A stretch of DNA of 63,937 nucleotides, counting the filler, from Vicugna vicugna (taxonomy: Eukaryota): NCBI GenBank assembly GCA_013265495.1. It is 78 parts of 75 records of this genome, joined end to end, with 100 filler letters (N's around TTAATTAATTAA, not from the genome) between each part and the next. Parts side by side here need not be neighbours in the genome. Positions count along the whole stretch, not along the records: positions 33,875 to 34,728 come from PNXW01012448.1; positions 34,829 to 35,645 come from PNXW01012449.1; positions 35,746 to 36,546 come from MU060034.1; positions 36,647 to 37,785 come from MU060035.1; positions 37,886 to 38,303 come from PNXW01012457.1; positions 38,404 to 39,486 come from MU060037.1; positions 39,587 to 40,150 come from MU060038.1; 71 more parts are not named here. One strand, 5' to 3'. Positions 1 through 63,937 of the stretch are shown piece after piece; position 1 is the stretch's first letter, and the number at the start of each line of letters is the position of its first letter. The translations under genes and the position numbers were made by a program. The notes beneath the pieces were generated by a model. The model saw only the letters and a list, made by a program, of their open reading frames with translations, was not told where the DNA came from and ran no database searches.

Positions 1-400
1 CTTCGTGGAGTTGTCTCTCGAGCTCCCCCACGCACTGAAAATTGTCCAGGAATCTTGAGCGTGGGGAGGTCCCACCAACGGTCGGCAGCGCGTGGGTTCT
101 AACGGAATGCCTAAGCTGGTCTCCCCTGAAGATTTACCTAATGTCTCTGTGCCAGGGAATGCTACGGGTGATTGCAGGATATCCCAGTGTCAGAGACTGC
201 CTCCCCATGGTCAGGGAAGGTATTTCTCGGACTTCCCCTAACAGTGAAAACCTGTGACTGAAGAGAGCTTCGTATGCTAGGGGGAGGATATCCCAGTGAC
301 AGTGACTGCCTCCCCTTGGTCAGGGAAGTTATTTCTCGGACTTCCGCGAACAGGAAACACCTGTGACTGAAGAGAGCTGCGTGGAGTTGTCCCTTCCCTC
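1..400 (-). repeat. Satellite A (267-bp GC-rich), with internal deletion near 273
   Basis: Same motifs as the 27347-28164 array. GGATATCCCAGTG recurs at 177 and 286, only 109 bp apart. Confidence 0.92.
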
Positions 401-500
401 NNNNNNNNNNNNNNNNNNNNNNNNNNNNNNNNNNNNNNNNNNNNTTAATTAATTAANNNNNNNNNNNNNNNNNNNNNNNNNNNNNNNNNNNNNNNNNNNN
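401..500. other. Artificial scaffold-joining linker (44 N + TTAATTAATTAA + 44 N); first of about 77 copies
   Basis: The same 100-bp structure recurs throughout (12-mer at 445, 1582, 2816 ... 63810). The 12-mer gives stop codons in all six frames, and the sequences on either side are unrelated. Confidence 0.98.
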
Positions 501-1537
501 TTAGGAAAACACTAAGGGGAGACGAGCGTAGGCATTCCGTTAGAAACACGTGCTGCCGAACGTTGGTGGTACCTCCACATTCTCAGGATTTCGGAAATAT
601 TTTCTGTGCGTGAAGGAAATTGAGAGACAACTCCACGCAGCTCTCTTCAGTCACAGGCGTTCCCTGTTAGGGGGATGTCTGAGAAATAACTTCCCTGTCT
701 TGGGGAGTCAGCCGCTGACTCTGGGCATGCCAGCGCAGACCCCCATCATTCCCTGGCAGCCAGGCATAAGGAAATCTCTCAGGGGAGATGAGTTTAAGAA
801 TTGCGTAAGAACACAACCACTGCCGACCGTTGGTGGATCCTCCCAACGCTCAGGATTCCGGAACCATTTTCTGTGCATGGGGGATCATTTTCTGTGCATG
901 GGGGAACTCGAGAGACAATTCCACGCAGCTCTCTTCAGTCACAGGTGTTCCCTGTTAGGGTAATTCCGAGAAATAACTTCCCTGAAATTGGGGAGGCAGC
1001 CGCTGAACCTCAGCATGCCAGCGCAGACCGCCAGCATTCCCTGGCAGCCAGAAACTTGGAAAATACTCAGGGGAAATGAGCTTAGGCATTCTGTTAGAAC
1101 CCACGCGCTGACGACAGTTGGTGGAACCTCCCCAAGCTCAGGATTCCGGACGCATTGTCTCTGCGTGGGGGAGCTCGAGAGACAACTCCAGGCAGCTCTC
1201 TTCAGTCACAGGTGGTCCCTGTATGGGGGAAGTCTGAAAAATATCTTTCCTGAACTGGGGAGGCAGCCTTGACACTGGGCATGCCAGCGCAGACNNNNNN
1301 NNNNNNNNNNNNNNNNNNNNNNNNNNNNNNNNNNNNNNNNNNNNNNNNNNNNNNNNNNNNNNNNNNNNNNNNNNNNNNNNNNNNNNNNNNNNNNNNNNNN
1401 NNNNNNNNNNNNNNNNNNNNNNNNNNNNNNNNNNNNNNNNNNNNNNCGAACTCCACGCAGCTCTCTTTAGTCACAGGTGTTCCCTGTTATGTGGAAGTCC
1501 AAGAAATACGTTCCCTAACCTTGGGGAGGCAGCCGCT
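501..1537 (+). repeat. Satellite A (267-bp), about 4 monomers with gap
   Basis: Repeating CTCCACGCAGCTCTCTTCAGTCACAGG; 21-bp internal duplication at 865-905. Confidence 0.93.
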
Positions 1538-2871
1538 NNNNNNNNNNNNNNNNNNNNNNNNNNNNNNNNNNNNNNNNNNNNTTAATTAATTAANNNNNNN
1601 NNNNNNNNNNNNNNNNNNNNNNNNNNNNNNNNNNNNNTGGGTGGAAAGGAACGCTTGGATGTTACAGTCCTGGGACCACCGTAGGTACCTGATGAGAGCC
1701 TTGCAGATGCTTAATGTCCTACAACCGGGCCAGTCTTCCACAGCAAACATCTAGGCCACCCAAGTGCCCAAACTGCTGCAGTGGAGGGACACCTGATGGT
1801 CCAGCCCCCTCTTTGGACACCCAGAGGGACCTGGACTCTGGCAGGTTAGGGGTAGGGTCAATTCTAAAACCCAGGCATCTTTGTCCCCACAATTCAGTAG
1901 TTATTTGGTGACAGCACATGGAATATAAACAACAAAGTAACTTGACATGATGTTATATATTTAGCTTACTCAAGAAACAAAGTTTAAANNNNNNNNNNNN
2001 NNNNNNNNNNNNNNNNNNNNNNNNNNNNNNNNNNNNNNNNNNNNNNNNNNNNNNNNNNNNNNNNNNNNNNNNNNNNNNNNNNNNNNNNNNNNNNNNNNNN
2101 NNNNNNNNNNNNNNNNNNNNNNNNNNNNNNNNNNNNNNNNNNNNNNNNNNNNNNNNNNNNNNNNNNNNNNNNNNNNNNNNNNNNNNNNNNNNNNNNNNNN
2201 NNNNNNNNNNNNNNNNNNNNNNNNNNNNNNNNNNNNNNNNNNNNNNNNNNNNNNNNNNNNNNNNNNNNNNNNNNNNNNNNNNNNNNNNNNNNNNNAATAT
2301 GAAACATGTGGACTGCTGGGCTGGACTGCTAAGCTGGGTCTTTAATCCAGGAAGCTCAGTATCTGCTCCCTGCACCCAGCTCCCTGTTCTGTTCATGCAT
2401 GTGCATCAAGAAGCTGTTTAGTGTCCATTTTAATATCTTAAACAGTGCGTTTCAATATTGTCTTCATCCACAAATACGTGTACCACACAGTAGTAATGAT
2501 CAATCCTAGTATTTGCTTTCTTTGGTCTTAGAGAGTCAGATAAACGGATAGCAAAGATAACGAAGTCATAGAGTGCAATAATATAGTATTTCCTTTATTT
2601 CAATGACAGGATTTATTTAAAGAGTTTAGATATAACATCTTTGCATTTATGGCATCATTAAGCGTCTGAAGCTGTTACATTATAAAAAGTTCATTTCTAG
2701 CGGGATGTTATCATTTAGAGAAGCGGTCCTGAATTTGAGGGGTTGCTGTCATCTCAGACGGAGTCCCTAAANNNNNNNNNNNNNNNNNNNNNNNNNNNNN
2801 NNNNNNNNNNNNNNNTTAATTAATTAANNNNNNNNNNNNNNNNNNNNNNNNNNNNNNNNNNNNNNNNNNNN

Positions 2872-3916
2872 GTTGTGAACATGTGCATGACTGATGTTTA
2901 AAATACCAAACAAGTTACCTATGCACTCTAAAATACTTACTTTGACTTTGTAGCTTCTTCCTATCACCAGTTTCAAGAATCACACTTTGATCCCACAAAA
3001 ACCCTCTTGGAGCGAATTCTTCCCTAGAGATATGTAATTTGAATAGATTCCATCTACATGATATTNNNNNNNNNNNNNNNNNNNNNNNNNNNNNNNNNNN
3101 NNNNNNNNNNNNNNNNNNNNNNNNNNNNNNNNNNNNNNNNNNNNNNNNNNNNNNNNNNNNNNNNNNNNNNNNNNNNNNNNNNNNNNNNNNNNNNNNNNNN
3201 NNNNNNNNNNNNNNNNNNNNNNNNNNNNNNNNNNNNNNNNNNNNNNNNNNNNNNNNNNNNNNNNNNNNNNNNNNNNNNNNNNNNNNNNNNNNNNNNNNNN
3301 NNNNNNNNNNNNNNNNNNNNNNNNNNNNNNNNNNNNNNNNNNNNNNNNNNNNNNNNNNNNNNNNNNNNNNNNNNNNNNNNNNNNNNNNNNNNNNNNNNNN
3401 NNNNNNNNNNNNNNNNNNNNNNNNNNNNNNNNNNNNNNNNNNNNNNNNNNNNNNNNNNNNNNNNNNNNNNNNNNNNNNNNNNNNNNNNNNNNNNNNNNNN
3501 NNNNNNNNNNNNNNNNNNCATGTAAGTTGATTACATAACCATGGCATTCCGTATTACGAACATGATTCATGCATCACGGATTCCTCAAACTTGAATTTCT
3601 GAGTTGTGAACATGCGCATGACTTAAGCTCAAACACCAAACAAGTTACCTATGCACTTTGATATATGTAATTTGACTTCGTAGATTCTGCCTACCACCAG
3701 TTTCAATAATCACACTTTGATCCCACAAAAAACCTCATGGAGCGAATTCTTGCCTAGAGATATGTAATTTGAATTGTTTACATCTACATAATATTCCGTG
3801 TTCCGTACATGCTACATACATGAAGAAATCGACAAACATGCATTCCTGAGTTGAGGGCATCTGGATTACTAATCTTTCATCCTCTATAAAAGGAATATTA
3901 TCATCTAGACACGTGT
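2872..3916 (-). repeat. Satellite D (AT-rich, ~247-bp monomers)
   Basis: Reverse complement of the D motifs CAAATTACATATCTCTAG and GGATCAAAGTGTGATT. Confidence 0.9.
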
Positions 3917-4016
3917 NNNNNNNNNNNNNNNNNNNNNNNNNNNNNNNNNNNNNNNNNNNNTTAATTAATTAANNNNNNNNNNNNNNNNNNNNNNNNNNNN
4001 NNNNNNNNNNNNNNNN

Positions 4017-4823
4017 TTCTTCATTCTGTATTCTGCATTCTATATTCTGTATTCTGTATTCCATGTTCTAAATTTTGGGTTCTGTATTCTATATTCTATA
4101 TTGTGTGTTCCACATTGTATATTCAAAATTCTATATACTGTATTATATATTCTATACTATAAATTTTATGTTCTGCATTCCCTGTTCTAAATTCTGTTTT
4201 CTGCATTCAGTTCTATATTGTATATACTTTGTTGTACATTATGTATTCTACATTCTATATTGTGTATTCTGTATTCTTAATTCTGAATTCTCTGTTCTGT
4301 ATTCGATGTTCTAGATTCTGGGTTCTGTATTGTGTATTCTATATCCTATAGTCAGTGTTTTACATTCTGTTTTCTACAGCCTATATCCTGTATTTTGTTT
4401 TTTATTCAATATTCTGTGTTCTACATTCTATACTCTACATTCTGTGTTCTGTATTCTGTATTCTATATTCCATATTCTGTGTTCTGCATTCCATCTCTAA
4501 ACTCTGGGTTCTGAAATCTTCATTCTATATTCTATATTCTGTGTTCTACATTCTGTATTCTACATTCTGTATTCAGTATTCTGTATTCTATATTCTAAAT
4601 TGTTTTCTGCANNNNNNNNNNNNNNNNNNNNNNNNNNNNNNNNNNNNNNNNNNNNNNNNNNNNNNNNNNNNNNNNNNNNNNNNNNNNNNNNNNNNNNNNN
4701 NNNNNNNNNNNNNNNNNNNNNNGGGTTCTGTAATCTGTATTATATACTCTATATTCTGTGTTCTACATTCTGTATTCGACATTTTATATTCTGTATTCTG
4801 TATTCTATATTCTACATTGTGTT
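4017..4823 (+). repeat. Satellite E (heptamer NNTTCTR)
   Basis: Tandem TATTCTA/TATTCTG/TGTTCTA/CATTCCA 7-mers. Confidence 0.95.
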
Positions 4824-4923
4824 NNNNNNNNNNNNNNNNNNNNNNNNNNNNNNNNNNNNNNNNNNNNTTAATTAATTAANNNNNNNNNNNNNNNNNNNNN
4901 NNNNNNNNNNNNNNNNNNNNNNN

Positions 4924-5839
4924 TGACAGCACCGCGGCCGCTTCCCAGGAACAGGCTCACAGGGAGAGGTGCACCCCGCGAACATGGGGAAGCAAAGTCC
5001 ACCCCAAGCGGCGGGGGAGTAAGTAACAAACTCAGGGGCTGCACGGGGTAGCCCGTACCACCGCACCCGCTTCCCGGGAGCAGACCACGACCTGAGGGCC
5101 GGCCGGGGATGTGCCAGAGCCGTCTAGCGCCTTCCCACCTCCCGGGTGAGCCCTGCTTTCCCAAAACCGAATATAAACGGCAGCGCAGACGCGGGGTGCA
5201 GGGACTAACTAATTCGGGGGGGGGGCACCAGGAACCACTGCGGCGGCCCGTACCCGCCTCAGGGTCCTAAAGGGCCCACCGCCCGGGCCTCAACCATGCA
5301 CCCCTACCTGTGCGCCTCCCCAGCTGCGCAGCCCAGACATCACTCGCCGGCTGAACGACCTGCGCGCCCCCACCAGCGCCCCCTTACCTGCCCGGCGGCG
5401 TCAGCGGACCCGTCGGCTAGCGGCGGTCCAGTCCCCAAGATGCCTTCTTCCTCGGGAGCTGGTGCAAAGAGCACCCAGCTCCCGCCCAGCTTCCCTACGC
5501 TCCGGGTGGGCTCCCGCGTCCGCGCGTCTGTGCGTCCGCGTCCCTCCTCCTCCCGCCAGAATCGCGGACCCTCGGGCTGGGGCTCCTGCCCTATAGGAGC
5601 CTGCGGATTAGCTTCAGACTCCCCGCAGCCTATCCGGGCCTCAACTTCCGCTGTCCCAGGTTCGCGGGAGTCGTGTTACAGATCAGCCTGCTCCAGGAAG
5701 GCGGTCGCTGTGCTGACGGGACGGGGGAGGCGGCGGCGGGATTGGGGCTGCCCCGTGTTACCGAGGGGATTTGCTTCCATTTCACGCTGTCGCCGCCGCC
5801 ACCCCCACACACTACCGCACCGCGCCCGCCTCCCAGGAG
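4924..5839. promoter_or_regulatory. CpG island / probable promoter with non-coding first exon on the minus strand
   Basis: Very GC- and CpG-rich. Minus-strand donor CAG|GTAAGG at 5388/5387. ETS-like ACTTCCG at about 5644, reverse CCAAT at about 5741, GC boxes nearby. Confidence 0.75.
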
Positions 5840-5939
5840 NNNNNNNNNNNNNNNNNNNNNNNNNNNNNNNNNNNNNNNNNNNNTTAATTAATTAANNNNN
5901 NNNNNNNNNNNNNNNNNNNNNNNNNNNNNNNNNNNNNNN

Positions 5940-6309
5940 ATTGTATATTCTGCATGCCGTATTCCGTATTCTGTGTTCTACATTGTATATTCCAGATCCT
6001 ATATTCAGTATTCTGTATTCTATATTCTAAATTCTGTGTTCTGCATTCCATGTTCTAAATTATGGATTCTATATCCTCTTATCTATATTCTAAATTCTGT
6101 GTTCTATATTGTATATTCATATTCTATATTCAGTATTCGTTATTCTATATTTTAATTTCTGTGTTCTGCATTCCATAATCTAAATTTTGGTTTCTATATT
6201 CTGTATTCTATATTCTATATTCTGAGTTCTACATTCTATATTCTGTATTGTATATTCTGCATTCCGTATTCTATATTCTATATTCTGTGATCTACATTCT
6301 ATATTCTAA
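5940..6309 (+). repeat. Satellite E (heptamer)
   Basis: 7-bp TATTCTR periodicity. Confidence 0.95.
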
Positions 6310-6409
6310 NNNNNNNNNNNNNNNNNNNNNNNNNNNNNNNNNNNNNNNNNNNNTTAATTAATTAANNNNNNNNNNNNNNNNNNNNNNNNNNNNNNNNNNN
6401 NNNNNNNNN

Positions 6410-6887
6410 ACTTCATGTAAGTGGAACCGTCTATTTTGACTGACTTCTTTCACAACTGAGTAACATTTTCAATATTTGTCCACATTGTGGCCTGGGTCAG
6501 TACTCTATGCTTCGCTATTGCTGAATAATATTCCACTGTATGGCTGGGCCCCTCTGTTTACCCATTCATCACGTGATAGACATTTGGGTTGTTTCTGTTT
6601 TTTGGCTCTGAAAAGGAATGGAGAAAAGTAATGGTGAAAATTTCTGTAGGAGTTTTTATGTGAACATTTGTTTTCAATTCTCTTACTTCTGTGCCCATTC
6701 AATTCTCTTACTTCTGTGCCCAGGAAGCAGAATTGCTGGATCATTCAGAAACCAAATGTTCAATTCTCTGAGGACATGCCAGGATGTTTTCCAAAGTGGC
6801 CACGCTGTGTTACGTTCTCACGAGCAAGGGCTGCGAGCTTCACTTCCTCTGTGTCCTCATTAATGCTTATTAATCTTTTTTTGATTA
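6410..6887 (-). mobile_element. Old LINE-1 (L1M-type) 3' fragment
   Basis: Resembles the antisense L1 3' region (TTGCTGAATAATATTCCACTGTATGG, GACATTTGGGTTGTTTC, AGAATTGCTGGATCAT). Confidence 0.8.
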
Positions 6888-6987
6888 NNNNNNNNNNNNN
6901 NNNNNNNNNNNNNNNNNNNNNNNNNNNNNNNTTAATTAATTAANNNNNNNNNNNNNNNNNNNNNNNNNNNNNNNNNNNNNNNNNNNN

Positions 6988-8210
6988 ATTCTATATTCTA
7001 AATTCTGTGTTCTGCATTCCATGTTTTAAATACTGGGTTGTATATTCTCTAATCTATATTCTATATACTGTGTTCTAAATTCTATATTCTAAATTCAATA
7101 TTAAGTAATCTTTATTCTATATTCTAAATTCTGTGTTGTGCATTCCATGTTCTAAATTTTGTGTTCTATATTCTGTGTTCTATATTCTGCCTTCCGTATT
7201 CTATATTCTCTATTCTGTGTTCTACACTCAGTANNNNNNNNNNNNNNNNNNNNNNNNNNNNNNNNNNNNNNNNNNNNNNNNNNNNNNNNNNNNNNNNNNN
7301 NNNNNNNNNNNNNNNNNNNNNNNNNNNNNNNNNNNNNNNNNNNNNNNNNNNNNNNNNNNNNNNNNNNNNNNNNNNNNNNNNNNNNNNNNNNNNNNNNTCC
7401 ATATTCTGTGTTCTACATTCTATATTTTATATTCGAAATTCAGTATTCTGTATTCTATATTCTAAATTCTGTGTTCTACATTCTATGTTCTTAATTCTGG
7501 GTTCTATATTCTCTATTCTATACTCTATATTTTTTGTTCATCATTCTAACTCTATATTATATATTCTGCATTCTGTAGTCTATATTCTATATTCTGTGCT
7601 CTACATTCTGTATTCTAAATTCTATATTCAGTTTTCTGTATTCTATATTCTAAATTCTGTGTTCTGCATTCCATGTTCTATATTCTGGATTGTATATTCC
7701 CTAATCTACATTCTATATACTGTGTTCTACATTCTATATTCTAAATTCAGTATTCAGTATTCTTTATTCTATATTCTAAATTCTGTGTTCAACATTATTT
7801 ATTTCATATTCCATATTCAGCATTCTGTTTTCTATATTCTAAATTCTGTGTTCTTCATTCCATGTTCTCAATTCTGGGTTTTGTAATCTGTTTTCCATAT
7901 TCTATATTTTGTGTTCTATATTTTATCTTCTGTATTCAATATTCTGCATTCCGTATACTATATTCTATATTCTGTGTACTACATTGTATATTCTAANNNN
8001 NNNNNNNNNNNNNNNNNNNNNNNNNNNNNNNNNNNNNNNNTTAATTAATTAANNNNNNNNNNNNNNNNNNNNNNNNNNNNNNNNNNNNNNNNNNNNTATA
8101 TTCAGTATTCTATTCACTTTATTCTAAATTCTATGTTCTACATTATATATACTATATTCTATATACAGTATTCTGTATTCTATATTTATATTCTGTGTTC
8201 TACATTGTAT
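6988..8210 (+). repeat. Satellite E (heptamer), two fragments separated by a linker
   Basis: 7-bp periodicity in 6988-7996 and 8097-8210. Confidence 0.95.
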
Positions 8211-8310
8211 NNNNNNNNNNNNNNNNNNNNNNNNNNNNNNNNNNNNNNNNNNNNTTAATTAATTAANNNNNNNNNNNNNNNNNNNNNNNNNNNNNNNNNN
8301 NNNNNNNNNN

Positions 8311-9381
8311 AATATGGAATGCAGAACACAGAATTCAGAATATAGAAAACAGAATTCTGAATATAAAAATTCGAATATAGAATGTTGAACACAGAATTTA
8401 GAATATAGAAAACAGTATACTGAATATAAAAATTCGAATATAGAATGTTGAACACAGAATTTAGAATATAGAAAACAGTATACTGAATATAAAAATTCGA
8501 ATATAGAATGTTGAACACAGAATTTAGAATATAGAAAACAGAATACTGAATATAGAATTTAGAATACAGAATGTAGAACACAGAATATAGAATATAGACT
8601 ACGGAATGTAGAATATAGGATATAGAATATAGAATGATGAACCCAAAATATAGAATACAGAATAGAAAAAATAGAACACAGAATTAAGAACATGGAATGT
8701 AGAACACAGAATTTAGAATATAGAATACATAATACTGAATATAGAATTTAGAATATAGAATGTAGTACACAAAATATGGAAAGTTAGATACGGAATGCAG
8801 AATATTGAATTCAGAATATAGAATGTAGAACACAGAATATATTATATTGCCTTCGGAATGCAGAATATAGAATATNNNNNNNNNNNNNNNNNNNNNNNNN
8901 NNNNNNNNNNNNNNNNNNNNNNNNNNNNNNNNNNNNNNNNNNNNNNNNNNNNNNNNNNNNNNNNNNNNNNNNNNNNNNNNNNNNNNNNNNNNNNNNNNNN
9001 NNNNNNNNNNNNNNNNNNNNNNNNNNNNNNNNNNNNNNNNNNNNNNNNNNNNNNNNNNNNNNNNNNNNNNNNNNNNNNNNNNNNNNNNNNNNNNNNNNNN
9101 NTAGAACCCAGAATTTAGAACATGGAATGCAGAACACAGAATTTAGAATATAGTATACAGAATACTGAATATAGAATTTAGATTATAGAATGTAGGACAC
9201 AGAATATAGAATGTAGAATAGGGAATGCAAAATATAGAATACAGAATATAGAATGTAGAACCCAGAATGTAGAATGTGGAAAACAGAATACAGAAACGAG
9301 AATTTAGAACATGAAATGCACAACACAGAGTTTAGCCTATAGAATACAGAATACTGAATATAAAATTTTGAATATAGTATG
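8311..9381 (-). repeat. Satellite E (heptamer) with a 63-bp higher-order unit
   Basis: AGAATAT/AGAACAC 7-mers; TATAGAAAACAG recurs at 8341, 8404, 8467 and 8530. Confidence 0.95.
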
Positions 9382-9481
9382 NNNNNNNNNNNNNNNNNNN
9401 NNNNNNNNNNNNNNNNNNNNNNNNNTTAATTAATTAANNNNNNNNNNNNNNNNNNNNNNNNNNNNNNNNNNNNNNNNNNNN

Positions 9482-9703
9482 CCACGCACTGACAATGGTC
9501 CGGATTCCTGAGCGTGGGGAGGTTCCACCAACTGTCAGTAGCGCGTCGGTTGTAACAGAATGCCTAAGCTCGTCTCCCCTGAGTTTTTTCCTAATGTCTC
9601 TCTGCCAGGGAATTGTAGGGGTGATTGCAGGATTTCCCAGTGTCAGTGGCTGCCTCCACAAAGTCAGGGAATGTTTTTCTCGGACTTCCCCGAACAGGGA
9701 ACA
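9482..9703 (-). repeat. Satellite A (267-bp) partial monomer
   Basis: CCTGAGCGTGGGGAGGTTCCACCAAC motif. Confidence 0.92.
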
Positions 9704-9884
9704 NNNNNNNNNNNNNNNNNNNNNNNNNNNNNNNNNNNNNNNNNNNNTTAATTAATTAANNNNNNNNNNNNNNNNNNNNNNNNNNNNNNNNNNNNNNNNN
9801 NNNAACGTTATAATGTGTCTTTATACTGTACCTGTGTTTTCAAGTACTTTACAATAAATGAGATAATAACCTCTGTGTGTACAA

Positions 9885-10129
9885 TTTAGTTTTTCCAAGG
9901 GAACAGAACCAATGTGTGGAGAAACCAAAACAATAGAACATTCGTATGTTTTCGACATACCTGGCCATGGAGGCTGAGCAGTCCCACAAGTTACTGTCAC
10001 AAGCTGGAGACCCAGGACAGTGGGGGTGTCTTTCCAGTGTGATTCTGATGCTGAGAACTAGGGGAGCCGTTGCCGGAAAGCCCAGCCTGAGGGCAGGAGG
10101 AGGGACGTGTCCCAGCAGAAGCGTGAAGG
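9885..10129 (-). mobile_element. MLT2-type ERVL LTR fragment
   Basis: Resembles antisense MLT2 (AACAGAACCAAT ... ATGGAGGCTGAG.AGTCCCAC ... CAAGCTGGAGACCCAGGA ... CTGAGAAC.AGGGGAGCCG). Confidence 0.75.
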
Positions 10130-10229
10130 NNNNNNNNNNNNNNNNNNNNNNNNNNNNNNNNNNNNNNNNNNNNTTAATTAATTAANNNNNNNNNNNNNNN
10201 NNNNNNNNNNNNNNNNNNNNNNNNNNNNN

Positions 10230-10641
10230 TCACCTAGCTTGAAGGGAACACAAAGCTTCTTTCCAGTTGCAAACACCACTCCCTACATGTATATGGGGAG
10301 GAACAAGCTCCAATTCGGTTTTACAGTGAAAACGGCAGGCAATGTTTCTCCTCAGATCCATTAGTGCTGGATGAACGAACGTCTCCCCACATGCTTTATT
10401 CTGAGAAATTAGTGTGTGTGAAAGCCGTCCTTCACCTACATTGAAGTGAACACAAAGATTCTTTTCAGTTTCAAACACCAATCCGTACATATATATGGGG
10501 AGGTACAAGCTCCAACTCGGATTTACAGTGAAAAAGGCAGGCACTTCAAACCGGCACTAGAAAACAGACTGAGAAACCAGACTAAGTTTTTCTCCAACAA
10601 CCCGTTCCATTTGTGCTGAATGAACGAACGTCTCTCCACAT
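10230..10641 (+). repeat. Satellite B (249-bp), rearranged copy
   Basis: TATATGGGGAGGTACAAGCTCCAACTCGG and GAAAGCCGTCCTTCACCTA motifs shared with 39587-40150. Confidence 0.9.
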
Positions 10642-10741
10642 NNNNNNNNNNNNNNNNNNNNNNNNNNNNNNNNNNNNNNNNNNNNTTAATTAATTAANNN
10701 NNNNNNNNNNNNNNNNNNNNNNNNNNNNNNNNNNNNNNNNN

Positions 10742-11186
10742 AAGGAATATTTTCATCTAGACACGTGTACACGTTTTCAAAAGCTTACCCTAACACCAAG
10801 TTCGAATTCATGCATTTTTCACTGAAATATTGTTCTCAAGCGATTTCCACCTAACAGATATGTAATTTACATGAATTCCATCAACATGGCATTCCGGGTT
10901 CCGTACATGCTTCATGCATGACAGATACGAAAACATGAGTCTCTGGGTTGTGAGCATGTGGATTATTGAACTTTCATCCACCATACAAGGCAAATATACA
11001 CTTAGAAATTTTTACTCTGACTTCATAAGTTTTTTCTATCACCAGGATCAAAAATCGGACATTTGACACCAGAAAACAATCTTTGAGCGAATTCTCACCA
11101 ATACACATGTAATTTACATTGTTTACATAACCATTGTATTCCGTAATGTATTCCGTATAATGAACATGTTTCATGCATCATGAATT
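10742..11186 (-). repeat. Satellite D
   Basis: Reverse complement of the 34160-34600 region. Confidence 0.9.
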
Positions 11187-11286
11187 CCTCAAACATGCAT
11201 TTCTGANNNNNNNNNNNNNNNNNNNNNNNNNNNNNNNNNNNNNNNNNNNNTTAATTAATTAANNNNNNNNNNNNNNNNNNNNNNNN

Positions 11287-12148
11287 NNNNNNNNNNNNNN
11301 NNNNNNCATTGTAATTTCTTGCCTCCTTTGTCTAAGATTAATTGACCAAATTTTTTGGGATCATTTCTACGCTCTTTATACTGTGCCATTGTCCTTTATG
11401 TATGTTTATCTACCAATACAGTGTTGTCATGTTGACTGTAACTGTATAGTATTATCTGAATCATTAGCATAAAAAAATGCCAGAGATATTTGTACCTTAA
11501 TCTTGTAAACTGCTACCTTGCTGAATTCTTTGATCAGCTGTAGTAATTTCATTCTGGATCTTGTAGGGTTTTCTATAAATAGTAACATATTATCTGCATA
11601 TAGTTAGACTTTTATCTCTTCCTTTCCAATTTGCATCCCTTTTACTTCTCTCTCTTGTTTGATTGCTGTGGCTAGGACTTCCAAGAATATCTTGAGTAGG
11701 AGTCATGATGTTGTGCATCCTTTTACTGTCCCAGATTTTAGTAGGAAGAATTTGACTCTCTCACCTTTGAGTACTATGCTGGCTGCAGGTTTTTTTACTG
11801 AGATATATTCCTTCTATGCCCACTTTGGTCAGAATTTTTATCATACGTGGGTGTTGAATTTTTCAAATGTTTTTCCTGCATCTATTGACATGATCATGTG
11901 GTTTTGGGCCTTCCTTTTGTTGATGTGCTGTATTACATTGATTGATTTGCATAAGTTGAAACACCCGTGTCCCTAGTTTGATCCCCTCTATAGTTTGATC
12001 TTTGTCATGATATATAATCTTTCTTCTGTGTTGTTGGATTCTATTTGCTACTATTTTGGTGAGGATATTTGTGTTTGTGTTCATCAATGTTATTGGCCTA
12101 TAGTCCTCTTATTTGGTAGTGATTTTGCCTGGTTGTGGTATCAGGGTG
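11287..12148 (-). mobile_element. LINE-1 ORF2 (reverse transcriptase region), degenerate and internally deleted
   Basis: Minus-strand translation MNTNTNILTKIVANRIQQHRRKIIYHD resembles L1 ORF2p [27 protein letters not shown]. Confidence 0.92.
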
Positions 12149-12840
12149 NNNNNNNNNNNNNNNNNNNNNNNNNNNNNNNNNNNNNNNNNNNNTTAATTAA
12201 TTAANNNNNNNNNNNNNNNNNNNNNNNNNNNNNNNNNNNNNNNNNNNNCGAGCCCCGTCTCTGCAGGACAGAAAACAAGTCCGTGAGAGGCTATGCCGAC
12301 CTACCAGTTCTCCATCCCACAGGACTGGTCAATTCAGAGCAGGACTCGAACTCGGACCCACGTTTGTAACCACAGTACTACCGTACTTTATGCCCTTTTT
12401 GTGTGTATAATACATTTGTTTCTGGCATGAAAAGATATGTAATAAACGTTCGGTTGTTTTGTCTATCTCATTAGCTCACAATCTTTATATTTTTGAACTN
12501 NNNNNNNNNNNNNNNNNNNNNNNNNNNNNNNNNNNNNNNNNNNNNNNNNNNNNNNNNNNNNNNNNNNNNNNNNNNNNNNNNNNNNNNNNNNTCTCATCCA
12601 ACAACCTTGGAGAAGGAGCAAATATTCTCTTCATTTTAAAGAGAGGGCTCAAGTGATGGTGACTTACTCAACTCGAAAACGAAGGCTGGGGAAATGCACA
12701 TGCAGCAACCAGAGCAGTATCACCTGTAGGAAGGCAAAAANNNNNNNNNNNNNNNNNNNNNNNNNNNNNNNNNNNNNNNNNNNNTTAATTAATTAANNNN
12801 NNNNNNNNNNNNNNNNNNNNNNNNNNNNNNNNNNNNNNNN

Positions 12841-15152
12841 GAGGGTTTTCCTAATGTCCCTGTGCCAGGGAACGCTAGGGGGTTTGCAGGAATTCCCATT
12901 GTCAGAGGCTGCCTCCCCAATATCAGGGAAGGTATTTCTCGGACTTCCCCGATAAGGGGACACCTGTGACTGAAGAGAGCTGCGTGGAGTTGCCTCTCGA
13001 GTTCCCCCACGCACTGACAACGGTTGCGGAATCCTGAGCGTGGGAAGGTTCCACCAACGGTCGACAGCGCGTGGGTTCTAACGGAATGCCTANNNNNNNN
13101 NNNNNNNNNNNNNNNNNNNNNNNNNNNNNNNNNNNNNNNNNNNNNNNNNNNNNNNNNNNNNNNNNNNNNNNNNNNNNNNNNNNNNNNNNNNNNNNNNNNN
13201 NNNNNNNNNNNNNNNNNNNNNNNNNNNNNNNNNNNNNNNNNNNNNNNNNNNNNNNNNNNNNNNNNNNNNNNNNNNNNNNNNNNNNNNNNNNNNNNNNNNN
13301 NNNNNNNNNNNNNNNNNNNNNNNNNNNNNNNNNNNNNNNNNNNNNNNNNNNNNNNNNNNNNNNNNNNNNNNNNNNNNNNNNNNNNNNNNNNNNNNNNNNN
13401 NNNNNNNNNNNNNNNNNNNNNNNNNNNNNNNNNNNNNNNNNNNNNNNNNNNNNNNNNNNNNNNNNNNNNNNNNNNNNNNNNNNNNNNNNNNNNNNNNNNN
13501 NNNNNNNNNNNNNNNNNNNNNNNNNNNNNNNNNNNNNNNNNNNNNNNNNNNNNNNNNNNNNNNNNNNNNNNNNNNNNNNNNNNNNNNNNNNNNNNNNNNN
13601 NNNNNNNNNNNNNNNNNNNNNNNNNNNNNNNNNNNNNNNNNNNNNNNNNNNNNNNNNNNNNNNNNNNNNNNNNNNNNNNNNNNNNNNNNNNNNNNNNNNN
13701 NNNNNNNNNNNNNNNNNNNNNNNNNNNNNNNNNNNNNNNNNNNNNNNNNNNNNNNNNNNNNNNNNNNNNNNNNNNNNNNNNNNNNNNNNNNNNNNNNNNN
13801 NNNNNNNNNNNNNNNNNNNNNNNNNNNNNNNNNNNNNNNNNNNNNNNNNNNNNNNNNNNNNNNNNNNNNNNNNNNNNNNNNNNNNNNNNNNNNNNNNNNN
13901 NNNNNNNNNNNNNNNNNNNNNNNNNNNNNNNNNNNNNNNNNNNNNNNNNNNNNNNNNNNNNNNNNNNNNNNNNNNNNNNNNNNNNNNNNNNNNNNNNNNN
14001 NNNNNNNNNNNNNNNNNNNNNNNNTGATTGCAGGATATCCCAGTGTCAGATGCTGCCACCCCAAGATAAGGGAAGGCATTTCACGGATTTCCCCGTACAG
14101 GGAACACTGTGACTGAAGAGAGCTGCGTGGAGTTGTCTCTCGAGCTCCCCCACGCACTGACAATTGTTCCGGAATCCTGAGGGTGGGGAGTTTCCACCAA
14201 ATGTCGGCAGCGCGTGGGATCTAACGGAATGCCTAANNNNNNNNNNNNNNNNNNNNNNNNNNNNNNNNNNNNNNNNNNNNNNNNNNNNNNNNNNNNNNNN
14301 NNNNNNNNNNNNNNNNNNNNNNNNNNNNNNNNNNNNNNNNNNNNNNNNNNNNNNNNNNNNNNNNNNNNNNNNNNNNNNNNNNNNNNNNNNNNNNNNNNNN
14401 NNNNNNNNNNNNNNNNNNNNNNNNNNNNNNNNNNNNNNNNNNNNNNNNNNNNNNNNNNNNNNNNNNNNNNNNNNNNNNNNNNNNNNNNNNNNNNNNNNNN
14501 NNNNNNNNNNNNNNNNNNNNNNNNNNNNNNNNNNNNNNNNNNNNNNNNNNNNNNNNNNNNNNNNNNNNNNNNNNNNNNNNNNNNNNNNNNNNNNNNNNNN
14601 NNNNNNNNNNNNNNNNNNNNNNNNNNNNNNNNNNNNNNNNNNNNNNNNNNNNNNNNNNNNNNNNNNNNNNNNNNNNNNNNNNNNNNNNNNNNNNNNNNNN
14701 NNNNNNNNNNNNNNNNNNNNNNNNNNNNNNNNNNNNNNNNNNNNNNNNNNNNNNNNNNNNNNNNNNNNNNNNNNNNNNNNNNNNNNNNNNNNNNNNNNNN
14801 NNNNNNNNNNNNNNNNNNNNNNNNNNNNNNNNNNNNNNNNNNNNNNNNNNNNNNNNNNNNNNNNNNNNNNNNNNNNNNNNNNNNNNNNNNNNNNNNNNNN
14901 NNNNNNNNNNNGTGGGGTTGTCTCTCGAGCTCCCCTACGCACTGACAATTGTTCCGGAATCCTGAGCGTGGGGAGGTTCCACCAACGGTCGGCAGCGCGT
15001 GGGTTCTAACGGAATGCCTCAGCTCGTCTCCCCTGATGGTTTTCCTAATGTCTCTGTGCCAGGGAATGCTAGGTTGATTGTAGGAAATCCCAGTGTCAGA
15101 GGCTGCATCCCGAAGATCAGGGAAGGTATTTCTCGGACTTCCCCGTACAGGG
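12841..15152 (-). repeat. Satellite A (267-bp), gapped scaffold
   Basis: All three sequenced blocks carry A motifs in the same orientation. Confidence 0.93.
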
Positions 15153-15499
15153 NNNNNNNNNNNNNNNNNNNNNNNNNNNNNNNNNNNNNNNNNNNNTTAA
15201 TTAATTAANNNNNNNNNNNNNNNNNNNNNNNNNNNNNNNNNNNNNNNNNNNNACTCTGTTACTGTGATGAGGGCTAGCTGTGGGCCAGGGGCCAGGGATG
15301 TGAAGGGAAAAGCACTCTCCATGGCCCAGAGGAGTGGTTAGGAGGCATCCCCTCCCGCGGTTTAAACAGGTGGTGAGATAGAAGAGAAGGGTGCTCCCCA
15401 AGAGTTTATAAAAGTAGAAATAAGGATTTTCTTTGTGACTTAGACTAGCCAGGAAACACATAAATGATTAGAAGGGAGACTTGTAAATCACTTTGATAT

Positions 15500-15704
15500 T
15501 AATTTAACATTTGTTGAGCACCAAAAGTGTGCTACATTCTTTTCTGAGAGTTTTACAGAAATGAATCCTTCAATGTTCTCAACAAGCGAGTAAGGAAGAT
15601 TTGATTGTTGTCTCAGGTTTACAATGTGGAAATTGAGATGGCATACAGAGGGTAAGTAGGTTGGCCAAAATCACAGAAGTAGTAAGTGGCAGAGCTGGTA
15701 TTTA
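15500..15704 (-). mobile_element. MIR SINE
   Basis: ACATTTGTTGAGCAC ... TTTACAATGTGGAAATTGAG ... GCCAAAATCACAG..GTAGTAAGTGGCAGAGCTGG resembles the antisense MIR core. Confidence 0.75.
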
Positions 15705-15804
15705 NNNNNNNNNNNNNNNNNNNNNNNNNNNNNNNNNNNNNNNNNNNNTTAATTAATTAANNNNNNNNNNNNNNNNNNNNNNNNNNNNNNNNNNNNNNNN
15801 NNNN

Positions 15805-16638
15805 CAGACAGATTTCCACTAGTTGGCCAAAAACTCTCCATTGAAAGAATAGTCTATTCAACAAATGGTTCAGGGACAGCTGGGTATCTGCAGGCAAAAG
15901 AATCAATCTGGAAACTGAACGCCCATATTTTATATAACAAATAAAATTAATTCAAAATAGATCACAGACAGAAATGTAAAAATTAAACCTATACACTTTC
16001 TAAAAGAAGACACAGTATAAATCTTTGTGGGCTTAGGATAGGCTTTTGTTTCCTAGATACAAAACCAAGAGCACAAATGATAGAAGAAAAAAGCAGATAA
16101 ACTGGACTTCATCAAAATTAAAACCTTTTTCTTACAAAGGACATCATCAAGAAAGTGAAATGACAGGGAAAATGGGTATCTCAATTGAGAGAGTGCATGC
16201 TTAAAGGATAAATTAAATAAATCATTACATCTAACTACCTCCCCTGTAAAGAAATTGTTTTAATGTTTAAAAAAAATATAGTGAAAGGACAATGTGAAGA
16301 ATAGATGGAAAATTTTGCAAAGCATGTGTCTAATAAGAGAGTAGTATCCAGGATATATAACGAATGCTTTCAACTGAACAATACAAGGATATAGGTCCAA
16401 TATTTAAATTTACCACGAATTTAAATAGATATACAAATGGACAATAAGCATATGAAAAGATGCTCAGCATCACTAGGGAAATCAAAAACAAAATGAGATC
16501 TCATTTTACACCCACTAGAATGGTTATAACCAAATCATGGACAATAACAAATGTCATTCAGGAGGCAGAGTAACCTCATATGCGGCCAGAGGTAAGGGGC
16601 AATGGTGCAGCTTCTTTGGAGAAGTCTGGTATTTCCTC
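15805..16638 (+). mobile_element. Old LINE-1 ORF2 3' region
   Basis: AATAGTCTATTCAACAAATGG, GATAAACTGGACTTCATCAAAATTAAAA and AAGCATATGAAAAGATGCTCA are typical of L1 ORF2. Confidence 0.88.
16166..16279 (+). mobile_element. Degenerate Vic-1-like SINE inserted into L1
   Basis: Head GGGTATCTCAATTGAGAGAGTGCATGCTTA and tail CTAACTACCTCCCC. Imperfect target-site duplication AGTGAAA(T/G)GACA at 16154-16165 and 16280-16291. Confidence 0.55.
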
Positions 16639-16738
16639 NNNNNNNNNNNNNNNNNNNNNNNNNNNNNNNNNNNNNNNNNNNNTTAATTAATTAANNNNNN
16701 NNNNNNNNNNNNNNNNNNNNNNNNNNNNNNNNNNNNNN

Positions 16739-17753
16739 TCGAATCCGTCATGCATGTAGCATGTACGAAACCCGGAATGCTCTGTTAATGGAATTCATGT
16801 AAATTATATATCTATTAGGTGGAAATTGCTCCAGAAGTATTTTTCTATGAAAAATGCACAAATTCGAAAATGGTGTTAGGGGAAGCTTGTGAAAATGATT
16901 ACACGTGTCTAGATGAAACTCTTCCTTTTATAGAGGATGAAAGATCAGTAATCCACATGCTCTCAACTCATGAATGCATGTTTCTCAAATCCGTCATGCA
17001 TGTAGCATGAACGGAACACGAAATATCATTTAGACGGAATCAATTCAAATTACATAGCTCTAGGGTTCTATTCGCTCCAAGGTTGTTTTCCTTGGATCAA
17101 AGTGTGATTCTTGATACTGGTGACAGGCAGAAGCAATGAAGTCAAAGTAAATATATCAAACTGCATAGGTACCCTGTTATGGTTGAAACATAATTCATGC
17201 GCATGTTCACAACTCAGAAATGCATGTTTGAGGAATCCGTGTTGCATGAAACATGTTNNNNNNNNNNNNNNNNNNNNNNNNNNNNNNNNNNNNNNNNNNN
17301 NNNNNNNNNNNNNNNNNNNNNNNNNNNNNNNNNNNNNNNNNNNNNNNNNNNNNNNNNNNNNNNNNNNNNNNNNNNNNNNNNNNNNNNNNNNNNNNNNNNN
17401 NNNNNNNNNNNNNNNNNNNNNNNNNNNNNNNNNNNNNNNNNNNNNNNNNNNNNNNNNNNNNNNNNNNNNNNNNNNNNNNNNNNNNNNNNNNNNNNNNNNN
17501 NNNNNNNNNNNNNNNNNNNNNNNNNNNNNNNNNNNNNNNNNNNNNNNNNNNNNNNNNNNNNNNNNNNNNNNNNNNNNNNNNNNNNNNNNNNNNNNNNNNN
17601 NNNNNNNNNNNNNNNNNNNNNNNNNNNNNNNNNNNNNNNNNNNNNNNNNNNNNNNNNNNNNNNNNNATAGAATAGAAAAGATCAGTATTTCACATGCTCT
17701 CAACTCATGAATGCATATTTGTCTAATCCGTCATGCATGTAGCTTGTACGGAA
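16739..17753 (+). repeat. Satellite D
   Basis: The ATTAYAT anchor lies at 16803 and 17049 (246 bp apart). Confidence 0.92.
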
Positions 17754-19866
17754 NNNNNNNNNNNNNNNNNNNNNNNNNNNNNNNNNNNNNNNNNNNNTTA
17801 ATTAATTAANNNNNNNNNNNNNNNNNNNNNNNNNNNNNNNNNNNNNNNNNNNNAGGTTGTGAATTTGGTGATTTCCTTTAACACTTGTAACTCTGTGTAA
17901 CATGGACAGTTATTTTCATGGACAGATGATGAATCTCAGGGTAAAAAAGACTGTGTAATTTGCCCAAAGTCAGACCATAATTTTGGGTGCAGGGGCCTCG
18001 GTTCAGCATGGGCCCTTGGGCCTTCTGCCCTCTCCNNNNNNNNNNNNNNNNNNNNNNNNNNNNNNNNNNNNNNNNNNNNNNNNNNNNNNNNNNNNNNNNN
18101 NNNNNNNNNNNNNNNNNNNNNNNNNNNNNNNNNNNNNNNNNNNNNNNNNNNNNNNNNNNNNNNNNNNNNNNNNNNNNNNNNNNNNNNNNNNNNNNNNNNN
18201 NNNNNNNNNNNNNNNNNNNNNNNNNNNNNNNNNNNNNNNNNNNNNNNNNNNNNNNNNNNNNNNNNNNNNNNNNNNNNNNNNNNNNNNNNNNNNNNNNNNN
18301 NNNNNNNNNNNNNNNNNNNNNNNNNNNNNNNNNNNNNNNNNNNNNNNNNNNNNNNNNNNNNNNNNNNNNNNNNNNNNNNNNNNNNNNNNNNNNNNNNNNN
18401 NNNNNNNNNNNNNNNNNNNNNNNNNNNNNNNNNNNNNNNNNNNNNNNNNNNNNNNNNNNNNNNNNNNNNNNNNNNNNNNNNNNNNNNNNNNNNNNNNNNN
18501 NNNNNNNNNNNNNNNNNNNNNNNNNNNNNNNNNNNNNNNNNNNNNNNNNNNNNNNNNNNNNNNNNNNNNNNNNNNNNNNNNNNNNNNNNNNNNNNNNNNN
18601 NNNNNNNNNNNNNNNNNNNNNNNNNNNNNNNNNNNNNNNNNNNNNNNNNNNNNNNNNNNNNNNNNNNNNNNNNNNNNNNNNNNNNNNNNNNNNNNNNNNN
18701 NNNNNNNNNNNNNNNNNNNNNNNNNNNNNNNNNNNNNNNNNNNNNNNNNNNNNNNNNNNNNNNNNNNNNNNNNNNNNNNNNNNNNNNNNNNNNNNNNNNN
18801 NNNNNNNNNNNNNNNNNNNNNNNNNNNNNNNNNNNNNNNNNNNNNNNNNNNNNNNNNNNNNNNNNNNNNNNNNNNNNNNNNNNNNNNNNNNNNNNNNNNN
18901 NNNNNNNNNNNNNNNNNNNNNNNNNNNNNNNNNNNNNNNNNNNNNNNNNNNNNNNNNNNNNNNNNNNNNNNNNNNNNNNNNNNNNNNNNNNNNNNNNNNN
19001 NNNNNNNNNNNNNNNNNNNNNNNNNNNNNNGAAGTTCAGCATCAGAGGGGTGGGAGACTCAGGAAAGGCTTTTTTTAGGTAACAAGGGGAAAGTGAAAGG
19101 ACACAGGCTGTGTGAGAAAGAAACATCTCAGTCCCAGCCAGTAAGGCACCTGTGTTCAGGACGGTGTGTGGAGAGTGCAGAATTCTCACAAAGAAATAAA
19201 TGGTGTGATTGGAGGGAGGACAGTAGGGTATTTAACTGGGGAGGGAAAAAGTGGGCTGAACTTTCCCTGGNNNNNNNNNNNNNNNNNNNNNNNNNNNNNN
19301 NNNNNNNNNNNNNNTTAATTAATTAANNNNNNNNNNNNNNNNNNNNNNNNNNNNNNNNNNNNNNNNNNNNATACTCAACTGGAGAATTCTGCCACTGGCT
19401 AGAATGACAGATTCATTGTAAATGTCCAAGTACAGCACTAAGAAGATTTAAGTTTCCCTTTTGTATGTGAAACACTGAGATCATGCTCCTTACATGCAGC
19501 TTGCTTGCGGGGTAATTGGAGTAGGTGATCAGGGCAATCACACTACCTGTNNNNNNNNNNNNNNNNNNNNNNNNNNNNNNNNNNNNNNNNNNNNNNNNNN
19601 NNNNNNNNNNNNNNNNNNNNNNNNNNNNNNNNNNNNNNNATACATATATATTATTATATATAGATATATATAATATATCTCCTTATTTAGTTTAATTCAA
19701 TTAAACTTTTGGATAAACTATGCAGTCTTATAGTCTGTCAGACAACCTGATGTTACAGGACAGGTANNNNNNNNNNNNNNNNNNNNNNNNNNNNNNNNNN
19801 NNNNNNNNNNTTAATTAATTAANNNNNNNNNNNNNNNNNNNNNNNNNNNNNNNNNNNNNNNNNNNN

Positions 19867-19923
19867 GGGTCAATGCTACTTCACACCAAGGAATGCTAAG
19901 GACTGCCAGAAAACCACCAGAAA
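19867..19923 (+). mobile_element. MLT1-type MaLR LTR fragment
   Basis: CCAAGGAATGCTAAGGACTGCCAGAAAACCACCAGAA resembles MLT1; the fragment is short. Confidence 0.55.
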
Positions 19924-22381
19924 NNNNNNNNNNNNNNNNNNNNNNNNNNNNNNNNNNNNNNNNNNNNTTAATTAATTAANNNNNNNNNNNNNNNNNNNNN
20001 NNNNNNNNNNNNNNNNNNNNNNNATTGCAGTTAGGGCCACACCTGCCACAGGTTTTTCTGTGTGCATCAAGGGTAAGTACATGTGCAAAGGGAACAAACA
20101 TGATTAAGCTTTCCAGGGGCAAGAGCCATCCATCAATCAAAAGACCACCCCTAAGCAAGGATATAAGAGAAAGAGGCAAAGATCACTGTTTTTCCTCCCT
20201 TGGATCAGCCTGCCTCCTGTCCTTGGGGATGTANNNNNNNNNNNNNNNNNNNNNNNNNNNNNNNNNNNNNNNNNNNNNNNNNNNNNNNNNNNNNNNNNNN
20301 NNNNNNNNNNNNNNNNNNNNNNNNNNNNNNNNNNNNNNNNNNNNNNNNNNNNNNNNNNNNNNNNNNNNNNNNNNNNNNNNNNNNNNNNNNNNNNNNNNNN
20401 NNNNNNNNNNNNNNNNNNNNNNNNNNNNNNNNNNNNNNNNNNNNNNNNNNNNNNNNNNNNNNNNNNNNNNNNNNNNNNNNNNNNNNNNNNNNNNNNNNNN
20501 NNNNNNNNNNNNNNNNNNNNNNNNNNNNNNNNNNNNNNNNNNNNNNNNNNNNNNNNNNNNNNNNNNNNNNNNNNNNNNNNNNNNNNNNNNNNNNNNNNNN
20601 NNNNNNNNNNNNNNNNNNNNNNNNNNNNNNNNNNNNNNNNNNNNNNNNNNNNNNNNNAAATATTATAGGAATGACTTGTGCTGGATGTTGAATAATGTAG
20701 ATTTCAGATGAGAACAGCTATACAGGAGGGAGCCCAGCTTGGAGAGTAGAATATTTCTATTCTATTTCATAGGGATAGTAGAGGCAAAATCTCTATTCAT
20801 TTCTCNNNNNNNNNNNNNNNNNNNNNNNNNNNNNNNNNNNNNNNNNNNNTTAATTAATTAANNNNNNNNNNNNNNNNNNNNNNNNNNNNNNNNNNNNNNN
20901 NNNNNAGAAACCGATCATCCTGCACGTGGTGTAAGACACCACGATGAGCCTCCGGGGACCTCTGCAGTCCGTCCATTGCTTCGGGCTGCACTGAGAGATT
21001 GGTAACGGTTGAGATTTTCACGTAGAGGTGCGTGTATGCTCGGTTCATTTAAACTAGTGGCTACCAGAGCATGTTGGAGAACACATTTGTTCTCACCTTC
21101 TAGCCAGTGACCCTCCCACCAGGATTCTGTCCTGCTGTTTATTTCCACGTTATTTTCCAAGACTTCTGGAGGAAATGTAAGCAGCCTGATGCTCAAATGC
21201 TTTTCTGTGTGATTCCCCCCTTGTTCTTTGAAGGAACAATATATTGCCTAGAGAAGAGTGGACCAAATTCCAACCCTGCAATTCTTTAAAGCTCTGAGAT
21301 TTGGTGTTAGAAAATAGAAGAAAATTCCAGAAACACCCTTAAGAAACATTATTTCTTTCAAATGTGATTTGGAGCAGCAAAAAAAGGACAATATTTTATA
21401 GAACAATTTTTAAGACAACTGAATTGGCAGTAAGTTCACATAATGAAACATCCAACAAGTCTTTATATTTCTCCTGGAAATTCCTTGGTTTTTGGTGTAA
21501 ATTATTAATAATTAATATCAGCTTTCTATTCTTTCTCTTCCTGTAGTTGTAGAGTTAACGTGAAAATAGCTTGTTGATTCACTGAGAAAGCCTCCTGGTC
21601 AGCCTTCTAATTAAACAGCTCATGTGCGTTTTGGTGGCAGGTGTGCTAAATAGTAGTTTTTAGGCACTTGAGAGATGCCCATCACACCAGCACTGCGGGA
21701 GCCTATTTCTCACCCACGNNNNNNNNNNNNNNNNNNNNNNNNNNNNNNNNNNNNNNNNNNNNTTAATTAATTAANNNNNNNNNNNNNNNNNNNNNNNNNN
21801 NNNNNNNNNNNNNNNNNNTTTTGTACCAGTTGACTGTTGCCAATGTGTCTCAAAGTTACCTACAAAGTTACATACGATACAATGTGTATCAAAGTCACAT
21901 TTTCAAATCATTATTTTGGCAGTTTATTACAGATCACAATATTGCCACAGCTTTATTATGAAGTTCTGTTTTTACGTGCATTTTTAGGAAATCTTCCCCC
22001 AAAGGGCAGCTTGAATTTCAAGAGTNNNNNNNNNNNNNNNNNNNNNNNNNNNNNNNNNNNNNNNNNNNNNNNNNNNNNNNNNCTCAGGAAAGCTTTTATT
22101 GGCATCGTGCCACTGTCTCTCCTAGGACTGCTACGTATATTCCAAAACACCAGATTAAAAAATGAATAATTAAAATTAAGTTTAAAAAACGAAAAATAGT
22201 GTAGAGTGTTAATATCAGCTGAAGGAGTTATGAAATAAATTGATGCAAAGGATGTGAGATTGGTAGGGTCACTGGGGTAACATTCCTAAGAGTTAAGCTG
22301 AATAACAAAATGCTTCCTTAATTCCTCCACTTCTGATAGAGTAACTCGGCCTTCATATTTCCCAGCTGTTTAAATGATCAA

Positions 22382-22535
22382 GGGGGCAGGGTACAGCTCA
22401 GGGGTACAGCACATGCTTAGCATGCACGAGGTCCTGGGTTCAATCCCCAGGCAAAAAATAAATAAATAAACCTCATTACCTATCCTATCAAACAAAACAA
22501 ATAAATAAAAACAAAAATAATTTAATTTAAAATAA
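22382..22535 (+). mobile_element. Camelid tRNA-derived SINE (Vic-1-like)
   Basis: GGGGCAGGGTACAGCTCAGGGGTA...CATGCTTAGCATGCACGAGGTCCTGGGTTCAATCCCCAG carries Pol III A and B boxes, followed by an A-rich (AAAT)n tail. Confidence 0.88.
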
Positions 22536-22724
22536 AAGAATCATTGCTCTGAATTCCCCTACTCTTTCCTTTCTCTGTCTATCCTCATCNNNNNNNNNNN
22601 NNNNNNNNNNNNNNNNNNNNNNNNNNNNNNNNNTTAATTAATTAANNNNNNNNNNNNNNNNNNNNNNNNNNNNNNNNNNNNNNNNNNNNTGTCCCATTAC
22701 AGAATTGACGATTTGTGTCTATTC

Positions 22725-22897
22725 TGGGACTTGAATGAAATAAACATGTAGCCTAAAATTTAAGAGTTATGTTTTATTTGTCGGGAGGACTCGAGCCAGG
22801 ATGACCGCCTCTCAGATCACTCTGGGGGACTGCTCCCAATAGTAGGGGAGAAGCTAGGATTACATAGGAGCTTTACAACAAAGACCAGGTCAGGTAN
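22725..22897 (-). mobile_element. ERV1 LTR 3' end, MER41-like (cetartiodactyl type)
   Basis: CCTAAAA...GAGTTATGTTTTATTTG ... GCCTCTCAGAT...TCTG.GGGACTGCTCC resembles artiodactyl MER41-like LTRs; AATAAA on the minus strand at 22773-22778. Confidence 0.7.
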
Positions 22898-23480
22898 NNN
22901 NNNNNNNNNNNNNNNNNNNNNNNNNNNNNNNNNNNNNNNNNNNNNNNNNNNNNNNNNNNNNNNNNNNNNNNNNNNNNNNNNNNNNNNNNNNNNNNNNNNN
23001 NNNNNNNNNNNNNNNNNNNNNNNNNNNNNNNNNNNNNNNNNNNNNNNNNNNNNNNNNNNNNNNNNNNNNNNNNNNNNNNNNNNNNNNNNNNNNNNNNNNN
23101 NNNNNNNNNNNNNNNNNNNNNNNNNNNNNNNNNNNNNNNNNNNNNNNNNNNNNNNNNNNNNNNNNNNNNNNNNNNNNNNNNNNNNNNNNNNNNNNNNNNN
23201 NNNNNNNNNNNNNNNNNNNNNNNNNNNNNNNNNNNNNNNNNNNNNNNNNNNNNNNNNNNNNNNNNNNNNNNNNNNNNNNNNNNNNNNNNNNNNNNNNNNN
23301 NNNNNNNNNNNNNNNNNNNNNNNNNNNNNNNNNNNNNNNNNNNNNNNNNNNNNNNNNNNNNNNNNNNNNNNNNNNNNNNNNNNNNNNNNNNNNNNNNNNN
23401 NNNNNNNNNNNNNNNNNNNNNNNNNNNNNNNNNNNNNNNNNNNNNNNNNNNNNNNNNNNNNNNNNNNNNNNNNNNNNNNN

Positions 23481-23789
23481 TTTCTTCAAGATGCTTAGCC
23501 ACCATCAATCTTGTAGGCCTAGTTACGCATTGGGAAATGTAAGAGACAACAATTTTATAAAATAGACAGTATATAAGTAATACAGCTAGTAACGTTAATA
23601 ATGTCACAAGTAAGAATTTAATACTCGAGAAGTTATATTTTGGGTTAAAATTTTGCTTGTGTTTCTGATTGAGTCTGAATGATCTTATGAGGAAGTTCAT
23701 ATTTATGATCAGGCTAATAACAGTTATTAATTGGCCAGGTGATTTCTCCCACCATGTAAGATCAACAGTGGCCTAAATAGAACTATAAT
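23481..23789 (-). pseudogene. ERV env remnant (transmembrane anchor and cytoplasmic tail) upstream of the LTR
   Basis: Minus frame FLLVTLLTLLAVLLIYCLFYKIVVSYISQCVTRPTRLMV is a hydrophobic helix plus tail, located 5' of the LTR on the same strand and scaffold. Confidence 0.55.
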
Positions 23790-23889
23790 NNNNNNNNNNN
23801 NNNNNNNNNNNNNNNNNNNNNNNNNNNNNNNNNTTAATTAATTAANNNNNNNNNNNNNNNNNNNNNNNNNNNNNNNNNNNNNNNNNNNN

Positions 23890-24575
23890 GCTCAGGTATC
23901 CTGATTGTGGGGAGTCTCCTCCAAATGACAGCAGTGCCTGGGATCTAATAGAATCCCTTAGCTTTCCTTCCCTAATGGCATGCCTAGGCTGGAGTGTGGG
24001 GGAAAGTGGGGTTTGTCTCGATACAAAGTATTAGCGAGAGCCTATCCATGGGATGTGGGTTTTTAACCTACAACCCACAACCATGGAATAAATGTGCCCC
24101 CTGAAAGATGCTTTGACTGTTTCCCTACATCCTGCACACACACGAAGATGTGTTCTGGTATTCTGAGTGTTGGGAGTTTCCTCAAACTGACAGCAGCACC
24201 TGGGTTCTATTAGTATCACACAACTTCTGTTCCCTGAGAGTTCTTTTAGGCCAGGCCATGAGGATTAAAAATTGGGGGTTGGGCTTGGAGGCCAAGTAGC
24301 AGTGAGTGCCCCCTGATCCATTGAGGAAGTACTTAGAGGATCTCCCGAAACGTAACACCTTTTCCTCCATTCATCTGGGTGCAGTGGGGCTGCACATCTC
24401 TCCCACACCTAAGAATGTGTTCTGGAATTCTGAGTGCAGGGAAGTTCCTCCAACTGACAGCAGCGCCTGGGTTCTAATTGAATCCCTTTGCTTGTCTTCC
24501 CTGTTGGAAAGACTAGGCGGGAGTGCGGGTAACAGTGTGGTTTGGGCTCCGAAACCAAGTATTTGCGATGACCTC
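23890..24575 (-). repeat. Satellite C (HOR relative of A)
   Basis: GACAGCAG anchor at 23927, 24189 and 24456 (262 and 267 bp). Confidence 0.92.
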
Positions 24576-25182
24576 NNNNNNNNNNNNNNNNNNNNNNNNN
24601 NNNNNNNNNNNNNNNNNNNTTAATTAATTAANNNNNNNNNNNNNNNNNNNNNNNNNNNNNNNNNNNNNNNNNNNNTCATGTGCATTTTTTCTTTGCTTTT
24701 GTTTTCTTAACTGTTAACAGTCATTTTTTTATTAAAAAAAAAGTAAGGCCCCAAAAAGTATAGAACACTGAAGGGGCAAACAAAATTAAAGGACAAAGAC
24801 AGAAAAATGATAACTACTCTACAAAGTTAATATAATACATACACTATGTATCAGATCATCAATTCTCAGTAACAGCTAATTGAAACATGACCATGAGGTA
24901 AAATTTCTCTCCTGTCAGGACATGGCCAACAGAAAATACAATTAAACCAACAACAAACTACTAAGTCTGGCGAGGTACAGAAGTCTACAAGCTAAATGTG
25001 TCTTCTTCTGGAAAAGAGGAAGTCTCACCAGCTCTTATCTGTGGAGCCTGAGCCCACGGGAGGACGGTGAAGTGAGCTCTGTNNNNNNNNNNNNNNNNNN
25101 NNNNNNNNNNNNNNNNNNNNNNNNNNTTAATTAATTAANNNNNNNNNNNNNNNNNNNNNNNNNNNNNNNNNNNNNNNNNNNN

Positions 25183-26131
25183 AGAGCTGCGTGGAGTTGT
25201 CTTTCGAGCTCCCCCACTCACTGACAACGTTTCCGGTATCATGAGCGTGGGGAGGTTCCACCAACTGTCGGCTGCGCGTGGGTTCTAACGGAATGCCTAA
25301 GCTCGTCTCCCCTGAGGGTTTTCCTAATGTCTCTGTGCCAGGGAATGCTAGGGGTGATTGCAGGATATCCCAGTGACCGAGGCTGCCCCCCAAGGNNNNN
25401 NNNNNNNNNNNNNNNNNNNNNNNNNNNNNNNNNNNNNNNNNNNNNNNNNNNNNNNNNNNNNNNNNNNNNNNNNNNNNNNNNNNNNNNNNNNNNNNNNNNN
25501 NNNNNNNNNNNNNNNNNNNNNNNNNNNNNNNNNNNNNNNNNNNNNNNNNNNNNNNNNNNNNNNNNNNNNNNNNNNNNNNNNNNNNNNNNNNNNNNNNNNN
25601 NNNNNNNNNNNNNNNNNNNNNNNNNNNNNNNNNNNNNNNNNNNNNNNNNNNNNNNNNNNNNNNNNNNNNNNNNNNNNNNNNNNNNNNNNNNNNNNNNNNN
25701 NNNNNNNNNNNNNNNNNNNNNNNNNNNNNNNNNNNNNNNNNNNNNNNNNNNNNNNNATCCTGAGCGTTGGGAGGTTCCACCAACGGTCGGCAGCACGTGG
25801 GTTTTAACGGAATGCCTAAGCTCGTCTCCCCTGAGGTTCTTCCTAATGTCTCTGTGCCAGGGAATGCTAGGGGTGGTTGCAGGATATCCCAGTGACCGAG
25901 TCTGCCTATCGATGGTCAATGAAGATTTTTCTAGGACTTCCCCGAACAGGGAAATGCTGTGACTGAAGAGAGCTGCGTGGAAATGTCTCTCGTGCTCCCC
26001 CACGCACTGACAACGGTTCCGGAATCCTGAGCGTGTGGATATTCCACCAACGGTAGGCAGCGCGTGGGTTCTAATGCAATGCCTAAGCTCGTCTCCGCTT
26101 AGGATTTTCCTAATGTCTCTGTGCCAGGGAA
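25183..26131 (-). repeat. Satellite A (267-bp)
   Basis: A motifs on both sides of the gap. Confidence 0.93.
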
Positions 26132-26231
26132 NNNNNNNNNNNNNNNNNNNNNNNNNNNNNNNNNNNNNNNNNNNNTTAATTAATTAANNNNNNNNNNNNN
26201 NNNNNNNNNNNNNNNNNNNNNNNNNNNNNNN

Positions 26232-27246
26232 CAAGTATTAGCGAGTGCATTTCTGTGGGTAGTGGAGGGTTTTAAATTTCTTCCCCAACATTGGAACACC
26301 TGTGCCCCATAAAGATACGTGGAATCTGTTTCCCCACCTCCAGCACACACACGGAGACGTGCTCAGGTATCCTGATTGTGGGGAGGCTCCTCCAAATGAC
26401 AGCAGCGCCTGGGTTCTAATAGAATCCCTTAGCTTGTCTTCCCTGATGGCATGCCTAGGCTGGAGAGTGGGGGAAAGTGGGGGTTGGGCTCTAAACCAAG
26501 TATTAGCGAGAGCCTATCCATGGGATGTGGGTTTTTAACCTACAACCCACAACAATGGAATAAATGTGCCCCCTGTAAGGTGCTTTGACAGTTTCCCTAC
26601 ATCCAGCACACACGCGAAGAAGTGTTCTGGTATTCTGAGTTTGGGAAGTTCCTCAAACTGACAGCAGCACCTGGGTTCTATTAGTATCCCTTAGCTTCTN
26701 NNNNNNNNNNNNNNNNNNNNNNNNNNNNNNNNNNNNNNNNNNNNNNNNNNNNNNNNNNNNNNNNNNNNNNNNNNNNNNNNNNNNNNNNNNNNNNNNNNNN
26801 NNNNNNNNNNNNNNNNNNNNNNNNNNNNNNNNNNNNNNNNNNNNNNNNNNNNNNNNNNNNNNNNNNNNNNNNNNNNNNNNNNNNNNNNNNNNNNNNNNNN
26901 NNNNNNNNNNNNNNNNNNNNNNNNNNNNNNNNNNNNNNNNNNNNNNNNNNNNNNNNNNNNNNNNNNNNNNNNNNNNNNNNNNNNNNNNNNNNNGGGCTCC
27001 GAAACCAAGTATTTGCGATGACCTCTCTATGGTTTGTGGAGTTGTTTAAACTACATCCCTAACCTGGGAACACCTGTGCTCCCATAAAGATCCGTGGAGT
27101 CTGTTTCCACACCTACAGCACACACACGAACACTTGCACAATTATCCTGAGGGTGGGCAGCCTCCTCCAACTGAGAGCAGTGCCTTGGTTCTTGTAAAAT
27201 TGATTAACTTGTCTACCCTGTTTGGTTGCCTGATACGGAGTGCTGG
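26232..27246 (-). repeat. Satellite C
   Basis: Anchors at 26398 and 26660 (262 bp); same monomer order as 23890-24575. Confidence 0.92.
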
Positions 27247-27346
27247 NNNNNNNNNNNNNNNNNNNNNNNNNNNNNNNNNNNNNNNNNNNNTTAATTAATT
27301 AANNNNNNNNNNNNNNNNNNNNNNNNNNNNNNNNNNNNNNNNNNNN

Positions 27347-28164
27347 ACGGAAAGCATAAGCTCGTCTCCCCTGAGGGTTTTCCATATGTCTTTGTGCCAG
27401 GGAAAGCTAGGGGGTTTGGCAGTATATCCCAGTGACAGAGGCTGCCTCCCCAATGTCAGGGAAGGTATTTCTTGGACTTCCCCGAACAGGGAACACCTGT
27501 GACTGAAGAGAGCTGCGTGGATTTGTCTCTCGAGATCCCCCACGCTCTGACAATGTTTTTGCAATCCTGAGCGTGGGGAGGTTCCACCAACGGTCGGCAG
27601 CACGTGGGTTCTAACGGAAAGCATAAGCTCGTCTCCCCTGAGGGTTTTCCTAATGTCTCAGTGCCAGTGAATTATAGGGGTGTTTGCAGGATATCCGAGT
27701 GACAGAGCCTGCCTCCCCAAAGTCAGGGAAGATATTTCTCGGACTTCCCCGAACAGGGAACACCTGTGACTGAAGAGAGCTGCGTGGATTTGTCTCTCGA
27801 GATCCCCCACGCTCTGACAATGTTTTTGCAATCCTGAGCGTGGGGAGGTTCCATCAACGGTCGGCAGCGCGTGGGTTCAAACGGAAATTCTAAGCTCGTC
27901 TCCCCTGAGGGTTTTCCTAATGTCTCTGTGCCAGGGAATGCTAGGGGGGTTGGCAGGATATCCAAGTTTCAGAGGCTGTCTCCCCAAGGTCAGGGAAGGT
28001 ATTTCTCGGACTTCCCCGAACAGGGAACAACTGTGACTGAAGAGAGCTTCGGGGAGTTGTCTCTCGAGCTCCCCCACGCACTGACAATGGTTCCGGAATC
28101 CTGAGCGTGGGGAGGTTCCACCAACGGTCGGCAGCGCGTGGGTTCTTACGGAAAGCCTAAGCTC
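27347..28164 (-). repeat. Satellite A, three full 267-bp monomers (reference array)
   Basis: ACGGAA anchor at 27347, 27614, 27881 and 28148 gives an exact 267-bp period. Confidence 0.97.
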
Positions 28165-28264
28165 NNNNNNNNNNNNNNNNNNNNNNNNNNNNNNNNNNNN
28201 NNNNNNNNTTAATTAATTAANNNNNNNNNNNNNNNNNNNNNNNNNNNNNNNNNNNNNNNNNNNN

Positions 28265-29274
28265 GTCATGCATGTAACATGTACGGAACACGGAATATCA
28301 TGATGAAGGTATCTATTAAAATTACATATCACTAGGGTAGAATTCGCTCCAAGAGGGTTTTACTGGGATCAAAGTGTGATTCTTGAAACTGGTGACAGNN
28401 NNNNNNNNNNNNNNNNNNNNNNNNNNNNNNNNNNNNNNNNNNNNNNNNNNNNNNNNNNNNNNNNNNNNNNNNNNNNNNNNNNNNNNNNNNNNNNNNNNNN
28501 NNNNNNNNNNNNNNNNNNNNNNNNNNNNNNNNNNNNNNNNNNNNNNNNNNNNNNNNNNNNNNNNNNNNNNNNNNNNNNNNNNNNNNNNNNNNNNNNNNNN
28601 NNNNNNNNNNNNNNNNNNNNNNNNNNNNNNNNNNNNNNNNNNNNNNNNNNNNNNNNNNNNNNNNNNNNNNNNNNNNNNNNNNNNNNNNNNNNNNNNNNNN
28701 NNNNNNNNNNNNNNNNNNNNNNNNNNNNNNNNNNNNNNNNNNNNNNNNNNNNNNNNNNNNNNNNNNNNNNNNNNNNNNNNNNNNNNNNNNNNNNNNNNNN
28801 NNNNNNNNNNNNNNNNNNNNNNNNNNNNNNNNNNNNNNNNNNNNNNNNNNNNNNNNNNNNNNNNNNNNNNNNNNNNNNNNNNNNNNNNNNNNNNNNNNNN
28901 NNNNNNNNNNNNNNNNNNNNNNNNNNNNNNNNNNNNNNNNNNNNNNNNNNNNNNNNNNNNNNNNNNNNNNNNNNNNNNNNNNGAATATGAAACATCAGTA
29001 ATCCACATGTTCTCAACTCAGGAATGCATGTTTATCTAATCCGTCATGCATGTAGCATGTAAGGAACACGAAATATCATGTAGATAGAAGTCTATTCAAA
29101 TTACATTTCTCTAGGGTGGAATCCGCTCCAAGAGGGTTTCTCTGGGTTCAAAGTGTGATTTTTCAACCTGGTGATAGGAAGAAGCTACGAAGACAAATTA
29201 TATATATTTAAGGGCATATGTTACATTTCATGATTGAAACATCAGTCATGAGCATATTCACAACTCAGAAATGC
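28265..29274 (+). repeat. Satellite D
   Basis: GGAACACG..ATATCATG and GAATTCGCTCCAAGAGG motifs. Confidence 0.9.
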
Positions 29275-29958
29275 NNNNNNNNNNNNNNNNNNNNNNNNNN
29301 NNNNNNNNNNNNNNNNNNTTAATTAATTAANNNNNNNNNNNNNNNNNNNNNNNNNNNNNNNNNNNNNNNNNNNNGTTTCTTTGTGGCATTATTAGTACCT
29401 GGCAGTACATCATATATTTGTTTGCTTACTAGTTTTCTGACTGTCTTTCTTACTAGACCTATATTCATGGAACCACAAATAACTGTTTTAACCAGTAACT
29501 TTCAAACCACCTTTAAATGAATTCTTTTATAAGATGAGAATTTCAGAGGCTTCCATGGGTTGCTTAGGGGAAAAAAGAAAAAGGATTCAGGTTGAAATAA
29601 TTTATTAAGGACCTGAGAGTTGGTTATTTATTTTATACATAGTAGTGTGTACCTGTTAATCCCAAACTCCTANNNNNNNNNNNNNNNNNNNNNNNNNNNN
29701 NNNNNNNNNNNNNNNNNNNNNNNNNNNNNNNNNNNNNNNNNNNNNNNNNNNNTTGAGATCTCTTCTTTTTTATTTTTCTTCTTTTTAAAGATTTTTTCTT
29801 ATTTTTTCTTTATATTGAGGTACCGCAAATTGAATCCAGCACGTACTCTACCCCTTGANNNNNNNNNNNNNNNNNNNNNNNNNNNNNNNNNNNNNNNNNN
29901 NNTTAATTAATTAANNNNNNNNNNNNNNNNNNNNNNNNNNNNNNNNNNNNNNNNNNNN

Positions 29959-30285
29959 TGCTGGTGCCCATGTGAATGATAAGTTTCTTCTATCAAGTGA
30001 GGAAACTGCCAAAAGAGACCGCTCTTGGTTTGGATGGATGATCTGGGATGCTGAGTGCCTAGAAGCAGTATGATGAGACATCTTTGGACACAGAATGAAG
30101 ACAGGACAAAACCAGCCCTTGACATCATCTGGGCTACATTATCTCTCCTTGACTGAAGCCAGACCTCAGACTTGAGGTTTTCATTTACAGGAACCAATAA
30201 ATCCCATGCATCCCCATTTTTTGCTTGTTGTTGAAGCACATTGGAGATTGATTTTGTCACCTACAATCAAAAGACTCCAACTCTG
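29959..30285 (+). mobile_element. Old MLT1-type MaLR LTR
   Basis: Ends ...CCAATAAATCCC...TTTTGTCACCTACAATCAAAAGACTCC, like MLT1 3' termini. Confidence 0.55.
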
Positions 30286-30840
30286 AAAATGAATAAAAAA
30301 TAAAATAAGAAAAATGCTTCTACCTATAGACATAATTCCTTCAGAAGGGTACATTGTTTGTATATTGCAAATCATTTTATAAATTATTTTTTCTCAAGCC
30401 TATCTTAAGAATAACACTTGGACATGTCATAAAGTATTTTCATGGACATGCTTTTTCATGGCTGCATACTATTCTACTTTGTGAAGGGTTGGAAGAATAT
30501 TTTGGTTGAGATTTTATATATATTTATATACATATAAAAGTATGTCTGTGACTTGCATCCATACTGACTTTTCCCTGCCATTTTGAAATACTTCCTGATT
30601 AAAAGTTTTTCAAAGCTGAAAAGCTGAATGATTAAAACATACGAATATTTTTGACTCTTGATATCAACTGCCAGGCTGCTTTCAAAGAAGGCTTAAGGAG
30701 TACACCAGAAATTAACACAGCATTGTAAATCAACCATACTNNNNNNNNNNNNNNNNNNNNNNNNNNNNNNNNNNNNNNNNNNNNTTAATTAATTAANNNN
30801 NNNNNNNNNNNNNNNNNNNNNNNNNNNNNNNNNNNNNNNN

Positions 30841-31367
30841 TGGAACACCTGTGCCCCATAAAGATGCGTGGAATCTGTATCCCCAACTCCAGCACACACA
30901 CGTAGACGTGCTCATGTATCCTGATTGTGGGGAGGCTCCTCCAAATGACAGCAGTGCCTGGGTTCTAATAGAATCCCTTAGCTTGTCTTCCCTGATGGCA
31001 TGCCTAGGCTGGAGAGTGGGGGAAAGTGGGGGTTGGGCTCTAAACCAGGTATTAGCGANNNNNNNNNNNNNNNNNNNNNNNNNNNNNNNNNNNNNNNNNN
31101 NNNNNNNNNNNNNNNNNNNNNNNNNNNNNNNNNNNNNNNNNNNNNNNNNNNNNNNNNNNNNNNNNNNNNNNNNNNNNNNNNNNNNNNNNNNNNNNNNNNN
31201 NNNNNNNNNNNNNNNNNNNNNNNNNNNNNNNNNNNNNNNNNNNNNNNNNNNNNNNNNNNNNGTGTTCTTTTAGGCCATGAGGGAAAGCTGGGGGTTTGGC
31301 TTGGGTGCCACGTAGCAGTGAATGCCCCCTGATCCATTTAGGAAGTACTTAGAGGACTTCTCCCTAA
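30841..31367 (-). repeat. Satellite C
   Basis: Nearly identical to 26292-26510, followed by the expected next monomer after the gap. Confidence 0.92.
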
Positions 31368-31467
31368 NNNNNNNNNNNNNNNNNNNNNNNNNNNNNNNNN
31401 NNNNNNNNNNNTTAATTAATTAANNNNNNNNNNNNNNNNNNNNNNNNNNNNNNNNNNNNNNNNNNNN

Positions 31468-32198
31468 GTGGGTTCCAACGGAATGCCTGAGCTGGTCTCC
31501 CCTGAGTGTTTAACTAATGTCTCTGTGCCAGGGAATCCTTGGGGGTTTGCAGGAAATTCCAGTGTCAGAGGCTGCCTCCCCAAGGTCAGGGAAGGTATTT
31601 CTCAGACTTCCCCGGACAGGGAACACCTGTGACTGAAGAGAGCTGCGTGGAGCTGTTTCTCGAGCTTCACCACGCACTGAGAATGTTTCCGGAACCCTGA
31701 GCTTGGGGAGGTTCCACCAACGTTCAGCAGCGCGTGGGATCCAACGGAATGCCTGAGATGGTCTCCCCTGAGGGTTTTCCTAATGTCTCTGTGCCAGGAA
31801 ATGCTGGGGGGATTTGCAGGAAATCCCAGGGACAGAGGCTGCCTCCCCAAGGTCAGGGAAGGTATTTCTCGGACTTCCCCGGACAGGGAACACCTGTGAC
31901 TGAAGAGAGCTGCGTTGCGCTGTCTCTCGAGCTCCCCCACGCACTGACAATTGTTCCGGAACCCTGAGCGTGGGGAGGTTCCACCAACGGTCGGCAGCGC
32001 GTGGGTTCCAACGGAATGCCTGAGCTGACTGAGGGTTTTCCTAATGTCTCTGTGCCAGGGAATGCTAGGGGGATTTGCAGGAAATCCCAGGGTCAGAGGG
32101 TGCCTCCCCAAGGTAAGGGAAGGTATTTCTCGGAATTCCCCGTACAGGGAATTCCTGTGACTGAAGAGAGCTGCTTGGCGCTGTCTCTCGAGCTCCCC
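31468..32198 (-). repeat. Satellite A (267-bp)
   Basis: About 2.7 monomers; 6-bp deletion near 32027. Confidence 0.95.
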
Positions 32199-32298
32199 NN
32201 NNNNNNNNNNNNNNNNNNNNNNNNNNNNNNNNNNNNNNNNNNTTAATTAATTAANNNNNNNNNNNNNNNNNNNNNNNNNNNNNNNNNNNNNNNNNNNN

Positions 32299-33774
32299 CA
32301 CATGCTCAGTTTTGAGAGTTAAGCGTGTGTGAAAGCCGTGCTTAACCTAGCTTGTTGGGAACACAAAGTTACTCTTCAGTTGCAAACTTCACTCCATACA
32401 TATATATGGGGAGGTACAAGCTCCAACTCGGTTTTACACTGCAAACCGCAGGAACTTCCAACCTGCACTAGGAAACAGACTGGGAATCCAGAGTAAGTGT
32501 TTCTCCTACAACACGTTCCCTTTTTGCTGGATGAATGAAAGTCTCTCCACATGCTCTGTTCTGAGAAATATGTCTGTGTGAAAGCCGGCTTTCACTTAGC
32601 TAAAGGGAACACAAATTTTCTTGTCACTTGCAAACTCCATTCCATAAATATATATGGGGAGGAACAAGTTCCAACTCGGTTTTACAGTGCAAACCGAAGG
32701 AACTTCAAACTGTCACTAGGAAACCAACTGAGAAACCAGAGTAAAGGGTTCTCCTGNNNNNNNNNNNNNNNNNNNNNNNNNNNNNNNNNNNNNNNNNNNN
32801 NNNNNNNNNNNNNNNNNNNNNNNNNNNNNNNNNNNNNNNNNNNNNNNNNNNNNNNNNNNNNNNNNNNNNNNNNNNNNNNNNNNNNNNNNNNNNNNNNNNN
32901 NNNNNNNNNNNNNNNNNNNNNNNNNNNNNNNNNNNNNNNNNNNNNNNNNNNNNNNNNNNNNNNNNNNNNNNNNNNNNNNNNNNNNNNNNNNNNNNNNNNN
33001 NNNNNNNNNNNNNNNNNNNNNNNNNNNNNNNNNNNNNNNNNNNNNNNNNNNNNNNNNNNNNNNNNNNNNNNNNNNNNNNNNNNNNNNNNNNNNNNNNNNN
33101 NNNNNNNNNNNNNNNNNNNNNNNNNNNNNNNNNNNNNNNNNNNNNNNNNNNNNNNNNNNNNNNNNNNNNNNNNNNNNNNNNNNNNNNNNNNNNNNNNNNN
33201 NNNNNNNNNNNNNNNNNNNNNNNNNNNNNNNNNNNNNNNNNNNNNNNNNNNNNNNNNNNNNNNNNNNNNNNNNNNNNNNNNNNNNNNNNNNNNNNNNNNN
33301 NNNNNNNNNNNNNNNNNNNNNNNNNNNNNNNNNNNNNNNNNNNNNNNNNNNNNNNNNNNNNNNNNNNNNNNNNNNNNNNNNNNNNNNNNNNNNNNNNNNN
33401 NNNNNNNNNNNNNNNNNNNNNNNNNNNNNNNNNNNNNNNNNNNNNNNNNNNNNNNNNNNNNNNNNNNNNNNNNNNNNNNNNNNNNNNNNNNNNNNNNNNN
33501 NNNNNNNNNNNNNNNNNNNNNNNNNNNNNNNNNNNNNNNNNNNNNNNNNNNNNNNNNNNNNNNNNNNNNNNNNNNNNNNNNNNNNNNNNNNNNNNNNNNN
33601 NNNNNNNNNNNNNNNNNNNNNNNNNNNTCCCTTTTTGTGAATGAAAGTCTCTCCACATGCTCTGTTCTGAGAAATATGTGTGTGTGAAAGCCGGCTTTCA
33701 CCTAGCTAAAGGGAACACAAATTTTCTTATCACTTGCAAACTCCATTCCATAAATATATATGGGGAGGAAGAAG
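32299..33774 (+). repeat. Satellite B (249-bp)
   Basis: ATGCTC anchor at 32302 and 32551 (249 bp). Confidence 0.93.
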
Positions 33775-33874
33775 NNNNNNNNNNNNNNNNNNNNNNNNNN
33801 NNNNNNNNNNNNNNNNNNTTAATTAATTAANNNNNNNNNNNNNNNNNNNNNNNNNNNNNNNNNNNNNNNNNNNN

Positions 33875-34728
33875 GTACTTTTATAGAGGACGATAGATTA
33901 GTAATCCAGATGACCTCAAGTCAGGAATATATATTTCTCAAATCCGTCATATATATAGCTGTACGGAACACGGAATATCATGTAGATGGAATCAATTCAA
34001 ATTACATATCTCTAGCGAAGTATTCTCTCCAAGAGGTTTCTTTGGGATCAAAGTGTGATTCTTGAAATTGGTGATAGGAAGAAGCTACGAAGTCAAATTA
34101 AATGTTTCAGAGTGCATAGGTAACATGTTTGGTGGTTGAAACATCAGTCATGCGTATGTTCACAACTCAGAAATGCATGTTTGTGGAATCCGTGATGCAT
34201 GAAACATGCACGTAATATGGAATTCCTTGGTTATGTAAGCAATGTAAATTACATGTGTATTGGTGAGAATTCGCTCAAAGAGTGTTTTCAGGTGCCAAAT
34301 GTCCGATTTTAGAACCTGGTGATAGGAAAAACCTATGAAGACAGAGTAAATATTTCTAAGTCTATATACGCCTTGTTCGGAGGGTGAAAGGTCTGTAATC
34401 CACATGCTCACAAGTCAGAAACGCATGATTGCCAAATCCATCATACATGTAGCATGTACGGAACCCGGAATGCCATGTTGTTGGAATACATGTAAATTAC
34501 ATATCTGTTAGGTGGAAATCTCTCCAGAAAAATTCGAACTTGGTGTTAGGCAAAGCTTGTGAAAATGTGTACACGTGTCTAGATGAAAATATTCCTTTAA
34601 TAGAGGATGAAAGATTAGTAATACAGAAGCCCTCAACTCAGTAATTCATGTTTGTCAAATCCGTCATGTATGTAGTATGTATTGAACACGGAATTTCATT
34701 TAGATGGAATCTATTCAAATTACATATC
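33875..34728 (+). repeat. Satellite D, complete three-monomer HOR cycle
   Basis: ATTACAT anchor at 34001, 34248, 34496 and 34719 (247, 248, and 223 bp with a deletion); the fourth monomer matches the first. Confidence 0.92.
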
Positions 34729-35745
34729 NNNNNNNNNNNNNNNNNNNNNNNNNNNNNNNNNNNNNNNNNNNNTTAATTAATTAANNNNNNNNNNNNNNNN
34801 NNNNNNNNNNNNNNNNNNNNNNNNNNNNGCGTCTATTTGGGGATTTTCTGCATGTGAGGCTAACATGGGTCACTTGGGGGACAGGACCGGGCAGTCACAG
34901 CTTGGTTCACAGTCACCTAGTGCCCTCAAGGCTTTCATCCCATGGATGTGTCACCTCCCCCTGGATGGGGACAAGGGAACAAGTGGTGCGGCAGCTTCTC
35001 AGTGGTGGAGGCATTGCTCTCCAGACACAACACTCAACAGCATGGACCCCTGGTTTTGGCCACAGTCTTGGCTTGATGAGGCTGTTGGGTAGCTGAGCAC
35101 ATGAGACGTGGGTGCCATGCTTCCACTCTCACCAAGAGCTCTAAATTCCGGTCACCACAAATACTCCCTAGCCCATAAACAAAGAACAGTCTCTTTCCCT
35201 CGGGGAAGGGAACACAGTAGGAGAACGGATCATCCTGAGAGCACAAAAGGCCAAATCAGTCCTGCCATCAGGATTCTGACAGACGAGCCAGCTCAGTTCC
35301 TCTTACTAGTTGTTTACTTGGAGGATCTGGGGTATTTGGGTGACCTGCAAGTATCAGGAAATAGTACACGAGGGCTTTGTAGATTTTCTGGTCCGGTGTT
35401 AACTCACCCCATTGTAGCTGTCGTGCAAGGAAACAAAACTTGGTGGACAACAGGCCATGGCCTCTGCTCCCTGGTGGGGCCAGGAGGTTGTAATGTTAAG
35501 TACGATTGCGGGGGCATCATTTCTATGTTGAGAGGCCAGATGGCCTTACATATCTCTCATGCTGGATATCTAAGTTGCAGAGGGAAACTGGATTCCATCA
35601 AGCTCTCCAGCCAAGGAGGAGACCAGAAGTGGCCTCCTCCACCAANNNNNNNNNNNNNNNNNNNNNNNNNNNNNNNNNNNNNNNNNNNNTTAATTAATTA
35701 ANNNNNNNNNNNNNNNNNNNNNNNNNNNNNNNNNNNNNNNNNNNN

Positions 35746-36546
35746 ACCCAGGTGCTGCTGTCAGTTTGAAGAACCTCCCCACACTCAGAAAAGCAGAACA
35801 CTTCTTCACGTGTGTGCTGGATATAGGGAAAGAGTCAAAGCATCTTTCAGGGGGCACATTTATTCCATGGTTGTGGGTTGTAAATTAAAANNNNNNNNNN
35901 NNNNNNNNNNNNNNNNNNNNNNNNNNNNNNNNNNNNNNNNNNNNNNNNNNNNNNNNNNNNNNNNNNNNNNNNNNNNNNNNNNNNNNNNNNNNNNNNNNNN
36001 NNNNNNNNNNNNNNNNNNNNNNNNNNNNNNNNNNNNNNNNNNNNNNNNNNNNNNNNNNNNNNNNNNNNNNNNNNNNNNNNNNNNNNNNNNNNNNNNNNNN
36101 NNNNNNNNNNNNNNNNNNNNNNNNNNNNNNGGTTGGGGAAGTAGTTTAAAACCCTCCACTACCCACAGAGATGCACTCGCTAATACTTGGCTTTAGAGCC
36201 CATCCCCCACCATCGCTTACTGCTAGGCCTAGGAAAAGACTTAGGGAAGTCAAGCTAAGGGATTCTATTAAAACCCAGGTGCTGCTTTCTGTTGGAGGAA
36301 CCTCCCCACACTCAGAACCCCAGAAGACTTCTTCCTGTGTGTGCTGGACGTGGGAAAACAAAGCACACGCATTTTTCAGTGGTCACAGTAATTCCCAAAT
36401 TGTGGTTTGTATTTTAAACATCTTCACTGCCCATGGAGAGGCACACGCTAATACTTAGATTTAGATCCCAAATCCCACTTTCAACCACACACTGGCCTAA
36501 ACAAACCATGAGGGAAGACAAGCAAAGGGATTCTATTAAAACCAAG
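35746..36546 (+). repeat. Satellite C
   Basis: Reverse complement of C monomers in the conserved order. Confidence 0.9.
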
Positions 36547-36646
36547 NNNNNNNNNNNNNNNNNNNNNNNNNNNNNNNNNNNNNNNNNNNNTTAATTAATT
36601 AANNNNNNNNNNNNNNNNNNNNNNNNNNNNNNNNNNNNNNNNNNNN

Positions 36647-37785
36647 GCAGAACACGGAATTTAGATTATAGAATACAGAATACTGAATATAAAATATAGA
36701 ATGCAGAATGCAGAATTTAGAAAATACAATATAGAATACTGAATATAGAATTTTCAACATGGAATGCAGAACACAGAATTTAGATTATAGAATACATAAT
36801 ACTGAATATAGAATTTAGAATATAGAATTTGGAACACAAAATNNNNNNNNNNNNNNNNNNNNNNNNNNNNNNNNNNNNNNNNNNNNNNNNNNNNNNNNNN
36901 NNNNNNNNNNNNNNNNNNNNNNNNNNNNNNNNNNNNNNNNNNNNNNNNNNNNNNNNNNNNNNNNNNNNNNNNNNNNNNNNNNNNNNNNNNNNNNNNNNNN
37001 NNNNNNNNNNNNNNNNNNNNNNNNNNNNNNNNNNNNNNNNNNNNNNNNNNNNNNNNNNNNNNNNNNNNNNNNNNNNNNNNNNNNNNNNNNNNNNNNNNNN
37101 NNNNNNNNNNNNNNNNNNNNNNNNNNNNNNNNNNNNNNNNNNNNNNNNNNNNNNNNNNNNNNNNNNNNNNNNNNNNNNNNNNNNNNNNNNNNNNNNNNNN
37201 NNNNNNNNNNNNNNNNNNNNNNNNNNNNNNNNNNNNNNNNNNNNNNNNNNNNNNNNNNNNNNNNNNNNNNNNNNNNNNNNNNNNNNNNNNNNNNNNNNNN
37301 NNNNNNNNNNNNNNNNNNNNNNNNNNNNNNNNNNNNNNNNNNNNNNNNNNNNNNNNNNNNNNNNNNNNNNNNNNNNNNNNNNNNNNNNNNNNNNNNNNNN
37401 NNNNNNNNNNNNNNNNNNNNNNNNNNNNNNNNNNNNNNNNNNNNNNNNNNNNNNNNNNNNNNNNNNNNNNNNNNNNNNNNNNNNNNNNNNNNNNNNNNNN
37501 NNNNNNNNNNNNNNNNNNNNNNNNNNNNNNNNNNNNNNNNNNNNNNNNNNNNNNNNNNNNNNNNNNNNNNNNNNNNNNNNNNNNNNNNNNNNNNNNNNNN
37601 NNNNNNNNNNNNNNNNNNNNNNNNNNNNNNNNNNNNNNNNNNNNNNNNNNNNNNNNNNNNNNNNNNNNNNNNNNNNNNNNNNNNNNNNNNNNNNNNNNNN
37701 NNNNNNNNNNNNNNNNNNNNNNNNNNNNNNNNNAGATTAATGAATATAGAGTTTAGAATTTAGAATGTAGAACACAGAATATAGA
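36647..37785 (-). repeat. Satellite E (heptamer)
   Basis: AGAATAT-type 7-mers flanking a gap. Confidence 0.93.
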
Positions 37786-37885
37786 NNNNNNNNNNNNNNN
37801 NNNNNNNNNNNNNNNNNNNNNNNNNNNNNTTAATTAATTAANNNNNNNNNNNNNNNNNNNNNNNNNNNNNNNNNNNNNNNNNNNN

Positions 37886-38303
37886 CAGCCTCCTTCACTT
37901 AGGTTTTTGGAAACCCAGAGTTTCTGGCCATGGGGAATTAGGCTAGTTCCATATCTAAGGTGAGGCAAAAACTCCAGGGCTCTTTTCCATTGCAAATCGC
38001 TTTTACTTGAGACCGGCTTTAAGAATCATGCTGAGAAATCAGAGTAAGTGTTTCTGCATGCCACTCTACCTTTTATGCTGGATGAAAGAACGTCTCTCCA
38101 CATACTCACTTCTGACATCTCAATCTGTGTGGAAGCTGTTGTAAAACTACTAGATTTTTGGGAACACAGAGCTTCTGTCTTAGAGCATCTACACTACTTA
38201 CATATGTAAGGGGAGGCACAAGCTCCAACAAGGTTATCCACAGCAAACAGCTTTTACTTTGAAACCGGCACTTGAAAACATACAGAGAAATCAGAGAATG
38301 TGT
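37886..38303 (+). repeat. Diverged satellite B-related monomers (~251 bp)
   Basis: GCTGGATGAAAGAACGTCTCTCCACAT and GGGGAGGCACAAGCTCCAAC are shared with B; adjacent monomers are divergent. Confidence 0.8.
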
Positions 38304-39107
38304 NNNNNNNNNNNNNNNNNNNNNNNNNNNNNNNNNNNNNNNNNNNNTTAATTAATTAANNNNNNNNNNNNNNNNNNNNNNNNNNNNNNNNNNNNNNNNN
38401 NNNTTCACATCCTCACACCTCCCCTCAGCCTTCAACCCATTCTCTTCTTTCTCCTGAGTGTCAGGGGATCTCCTGGCCTCTACGTGTTGATTGATTTGAG
38501 TGGAAGATGGTCAACACTGCTTTGGGTGGCACCAGAGTAGGTTAAGTGCTGTCACTCAGACTAAACAGCAAAAGAAATATTGTCTTCTAGCTTTAAATGT
38601 ATTTTATGCCCCTCCCCTCNNNNNNNNNNNNNNNNNNNNNNNNNNNNNNNNNNNNNNNNNNNNNNNNNNNNNNNNNNNNNNNNNNNNNNNNNNNNNNNNN
38701 NNNNNNNNNNNNNNNNNNNNNNNNNNNNNNNNNNNNNNNNNNNNNNNNNNNNNNNNNNNNNNNNNNNNNNNNNNNNNNNNNNNNNNNNNNNNNNNNNNNN
38801 NNNNNNNNNNNNNNNNNNNNNNNNNNNNNNNNNCACACACACACACAACTTAATTGACAAGTTTATCTGATGCCTTTAAATCTTGAGTATTATTTTTTGA
38901 TGGCCACTTCAAAAGTGGAAAGCTATTAAAGGAAGAGAAATGAAGCATCTGAGTATTCAAAGCCAATATAATTTGGAATGTGTTTCTTAGTACTCATCTT
39001 CATCTTTAAGAAATTGACCATTTTCACTGCCCACTTATAATTGCCAATAAAATCCAACTAAAGAAAACATGAACCAAGTACCAAATGAAATAATTTGTCT
39101 ATTTCAG

Positions 39108-39160
39108 GTCTGCCCCCCAGCTTTGATCTGGAGGAGGGCATCACGTATGCACAGATGCAG
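39108..39160 (+). CDS. Candidate 53-bp internal coding exon (xLPPSFDLEEGITYAQMQ), gene unknown
   Basis: Acceptor TTTGTCTATTTCAG| and donor CAG|GTGAGG; the phase 1-to-0 frame is open. Confidence 0.5.
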
Positions 39161-39586
39161 GTGAGGTTTCTGCACCNNNNNNNNNNNNNNNNNNNNNNNN
39201 NNNNNNNNNNNNNNNNNNNNNNNNNNNNNNNNNNNNNNNNNNNNNNNNNNNNNNNACTGTGATTGGTCCTAGAGGAAAGTGGGTATTACAATTTGATTTC
39301 TAACAGGTGAGATCCAGGGTTTGCTTTCAAATATTAAAGTTCAGTTTAGAACTTAGAATTCACCCCACCAAAGTTAAGTTAAATCTGGCAGCCCATGCTG
39401 GGCAGGGGACTCATGGACAGAATCCCCAGGATGAATAGTTTCAGCAACTGCTTGGACTTTCCTGAGAACCCACTTCTGGCAAGCTTNNNNNNNNNNNNNN
39501 NNNNNNNNNNNNNNNNNNNNNNNNNNNNNNTTAATTAATTAANNNNNNNNNNNNNNNNNNNNNNNNNNNNNNNNNNNNNNNNNNNN

Positions 39587-40150
39587 GTTTTCACTCTAAA
39601 ACCGACTTGGAGCTTGTACCACCCCATATATATGTATGCAGTGGAGTTTGCCACTGAAGAGAAAATTTGTGTTCCTTTCAAGATAGGTGAAGGACGGCTT
39701 TCACACACACATATCTCTCAGAACTGAGCATGTGGAGAGACGTTCATTCATCCAGGAAAAGTGGAACGGGTGGCAGGATAAACACGTACTCTGGTTTCTC
39801 AGTCTGTTTCCTAGTGCCGGTTTGAAGTTCCTGCGGTTTTCACTGTAAAACAGTGTTGGAGCTTGTACCTCCCCTTATATATGTACGGAGTGGAGTTTGA
39901 AACTGAAATGATACTTTGTGTTCCCTTCAAGCAAGGTGAAGGACGGCTTTCACACACACTTATCTCTCAGAACTGAGCATGGGAAGATACGTTTCTTCAT
40001 CTAGCAAAAAGGGAACGGGTGGCAGGATAAACACGTACTCTGGTTTCTCAGTCTGTTTCCTAGTGCCGGTTTGAAGTGCCTGCCGTTTTCACTGTAAAAC
40101 CGAGTTGGAGCTTGTACCTCCCCATATATATGTATGGAGTGGAGTTTGCA
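39587..40150 (-). repeat. Satellite B (249-bp), reference array
   Basis: GTTTTCAC anchor at 39587, 39836 and 40085 gives an exact 249-bp period. Confidence 0.96.
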
Positions 40151-40250
40151 NNNNNNNNNNNNNNNNNNNNNNNNNNNNNNNNNNNNNNNNNNNNTTAATT
40201 AATTAANNNNNNNNNNNNNNNNNNNNNNNNNNNNNNNNNNNNNNNNNNNN

Positions 40251-40795
40251 AGGCTCCGAGGTACTTTCAGACTTACCCAGCCCTGGCGAAGTCGAATTTA
40301 TGGGAGACACGAAGAGAAGTTGGCCGAAATGTTGGCTGCACGGATTGAGGAGAGATGCGAACACATGGATGAGAGATGTTCTGCTACAATGGAGAACACT
40401 GTCGTGGAGACAGCTGTAGAGGATACCAGGCTCAAAAGACATTCATGAGACTTATTGAACCTCGCTGATACTGACAGAAACATACGGAGTGCCAACGTGG
40501 ACTTGAGGAAGTTCCTCAATTCTCTTCTCCAAGAACGGGTCCAAGGTCCCTGACGTCTGCAAGAGAAGAGATGGCAGAGATGATCAAAACGCTCCTGTTC
40601 TTGGAAGAGGTCNNNNNNNNNNNNNNNNNNNNNNNNNNNNNNNNNNNNNNNNNNNNNNNNNNNNNNNNNNTTTTCCAAGGTTTGGACCTAGCTAGAAAGC
40701 ACTTGCCTTCCCTCCTCTCCACTCAGGCATCCATTTGGAAGGATCAGTACCTGAGCTGCAATGAAGCCATTACGAGAAGAGTAAGCCCCTCCTAG
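40251..40795 (+). pseudogene. cTAGE-family (MIA2/cTAGE5-derived) diverged retrocopy, disabled
   Basis: RSRIYGRHEEKLAEMLAARIEERC resembles cTAGE5 RSRLYVGREKKLALMLSGLIEEKS, and later EEMAEMIKTLLFLEE resembles ELMADISKRIQSLED. No introns are evident. In-frame TGA at 40446 and a frameshift near 40540. Confidence 0.75.
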
Positions 40796-41891
40796 AATCA
40801 GAGTACCTCCAGCTTCACACTCAGTGAAAAACAGTGAACTCCTTAAAGGTCAAATAGTCTCGGCTGAAATAGATAGGAATTGAATACTTAGCTCACACCT
40901 AGAAACGATGGCCTTCCGCTAGATTCAGCAAATGTNNNNNNNNNNNNNNNNNNNNNNNNNNNNNNNNNNNNNNNNNNNNNNNNNNNNNNNNNNNNNNNNN
41001 NNNNNNNNNNNNNNNNNNNNNNNNNNNNNNNNNNNNNNNNNNNNNNNNNNNNNNNNNNNNNNNNNNNNNNNNNNNNNNNNNNNNNNNNNNNNNNNNNNNN
41101 NNNNNNNNNNNNNNNNNNNNNNNNNNNNNNNNNNNNNNNNNNNNNNNNNNNNNNNNNNNNNNNNNNNNNNNNNNNNNNNNNNNNNNNNNNNNNNNNNNNN
41201 NNNNNNNNNNNNNNNNNNNNNNNNNNNNNNNNNNNNNNNNNNNNNNNNNNNNNNNNNNNNNNNNNNNNNNNNNNNNNNNNNNNNNNNNNNNNNNNNNNNN
41301 NNNNNNNNNNNNNNNNNNNNNNNNNNNNNNNNNNNNNNNNNNNNNNNNNNNNNNNNNNNNNNNNNNNNNNNNNNNNNNNNNNNNNNNNNNNNNNNNNNNN
41401 NNNNNNNNNNNNNNNNNNNNNNNNNNNNNNNNNNNNNNNNNNNNNNNNNNNNNNNNNNNNNNNNNNNNNNNNNNNNNNNNNNNNNNNNNNNNNNNNNNNN
41501 NNNNNNNNNNNNNNNNNNNNNNNNNNNNNNNNNNNNNNNNNNNNNNNNNNNNNNNNNNNNNNNNNNNNNNNNNNNNNNNNNNNNNNNNNNNNNNNNNNNN
41601 NNNNNNNNNNNNNNNNNNNNNNNNNNNNNNNNNNNNNNNNNNNNNNNNNNNNNNNNNNNNNNNNNNNNNNNNNNNNNNNNNNNNNNNNNNNNNNNNNNNN
41701 NNNNNNNNNNNNNNNNNNNNNNNNNNNNNNNNNNNNNNNNTCAGTGGTCTTCGGACAATCCCTCCCACCATGGCTGTATAGAAACAAAGAGNNNNNNNNN
41801 NNNNNNNNNNNNNNNNNNNNNNNNNNNNNNNNNNNTTAATTAATTAANNNNNNNNNNNNNNNNNNNNNNNNNNNNNNNNNNNNNNNNNNNN

Positions 41892-42645
41892 TCTCTATTC
41901 TATATTCTATATGCTGTGTTCTAAATTCTATATTCTGCATCCCATATTCTGCATACCGATTCTATATTCTATATACTGTGTTCTACATTCTATATTCTAA
42001 TTTCTATATTCAGTATTTCGTATTCTATATTCTAAATTCTGTGTTCTGCATTCCATGTTCTAAATGCTGGGTTCTATATTCTCTATTCTATATTATATAT
42101 TTTGTCTTCATCATTCTATTTTCTATATTCTATATACTATATTCTGCATTCCGTATTCTATATTGTATATTCTGAGATCTACATTCTATATTCTAAATTC
42201 TATATCCAGTATTCTGTATTATATATTCTGTGTTCTGCATTCTATGTTCTAAATTCTATATTCATCATTCTGTATTGTATATTCTAAATTCTGTGTTCTG
42301 CATTCCATGATGTAAATTCTGGGTTCTGCATACTGATTTCCATATTCTATATTCTGTGTTCTATATTCTATATTCTGCCTACTCTATTCAGTATAATGTA
42401 TTCTATATTCTAAATTCTGTTTTCTGCATTCCATGTACTAATTTCTGGTTCTATATTCAGTATACTATACTCTAAATTCTGTGTTCTGCATTCTGTATTC
42501 TAAATTCTATATTCAGTATTCTGCATTCTATACTCTTAATTCTGTGTACTTCATTCCATGTTCTAAATGCTGGTTTCTGTATTCTCTATTCTATATTATG
42601 TATTTTGTGTTCATCATTCTATATTCTATATTCTTTATAGTGCAT
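41892..42645 (+). repeat. Satellite E (heptamer)
   Basis: 7-bp periodicity. Confidence 0.95.
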
Positions 42646-42745
42646 NNNNNNNNNNNNNNNNNNNNNNNNNNNNNNNNNNNNNNNNNNNNTTAATTAATTA
42701 ANNNNNNNNNNNNNNNNNNNNNNNNNNNNNNNNNNNNNNNNNNNN

Positions 42746-43575
42746 TAAAGGATTCTACTGGAACCCAGGCGCTGCTTTCAGTTGGAAGAATTTCCCCACA
42801 CTCAGGAATCTGGAACTCAGCCTTGAGTGGGGGGGATATGTGGGGCCCCACACCACGCAGATTTACGTAGGCACAGGTTTTCCCCTTTAGGGAGATGTCC
42901 TCTTGGTATCTCTTCAGTCAATCAGGGGACGCTAGCTTGTACTTGGCCTCCAAGCCTAGCCCCAAGCTTTAGCTTACAGCCAGGCCTAGGGAAACACAGT
43001 GAATACCTACTAAATTATTTTATTAGAACCCAGGTACTGCTGTCAGTTGCAGCAGCCTCCACAAACTCAGGATTACTGAACAGGCCTTCTAGTTTGTCCT
43101 GGATTTGGGGAAAGAATGTCCACGATTCTTTATGGGGGCCAGGTGTTCCCAGTTTGGGGTTGTAGTTTAAACATCTTCACTACCCATAGAAAGGCTCGCC
43201 GTAATACTTGGCTTTAGAGCCCATACTCCACCATCGCTCAAAGACTGGCATATGAAAACACTCAGGGAGGCCAACCTTAGGGATCCTAATAGATCCCAGT
43301 TGCTGCTGTCAGTTGGAGGAGCCACCCACACTCAGAAAGCAAGAAAACTTCTTCGTGTGTGTGCTGGAGGAGTGGAAAGAGAGCCTAAGCTGCTTTCAGG
43401 GCGCACAGATATAAGATATTATCGTTGGTTGCAGGAAAAACACCTCCTATTCACATGGAGTGGAACTCGTTAATATTTGGTTTTAGAGACCAAACCCACT
43501 TTATTTCGCACTCTGGCCTAGCTAAAACAAAGGGAAGATAAGGAATTCTATTACAGGCCATGCACTGCTGTCATT
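42746..43575 (+). repeat. Satellite C, more diverged monomers
   Basis: CCCAG...CTGCTGTCAGTTG motif recurring at about 265-bp intervals. Confidence 0.85.
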
Positions 43576-43884
43576 NNNNNNNNNNNNNNNNNNNNNNNNN
43601 NNNNNNNNNNNNNNNNNNNTTAATTAATTAANNNNNNNNNNNNNNNNNNNNNNNNNNNNNNNNNNNNNNNNNNNNGTGGGGGAGGCGGTGTTCAATCATT
43701 GCCCTTTTTTTTAATATACTTACAAATTATGGGAAATGCTATTAAAAGAACAAAATGAGTCAATGAAAGTGAAAAATACAAGGACAGTATTTAGGCTGAG
43801 GGAAGACAGGGAACCTCTATGAAGAGCTGACACTCCACTGAGACCCAAAGGACAACTCCGGTGCTACAGGTGAAGGGCAGGGAC

Positions 43885-44162
43885 ACACTGATAAAGGGCA
43901 GACATCCAGAATATACCAAAATTTCTTTAAACTCAACAAGAAGGATGAATAACCTGATTAAAAAATGACCAAAATGCCTGAACACACACCTCATCAAAGA
44001 AGAAATCTAGATGCCAAAGAAGTCTATGGAAAGATGCTCCACAGCATCTGTCATCAAGGGGATGCAGACTGAAACAGCGAGGTATCACTGCACACCTGTC
44101 AGAACTTGCAAAACATGCAAAACGCAGAACACTGACAGCACCAAATGCTGGTGAGGATGTGG
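43885..44162 (+). mobile_element. Old LINE-1 (L1M-type) ORF2 3' fragment
   Basis: CTGATAAAGG...CCAGAATATA...AAACTCAACA...AACCTGATTAAAAAATG...AAATGCTGGTGAGGATGTGG. Confidence 0.82.
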
Positions 44163-45189
44163 NNNNNNNNNNNNNNNNNNNNNNNNNNNNNNNNNNNNNN
44201 NNNNNNTTAATTAATTAANNNNNNNNNNNNNNNNNNNNNNNNNNNNNNNNNNNNNNNNNNNNCTTCATTATCACATCTAATCCCTGCATTATGGATTATC
44301 ACCATTTATGTTGAGGACACTCCCACTGGTTAATCTTGAATACAAGTATCTTTGATTCTCTTAATCTATTTCATTCCTGAGTTTCCTGTTCCTGAATTTA
44401 AAGAGTGAATTATGGACACATGTATTTAAGATTCTCTTATTATATGTATCTGACTCATCCTCTAACCAAATCATATCTGGAGAAGAGAGATTTTCTCTTT
44501 TAAACATTTGCTTTTTCTTATTATATAGTAGTGCATACACACGGTGGAAAATGTAGAAAACATATAAAGTAAGAAAAATATAGTCATACATTATCTAAAC
44601 ACCCAAGGAGAATGCTATGCTATTTTGGGCATTTAACTATTTTCTTAATATTTTATCATAAAATTTCCCTAGGGCAAGTTGCTTAGCCCTGGAATTGTAC
44701 TAGCATTTTGTCAAGTACAGAATAACTTTCCCACAAATGACCCCAATATAAAAATAGTNNNNNNNNNNNNNNNNNNNNNNNNNNNNNNNNNNNNNNNNNN
44801 NNNNNNNNNNNNNNNNNNNNNNNNNNNNNNNNNNNNNNNNNNNNNNNNNNNNNNNNNNNNNNNNNNNNNNNNNNNNNNNNNNNNNNNNNNNNNNNNNNNN
44901 NNNNNNNNNNNNNNNNNNNNNNTGCTGGGGAAAGGGGGAGCCTGGATTACAGCATCACTGTACTTCATTTGCTCCCAGAATCCTTCTCAAGAAACCCACA
45001 TGGAACTGGGGGGTGGAGGCAGGTGAGTTATGGTGAAATTCACTTCATTATGTTCCTTTAGACATATTTAAATAGCATGAAAATAGTCNNNNNNNNNNNN
45101 NNNNNNNNNNNNNNNNNNNNNNNNNNNNNNNNTTAATTAATTAANNNNNNNNNNNNNNNNNNNNNNNNNNNNNNNNNNNNNNNNNNNNT

Positions 45190-45264
45190 AATGGGGCTTG
45201 AACCCAGGACCTTGTACATGCTTAGCACGTGCTGTATCACTGAGTTATACCCAACCTTCCCCCC
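45190..45264 (-). mobile_element. Vic-1-like SINE head
   Basis: GGGGCTTGAACCCAGGACCTTGTACATGCT...CACTGAGTTATACCC is antisense to the 22382 element. Confidence 0.85.
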
Positions 45265-45582
45265 GATATTTGTGTTTTTAGAGGGCATAATGTGCTGGTA
45301 GCAGGTACTTTAGTGTCAGACACAGTCACCTGCCTCTGACCATCACATTAATACCTTTCCCTTGAGCTAGAGAGCTAGTCTGTTTCCAAAAGTTCAATAA
45401 ATTATCTACATATTCTTTTTTCTTAAAAAAAGGAATTAACTCATGTAAGTATCGCCTATAAATAAAATGTGATTTTATTAACCATTTACCAAAGTGTTAA
45501 GTGTAATAAATATTAAGTACAGATTTCTGAAGCATCAGTCATCACTGAAGATCCACATTCTGCTGTTCTGTCTCTCTGTTAG

Positions 45583-45719
45583 TCACCTTACTTTTGGAGT
45601 TCTGGAAGCGGCGCCAGGCAGAACTTGAGTACAAATGGGACACGGTTGAGCAGGAAGAACAAGTCCGGCCAGAATAGGAGGCGCGGTGTCCCCATGTGGA
45701 TATAGATGAGATTACCCAG
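45583..45719 (+). pseudogene. ANO6: Disabled unprocessed copy of an anoctamin-6 (TMEM16F) exon
   Basis: Translates [45 protein letters not shown] versus ANO6 [48 protein letters not shown]. The upstream polypyrimidine/AG acceptor is intact. TAG at 45675, and GA replaces GT after the exon. Confidence 0.88.
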
Positions 45720-45846
45720 GAAAAGCGGGCGCTGTTTAGATGCACTNNNNNNNNNNNNNNNNNNNNNNNNNNNNNNNNNNNNNNNNNNNNTTAATTAATT
45801 AANNNNNNNNNNNNNNNNNNNNNNNNNNNNNNNNNNNNNNNNNNNN

Positions 45847-46436
45847 AAAAGTGATTCATTACCCAGAAATTAATCAATATGATACACCAAAGTAACAAAT
45901 TGAAAAATAAAAATTTTATGGTCACCTCAAAAGGGTTATAAAATGTTTTGACAAATTCAATATCTATTTATGATTATATTTCTCCTCAAATTGGGTATGA
46001 GGAAACATACCTCAACACATTTAAGGTCGCATATGACAAGTATTCAGCTAACATGACACTCACTGAAAAACTGAAAACATCTGCTGTAAGAGCAGGAAGA
46101 AGACAAGATTGTTCACACTTTCCACTGTTATTCAGTATCGTATTGGAAATTCTAGCCATAGCTATCCAAATGAAAGTAAATGAAATATAGCTATTTCAGA
46201 AAAGGAGTAAAGGAATCTGTTTGCAGATGAAATACTTAATTTAAACAGAAATCCGAAAGGAGATGCCACAATACTACATGGGCTTTTCAATGCATTTGGT
46301 AAAATTTCAGAATGTAAAATTAACATACAGAAATCTTTCATTTCTAGACACTAACAACAAGCTAACAGATAGAAAAAGTGAGGAAACTTTTTCATTTACT
46401 GTTGCATTACAAAAAAAAATCAAGAAATATATCCAA
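45847..46436 (+). mobile_element. LINE-1 ORF2 RT-region fragment, degenerate
   Basis: GRRQDCSHFPLLFSIVLEILAIAI resembles L1 [35 protein letters not shown] (FADD motif remnant) near 46220. Confidence 0.88.
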
Positions 46437-48167
46437 NNNNNNNNNNNNNNNNNNNNNNNNNNNNNNNNNNNNNNNNNNNNTTAATTAATTAANNNNNNNN
46501 NNNNNNNNNNNNNNNNNNNNNNNNNNNNNNNNNNNNATGAACAACCCATACTATATCAATTAGCATAACTTCATTTTGATTATGCTTATCTCACAATTCT
46601 TCAAGTGCGCAGGACACATCCTCTTGTTGAAATGAAGCTTCTAAAGTTTCTCAGCTCTGCATTTTTCTCTAAGTCATTTTGGAGTGTTTCCAAGACAGCA
46701 AACTGAGAGTGCGCTTGTGCTTTGTAGTGCCACGGGAATGTCCCAATGGAACCAGAAATTCCCAGAGTTTCTCTGTCTACAGAAACAACAGTGGAAGCAT
46801 ATCTATGGATGTCACACATCAGGGTCCGCTGGAATTTTCCTGCAGACCTACCTTGTTATTCCTTGGTGCCGTACAGTGCCGCTGCCATCCTAACTGCCAT
46901 CCTTATCATACGCTTTTGGGAGATAGTGCTGAAAGAAATGCTTCCTCTTCTCATGCTGTGGTCTTGGACCACTTTTCCTTTTCCTCTCATCCTTGTGGCA
47001 CGGGTGCATGAAGGCAACCACAGACATGTTGCGTATCCTGTGCCTCAAACCAAACCATAATCCCATCCCAGGTTTTGAATGCAGCAGATCCTAAGGCTTT
47101 TCATTCTGATTTCAAACACAAGGCCCCCTGGACCCCTCAGACCAGATGCAGGATAGCTCNNNNNNNNNNNNNNNNNNNNNNNNNNNNNNNNNNNNNNNNN
47201 NNNNNNNNNNNNNNNNNNNNNNNNNNNNNNNNNNNNNNNNNNNNNNNNNNNNNNNNNNNNNNNNNNNNNNNNNNNNNNNNNNNNNNNNNNNNNNNNNNNN
47301 NNNNNNNNNNNNNNNNNNNNNNNNNNNNNNNNNNNNNNNNNNNNNNNNNNNNNNNNNNNNNNNNNNNNNNNNNNNNNNNNNNNNNNNNNNNNNNNNNNNN
47401 NNNNNNNNNNNNNNNNNNNNNNNNNNNNNNNNNNNNNNNNNNNNNNNNNNNNNNNNNNNNNNNNNNNNNNNNNNNNNNNNNNNNNNNNNNNNNNNNNNNN
47501 NNNNNNNNNNNNNNNNNNNNNNNNNNNNNNNNNNNNNNNNNNNNNNNNNNNNNNNNNNNNNNNNNNNNNNNNNNNNNNNNNNNNNNNNNNNNNNNNNNNN
47601 NNNNNNNNNNNNNNNNNNNNNNNNNNNNNNNNNNNNNNNNNNNNNNNNNNNNNNNNNNNNNNNNNNNNNNNNNNNNNNNNNNNNNNNNNNNNNNNNNNNN
47701 NNNNNNNNNNNNNNNNNNNNNNNNNNNNNNNNNNNNNNNNNNNNNNNNNNNNNNNNNNNNNNNNNNNNNNNNNNNNNNNNNNNNNNNNNNNNNNNNNNNN
47801 NNNNNNNNNNNNNNNNNNNNNNNNNNNNNNNNNNNNNNNNNNNNNNNNNNNNNNNNNNNNNNNNNNNNNNNNNNNNNNNNNNNNNNNNNNNNNNNNNNNN
47901 NNNNNNNNNNNNNNNNNNNNNNNNNNNNNNNNNNNNNNNNNNNNNNNNNNNNNNNNNNNNNNNNNNNNNNNNNNNNNNNNNNNNNNNNNNNNTTTTTGAA
48001 GCACACTCAATCGACCTAGAACCCAGACTTGTCAATTTTCTAACATTTTGTCAGCTCTACGGAAAACNNNNNNNNNNNNNNNNNNNNNNNNNNNNNNNNN
48101 NNNNNNNNNNNTTAATTAATTAANNNNNNNNNNNNNNNNNNNNNNNNNNNNNNNNNNNNNNNNNNNN

Positions 48168-48998
48168 CCTTATTAATTTTCTGTGTGAAAGACAAATCCA
48201 GTGATGGTAATGCGGAGTTATAGTCTCCTACTGTGCTTGTGTTCCCAGGGATTTCTCTCTATTAATCTATTAGCATTTGCCTTTTTTTTAGGTACTCCTA
48301 TATTGAGTGATTATATCTTAATTTGTATAATACCCTCATTGTTTATTGCTCCTTTAATCATTATATCATGTCCTTGTTTATTTTCCTCTATGGCCTTTGT
48401 TGTAAAGTCTCTTTTGTGTGAAGTCAGTACTGCTTGTCCTGCTTTCTTGTCATGTGCATTTGCATGGAATATAGTTTTCCATCTTCTAACTTTCAATTGA
48501 TGTGTGTTCCTCTTACTAAAGTGGGTCTCTTGTATGCTTCATAATTTAGGGTCTTGTTATATTATCCCATCTGACAATATATATCTTTTGATTGAAGCAT
48601 TAAGTCCATTAACATTTGTTATAGTTATTGAAAGACTGGTGTTTATTTCCATTTTGAACTTCATTTTCCAGTTGATTTTGTATTTATTTTTGTTCATTTC
48701 TTTTTCTTTTTGTGACTTGATAAATTTTCTTTTATTATCTTGGNNNNNNNNNNNNNNNACTTCATTGTAAGATTTTGACTTATGGTTACCTTGTTTTGTA
48801 TTTATATTGACCCATACCATATCTGTTTATTATAACTGATAAGAATACAAACTAAAACCCATTCTACAGAGAAGAGAAACAAGAAAAAACACACTGTATT
48901 GACCTGTTTCATTCTGCGACCCTTAAAACTTTTGATGTCTTGTTTTACATAACCTTATTTATTCTTTTGTAAGTCTTTGTAACTATTGCCTTTGTAAT
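48168..48998 (-). mobile_element. LINE-1 ORF2 endonuclease N-terminus and upstream spacer, degenerate
   Basis: SITITNVNGLNASIKR and WKTIFHANAHDKKAG match the L1 APE endonuclease N-terminus. Confidence 0.92.
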
Positions 48999-49098
48999 NN
49001 NNNNNNNNNNNNNNNNNNNNNNNNNNNNNNNNNNNNNNNNNNTTAATTAATTAANNNNNNNNNNNNNNNNNNNNNNNNNNNNNNNNNNNNNNNNNNNN

Positions 49099-49924
49099 AG
49101 GCTGTGAGGGAAAGCTGGGGGTTGGGCTTGGAAGCCAAGTAGCCGCTTGTGCCAACCGATTGACAGAGGATTTACTTAGGGAACTCCCCTACCGGGGAAC
49201 ACCTGTGTCACCATTCATCTGCGTGGATTGGGGCTGCACACCTCTCCCACACACAAGAGTGTCTCCGGAGCCCTGAGTGTTAGGAAGTTCCTCCAAGTGA
49301 CAGCAGCATCTAGGTTCAATACAATCCCTTAGCTTGTCTTCCGTGATGGCTTGCTCTGCCAGGAGTGCGGGAGAAATTGGAGGTTGGGCTCTAAAACGAA
49401 GTATTAGCGAGTGCCTATCCATAGGATGTGGAGGTGTTTAACCTACATCCTCCAACCTAGGAATACCTGTGCCCCAGGATAAATGCGTGGACTCTGTTTC
49501 CACACCTCCACCACACACATGAAGAACTCTTCTGGTATCCTGAGTGTGGTGAGGCAACTCCAACAGACAGCAGCATCTGGGATCTAATAGGATCCCTTAG
49601 GATGACATCCATGTGTGTTTTCCAAGGACGGGCTGGGAGCGAAGGTGGGGGTTGGGCTCTAAATCCAAGTAATAGCGAGTGCCTCTCTATGGGCAGTGGA
49701 GGTGTTTAAAGTACATTCCCTCCCTGGGAACACCTGTGCCCCCATAATGTTGCGTAGACTATGTATCCCCAACACCAGCACACACAGAAAGACTTGTTCA
49801 GGTATCCTGAGTTTGGGGAGTCTCCTCCAACTGACAGCAGCGCCTGGGTTCTAATAGAATCCCTTAGCTTGTCTTCATTCAGGCCTGGCTCTGAGGGAAA
49901 GCTGGGGGTTGGGCTTTGAGGCCA
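49099..49924 (-). repeat. Satellite C
   Basis: GACAGCAG anchor at 49299, 49566 and 49833 (267 bp). Confidence 0.92.
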
Positions 49925-50791
49925 NNNNNNNNNNNNNNNNNNNNNNNNNNNNNNNNNNNNNNNNNNNNTTAATTAATTAANNNNNNNNNNNNNNNNNNNN
50001 NNNNNNNNNNNNNNNNNNNNNNNNGCTCAGTGTGAACTTCCTAAGGCCCCATGCTTTAATTTTCTCTTGGAATTAAGAAAACTAGTAACATTGTCTCTTA
50101 AGAATTTGATATATTTCATTTTACCAGATTTTGAGAGTTAGCTAATCCATTATGTTTTTCTTTTGTCTTACTGCTCTTGATAAGCTCAAAAATTATTAAG
50201 TACTTAAACCACTATCTCTATATATTAGTCCCCATGGTTAATTGATTTCTCCCCTTTTTTCTGGTCTTGGTTTTCTATTTTTATTTTTTACTCATTATAT
50301 TTTTATTTAATTAAAACAGCCTTCCTGTAGCATTTTATAAGTCGTCACAAAGGCCCATTTTGGTAGGTTTTCTGTACATTCATTGTAAGTCACTACTAAT
50401 AAGTCTTGAAAACTCTCATATTGGAAAATAGAATAATTCCCGTGGATGTGGTTTTGAGAACCTATGGCCTTCCAGAATGAGTGAGCTAGATTGTTGCCTT
50501 ACTGGAAGAGACTTTCAGCACTGTCAGTCTGAATGCTAGAAAAGATGTTGTCAGTACCAACTGTCAGTTTATGCTAAACTACTCTCCTTTTGACAATTTA
50601 CCTGGTTTTAGTTCCTTAAGTCTGTTTACAATAACCTATTAATACTGTTATATGTGCAGATTTTTCTAATTATATCAGCTGTAGGCTTAATAAAAATGTT
50701 CCTTAAATAAATGGGAATCAATTATTATTATTTGTCCTGGGTCAGTAGATTTTTATTTGATTTAACTTTTACCATTTTCTCCCTCTTTTAG

Positions 50792-50841
50792 GCACACTGA
50801 CTGTTATGGAAAGTCTCCTGACTTTACATTCAGGACCTGAG
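50792..50841 (+). CDS. Candidate 50-bp internal exon (xTLTVMESLLTLHSGPE), gene unknown
   Basis: Long polypyrimidine tract + TAG| acceptor and GAG|GTTAGT donor; only one frame is open. Confidence 0.4.
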
Positions 50842-50968
50842 GTTAGTTTTGGTTTGTCCCATGTTTTCNNNNNNNNNNNNNNNNNNNNNNNNNNNNNNNN
50901 NNNNNNNNNNNNTTAATTAATTAANNNNNNNNNNNNNNNNNNNNNNNNNNNNNNNNNNNNNNNNNNNN

Positions 50969-51838
50969 ACCATCAGGGAAGGCAAGTTAAGGGATTCAAG
51001 AACAGAGGCGCTGATGATAGTAGGAGGAACGTCCCAAAACTCAGGATTCCGGAACCCAACACTTTGTGGCGGGGAGATGTGGAGCCAAAATCCAAGTAGA
51101 TGAATGGGGTCACACTTGTTCAACATTAGGGAGAAGTCCTCTAAATACTTCCACATTCCATCGGGGGGCAGTTGCTGCTACTTGGCCTCCAAGCCAAACT
51201 CCCAGCTTTCCCTCTTAGCCCGGCCTAGGGAAACATTCAAGGAAAACATTCTAAGGGATTCTATTAGAACCCAGGCAGTGTTCCAAGGGAAGTAGTTTCA
51301 AACCCGGCACTGCCCACAGAAATGCACTCTCTAATACTTGGCTTTAGAGCCCATCCCCCACCATCGCTCAATGCTAGGCCTAGGAAAACACTTAGGGTAG
51401 GGAAGCTAAGGGATTCTATTCGAACCCAGGTGCTGCTGTCAGTTGGAGGAACCTCCCCACACTCAGAACACCAGAACACTTCTTCGTTTGTGTGCTGGNN
51501 NNNNNNNNNNNNNNNNNNNNNNNNNNNNNNNNNNNNNNNNNNTTAATTAATTAANNNNNNNNNNNNNNNNNNNNNNNNNNNNNNNNNNNNNNNNNNNNTG
51601 ACACAGGTGTTCCCCGGTAGGGGAGTTCCCTAAGTAATTTCTCAGTCAATTGGTTGGCACAAGCTGCTACTTGGCCTCCAAGCACAACCCCCAGCTTTCG
51701 CTCGCAGCCCGGCCTAGGGAAACACTCAGGGAATATAAGCTGATTATTCTATTCGAACGCAGGAACTTCTGTCAGTTGGAGGAACATCCACATACTCAGG
51801 ATTCCGGATCCCAGCCTTGTGTGGGGGGGAGTTGTGGA
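50969..51838 (+). repeat. Satellite C (two fragments, 50969-51498 and 51599-51838)
   Basis: C motifs; monomer-skipping junction near 51280. Confidence 0.88.
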
Positions 51839-51938
51839 NNNNNNNNNNNNNNNNNNNNNNNNNNNNNNNNNNNNNNNNNNNNTTAATTAATTAANNNNNN
51901 NNNNNNNNNNNNNNNNNNNNNNNNNNNNNNNNNNNNNN

Positions 51939-52707
51939 TAGAATACAGAATGTTGAACACAGAGTATAGAATATAGAATACGGTAAACTGAATATAGAAT
52001 TTAGAATACAGAATGTAGAACAGAAAATCGTATATAGAATACGGAATGCAGAATATAGAATACAGAATATAGAATGTAGAACACAGAATATAGAATATAT
52101 AATAGAGCATATGGAACCCAAAATTTAGAACATGGTATGCAGAACACAGAATTTAGAAAATAGAATACAGAATACTGAATATAGAATTTAGAATATAGAA
52201 TGTAGAACACAGAATNNNNNNNNNNNNNNNNNNNNNNNNNNNNNNNNNNNNNNNNNNNNNNNNNNNNNNNNNNNNNNNNNNNNNNNNNNNNNNNNNNNNN
52301 NNNNNNNNNNNNNNNNNNNNNNNNNNNNNNNNNNNNNNNNNNNNNNNNNNNNNNNNNNNNNNNNNNNNNNNNNNNNNNNNNNNNNNNNNNNNNNNNNNNN
52401 NNNNNNNNNNNNNNNNNNNNNNNNNNNNNNNNNNNNNNNNNNNNNNNNNNNNNNNNNNNNNNNNNNNNNNNNNNNNNNNNNNNNNNNNNNNNNNNNNNNN
52501 NNNNNNNNNNNNNNNNNNNNNNNNNNGAATTTAGAGAATACAGAATACTGAATATAAAATTTAGATTATACAATGTAGAACACAGAATATGGAATGTAGG
52601 ATAGGGAATGCAGAGAATTGAATACAGAATATAGACTATAGAACACAGAATATAGAATAAGGGAAACAGAATATAGAAACCAGAATTTAGAACATGGAAT
52701 GCAGAAC
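51939..52707 (-). repeat. Satellite E (heptamer)
   Basis: AGAATAY 7-mers. Confidence 0.95.
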
Positions 52708-52807
52708 NNNNNNNNNNNNNNNNNNNNNNNNNNNNNNNNNNNNNNNNNNNNTTAATTAATTAANNNNNNNNNNNNNNNNNNNNNNNNNNNNNNNNNNNNN
52801 NNNNNNN

Positions 52808-53361
52808 AAGTCAAATTAAATATTTCAATGTGCATATGTAAATTGTTTGGTGTTTGAAACATCAGTCATACGCATGTTCATAACTCAGAAATGCCTGTTT
52901 GAGGAATCCTTGTGCATGAAACATGTTCCAAATACGGAATGCCATGGTTATTTAAACAATGTAAATTACATGTGTATTGGTGAGAATTCGCTCAAANNNN
53001 NNNNNNNNNNNNNNNNNNNNNNNNNNNNNNNNNNNNNNNNNNNNNNNNNNNNNNNNNNNNNNNNNNNNNNNNNNNNNNNNNNNNNNNNNNNNNNNNNNNN
53101 NNNNNNNNNNNNNNNNNNNNNNNNNNNNNNNNNNNNNNNNNNNNNNNNNNNNNNNNNNNNNNNNNNNNNNNNNNNNNNNNNNNNNNNNNNNNNNNNNNNN
53201 NNNNNNNNNNNNNNNNNNNNNNNNNNNNNNNNNNNNNNNNNNNNNNNNNNCAAGAAGATTGAGGTCAAAGTCTGATTCTTGAAACTGGTGATAGGGAGAA
53301 GCAATGAAGCCATAGAAAATATTTCTAAGTGCATATGTACCCTGCTATGTTTGAAACATCA
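52808..53361 (+). repeat. Satellite D
   Basis: Matches 34090-34280. Confidence 0.9.
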
Positions 53362-53679
53362 NNNNNNNNNNNNNNNNNNNNNNNNNNNNNNNNNNNNNNN
53401 NNNNNTTAATTAATTAANNNNNNNNNNNNNNNNNNNNNNNNNNNNNNNNNNNNNNNNNNNNGATATTAATGTCAGTTTTTCTCATATAGAGGCAGGCTTT
53501 GTTATGTCCACAGTGACATAGCAATGTGGATTTACTCTCCTAATACTCTCCTAATGTATCTCTTCTCACAAATCATTACCAGGCTTTTTCGGGAGGTCAA
53601 TTTGTTATTTCAAACATAATCAACATTACTAAAGGAAATAATGTATGATCTATTCCCTATCTATTTTTCTCATTTTATA

Positions 53680-53870
53680 CTCCCTCCATTTTAACCACAT
53701 TCTAGTAGTGTTGAATTCTTTATCTGAAACATGCCATGGGTATTCGTTTTGTGAGTCATTTCCATTTGCTGTTGTTTTGTTCTGAATGTTTTTCCCATAG
53801 ATTTTGCTTGTCTGGCACTTTCTCATAAGCCAAGTCTCAGCTCTCATTGTTATCTCTACAGAAAAGGTGT
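53680..53870 (+). mobile_element. Ancient LINE-2 fragment
   Basis: Weak resemblance to the L2 3' region (TTTGCTGTT...CTGAATGTTTTTCCC..AGAT). Confidence 0.4.
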
Positions 53871-54619
53871 TTTTTTGTTTTTTTTTTTTTATCTGATTAA
53901 CTACTCAAAATAGCAACTTCCTTTANNNNNNNNNNNNNNNNNNNNNNNNNNNNNNNNNNNNNNNNNNNNTTAATTAATTAANNNNNNNNNNNNNNNNNNN
54001 NNNNNNNNNNNNNNNNNNNNNNNNNGTGTGATTAATGAATGTCCTTACCTTTAAAGTGCAACTCATATTGGTGCCAACTCATTGGGTTGTCGTGAACACA
54101 AAGTTCCTGGAACAGCAGGACAGAGCTCTGTAAGGGTTTGCTGTTGCTTTGGTTACTATTATTATCACCAAGTGAACCCTGAAATGAAGAACAAAGGCAG
54201 CAAGAATTTTTATTTTAAATGATTTTAAAATCCTCTGATTTCATTTCATCTATTCCAGTTTGCATTTGACACTTATTAACAACTACACAATGGATGACTT
54301 TTGAGGCAATCTTGCTTCATGTCTTTAATTCTCACTAACGACACAGGCTATTTAACAGGCAGTAGTTTCTTTTCCAGGAAGAGGGACAAAAAGTTAAAAA
54401 TGACTCAGTGCCTCTCAGTCCCAAGTGAGTTGGTTGTGACCTGTCAACCGAGCTTTAGGGAAGTGCCCGCTCCTCCTGGGCTCGCTGTGCTGCCCTGCAG
54501 CCTCCAAGGGGCGCCATACNNNNNNNNNNNNNNNNNNNNNNNNNNNNNNNNNNNNNNNNNNNNTTAATTAATTAANNNNNNNNNNNNNNNNNNNNNNNNN
54601 NNNNNNNNNNNNNNNNNNN

Positions 54620-54961
54620 CCATTCTGAAACTATTTACAAAGCATTCTGAAAGAAATTAAAGAATGCTTCAGAGTGGAAAGGTATCTCATATTCACCATC
54701 TGGAAGGCTTAATATTGTTAAGATGACAATACTCCCCAAATGAATCTACAAACCCATTGCTATCTCTATCAGAATTGTAGCTGCGACTTTGCAGTAAGTG
54801 GCATACTGACACTACAATTCACGTGGAAATAAAAGGATCAACACTAAGCCAAACAATCTTGGAAGGTAAAAAATCTAGAGGACTCCCAGTTCTTGACTTC
54901 AAAATCTTAATATAGAGCTACAGTAATCAAAACATTATCCTGCATAAGGATAGATATTTTA
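54620..54961 (+). mobile_element. LINE-1 ORF2 fragment
   Basis: GGAAGGCTTAATATTGTTAAGATGACAATACTCCCCAAA (GRLNIVKM.ILPK) and AGCTACAGTAATCAAAAC. Confidence 0.85.
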
Positions 54962-55061
54962 NNNNNNNNNNNNNNNNNNNNNNNNNNNNNNNNNNNNNNN
55001 NNNNNTTAATTAATTAANNNNNNNNNNNNNNNNNNNNNNNNNNNNNNNNNNNNNNNNNNNN

Positions 55062-55514
55062 ACCTGTGAATGAAGAGAGCTGCATGGAGTTGTCTCTCGA
55101 TCTCCCTCACGCTCTGACAATGTTTAGGGAATCCTGAGCGTGGGGAGCTTCCACCAACCGTCGGCAGCGCGTGGGTTCTAACGGAATGCCTAAGCTCGTC
55201 TCCCCTGAGTGATTTATTTATTTCTCTGTGCCAGGGAATACTAGGGGTTATTGCAGGACATCCCAGTGACCGAGGCTGCCTCCCCAAGTTCAGGTAAAGT
55301 ATTTCCCGGACTTCTCCGAACAGGGAACACCTGTGACTGAAGAGAGCTGCGTGGAGTTGTCTCTCGAGCTCCCCCACGCTCTGACAATGTTTCCGGAATC
55401 CTGAGCTTTGGGAGCTTCCACCAACGGTCGGCAGCGCGTGGGTTCTAACGGAAAGCCTAAGCTCGTCTCCCCTGAGGGTTTTCCTAATGTCTCTGTGCCA
55501 GGGAATGCTAGGGG
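55062..55514 (-). repeat. Satellite A (267-bp)
   Basis: A motifs at 267-bp spacing. Confidence 0.95.
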
Positions 55515-55614
55515 NNNNNNNNNNNNNNNNNNNNNNNNNNNNNNNNNNNNNNNNNNNNTTAATTAATTAANNNNNNNNNNNNNNNNNNNNNNNNNNNNNN
55601 NNNNNNNNNNNNNN

Positions 55615-56551
55615 TGCAAACCACCCTAGCATTCCCTGGTACAGAGATATTAGGAAAAATCCCAGGGGAGACGAGCTTAGGCATTTCGTTAAAACCTACG
55701 CGCTGCCGACCGTTGGTGGAACCTCCCCACGCTCAGGATTCCGGAACCGTTGTCAGTGCGTGGGGGAGCTCGAGAGACAACTCCACGCAGCTCTCTTCAG
55801 TCACAGGTGTTCCCTGAAAGGGGAAGTCCGATAAATACCTTCCCTGAAGTTGGGGAGTTAGCCCCTGACACTGGGATAGCCTGCAAACCCCCCTAGCATT
55901 CCCTGGCACAGAGCTATTACGAAAAAACCGAGGAGAGACGAGCTCAGGCAATTCGTAAGAACCCACGCCCTGCCGACCTTTGGTGGAACCTCCCTACGCT
56001 CAGGATTCCGGAACCATTGTCTGTGCGTGGGGAGCTCGAGAGACAACTCCACGCAGCTCTCTTCAGTCACAGGTGTTCCCTGTTAGGGGGAATTCAGAGA
56101 AATACCTTCCCTGACCTTGGGAAGGCAGGCTCTGTCACTGGGATTACCTACTAGCATTCCCTGGCAAAGAGATATATGAAAAAAACCCGGGGGAGACGAG
56201 CTTAGGCATTCCGTTAGAACCCGCACGCTGCCGACCGTTTGTGGAACTTCCCCATGCTCAGAATTCCGTAAACATTGTCAATGCGTGGGGAGCTCGAGAG
56301 AAAACTCCACGCAGCTCTCTTCAGTCACAGGTGTTTCCTGAACGGGGAAGTCCGAGAAAAACATTCCCTGACTTTGGGGAGTCAGCCTCTGTCACTGGGA
56401 TTGCCTGCAAACCCACCTAGCATTCCCTGGCATAGCGACATTAGGAAAAAACCCAGGGTAGACGAGCTTAGGCATTTCGTTAGAACCCACGCGCTGAGGA
56501 TGGTTTGTGGTACCTCCCCACGCTCAGGATTTCGGAACCATTGTCAGTGCG
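55615..56551 (+). repeat. Satellite A (267-bp), about 3.5 monomers
   Basis: A motifs; 9-bp deletion near 56150. Confidence 0.95.
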
Positions 56552-57394
56552 NNNNNNNNNNNNNNNNNNNNNNNNNNNNNNNNNNNNNNNNNNNNTTAAT
56601 TAATTAANNNNNNNNNNNNNNNNNNNNNNNNNNNNNNNNNNNNNNNNNNNNTTAATAAAACCCATTTGTTGGGAAAAGGGAGAGAAAACGAAATGATATT
56701 TAAAATAATGCTATTTTAAAATAATGCTAGATATTTTAAAATAATGCTAGAATGTGATTCAAAATAGCATTTGAGCGTGGGTTTACTGGGTTTGAAATTG
56801 TTTCACATAATAAAGTTTTTAATTTCAGAGATGTTACCCTTCACACCAATGTGAATTATCAGTAAACCTTATTAAGTATCCTGAAATCCAGTGAAAATCC
56901 AGTGATTAATGATGAATAGACTGCCTGGATGGAATGAGAAGGGCACAAGAGGCTGAGAGCAGTGATTCTAGGAAAAGCCCAGGAAGCTCTACACGGTCCT
57001 GGTGCAGGGCTGGGGTCAGGAGGGGCAGCTCACATCCAGGGAGGAGTTGGACAAGGGGGATGTGGGAAGCGATGTTCCCGAAGAAAGAGGGGCCGGAAGG
57101 TAGCAGGACAGTCCAGGCAAGGTGAGGATTTGAGTTCATGTAGGGAGAGTGGGGAGTACCAGTTTCCACAGGCTGAGTAAGACTGGTGAGACTGCTGATA
57201 GTGTGGAGAGACAGAATCAGACGAAGCAGTTAGAAGGAGGCTGGATCAGTCACCCATGAGACTCAGACAGAGTGCGCCCTCTGGAAGACGACGTNNNNNN
57301 NNNNNNNNNNNNNNNNNNNNNNNNNNNNNNNNNNNNNNTTAATTAATTAANNNNNNNNNNNNNNNNNNNNNNNNNNNNNNNNNNNNNNNNNNNN

Positions 57395-58185
57395 GCTGCC
57401 GACCGTTGGTGGAACCTCCTCAAGCTCAGGAATCCGGAAACATTGTCACTGCGTGGGGGAGCACAAGTGACAACTCCACGCAGCTCTCTTCAGTCACAGG
57501 TGTTCCCTGTTCGGGGAAGTCCGAGAAATACCTTCCCTGACCTTGGGGAGGCAGCCTCTGTCACTGGGATATCCTGCAAACACCNNNNNNNNNNNNNNNN
57601 NNNNNNNNNNNNNNNNNNNNNNNNNNNNNNNNNNNNNNNNNNNNNNNNNNNNNNNNNNNNNNNNNNNNNNNNNNNNNNNNNNNNNNNNNNNNNNNNNNNN
57701 NNNNNNNNNNNNNNNNNNNNNNNNNNNNNNNNNNNNNNNNNNNNNNNNNNNNNNNNNNNNNNNNNNNNNNNNNNNNNNNNNNNNNNNNNNNNNNNNNNNN
57801 NNNNNNNNNNNNNNNNNNNNNNNNNNNNNNNNNNNNNNNNNNNNNNNNNNNNNNNNNNNNNNNNNNNNNNNNNNNNNNNNNNNNNNNNNNNNNNNNNNNN
57901 NNNNNNNNNNNNNNNNNNNNNNNNNNNNNNNNNNNNNNNNNNNNNNNNNNNNNNNNNNNNNNNNNNNNNNNNNNNNNNNNNNNNNNNNNNNNNNNNNNNN
58001 NNNNNNNNNNNNNNNNNNNNNNNNNNNNNNNNNNNNNNNNNNNNNNNNNNNNNNNNNNNNNNNNNNNNNNNNNNNNNNNNNNNNNNNNNNNNNNNNNNNN
58101 NNNNNNNNNNNNNNNNNNNNNNNNNNNNNCCTCAAGGAAAACGAGCTTAGGCATTCCGCTAGAACCCACGCGCTGCCGAATGTTG
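57395..58185 (+). repeat. Satellite A (267-bp), gapped
   Basis: A motifs on both sides of the gap. Confidence 0.92.
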
Positions 58186-58285
58186 NNNNNNNNNNNNNNN
58201 NNNNNNNNNNNNNNNNNNNNNNNNNNNNNTTAATTAATTAANNNNNNNNNNNNNNNNNNNNNNNNNNNNNNNNNNNNNNNNNNNN

Positions 58286-58803
58286 CTGGGTTCTGAATTC
58301 TGTTTTTCATATTCTATATTTTGTGTTCTAGATTCTATATTCTGTATTCAATATTCTGCATCCCGTATTCTACATACCATATTCTGTGTTCTTCATTCTA
58401 TATTCTAAATTCGATATTCAGTATTCTGTGTTCAATATTCTAAATTCTGTGTTCTACTTTCCATGTTCTAAATTTTGGGTTTTCTATTCTCTATTCTATA
58501 TTCTATATTTTGTGTTCATCATTCTATTTTCTATATTGTATTTTCTACATTCCGTATTCTATATTCTATATTCTGTGTTCTACATTCTATATTCTATATT
58601 CAGTTTTCTTTATTCTATATTCTAAATTCTGTGTTCTACATTCTTATTCTAATTTCTACATTCAGTATTCTGTATTCTATATTCTTAATTCTGGTTTATA
58701 AATTCTACGTATTCTGTATTCTATATTCTTAATTCTGAGTTCTGCATTCCATGTTTTCAATTCTGTGTTTTGTATTCTCTTTTCCATATTCTATATTCTG
58801 TGT
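58286..58803 (+). repeat. Satellite E (heptamer)
   Basis: 7-bp periodicity. Confidence 0.95.
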
Positions 58804-61305
58804 NNNNNNNNNNNNNNNNNNNNNNNNNNNNNNNNNNNNNNNNNNNNTTAATTAATTAANNNNNNNNNNNNNNNNNNNNNNNNNNNNNNNNNNNNNNNNN
58901 NNNGCTTCGCAAAGCTTCGCGCTGGGTGTTGGTGTCTGACTGGGAGTTGGCCGCGAGACGTGCACTCCGGGTAGAGGAGAGTGCGCTCGCCGAGGCACAG
59001 AAGTCTGAACACGGCACAGCCGGTCAGGAAAAGCAGGAGTTGTCTGAGAAGTGAGGCTGTGGGTGGGTGCCTTGGGGAGAAAGCTGGAGTGGAGGCAGCT
59101 GGGGTGAGTGGGGCCGAGTTCTGAGGGGCTTTGTTTCCTAAGCAGTTGGGACTTGATATGGTAGGGGACGGTCCCTGAAGGATGCCCTTTTTCTGCTGGT
59201 TCCTCATCCAATTTTGTGTTTCCCTCTGTCTCTCTTTGACTTTCTACCCGCTGCACTTGTCTCTTCTGTCTACTTATTTAGGGCTACTCAGTGGGTATGA
59301 TTTTTATCCAGTCTCCACAGGAATTTTGAAATGTATGTGGGTTTTGTTTTGCTTTTTGTTGTTGCATTGATTGGAAGTGTTATTGGACTCCGGTGTGTAT
59401 GTGGTGGAGGCAGATGTGCCAAATGACCTGCATGCATTTTGTGCACAGCACATTCAGTCCCTGCACCAGAGGAACATCCTGTTTAGATGCCTGTGGTGTT
59501 TCCCTCCAGCCCATCCTAAAGAGGGGCTGGGCCCTAGTCAGGTCCTGCCTTCCTCTGACATTCATCTCCTCCAACAATGTGTCCTTATTACTTTCACCTC
59601 TAGCCCTCCCTCCATCCCTCCACGGGACTTTGCTGGGTATTGGTACCACCTGTTTCAAAGGCAGGACCAGCAGTGGTATAAATCATGTACAGAGGCTCCA
59701 GACCAGATTCCTAGTTGTGCTGGTTTAGCTGTTAACTTGACTTTTATTAAAGAAGTCCCTTGTTTGGTTTTTGGAGCTCAAAGATGGGAGGANNNNNNNN
59801 NNNNNNNNNNNNNNNNNNNNNNNNNNNNNNNNNNNNTTAATTAATTAANNNNNNNNNNNNNNNNNNNNNNNNNNNNNNNNNNNNNNNNNNNNTATACATG
59901 CGTATATATCTGTTATATATCTTACGTGTATATATGGGTGTTCTACAATGTCTTTGTTTTTCCCTGTGCAGTTGTGTTGCTTTGTCAGCTGCTATAATCC
60001 AGATGGTCAGAATTTTATTGTGAGCTTTCACTAGGTACCGTCAAGAGCAGGTTGTCATAAAGGTTGCTCATAAACATAATCTGTGCATGCTACTCCTGAC
60101 CTTCTCCTTTACATTCTCTGTCATCAGGCACAGCTATGAGCTGCTGTTTGTTTTGTTTACCCCACAGGTGATTCTGATGTACAAAGCTGGGAATCACTTC
60201 TTTGTAAGCTGGGTCTGCGTTGTAAAATAAACATCTTGAAAATTATATTTACTTTTCAGCAAGGATTGATGGATGGATGAAAATTCTCTTTCAACTGTTG
60301 TGGTCAGAGCCAACCTAAAGCACAGCTTTCAACCTCCATCAGTTTTTATTTCTATGAGTTAGTGCTTTTATTTCTTTATTGCCATCTCCAGTGCTTTCTA
60401 AGTTGCCTGTTTCAAACTTGTGTTTGAGGGATTCTGACAGCAAATCATCTTTGATGAGGATCCTTACCTCATGTCACACAGACAGAGCATCACTAGGGGG
60501 CGCTGTGCGTTTAGTGGTCTGTACGTGTAACATCTGTAACTTTCAGTTCTAGGTTAAGGCTGAGTGTAGTTTCCGATATCACTGNNNNNNNNNNNNNNNN
60601 NNNNNNNNNNNNNNNNNNNNNNNNNNNNTTAATTAATTAANNNNNNNNNNNNNNNNNNNNNNNNNNNNNNNNNNNNNNNNNNNNTTCTCCAGGTTCACTT
60701 GTCCATTTTGAAGAGGTCTGAGTTAAGTCCATCCTCTGTAAGATCAATTCCCTTCAATGAAAACTCATTGAGCCTGCAATTAAAAGCCAACTGAACAGGA
60801 CTGTCCTCAGCTAAAAATGTCACCCACTCTTCACTGCTTTCTTAATTTCCTTTCCTGGCTAATTGCAACAGACTAATACCTCCCTCCACCCAGCTCCCCA
60901 ACTATGTGAAACAGAAAGTAAGGTCCATAAAAGAGGAGACAACTCCATAGTCACCTCTGAATTCCTAGAACATACTAATGTCATTAAATAGAACTATGAT
61001 TATGGCTTCTTTATTCCTTTAAATCTGGTTATTTAAATGAGATCATGGAATGGAGATGTTTGGGTCCAGTATCTTGATCCAGAAGACTCTGGAGGCCTTT
61101 TTCGGAATGGCTGCTCACTGATCCATTCAAAACACAACTTCTCATTCCGAGAGGAGCTGTGATTTTCTACCAGGAGTTTGTGGTCACTCTCATGCCATAA
61201 CAGCTNNNNNNNNNNNNNNNNNNNNNNNNNNNNNNNNNNNNNNNNNNNNTTAATTAATTAANNNNNNNNNNNNNNNNNNNNNNNNNNNNNNNNNNNNNNN
61301 NNNNN

Positions 61306-61702
61306 GTTCTACATTCTATAGTCAAAATTCTAAATTCAGTATTGTGTATTGTATATTCTAAATTTTGTGTTCTGCATTAAATGTTGTATATTATATATTC
61401 AGTATTCTGTATTCTATATTCTAAATTCTGTGTTCTGCATTCCAAATTCTAAATCCTTTTTTCAGAATTATGGATTCTATATTCTATATTCTGTGTTCTA
61501 TATTCTAAATTGTATATTCAGTATTCTTTATTCTACATTCTAAATTCTGTGTTCTGCATTCTATGTTCTAAATTATTTTCTATATATTGTGTGTTCTGCA
61601 TTCCATGTTCTCTATTCTTGTTTCTGTATTATGTTTTCCATATTCTATATTCTCTGTTCTACATTCTATTTTCTGTATTCTATATTCTGCATTCCATTCC
61701 GT
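61306..61702 (+). repeat. Satellite E (heptamer)
   Basis: 7-bp periodicity. Confidence 0.95.
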
Positions 61703-61802
61703 NNNNNNNNNNNNNNNNNNNNNNNNNNNNNNNNNNNNNNNNNNNNTTAATTAATTAANNNNNNNNNNNNNNNNNNNNNNNNNNNNNNNNNNNNNNNNNN
61801 NN

Positions 61803-62287
61803 TGAAAGATGCTTTGACTTTTCCCTACATCCAGCACACACACGAAGTTATGTTCTGGTATTCTGAGGGTGGGGAAGTTCTTCAAACTGACAGCAGCACC
61901 TGGATTCAATTAGTATCCCTTAGCTTCTCTTCCCTGAGTGTCTTTAAGCCAGGCCATGAGGGAAAGCTGGGGGTTGGGCTTGGAGGCCACGTAGCAGTGT
62001 GTGTGCCCCCTGACCCCCTGATCCACTGAGGAAGTACTTAGAGGACTTCTCCCTAAACGGAACACCTTTTCCTCCATTCATCTGTGTGCAGTGGGGCTGC
62101 ACATATCTCCCACACCTAAGAAGGTATTCTGACATTCTGAGTGCAGGGAAGTTCCTCCAACTGACAGCAGCGCCTGGGTTCTAATTGAATCCCTTTGCTT
62201 GTCTTCCCTGATGGAAAGCGTAGGCGGGAGTGCAGGGGAAATTGTGGTTTGGGCTCCGAAACCAAGTATTTGCGATGACTTCTCTAT
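61803..62287 (-). repeat. Satellite C
   Basis: Colinear with 24102-24575; anchor spacing of 274 bp equals 267 plus a 7-bp duplication near 62010. Confidence 0.92.
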
Positions 62288-63000
62288 NNNNNNNNNNNNN
62301 NNNNNNNNNNNNNNNNNNNNNNNNNNNNNNNTTAATTAATTAANNNNNNNNNNNNNNNNNNNNNNNNNNNNNNNNNNNNNNNNNNNNCAACCGCACTCAT
62401 GCTTTTTAAACTCAGCCCCAGGACCCCTCACCCCTCTAATCTCCTTCCCATCTCTTCCTTTTTCGAGGGATAACCCATCTTACGGTGCCCCAGCCCCACA
62501 CCCGCAGCCCCTGAACCATCACCCGTAGTAATGCCCAAAAAACCCCAGGAGTGACAGCTGCCAGACAACAAAGCCGTCCTTCTGGGAAGAAGTGGGCAGA
62601 GAAGAGGGCACACACCGGTTAGTGGTGGCTTAGTTATTTCCTTTTCTCTCGTCCCCTCAGGGACATGAATGCTGGTTTTGCTGCTGCTGCCCTGGCTACG
62701 GTTCCTTCCAACTTCTGTCTCCTCATCACACGGTCACGATGCTGAAAACAGCAGCGTGGTGACCAGATGATGTCATGGCCCCGGTGGGGCTGTGGGAGTC
62801 CAGCCTGGTGCAGGCAGCGCAGACTGGACAGCTGTTGAGAATTTTACAGTTTTATGAAAGACACTAAATTTATTTTGCTTTCTGCTGTCACTGCATAGTG
62901 NNNNNNNNNNNNNNNNNNNNNNNNNNNNNNNNNNNNNNNNNNNNTTAATTAATTAANNNNNNNNNNNNNNNNNNNNNNNNNNNNNNNNNNNNNNNNNNNN

Positions 63001-63611
63001 ATATTCTAAATTCTCTGTTCTGCATTCCATTTCTAAATTCTGTTTCTATATTCTCTATTCTGTATTATATATTTTGTGTTCTTGATTCTATATTCTATAT
63101 TCTATATTCTCCATTTCTTTGTCTATATTCTATAATCTGTGTTATTCATTATATATTCTTAATTCTATATACAGTATTCAGCATTCTGTATTCTAAATTC
63201 TGTGTTCTGCATTCAATGTTCTAATTCTATATTCAGTATCTGCATACTATATTCTAAATTCTGTGTTCTGCATTCTATATTCTGCATGCCGTATACTATA
63301 TTCTGTGTTCTACATTGTATATTCTAAATTCTATATTCAGTATTCTGTATTCTATATTCTAAATTCNNNNNNNNNNNNNNNNNNNNNNNNNNNNNNNNNN
63401 NNNNNNNNNNNNNNNNNNNNNNNNNNNNNNNNNNNNNNNNNNNNNNNNNNNNNNNNNNNNNNNNNNNNNNNNNNNNNNNNNNNNNNNNNNNNNNNNNNNN
63501 NNNNNNNNNNNNNNNNNNNNNNNNNNNNNNTTCGTATTCACTATACTCTGTGTTGAACTTTCTATTTTGTAAATTTTATATTAAGTATACTGTATTCTAT
63601 ATTCTAAATTC
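63001..63611 (+). repeat. Satellite E (heptamer)
   Basis: 7-bp periodicity. Confidence 0.95.
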
Positions 63612-63711
63612 NNNNNNNNNNNNNNNNNNNNNNNNNNNNNNNNNNNNNNNNNNNNTTAATTAATTAANNNNNNNNNNNNNNNNNNNNNNNNNNNNNNNNN
63701 NNNNNNNNNNN

Positions 63712-63765
63712 AAACAAGAAATGTATACACTTAGAAATATTTACTCTGACTTCATAGGTTTTTTC
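63712..63765 (-). repeat. Satellite D fragment
   Basis: Matches 10985-11037. Confidence 0.8.
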
Positions 63766-63865
63766 NNNNNNNNNNNNNNNNNNNNNNNNNNNNNNNNNNN
63801 NNNNNNNNNTTAATTAATTAANNNNNNNNNNNNNNNNNNNNNNNNNNNNNNNNNNNNNNNNNNNN

Positions 63866-63937
63866 AGACTAGCTTAGGCATTCCGTTAAAATCCACGTGC
63901 TGCCGACCGTTGGTGGAACTTCCCCATGCTCAGGATT
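63866..63937 (+). repeat. Satellite A fragment
   Basis: GCTTAGGCATTCCGTTA...GCCGACCGTTGGTGGAAC. Confidence 0.9.

Follow-up and report, generated by a model that had tools for sequence, protein, structure and literature searches.

The question raised by the satellite DNA of Vicugna vicugna studied here is whether repeat families that differ in sequence and in organisation descend from a single ancestral unit. The window analysed is a stretch of 63,937 nucleotides from assembly GCA_013265495.1, in which 78 scaffold parts are joined by spacers. The original prediction was that two of its satellites, B and D, share a common ancestor and parallel another pair, A and C, one member of each pair being a homogeneous monomeric array and the other a diverged higher-order repeat (HOR). 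A satellite superfamily comprises families which have a common ancestry and low identity. The interval to which the prediction was attached, 33875-40150, cannot be treated as a locus: it consists of seven separate and unrelated scaffolds, which carry in order D, unclassified sequence, C, a heptamer, variant V, unclassified sequence and B. Two families occur together on 0 of the 78 scaffolds, the assembly pieces are shorter than 1 kb and the longest contig within the window is 937 bp. Together, A, C, B/V and D make up 38% of the sequenced bases of this window. Autocorrelation of A, C, B and D revealed no clear internal sub-repeat (peaks of 0.32-0.36 over a mean of 0.25-0.27) and an Rfam search for structured RNA gave no match. 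Both B and D are detected in public sequencing runs; the RNA runs X15-X20 contain only small shares or are metagenomes and provided no evidence of transcription.

Satellite B is monomeric, with a 249 bp consensus (GC 0.454) and about 83% identity among copies. It is found at three places:

10230..10641, plus strand: satellite B with a 47-bp deletion in the first monomer and a self-repeat distance of 202
32299..33774, plus strand: satellite B in two contigs (32299-32756 and 33628-33774) flanking an N gap
39587..40150, minus strand: satellite B, with 2.3 copies of the 249-bp monomer (TRF period 249, 89% matches)

Satellite D is a D1-D2-D3 higher-order repeat with a unit of about 741 bp, and its consensus lengths (D1 247, D2 248 and D3 246 bp) agree with that of B, as had been proposed. 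It is represented by the following:

2872..3916, minus strand: D3-D1-D2, gap, D1, with a D1-to-D1 spacing of 730
10742..11206, minus strand: a D2 that carries a 12-bp duplication, followed by D3
16739..17753, plus strand: D3-D1-D2, gap, D1, with a D1-to-D1 spacing of 737
28265..29274, plus strand: two D1 pieces, spacing 778 over an N gap
33875..34728, plus strand: D3 end, D1 (33907-34152), D2 (34153-34400), D3 (34401-34623, with a 23-bp deletion) and D1 start (34624-34728)
52808..53361, plus strand: D1-D2, gap and a D1-like piece of higher divergence, with a spacing of 504 over the gap
63712..63765, minus strand: a D2 piece of 54 bp

Monomers of the same type are 82-87% identical, against 63-67% between types, and each type forms a clade (support 99-100). 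The order D1-D2-D3-D1 is kept in all nine within-contig transitions, and the D1-to-D1 spacing is close to the unit in three of the four gapped scaffolds, that of the fourth (504) being off the trimer period. The longest D contig spans 1.15 units, and long trimer arrays are not directly visible in such pieces. The wrap joint (34728 to 34035) is present in public runs X1 and X6; among the joints listed, from tables with 31 further rows, those which break the order have depths of 700-3,300 as against bin depths of mostly 1e5-1e7, run X1 being overloaded. The bases deleted from D3 in 33875..34728 are present in other copies (loose ends of run X1, 34529-34531). The contrast of a monomeric B and a higher-order D stands, that of a homogeneous and a diverged array does not, since B copies are 80-86% and D copies of the same type 81-89% alike. 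A derivation of D from the 7-bp satellite was also considered: four 11-mers are common to both, but there is no profile match and the idea is unsupported.

Three further features enter the comparison:

27347..28164, minus strand: family A, monomeric, 267 bp, the reference example (the strand is that of the B-homologous orientation)
35746..36546, plus strand: family C, diverged 266-bp monomers within the interval first reported, with weak B homology in the same orientation
37886..38303, plus strand: V, two incomplete and diverged monomers that resemble B, 67% identical to B, 69% to each other and 48-51% to D

The alignments show that B and D share a common ancestry and are colinear along the monomer, as predicted. 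The pattern GGATGAA-N10-TCCACATGCTC-N24-AAA[GT]CCG has three literal matches, in D at 16935 (+) and in B at 32529 (+) and 39753 (-), while the TACATAT block lies in B at 10486, 32397 and 40134 (-) and its D counterpart at 3036 (-). The claim of identical spacing is correct for these motifs but not over the full monomer, where each consensus pair aligns at 56-60% identity in a single strand and register with four gap openings of 1-2 bp. Local scores of B against D1, D2 and D3 were 310, 194 and 221, above dinucleotide-shuffle maxima (circular, both strands) of 103, 110 and 102 (z of 28.9, 15.8 and 19.4; 0 of 1000 shuffles for each pair), and none of 300 shuffles of ten-base blocks reached the B-D score. 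Each of the 36 pairings of a real B copy with a real D copy exceeded the best reverse-strand score, and 96 non-satellite tiles gave at most 101 against B, D1, D2 and D3 and 111 against a pooled D consensus, compared with 194-330 for B-D. A profile built from D only had matches in all B contigs and in that at 37886 (best E 2.8e-12), with no unrelated contig below E 5. Monomer positions 129-235, nearly all outside the motifs first cited, gave z of 5.9, 7.7 and 4.8. Quarter-monomer alignments lay no more than 3 bp from the expected register in 10 of 12 cases, only 6 of 12 being reached by at most 2 of 500 shuffles. Percent identity does not discriminate here, as gapped shuffles average 53-54% and reach 65%; the score and the small number of gaps do. 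Default blastn (E 1e-5 over 60 bp) leaves B and D unlinked, and relaxed scoring links them. The first 20 bases of a loose-end motif of run X12 match B at 15 positions and the D types at 10-13, and all 30 bases match each at 17-18. Copy-to-copy identity of B and D is 46-54%, at distances of 0.6-0.8 substitutions per site, and D is thus a homolog of the llama-type repeat B, not a member of it. As a separate observation, indels are few relative to substitutions, a hint of length constraint which a purely neutral reading leaves unexplained.

In the phylogeny of B, the D types and the 37886 copies, the D types are separate clades and the nearest relative of B is V (67%) rather than D (about 50%), which forms a long separate branch; rooting the tree on an A/C outgroup recovered no branching order at the base of B, V and D. 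In our preferred reading, with a probability of roughly 0.8, a single camelid satellite superfamily, built on an ancestral unit of about 248 bp, branched into B, V and D, whose arrays were homogenised separately. An ancestral array would have split into separate arrays, in each of which unequal crossing-over and gene conversion acted independently to homogenise the copies, one monomer at a time in B and three at a time in D, the D monomers having presumably drifted beforehand to their present 63-67% identity. Exchange between B and D probably ended long ago, since no high-identity patch remains. This is ordinary library-type satellite evolution. B is more likely than D to be the centromere-core repeat, because it matches the most abundant tandem repeat of llama, and D would most likely be a sister array located in heterochromatin, whether pericentromeric or elsewhere.

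That the resemblance of B and D arises from chance, composition or assembly artefact is hardly credible: the first motifs were indeed composites which might have been picked by eye, shuffles give a similar percent identity and the pieces are short, but the dinucleotide, block, reverse-strand and real-DNA controls were all exceeded, B and D never share a scaffold, both occur in public runs and B is also present in an independent llama data set. A more substantial alternative, although an unlikely one, is that selection has kept the shared blocks as protein-binding or nucleosome-positioning sites, as originally suggested, or in a weaker form has constrained only monomer length. B copies do mismatch less in the cited columns (33 of 551, 6%) than in others (100 of 999, 10%), which could mean constraint, the columns having been picked from the same copies. 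The corresponding values inside and outside the cited blocks are similar for D1 (9.6 and 10.1%), D2 (4.6 and 6.3%) and D3 (6.0 and 6.8%). Neither the B-D matches (permutation p 0.26-1.0 for all window statistics) nor the 86 columns that D1, D2 and D3 all share with B (p 0.73-0.91) are clustered, and an exact run of at least 11 arises in 30% of simulations with a uniform identity of 60%. The CENP-B box is 17 bp long with nine core bases. Among six consensus sequences scanned, D1 scores best with 8 of 9 core positions (equalled by 8 of 300 shuffles) and B has 6 of 9, but the D1 site is present in only two of eight D1 fragments of at least 100 nt and no complete core occurs in the window. A 10-bp WW periodicity was not significant (lowest p 0.054). 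In favour of constraint, the consensus pairs show only four gap openings, of 1-2 bp, for some 0.6 substitutions per site, at the same time as single copies carry indels of 12-47 bp. The idea of special sites thus finds no backing, and the shared motifs would rather be the residue of roughly even divergence.

The remaining alternative extends the preferred reading: the two parallel superfamilies may be one, because several tests show a weak relation of B to the approximately 267-bp family C. Here A/C (267 bp) and B/V/D (248 bp) would derive from an older unit, B lying nearest the junction and D being the fastest-changing and more A+T-rich branch; we think this somewhat more likely than not. A and C are identical at 192 of 264 positions. 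The local score of C and B is 112 (68 of 108 identical); none of 4000 shuffles reached it (Gumbel p 1.4e-4, or about 2e-3 once corrected for 15 pair tests), 1 of 300 block shuffles did, and the remaining monomer, held out, scored above 1986 of 2000 shuffles. In a register-free full-length test, 0 of 300 shuffles equalled C-B and 1 of 300 A-B, and 6 and 161 of 300 equalled C-D and A-D, respectively; fixed-register global tests are biased upward, their anchor having been picked by eye. Beyond A/C, and besides one unassigned A fragment, all six matches of a C profile lie in B contigs (best E 5.6e-4). The best A-B local match, reached by 28 of 1000 shuffles, covers the same region as that of C-B. 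Against this, all eight local tests of A/C with D are at chance level, the reverse control was beaten by only 5 of 28 copy pairs for B x C, 3 of 63 for D x C and none of 81 for D x A, and BV and BD profiles detect C no better than at E 0.024 and 0.23. The proposal that B is to D as A is to C is accordingly doubtful, V being nearest to B, D a long separate branch and B weakly homologous to C. More tentatively still, all of A, C, B/V and D could stem from one 250-267-bp unit, with B nearly frozen across camelid lineages and D rebuilt as a strict trimer in some species and in another as a 247-bp repeat of different, perhaps monomeric, organisation. In one organism among the public runs B is nearly as well retained as in the others and D appears only as a diverged relative.

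In primates, cattle and plants it is a familiar principle that related satellites exist in monomeric and higher-order form; the present result therefore adds description only, unless the contrast of a frozen B and a rebuilt D holds. If it does, camelids, with an unchanged karyotype of 2n=74, could serve as a natural experiment to learn which relative carries CENP-A and whether it is monomer length, and not sequence, that is conserved. An abundant 249-bp repeat with a trimeric sister and a probable 267-bp link provides monomer classes for annotating complete camelid assemblies, helps to design probes that avoid or use cross-reaction, and narrows the candidates for CENP-A mapping. As far as the available part of PMC13751797 indicates, there is hardly any description of camelid centromeric repeats.

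B is the same repeat as the candidate centromere repeat of the llama, Lama glama (248 nt, 45% GC, 2.9% of the genome; Melters 2013, PMC4053949), with 249 nt and 45.4% GC in B. The 40-mer at 40055-40094 occurs exactly in the published repeat (PMC4053949, supplement 1), the rest is alike by eye and no HOR was found in llama, B being likewise monomeric here. That survey gives a single consensus per species and assumes the most abundant repeat to be centromeric; in its available part the D and A/C 12-mers tried had no match, and neither V nor D nor C appears there as a relative. Among the alpaca VpaSat families (Mendoza-Cerna et al. 2026, PMC13751797), a 20-mer of the window occurs in VpaSat09 and a family-C 14-mer in VpaSat16, and the lengths of VpaSat14/16 (1864/1863) and VpaSat15 (3718) lie near 266 bp multiplied by 7 and by 14, respectively. 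In its available part, that study sets centromeric repeats aside, lists no 248-bp family and states that no comprehensive study existed; four B/D motif strings had no match in the first 400 characters of each VpaSat consensus. Our literature search found no description of B-D kinship in camelids, and on CENP-A in dromedary it yielded one unrelated sheep review, though SAC-SAT, Vidal-Rioja 1987/1994 and the rest of PMC13751797 could contain B or D.

In the library model, related repeat variants coexist, such as the cichlid 237/206 bp and grass variants (in the available part of PMC4053949), and here too related monomers coexist in separate arrays whose abundance or form differs between lineages. 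Unlike those examples, organisation differs here (monomer versus trimer) with length nearly unchanged and copies drifted to about 50%. As in the primate alpha-satellite families and layers (Shepelev et al. 2009, PMC2729386, as available to us), an ancestral monomer yields both monomeric and higher-order arrays, and older relatives persist beside newer expansions. The likeness is one of organisation only, with no sequence relation claimed, and layering is not visible in sub-kilobase pieces. In human alpha satellite the HOR arrays are homogeneous and the monomeric layers diverged, whereas B and D here are equally homogenised.

The window is made of 78 small scaffolds separated by 77 N spacers around TTAATTAATTAA (e.g. 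401-500), and sequences that face each other across a spacer are neighbours only through this joining. Unbroken pieces are at most 937 bp long, and none of the 78 scaffolds contains two families. The interval 33875-40150 covers seven unrelated scaffolds, so the nearness there of B (a 249-bp monomeric satellite) to D (a satellite with three monomer types, D1, D2 and D3) carries no meaning. Of the sequenced bases, counted in pieces of at least 20 nt (43,601 in all), the families account for 13.9% (A, 267-bp monomers), 13.1% (a 7-bp satellite), 11.9% (C, diverged 266-bp monomers), 7.6% (D), 3.6% (B) and 1.0% (V, the diverged B-like satellite at 37886). There were no Rfam matches anywhere in the window. 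The 7-bp satellite has four 11-mers in common with D1/D2, and a profile search gave no match linking it with D. GC content is 60% at bases 5001-6000.

Features in the window
3001-3017 (minus strand), 28342-28358 (plus strand): D1 site with 8/9 CENP-B core positions, in 2/8 D1 fragments; absent from B, D2 and D3
10230-10387: single-copy 47-bp deletion in B
34401-34623: single-copy 23-bp deletion in D3
10961-11206: single-copy 12-bp duplication in D2
52808-53361: D1 spacing of ~504 across a gap, with a D1-like piece at 53251-53361 that is further diverged (81% to D1)
35746-36546, 42746-43575, 49099-49924 and others: family C scaffolds
176-382, 865-905, 599-1172: internally duplicated copies of family A, periods 109, 21 and 288 bp
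4017-4823, 5940-9381, 36647-37785, 41892-42645 and others (11 scaffolds, 13% of sequenced bases): 7-bp satellite, higher period 63 bp (9 x 7)
40671-40935: part of the short-arm satellite group VpaSat08/09/11/12 of alpaca; an exact 20-mer occurs in VpaSat09, opposite strand (PMC13751797 supplement)
34829-35645, 38404-39486, 4924-5839: non-satellite scaffolds, no class given

B and D descend from a common ancestor, as originally predicted. Exact matches to the spaced motif quoted for both lie in one copy of D, at 16935, and in two of B, at 32529 and (minus strand) 39753. Cutting the 16 contigs of B, V and D where each corresponds to CACATGCTC gave 30 fragments of at least 40 nt (8 B, 2 V, 10 D1, 6 D2 and 4 D3, a 63-nt piece at 17691 being counted as D1 on a 91% match to the 16954 copy), with consensus lengths of 249 (B), 247 (D1), 248 (D2) and 246 (D3). 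In circular, both-strand consensus alignments, B scores 310, 194 and 221 against D1, D2 and D3; over 1000 dinucleotide shuffles of each, scores average 61-63 and peak at 102-110, which puts the real scores at z 28.9, 15.8 and 19.4, and no ten-base block shuffle of 300 reaches the B-D score. Global identities are 147/246, 137/246 and 139/245 with four short gap openings each, but since gapped shuffles average 53-54% and attain up to 65%, percent identity by itself is no test of homology. Without any consensus, all 36 B x D pairs of real copies of at least 200 nt score 91-228 (reverse-strand maximum 75), while 96 tiles of non-satellite window DNA score at most 101 against B or any D type. A profile of D alone matches V and every B contig at E values from 2.8e-12 to 0.6, five monomers falling under 1e-8, and has no match to an unrelated contig under E 5. 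Conversely, the profile of B matches D1 at E 1.3e-6 and 2.4e-4.

This likeness is colinear over the monomer and stands outside the shuffled distribution beyond the quoted motifs. B positions 129-235, which contain just five bases of any cited motif, align in the right register with z 5.9, 7.7 and 4.8 against D1, D2 and D3 (0/500 shuffles each). In quarter-monomer tests the best alignment lies within 3 bp of register in 10/12; only 6/12 have at most 2/500 shuffles reaching the score, and each quarter passes with at least one D type. Identity beyond the 81 cited columns is 48-53%, against an ungapped chance of 26%.

The predicted organisation, monomeric B and higher-order (HOR) D, also holds. 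Among the 15/30 fragments of at least 200 nt, which underlie the likeness figures and tree, D1, D2 and D3 each form a clade (support 99-100; whole D 100/100), and all nine within-contig transitions follow the order D1-D2-D3-D1. Copies of the same D type are 81-89% alike (means 82, 87 and 87), different types 63-67%. D1-to-D1 spacing across N gaps, whose sizes are estimates, is 730, 737 and 778 on three scaffolds and 504 on a fourth. Type likeness, fixed order and spacing together make D a trimer of ~741 bp; the short spacing may come from a wrongly estimated gap, from an HOR variant of two monomers or from another type. The contrast first drawn between a homogeneous and a diverged array does not survive, since likeness among B copies is 80-86% (mean 83) and D is thus homogenised to the same degree: that contrast comes down to the size of the repeating step. 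Likeness is 67% for B-V, 69% for V-V, 49-50% for B-D and 48-51% for V-D. In composition, D is richer in A+T (GC 36-39% vs 45%) and has 6-7 CATG palindromes per monomer (e.g. 16946-17199) vs 0-1 in A, B and C.

B words were found in 20 public sequencing runs from 11 studies, 13 of them with half or more, and the best holders included three coded organisms (shares X1 0.58, X6 0.53, X12 0.51). Four of the 24 listed runs, chosen by B words, were aligned at a likeness of 80% to the D scaffold 33875-34728; contigs are short. X1 and X6 gave 55,001 and 12,718 contigs, most 90-99% alike, and both carry a joint that leads from 34728 back to 34035 across 25 letters (period 719 vs 717 in this copy). X1 also contains D3 running into the start of D1, as well as the 23 bases deleted from the D3 copy here. 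Order-breaking joints, among those listed, have depths of 700-3,300 vs bin depths mostly of 1e5-1e7, summed depth not being copy number. X12 yielded 434 contigs, 301 below 90% alike and none at 99%, with hops over a single monomer (from 34412 to 34177 across 11 letters, period 247) at depths of 22,435 and 8,046 against 2-3e5 in neighbouring bins. These diverged contigs and 247-bp hops provide a lead that the X12 organism, its B share near the others', may have only a diverged D relative, monomeric or an HOR of other types. A tick RNA run (X15) gave 41 contigs, 39 below 90%, whose loose ends resemble those of X12.

The weakest B-profile matches fell in four C contigs, and consensus sequences were therefore built from 33 fragments of A (267 bp) and 27 of C (266 bp). 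Outside A/C, the C profile has six matches, all to B contigs (best E 5.6e-4), plus one unassigned A fragment. C and B align with score 112 (68/108 identical), reached by 0/4000 shuffles (Gumbel p 1.4e-4, ~2e-3 for 15 pairs) and 1/300 block shuffles. On the held-out remainder of the monomer, 14/2000 shuffles reach the score for C vs B and 20/2000 for C vs D, while A vs B (141/2000) and A vs D (128/2000) are not significant. Full-length register-free tests give 0 (C-B), 1 (A-B), 6 (C-D) and 161 (A-D) of 300 shuffles, and 13, 87 and 22 of 300 for C against D1, D2 and D3. All eight local tests of A/C versus D are at chance, and most single-copy pairs fail (passing: B x C 5/28, D x C 3/63, D x A 0/81). 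On these comparisons we lean towards A/C and B/V/D being one superfamily. The prediction of two parallel families stands for common ancestry and HOR, and "two parallel" is probably too narrow. With 16/60 A/C fragments as outgroup, the tree gives no clear order for the deepest splits among B, V and D, and the D stem is long (0.36).

We infer that an ancestral unit of ~248 bp would have seeded separate arrays, each homogenised independently via unequal exchange and conversion, B by single monomers and D by a block of three monomers diverged beforehand, B-D exchange having presumably ended long ago. V, known from 1.7 copies, may be a B-like layer that is older or has been homogenised less, or may be a second HOR. 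B and D differ by four 1-2 bp gaps at ~0.6 substitutions per site, while indels of 12, 23 and 47 bp occur in individual copies. If indels arise at about a tenth of the rate of substitutions, so few gaps may indicate a constraint on monomer length, though gap penalties could mask compensating indels.

The proposal that the shared blocks are protein-binding or nucleosome-positioning sites is not supported. Permutation tests show no clustering of the matches between B and each D type, with p 0.33-0.92 for window variance, 0.26-1.0 for the window maximum and 0.16-0.95 for the longest run (7-11), and the 86 columns common to B and all three D types are likewise unclustered; simulation at uniform 60% identity gives a median longest exact run of 9, with 11 reached in 30% of trials. 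Variation among D copies is similar within the cited blocks and beyond them. Among B copies it is lower within the blocks (33/551 vs 100/999), although the blocks were chosen from these very copies. WW 10-bp periodicity is nowhere significant (p 0.054-0.99), and the CENP-B core pattern is complete nowhere in the window. The 8/9 score of D1 is reached by 8/300 shuffles and, with six consensus sequences scanned, this CENP-B-like site appears near chance. Human CENP-B binding is reported to be confined to canonical boxes (bioRxiv 10.64898/2026.05.25.727640).

Comparison with published satellites, from the accessible portions of each source, supports a camelid origin of the window sequence: besides the VpaSat09 20-mer, alpaca VpaSat16 contains a family-C 14-mer (PMC13751797 supplement) and B agrees with a llama repeat (PMC4053949). 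D was not found in the portions of the camelid satellite literature covered; SAC-SAT, Vidal-Rioja 1987/1994, repeat libraries and the rest of the PMC13751797 supplement may contain it. The accessible list of PMC13751797, a survey excluding centromeric repeats, has no 248-bp family, and the word "satellite" is absent from the accessible text of PMC6598621. In llama, B is present with HOR "not found" and makes up 2.9% of the genome, more than any other tandem repeat, which makes it the best candidate for the centromere core; that such abundance marks the centromeric repeat is assumed, and the assumption did not hold in two of the test species (PMC4053949). Monomers of C are 57-90% alike, and the lengths of VpaSat16 (1863 bp, ~7 x 266), VpaSat14 (1864) and VpaSat15 (3718, ~14 x 266) fit C (PMC13751797), which, together with the shared 14-mer, suggests that family C may be a 7-mer HOR.
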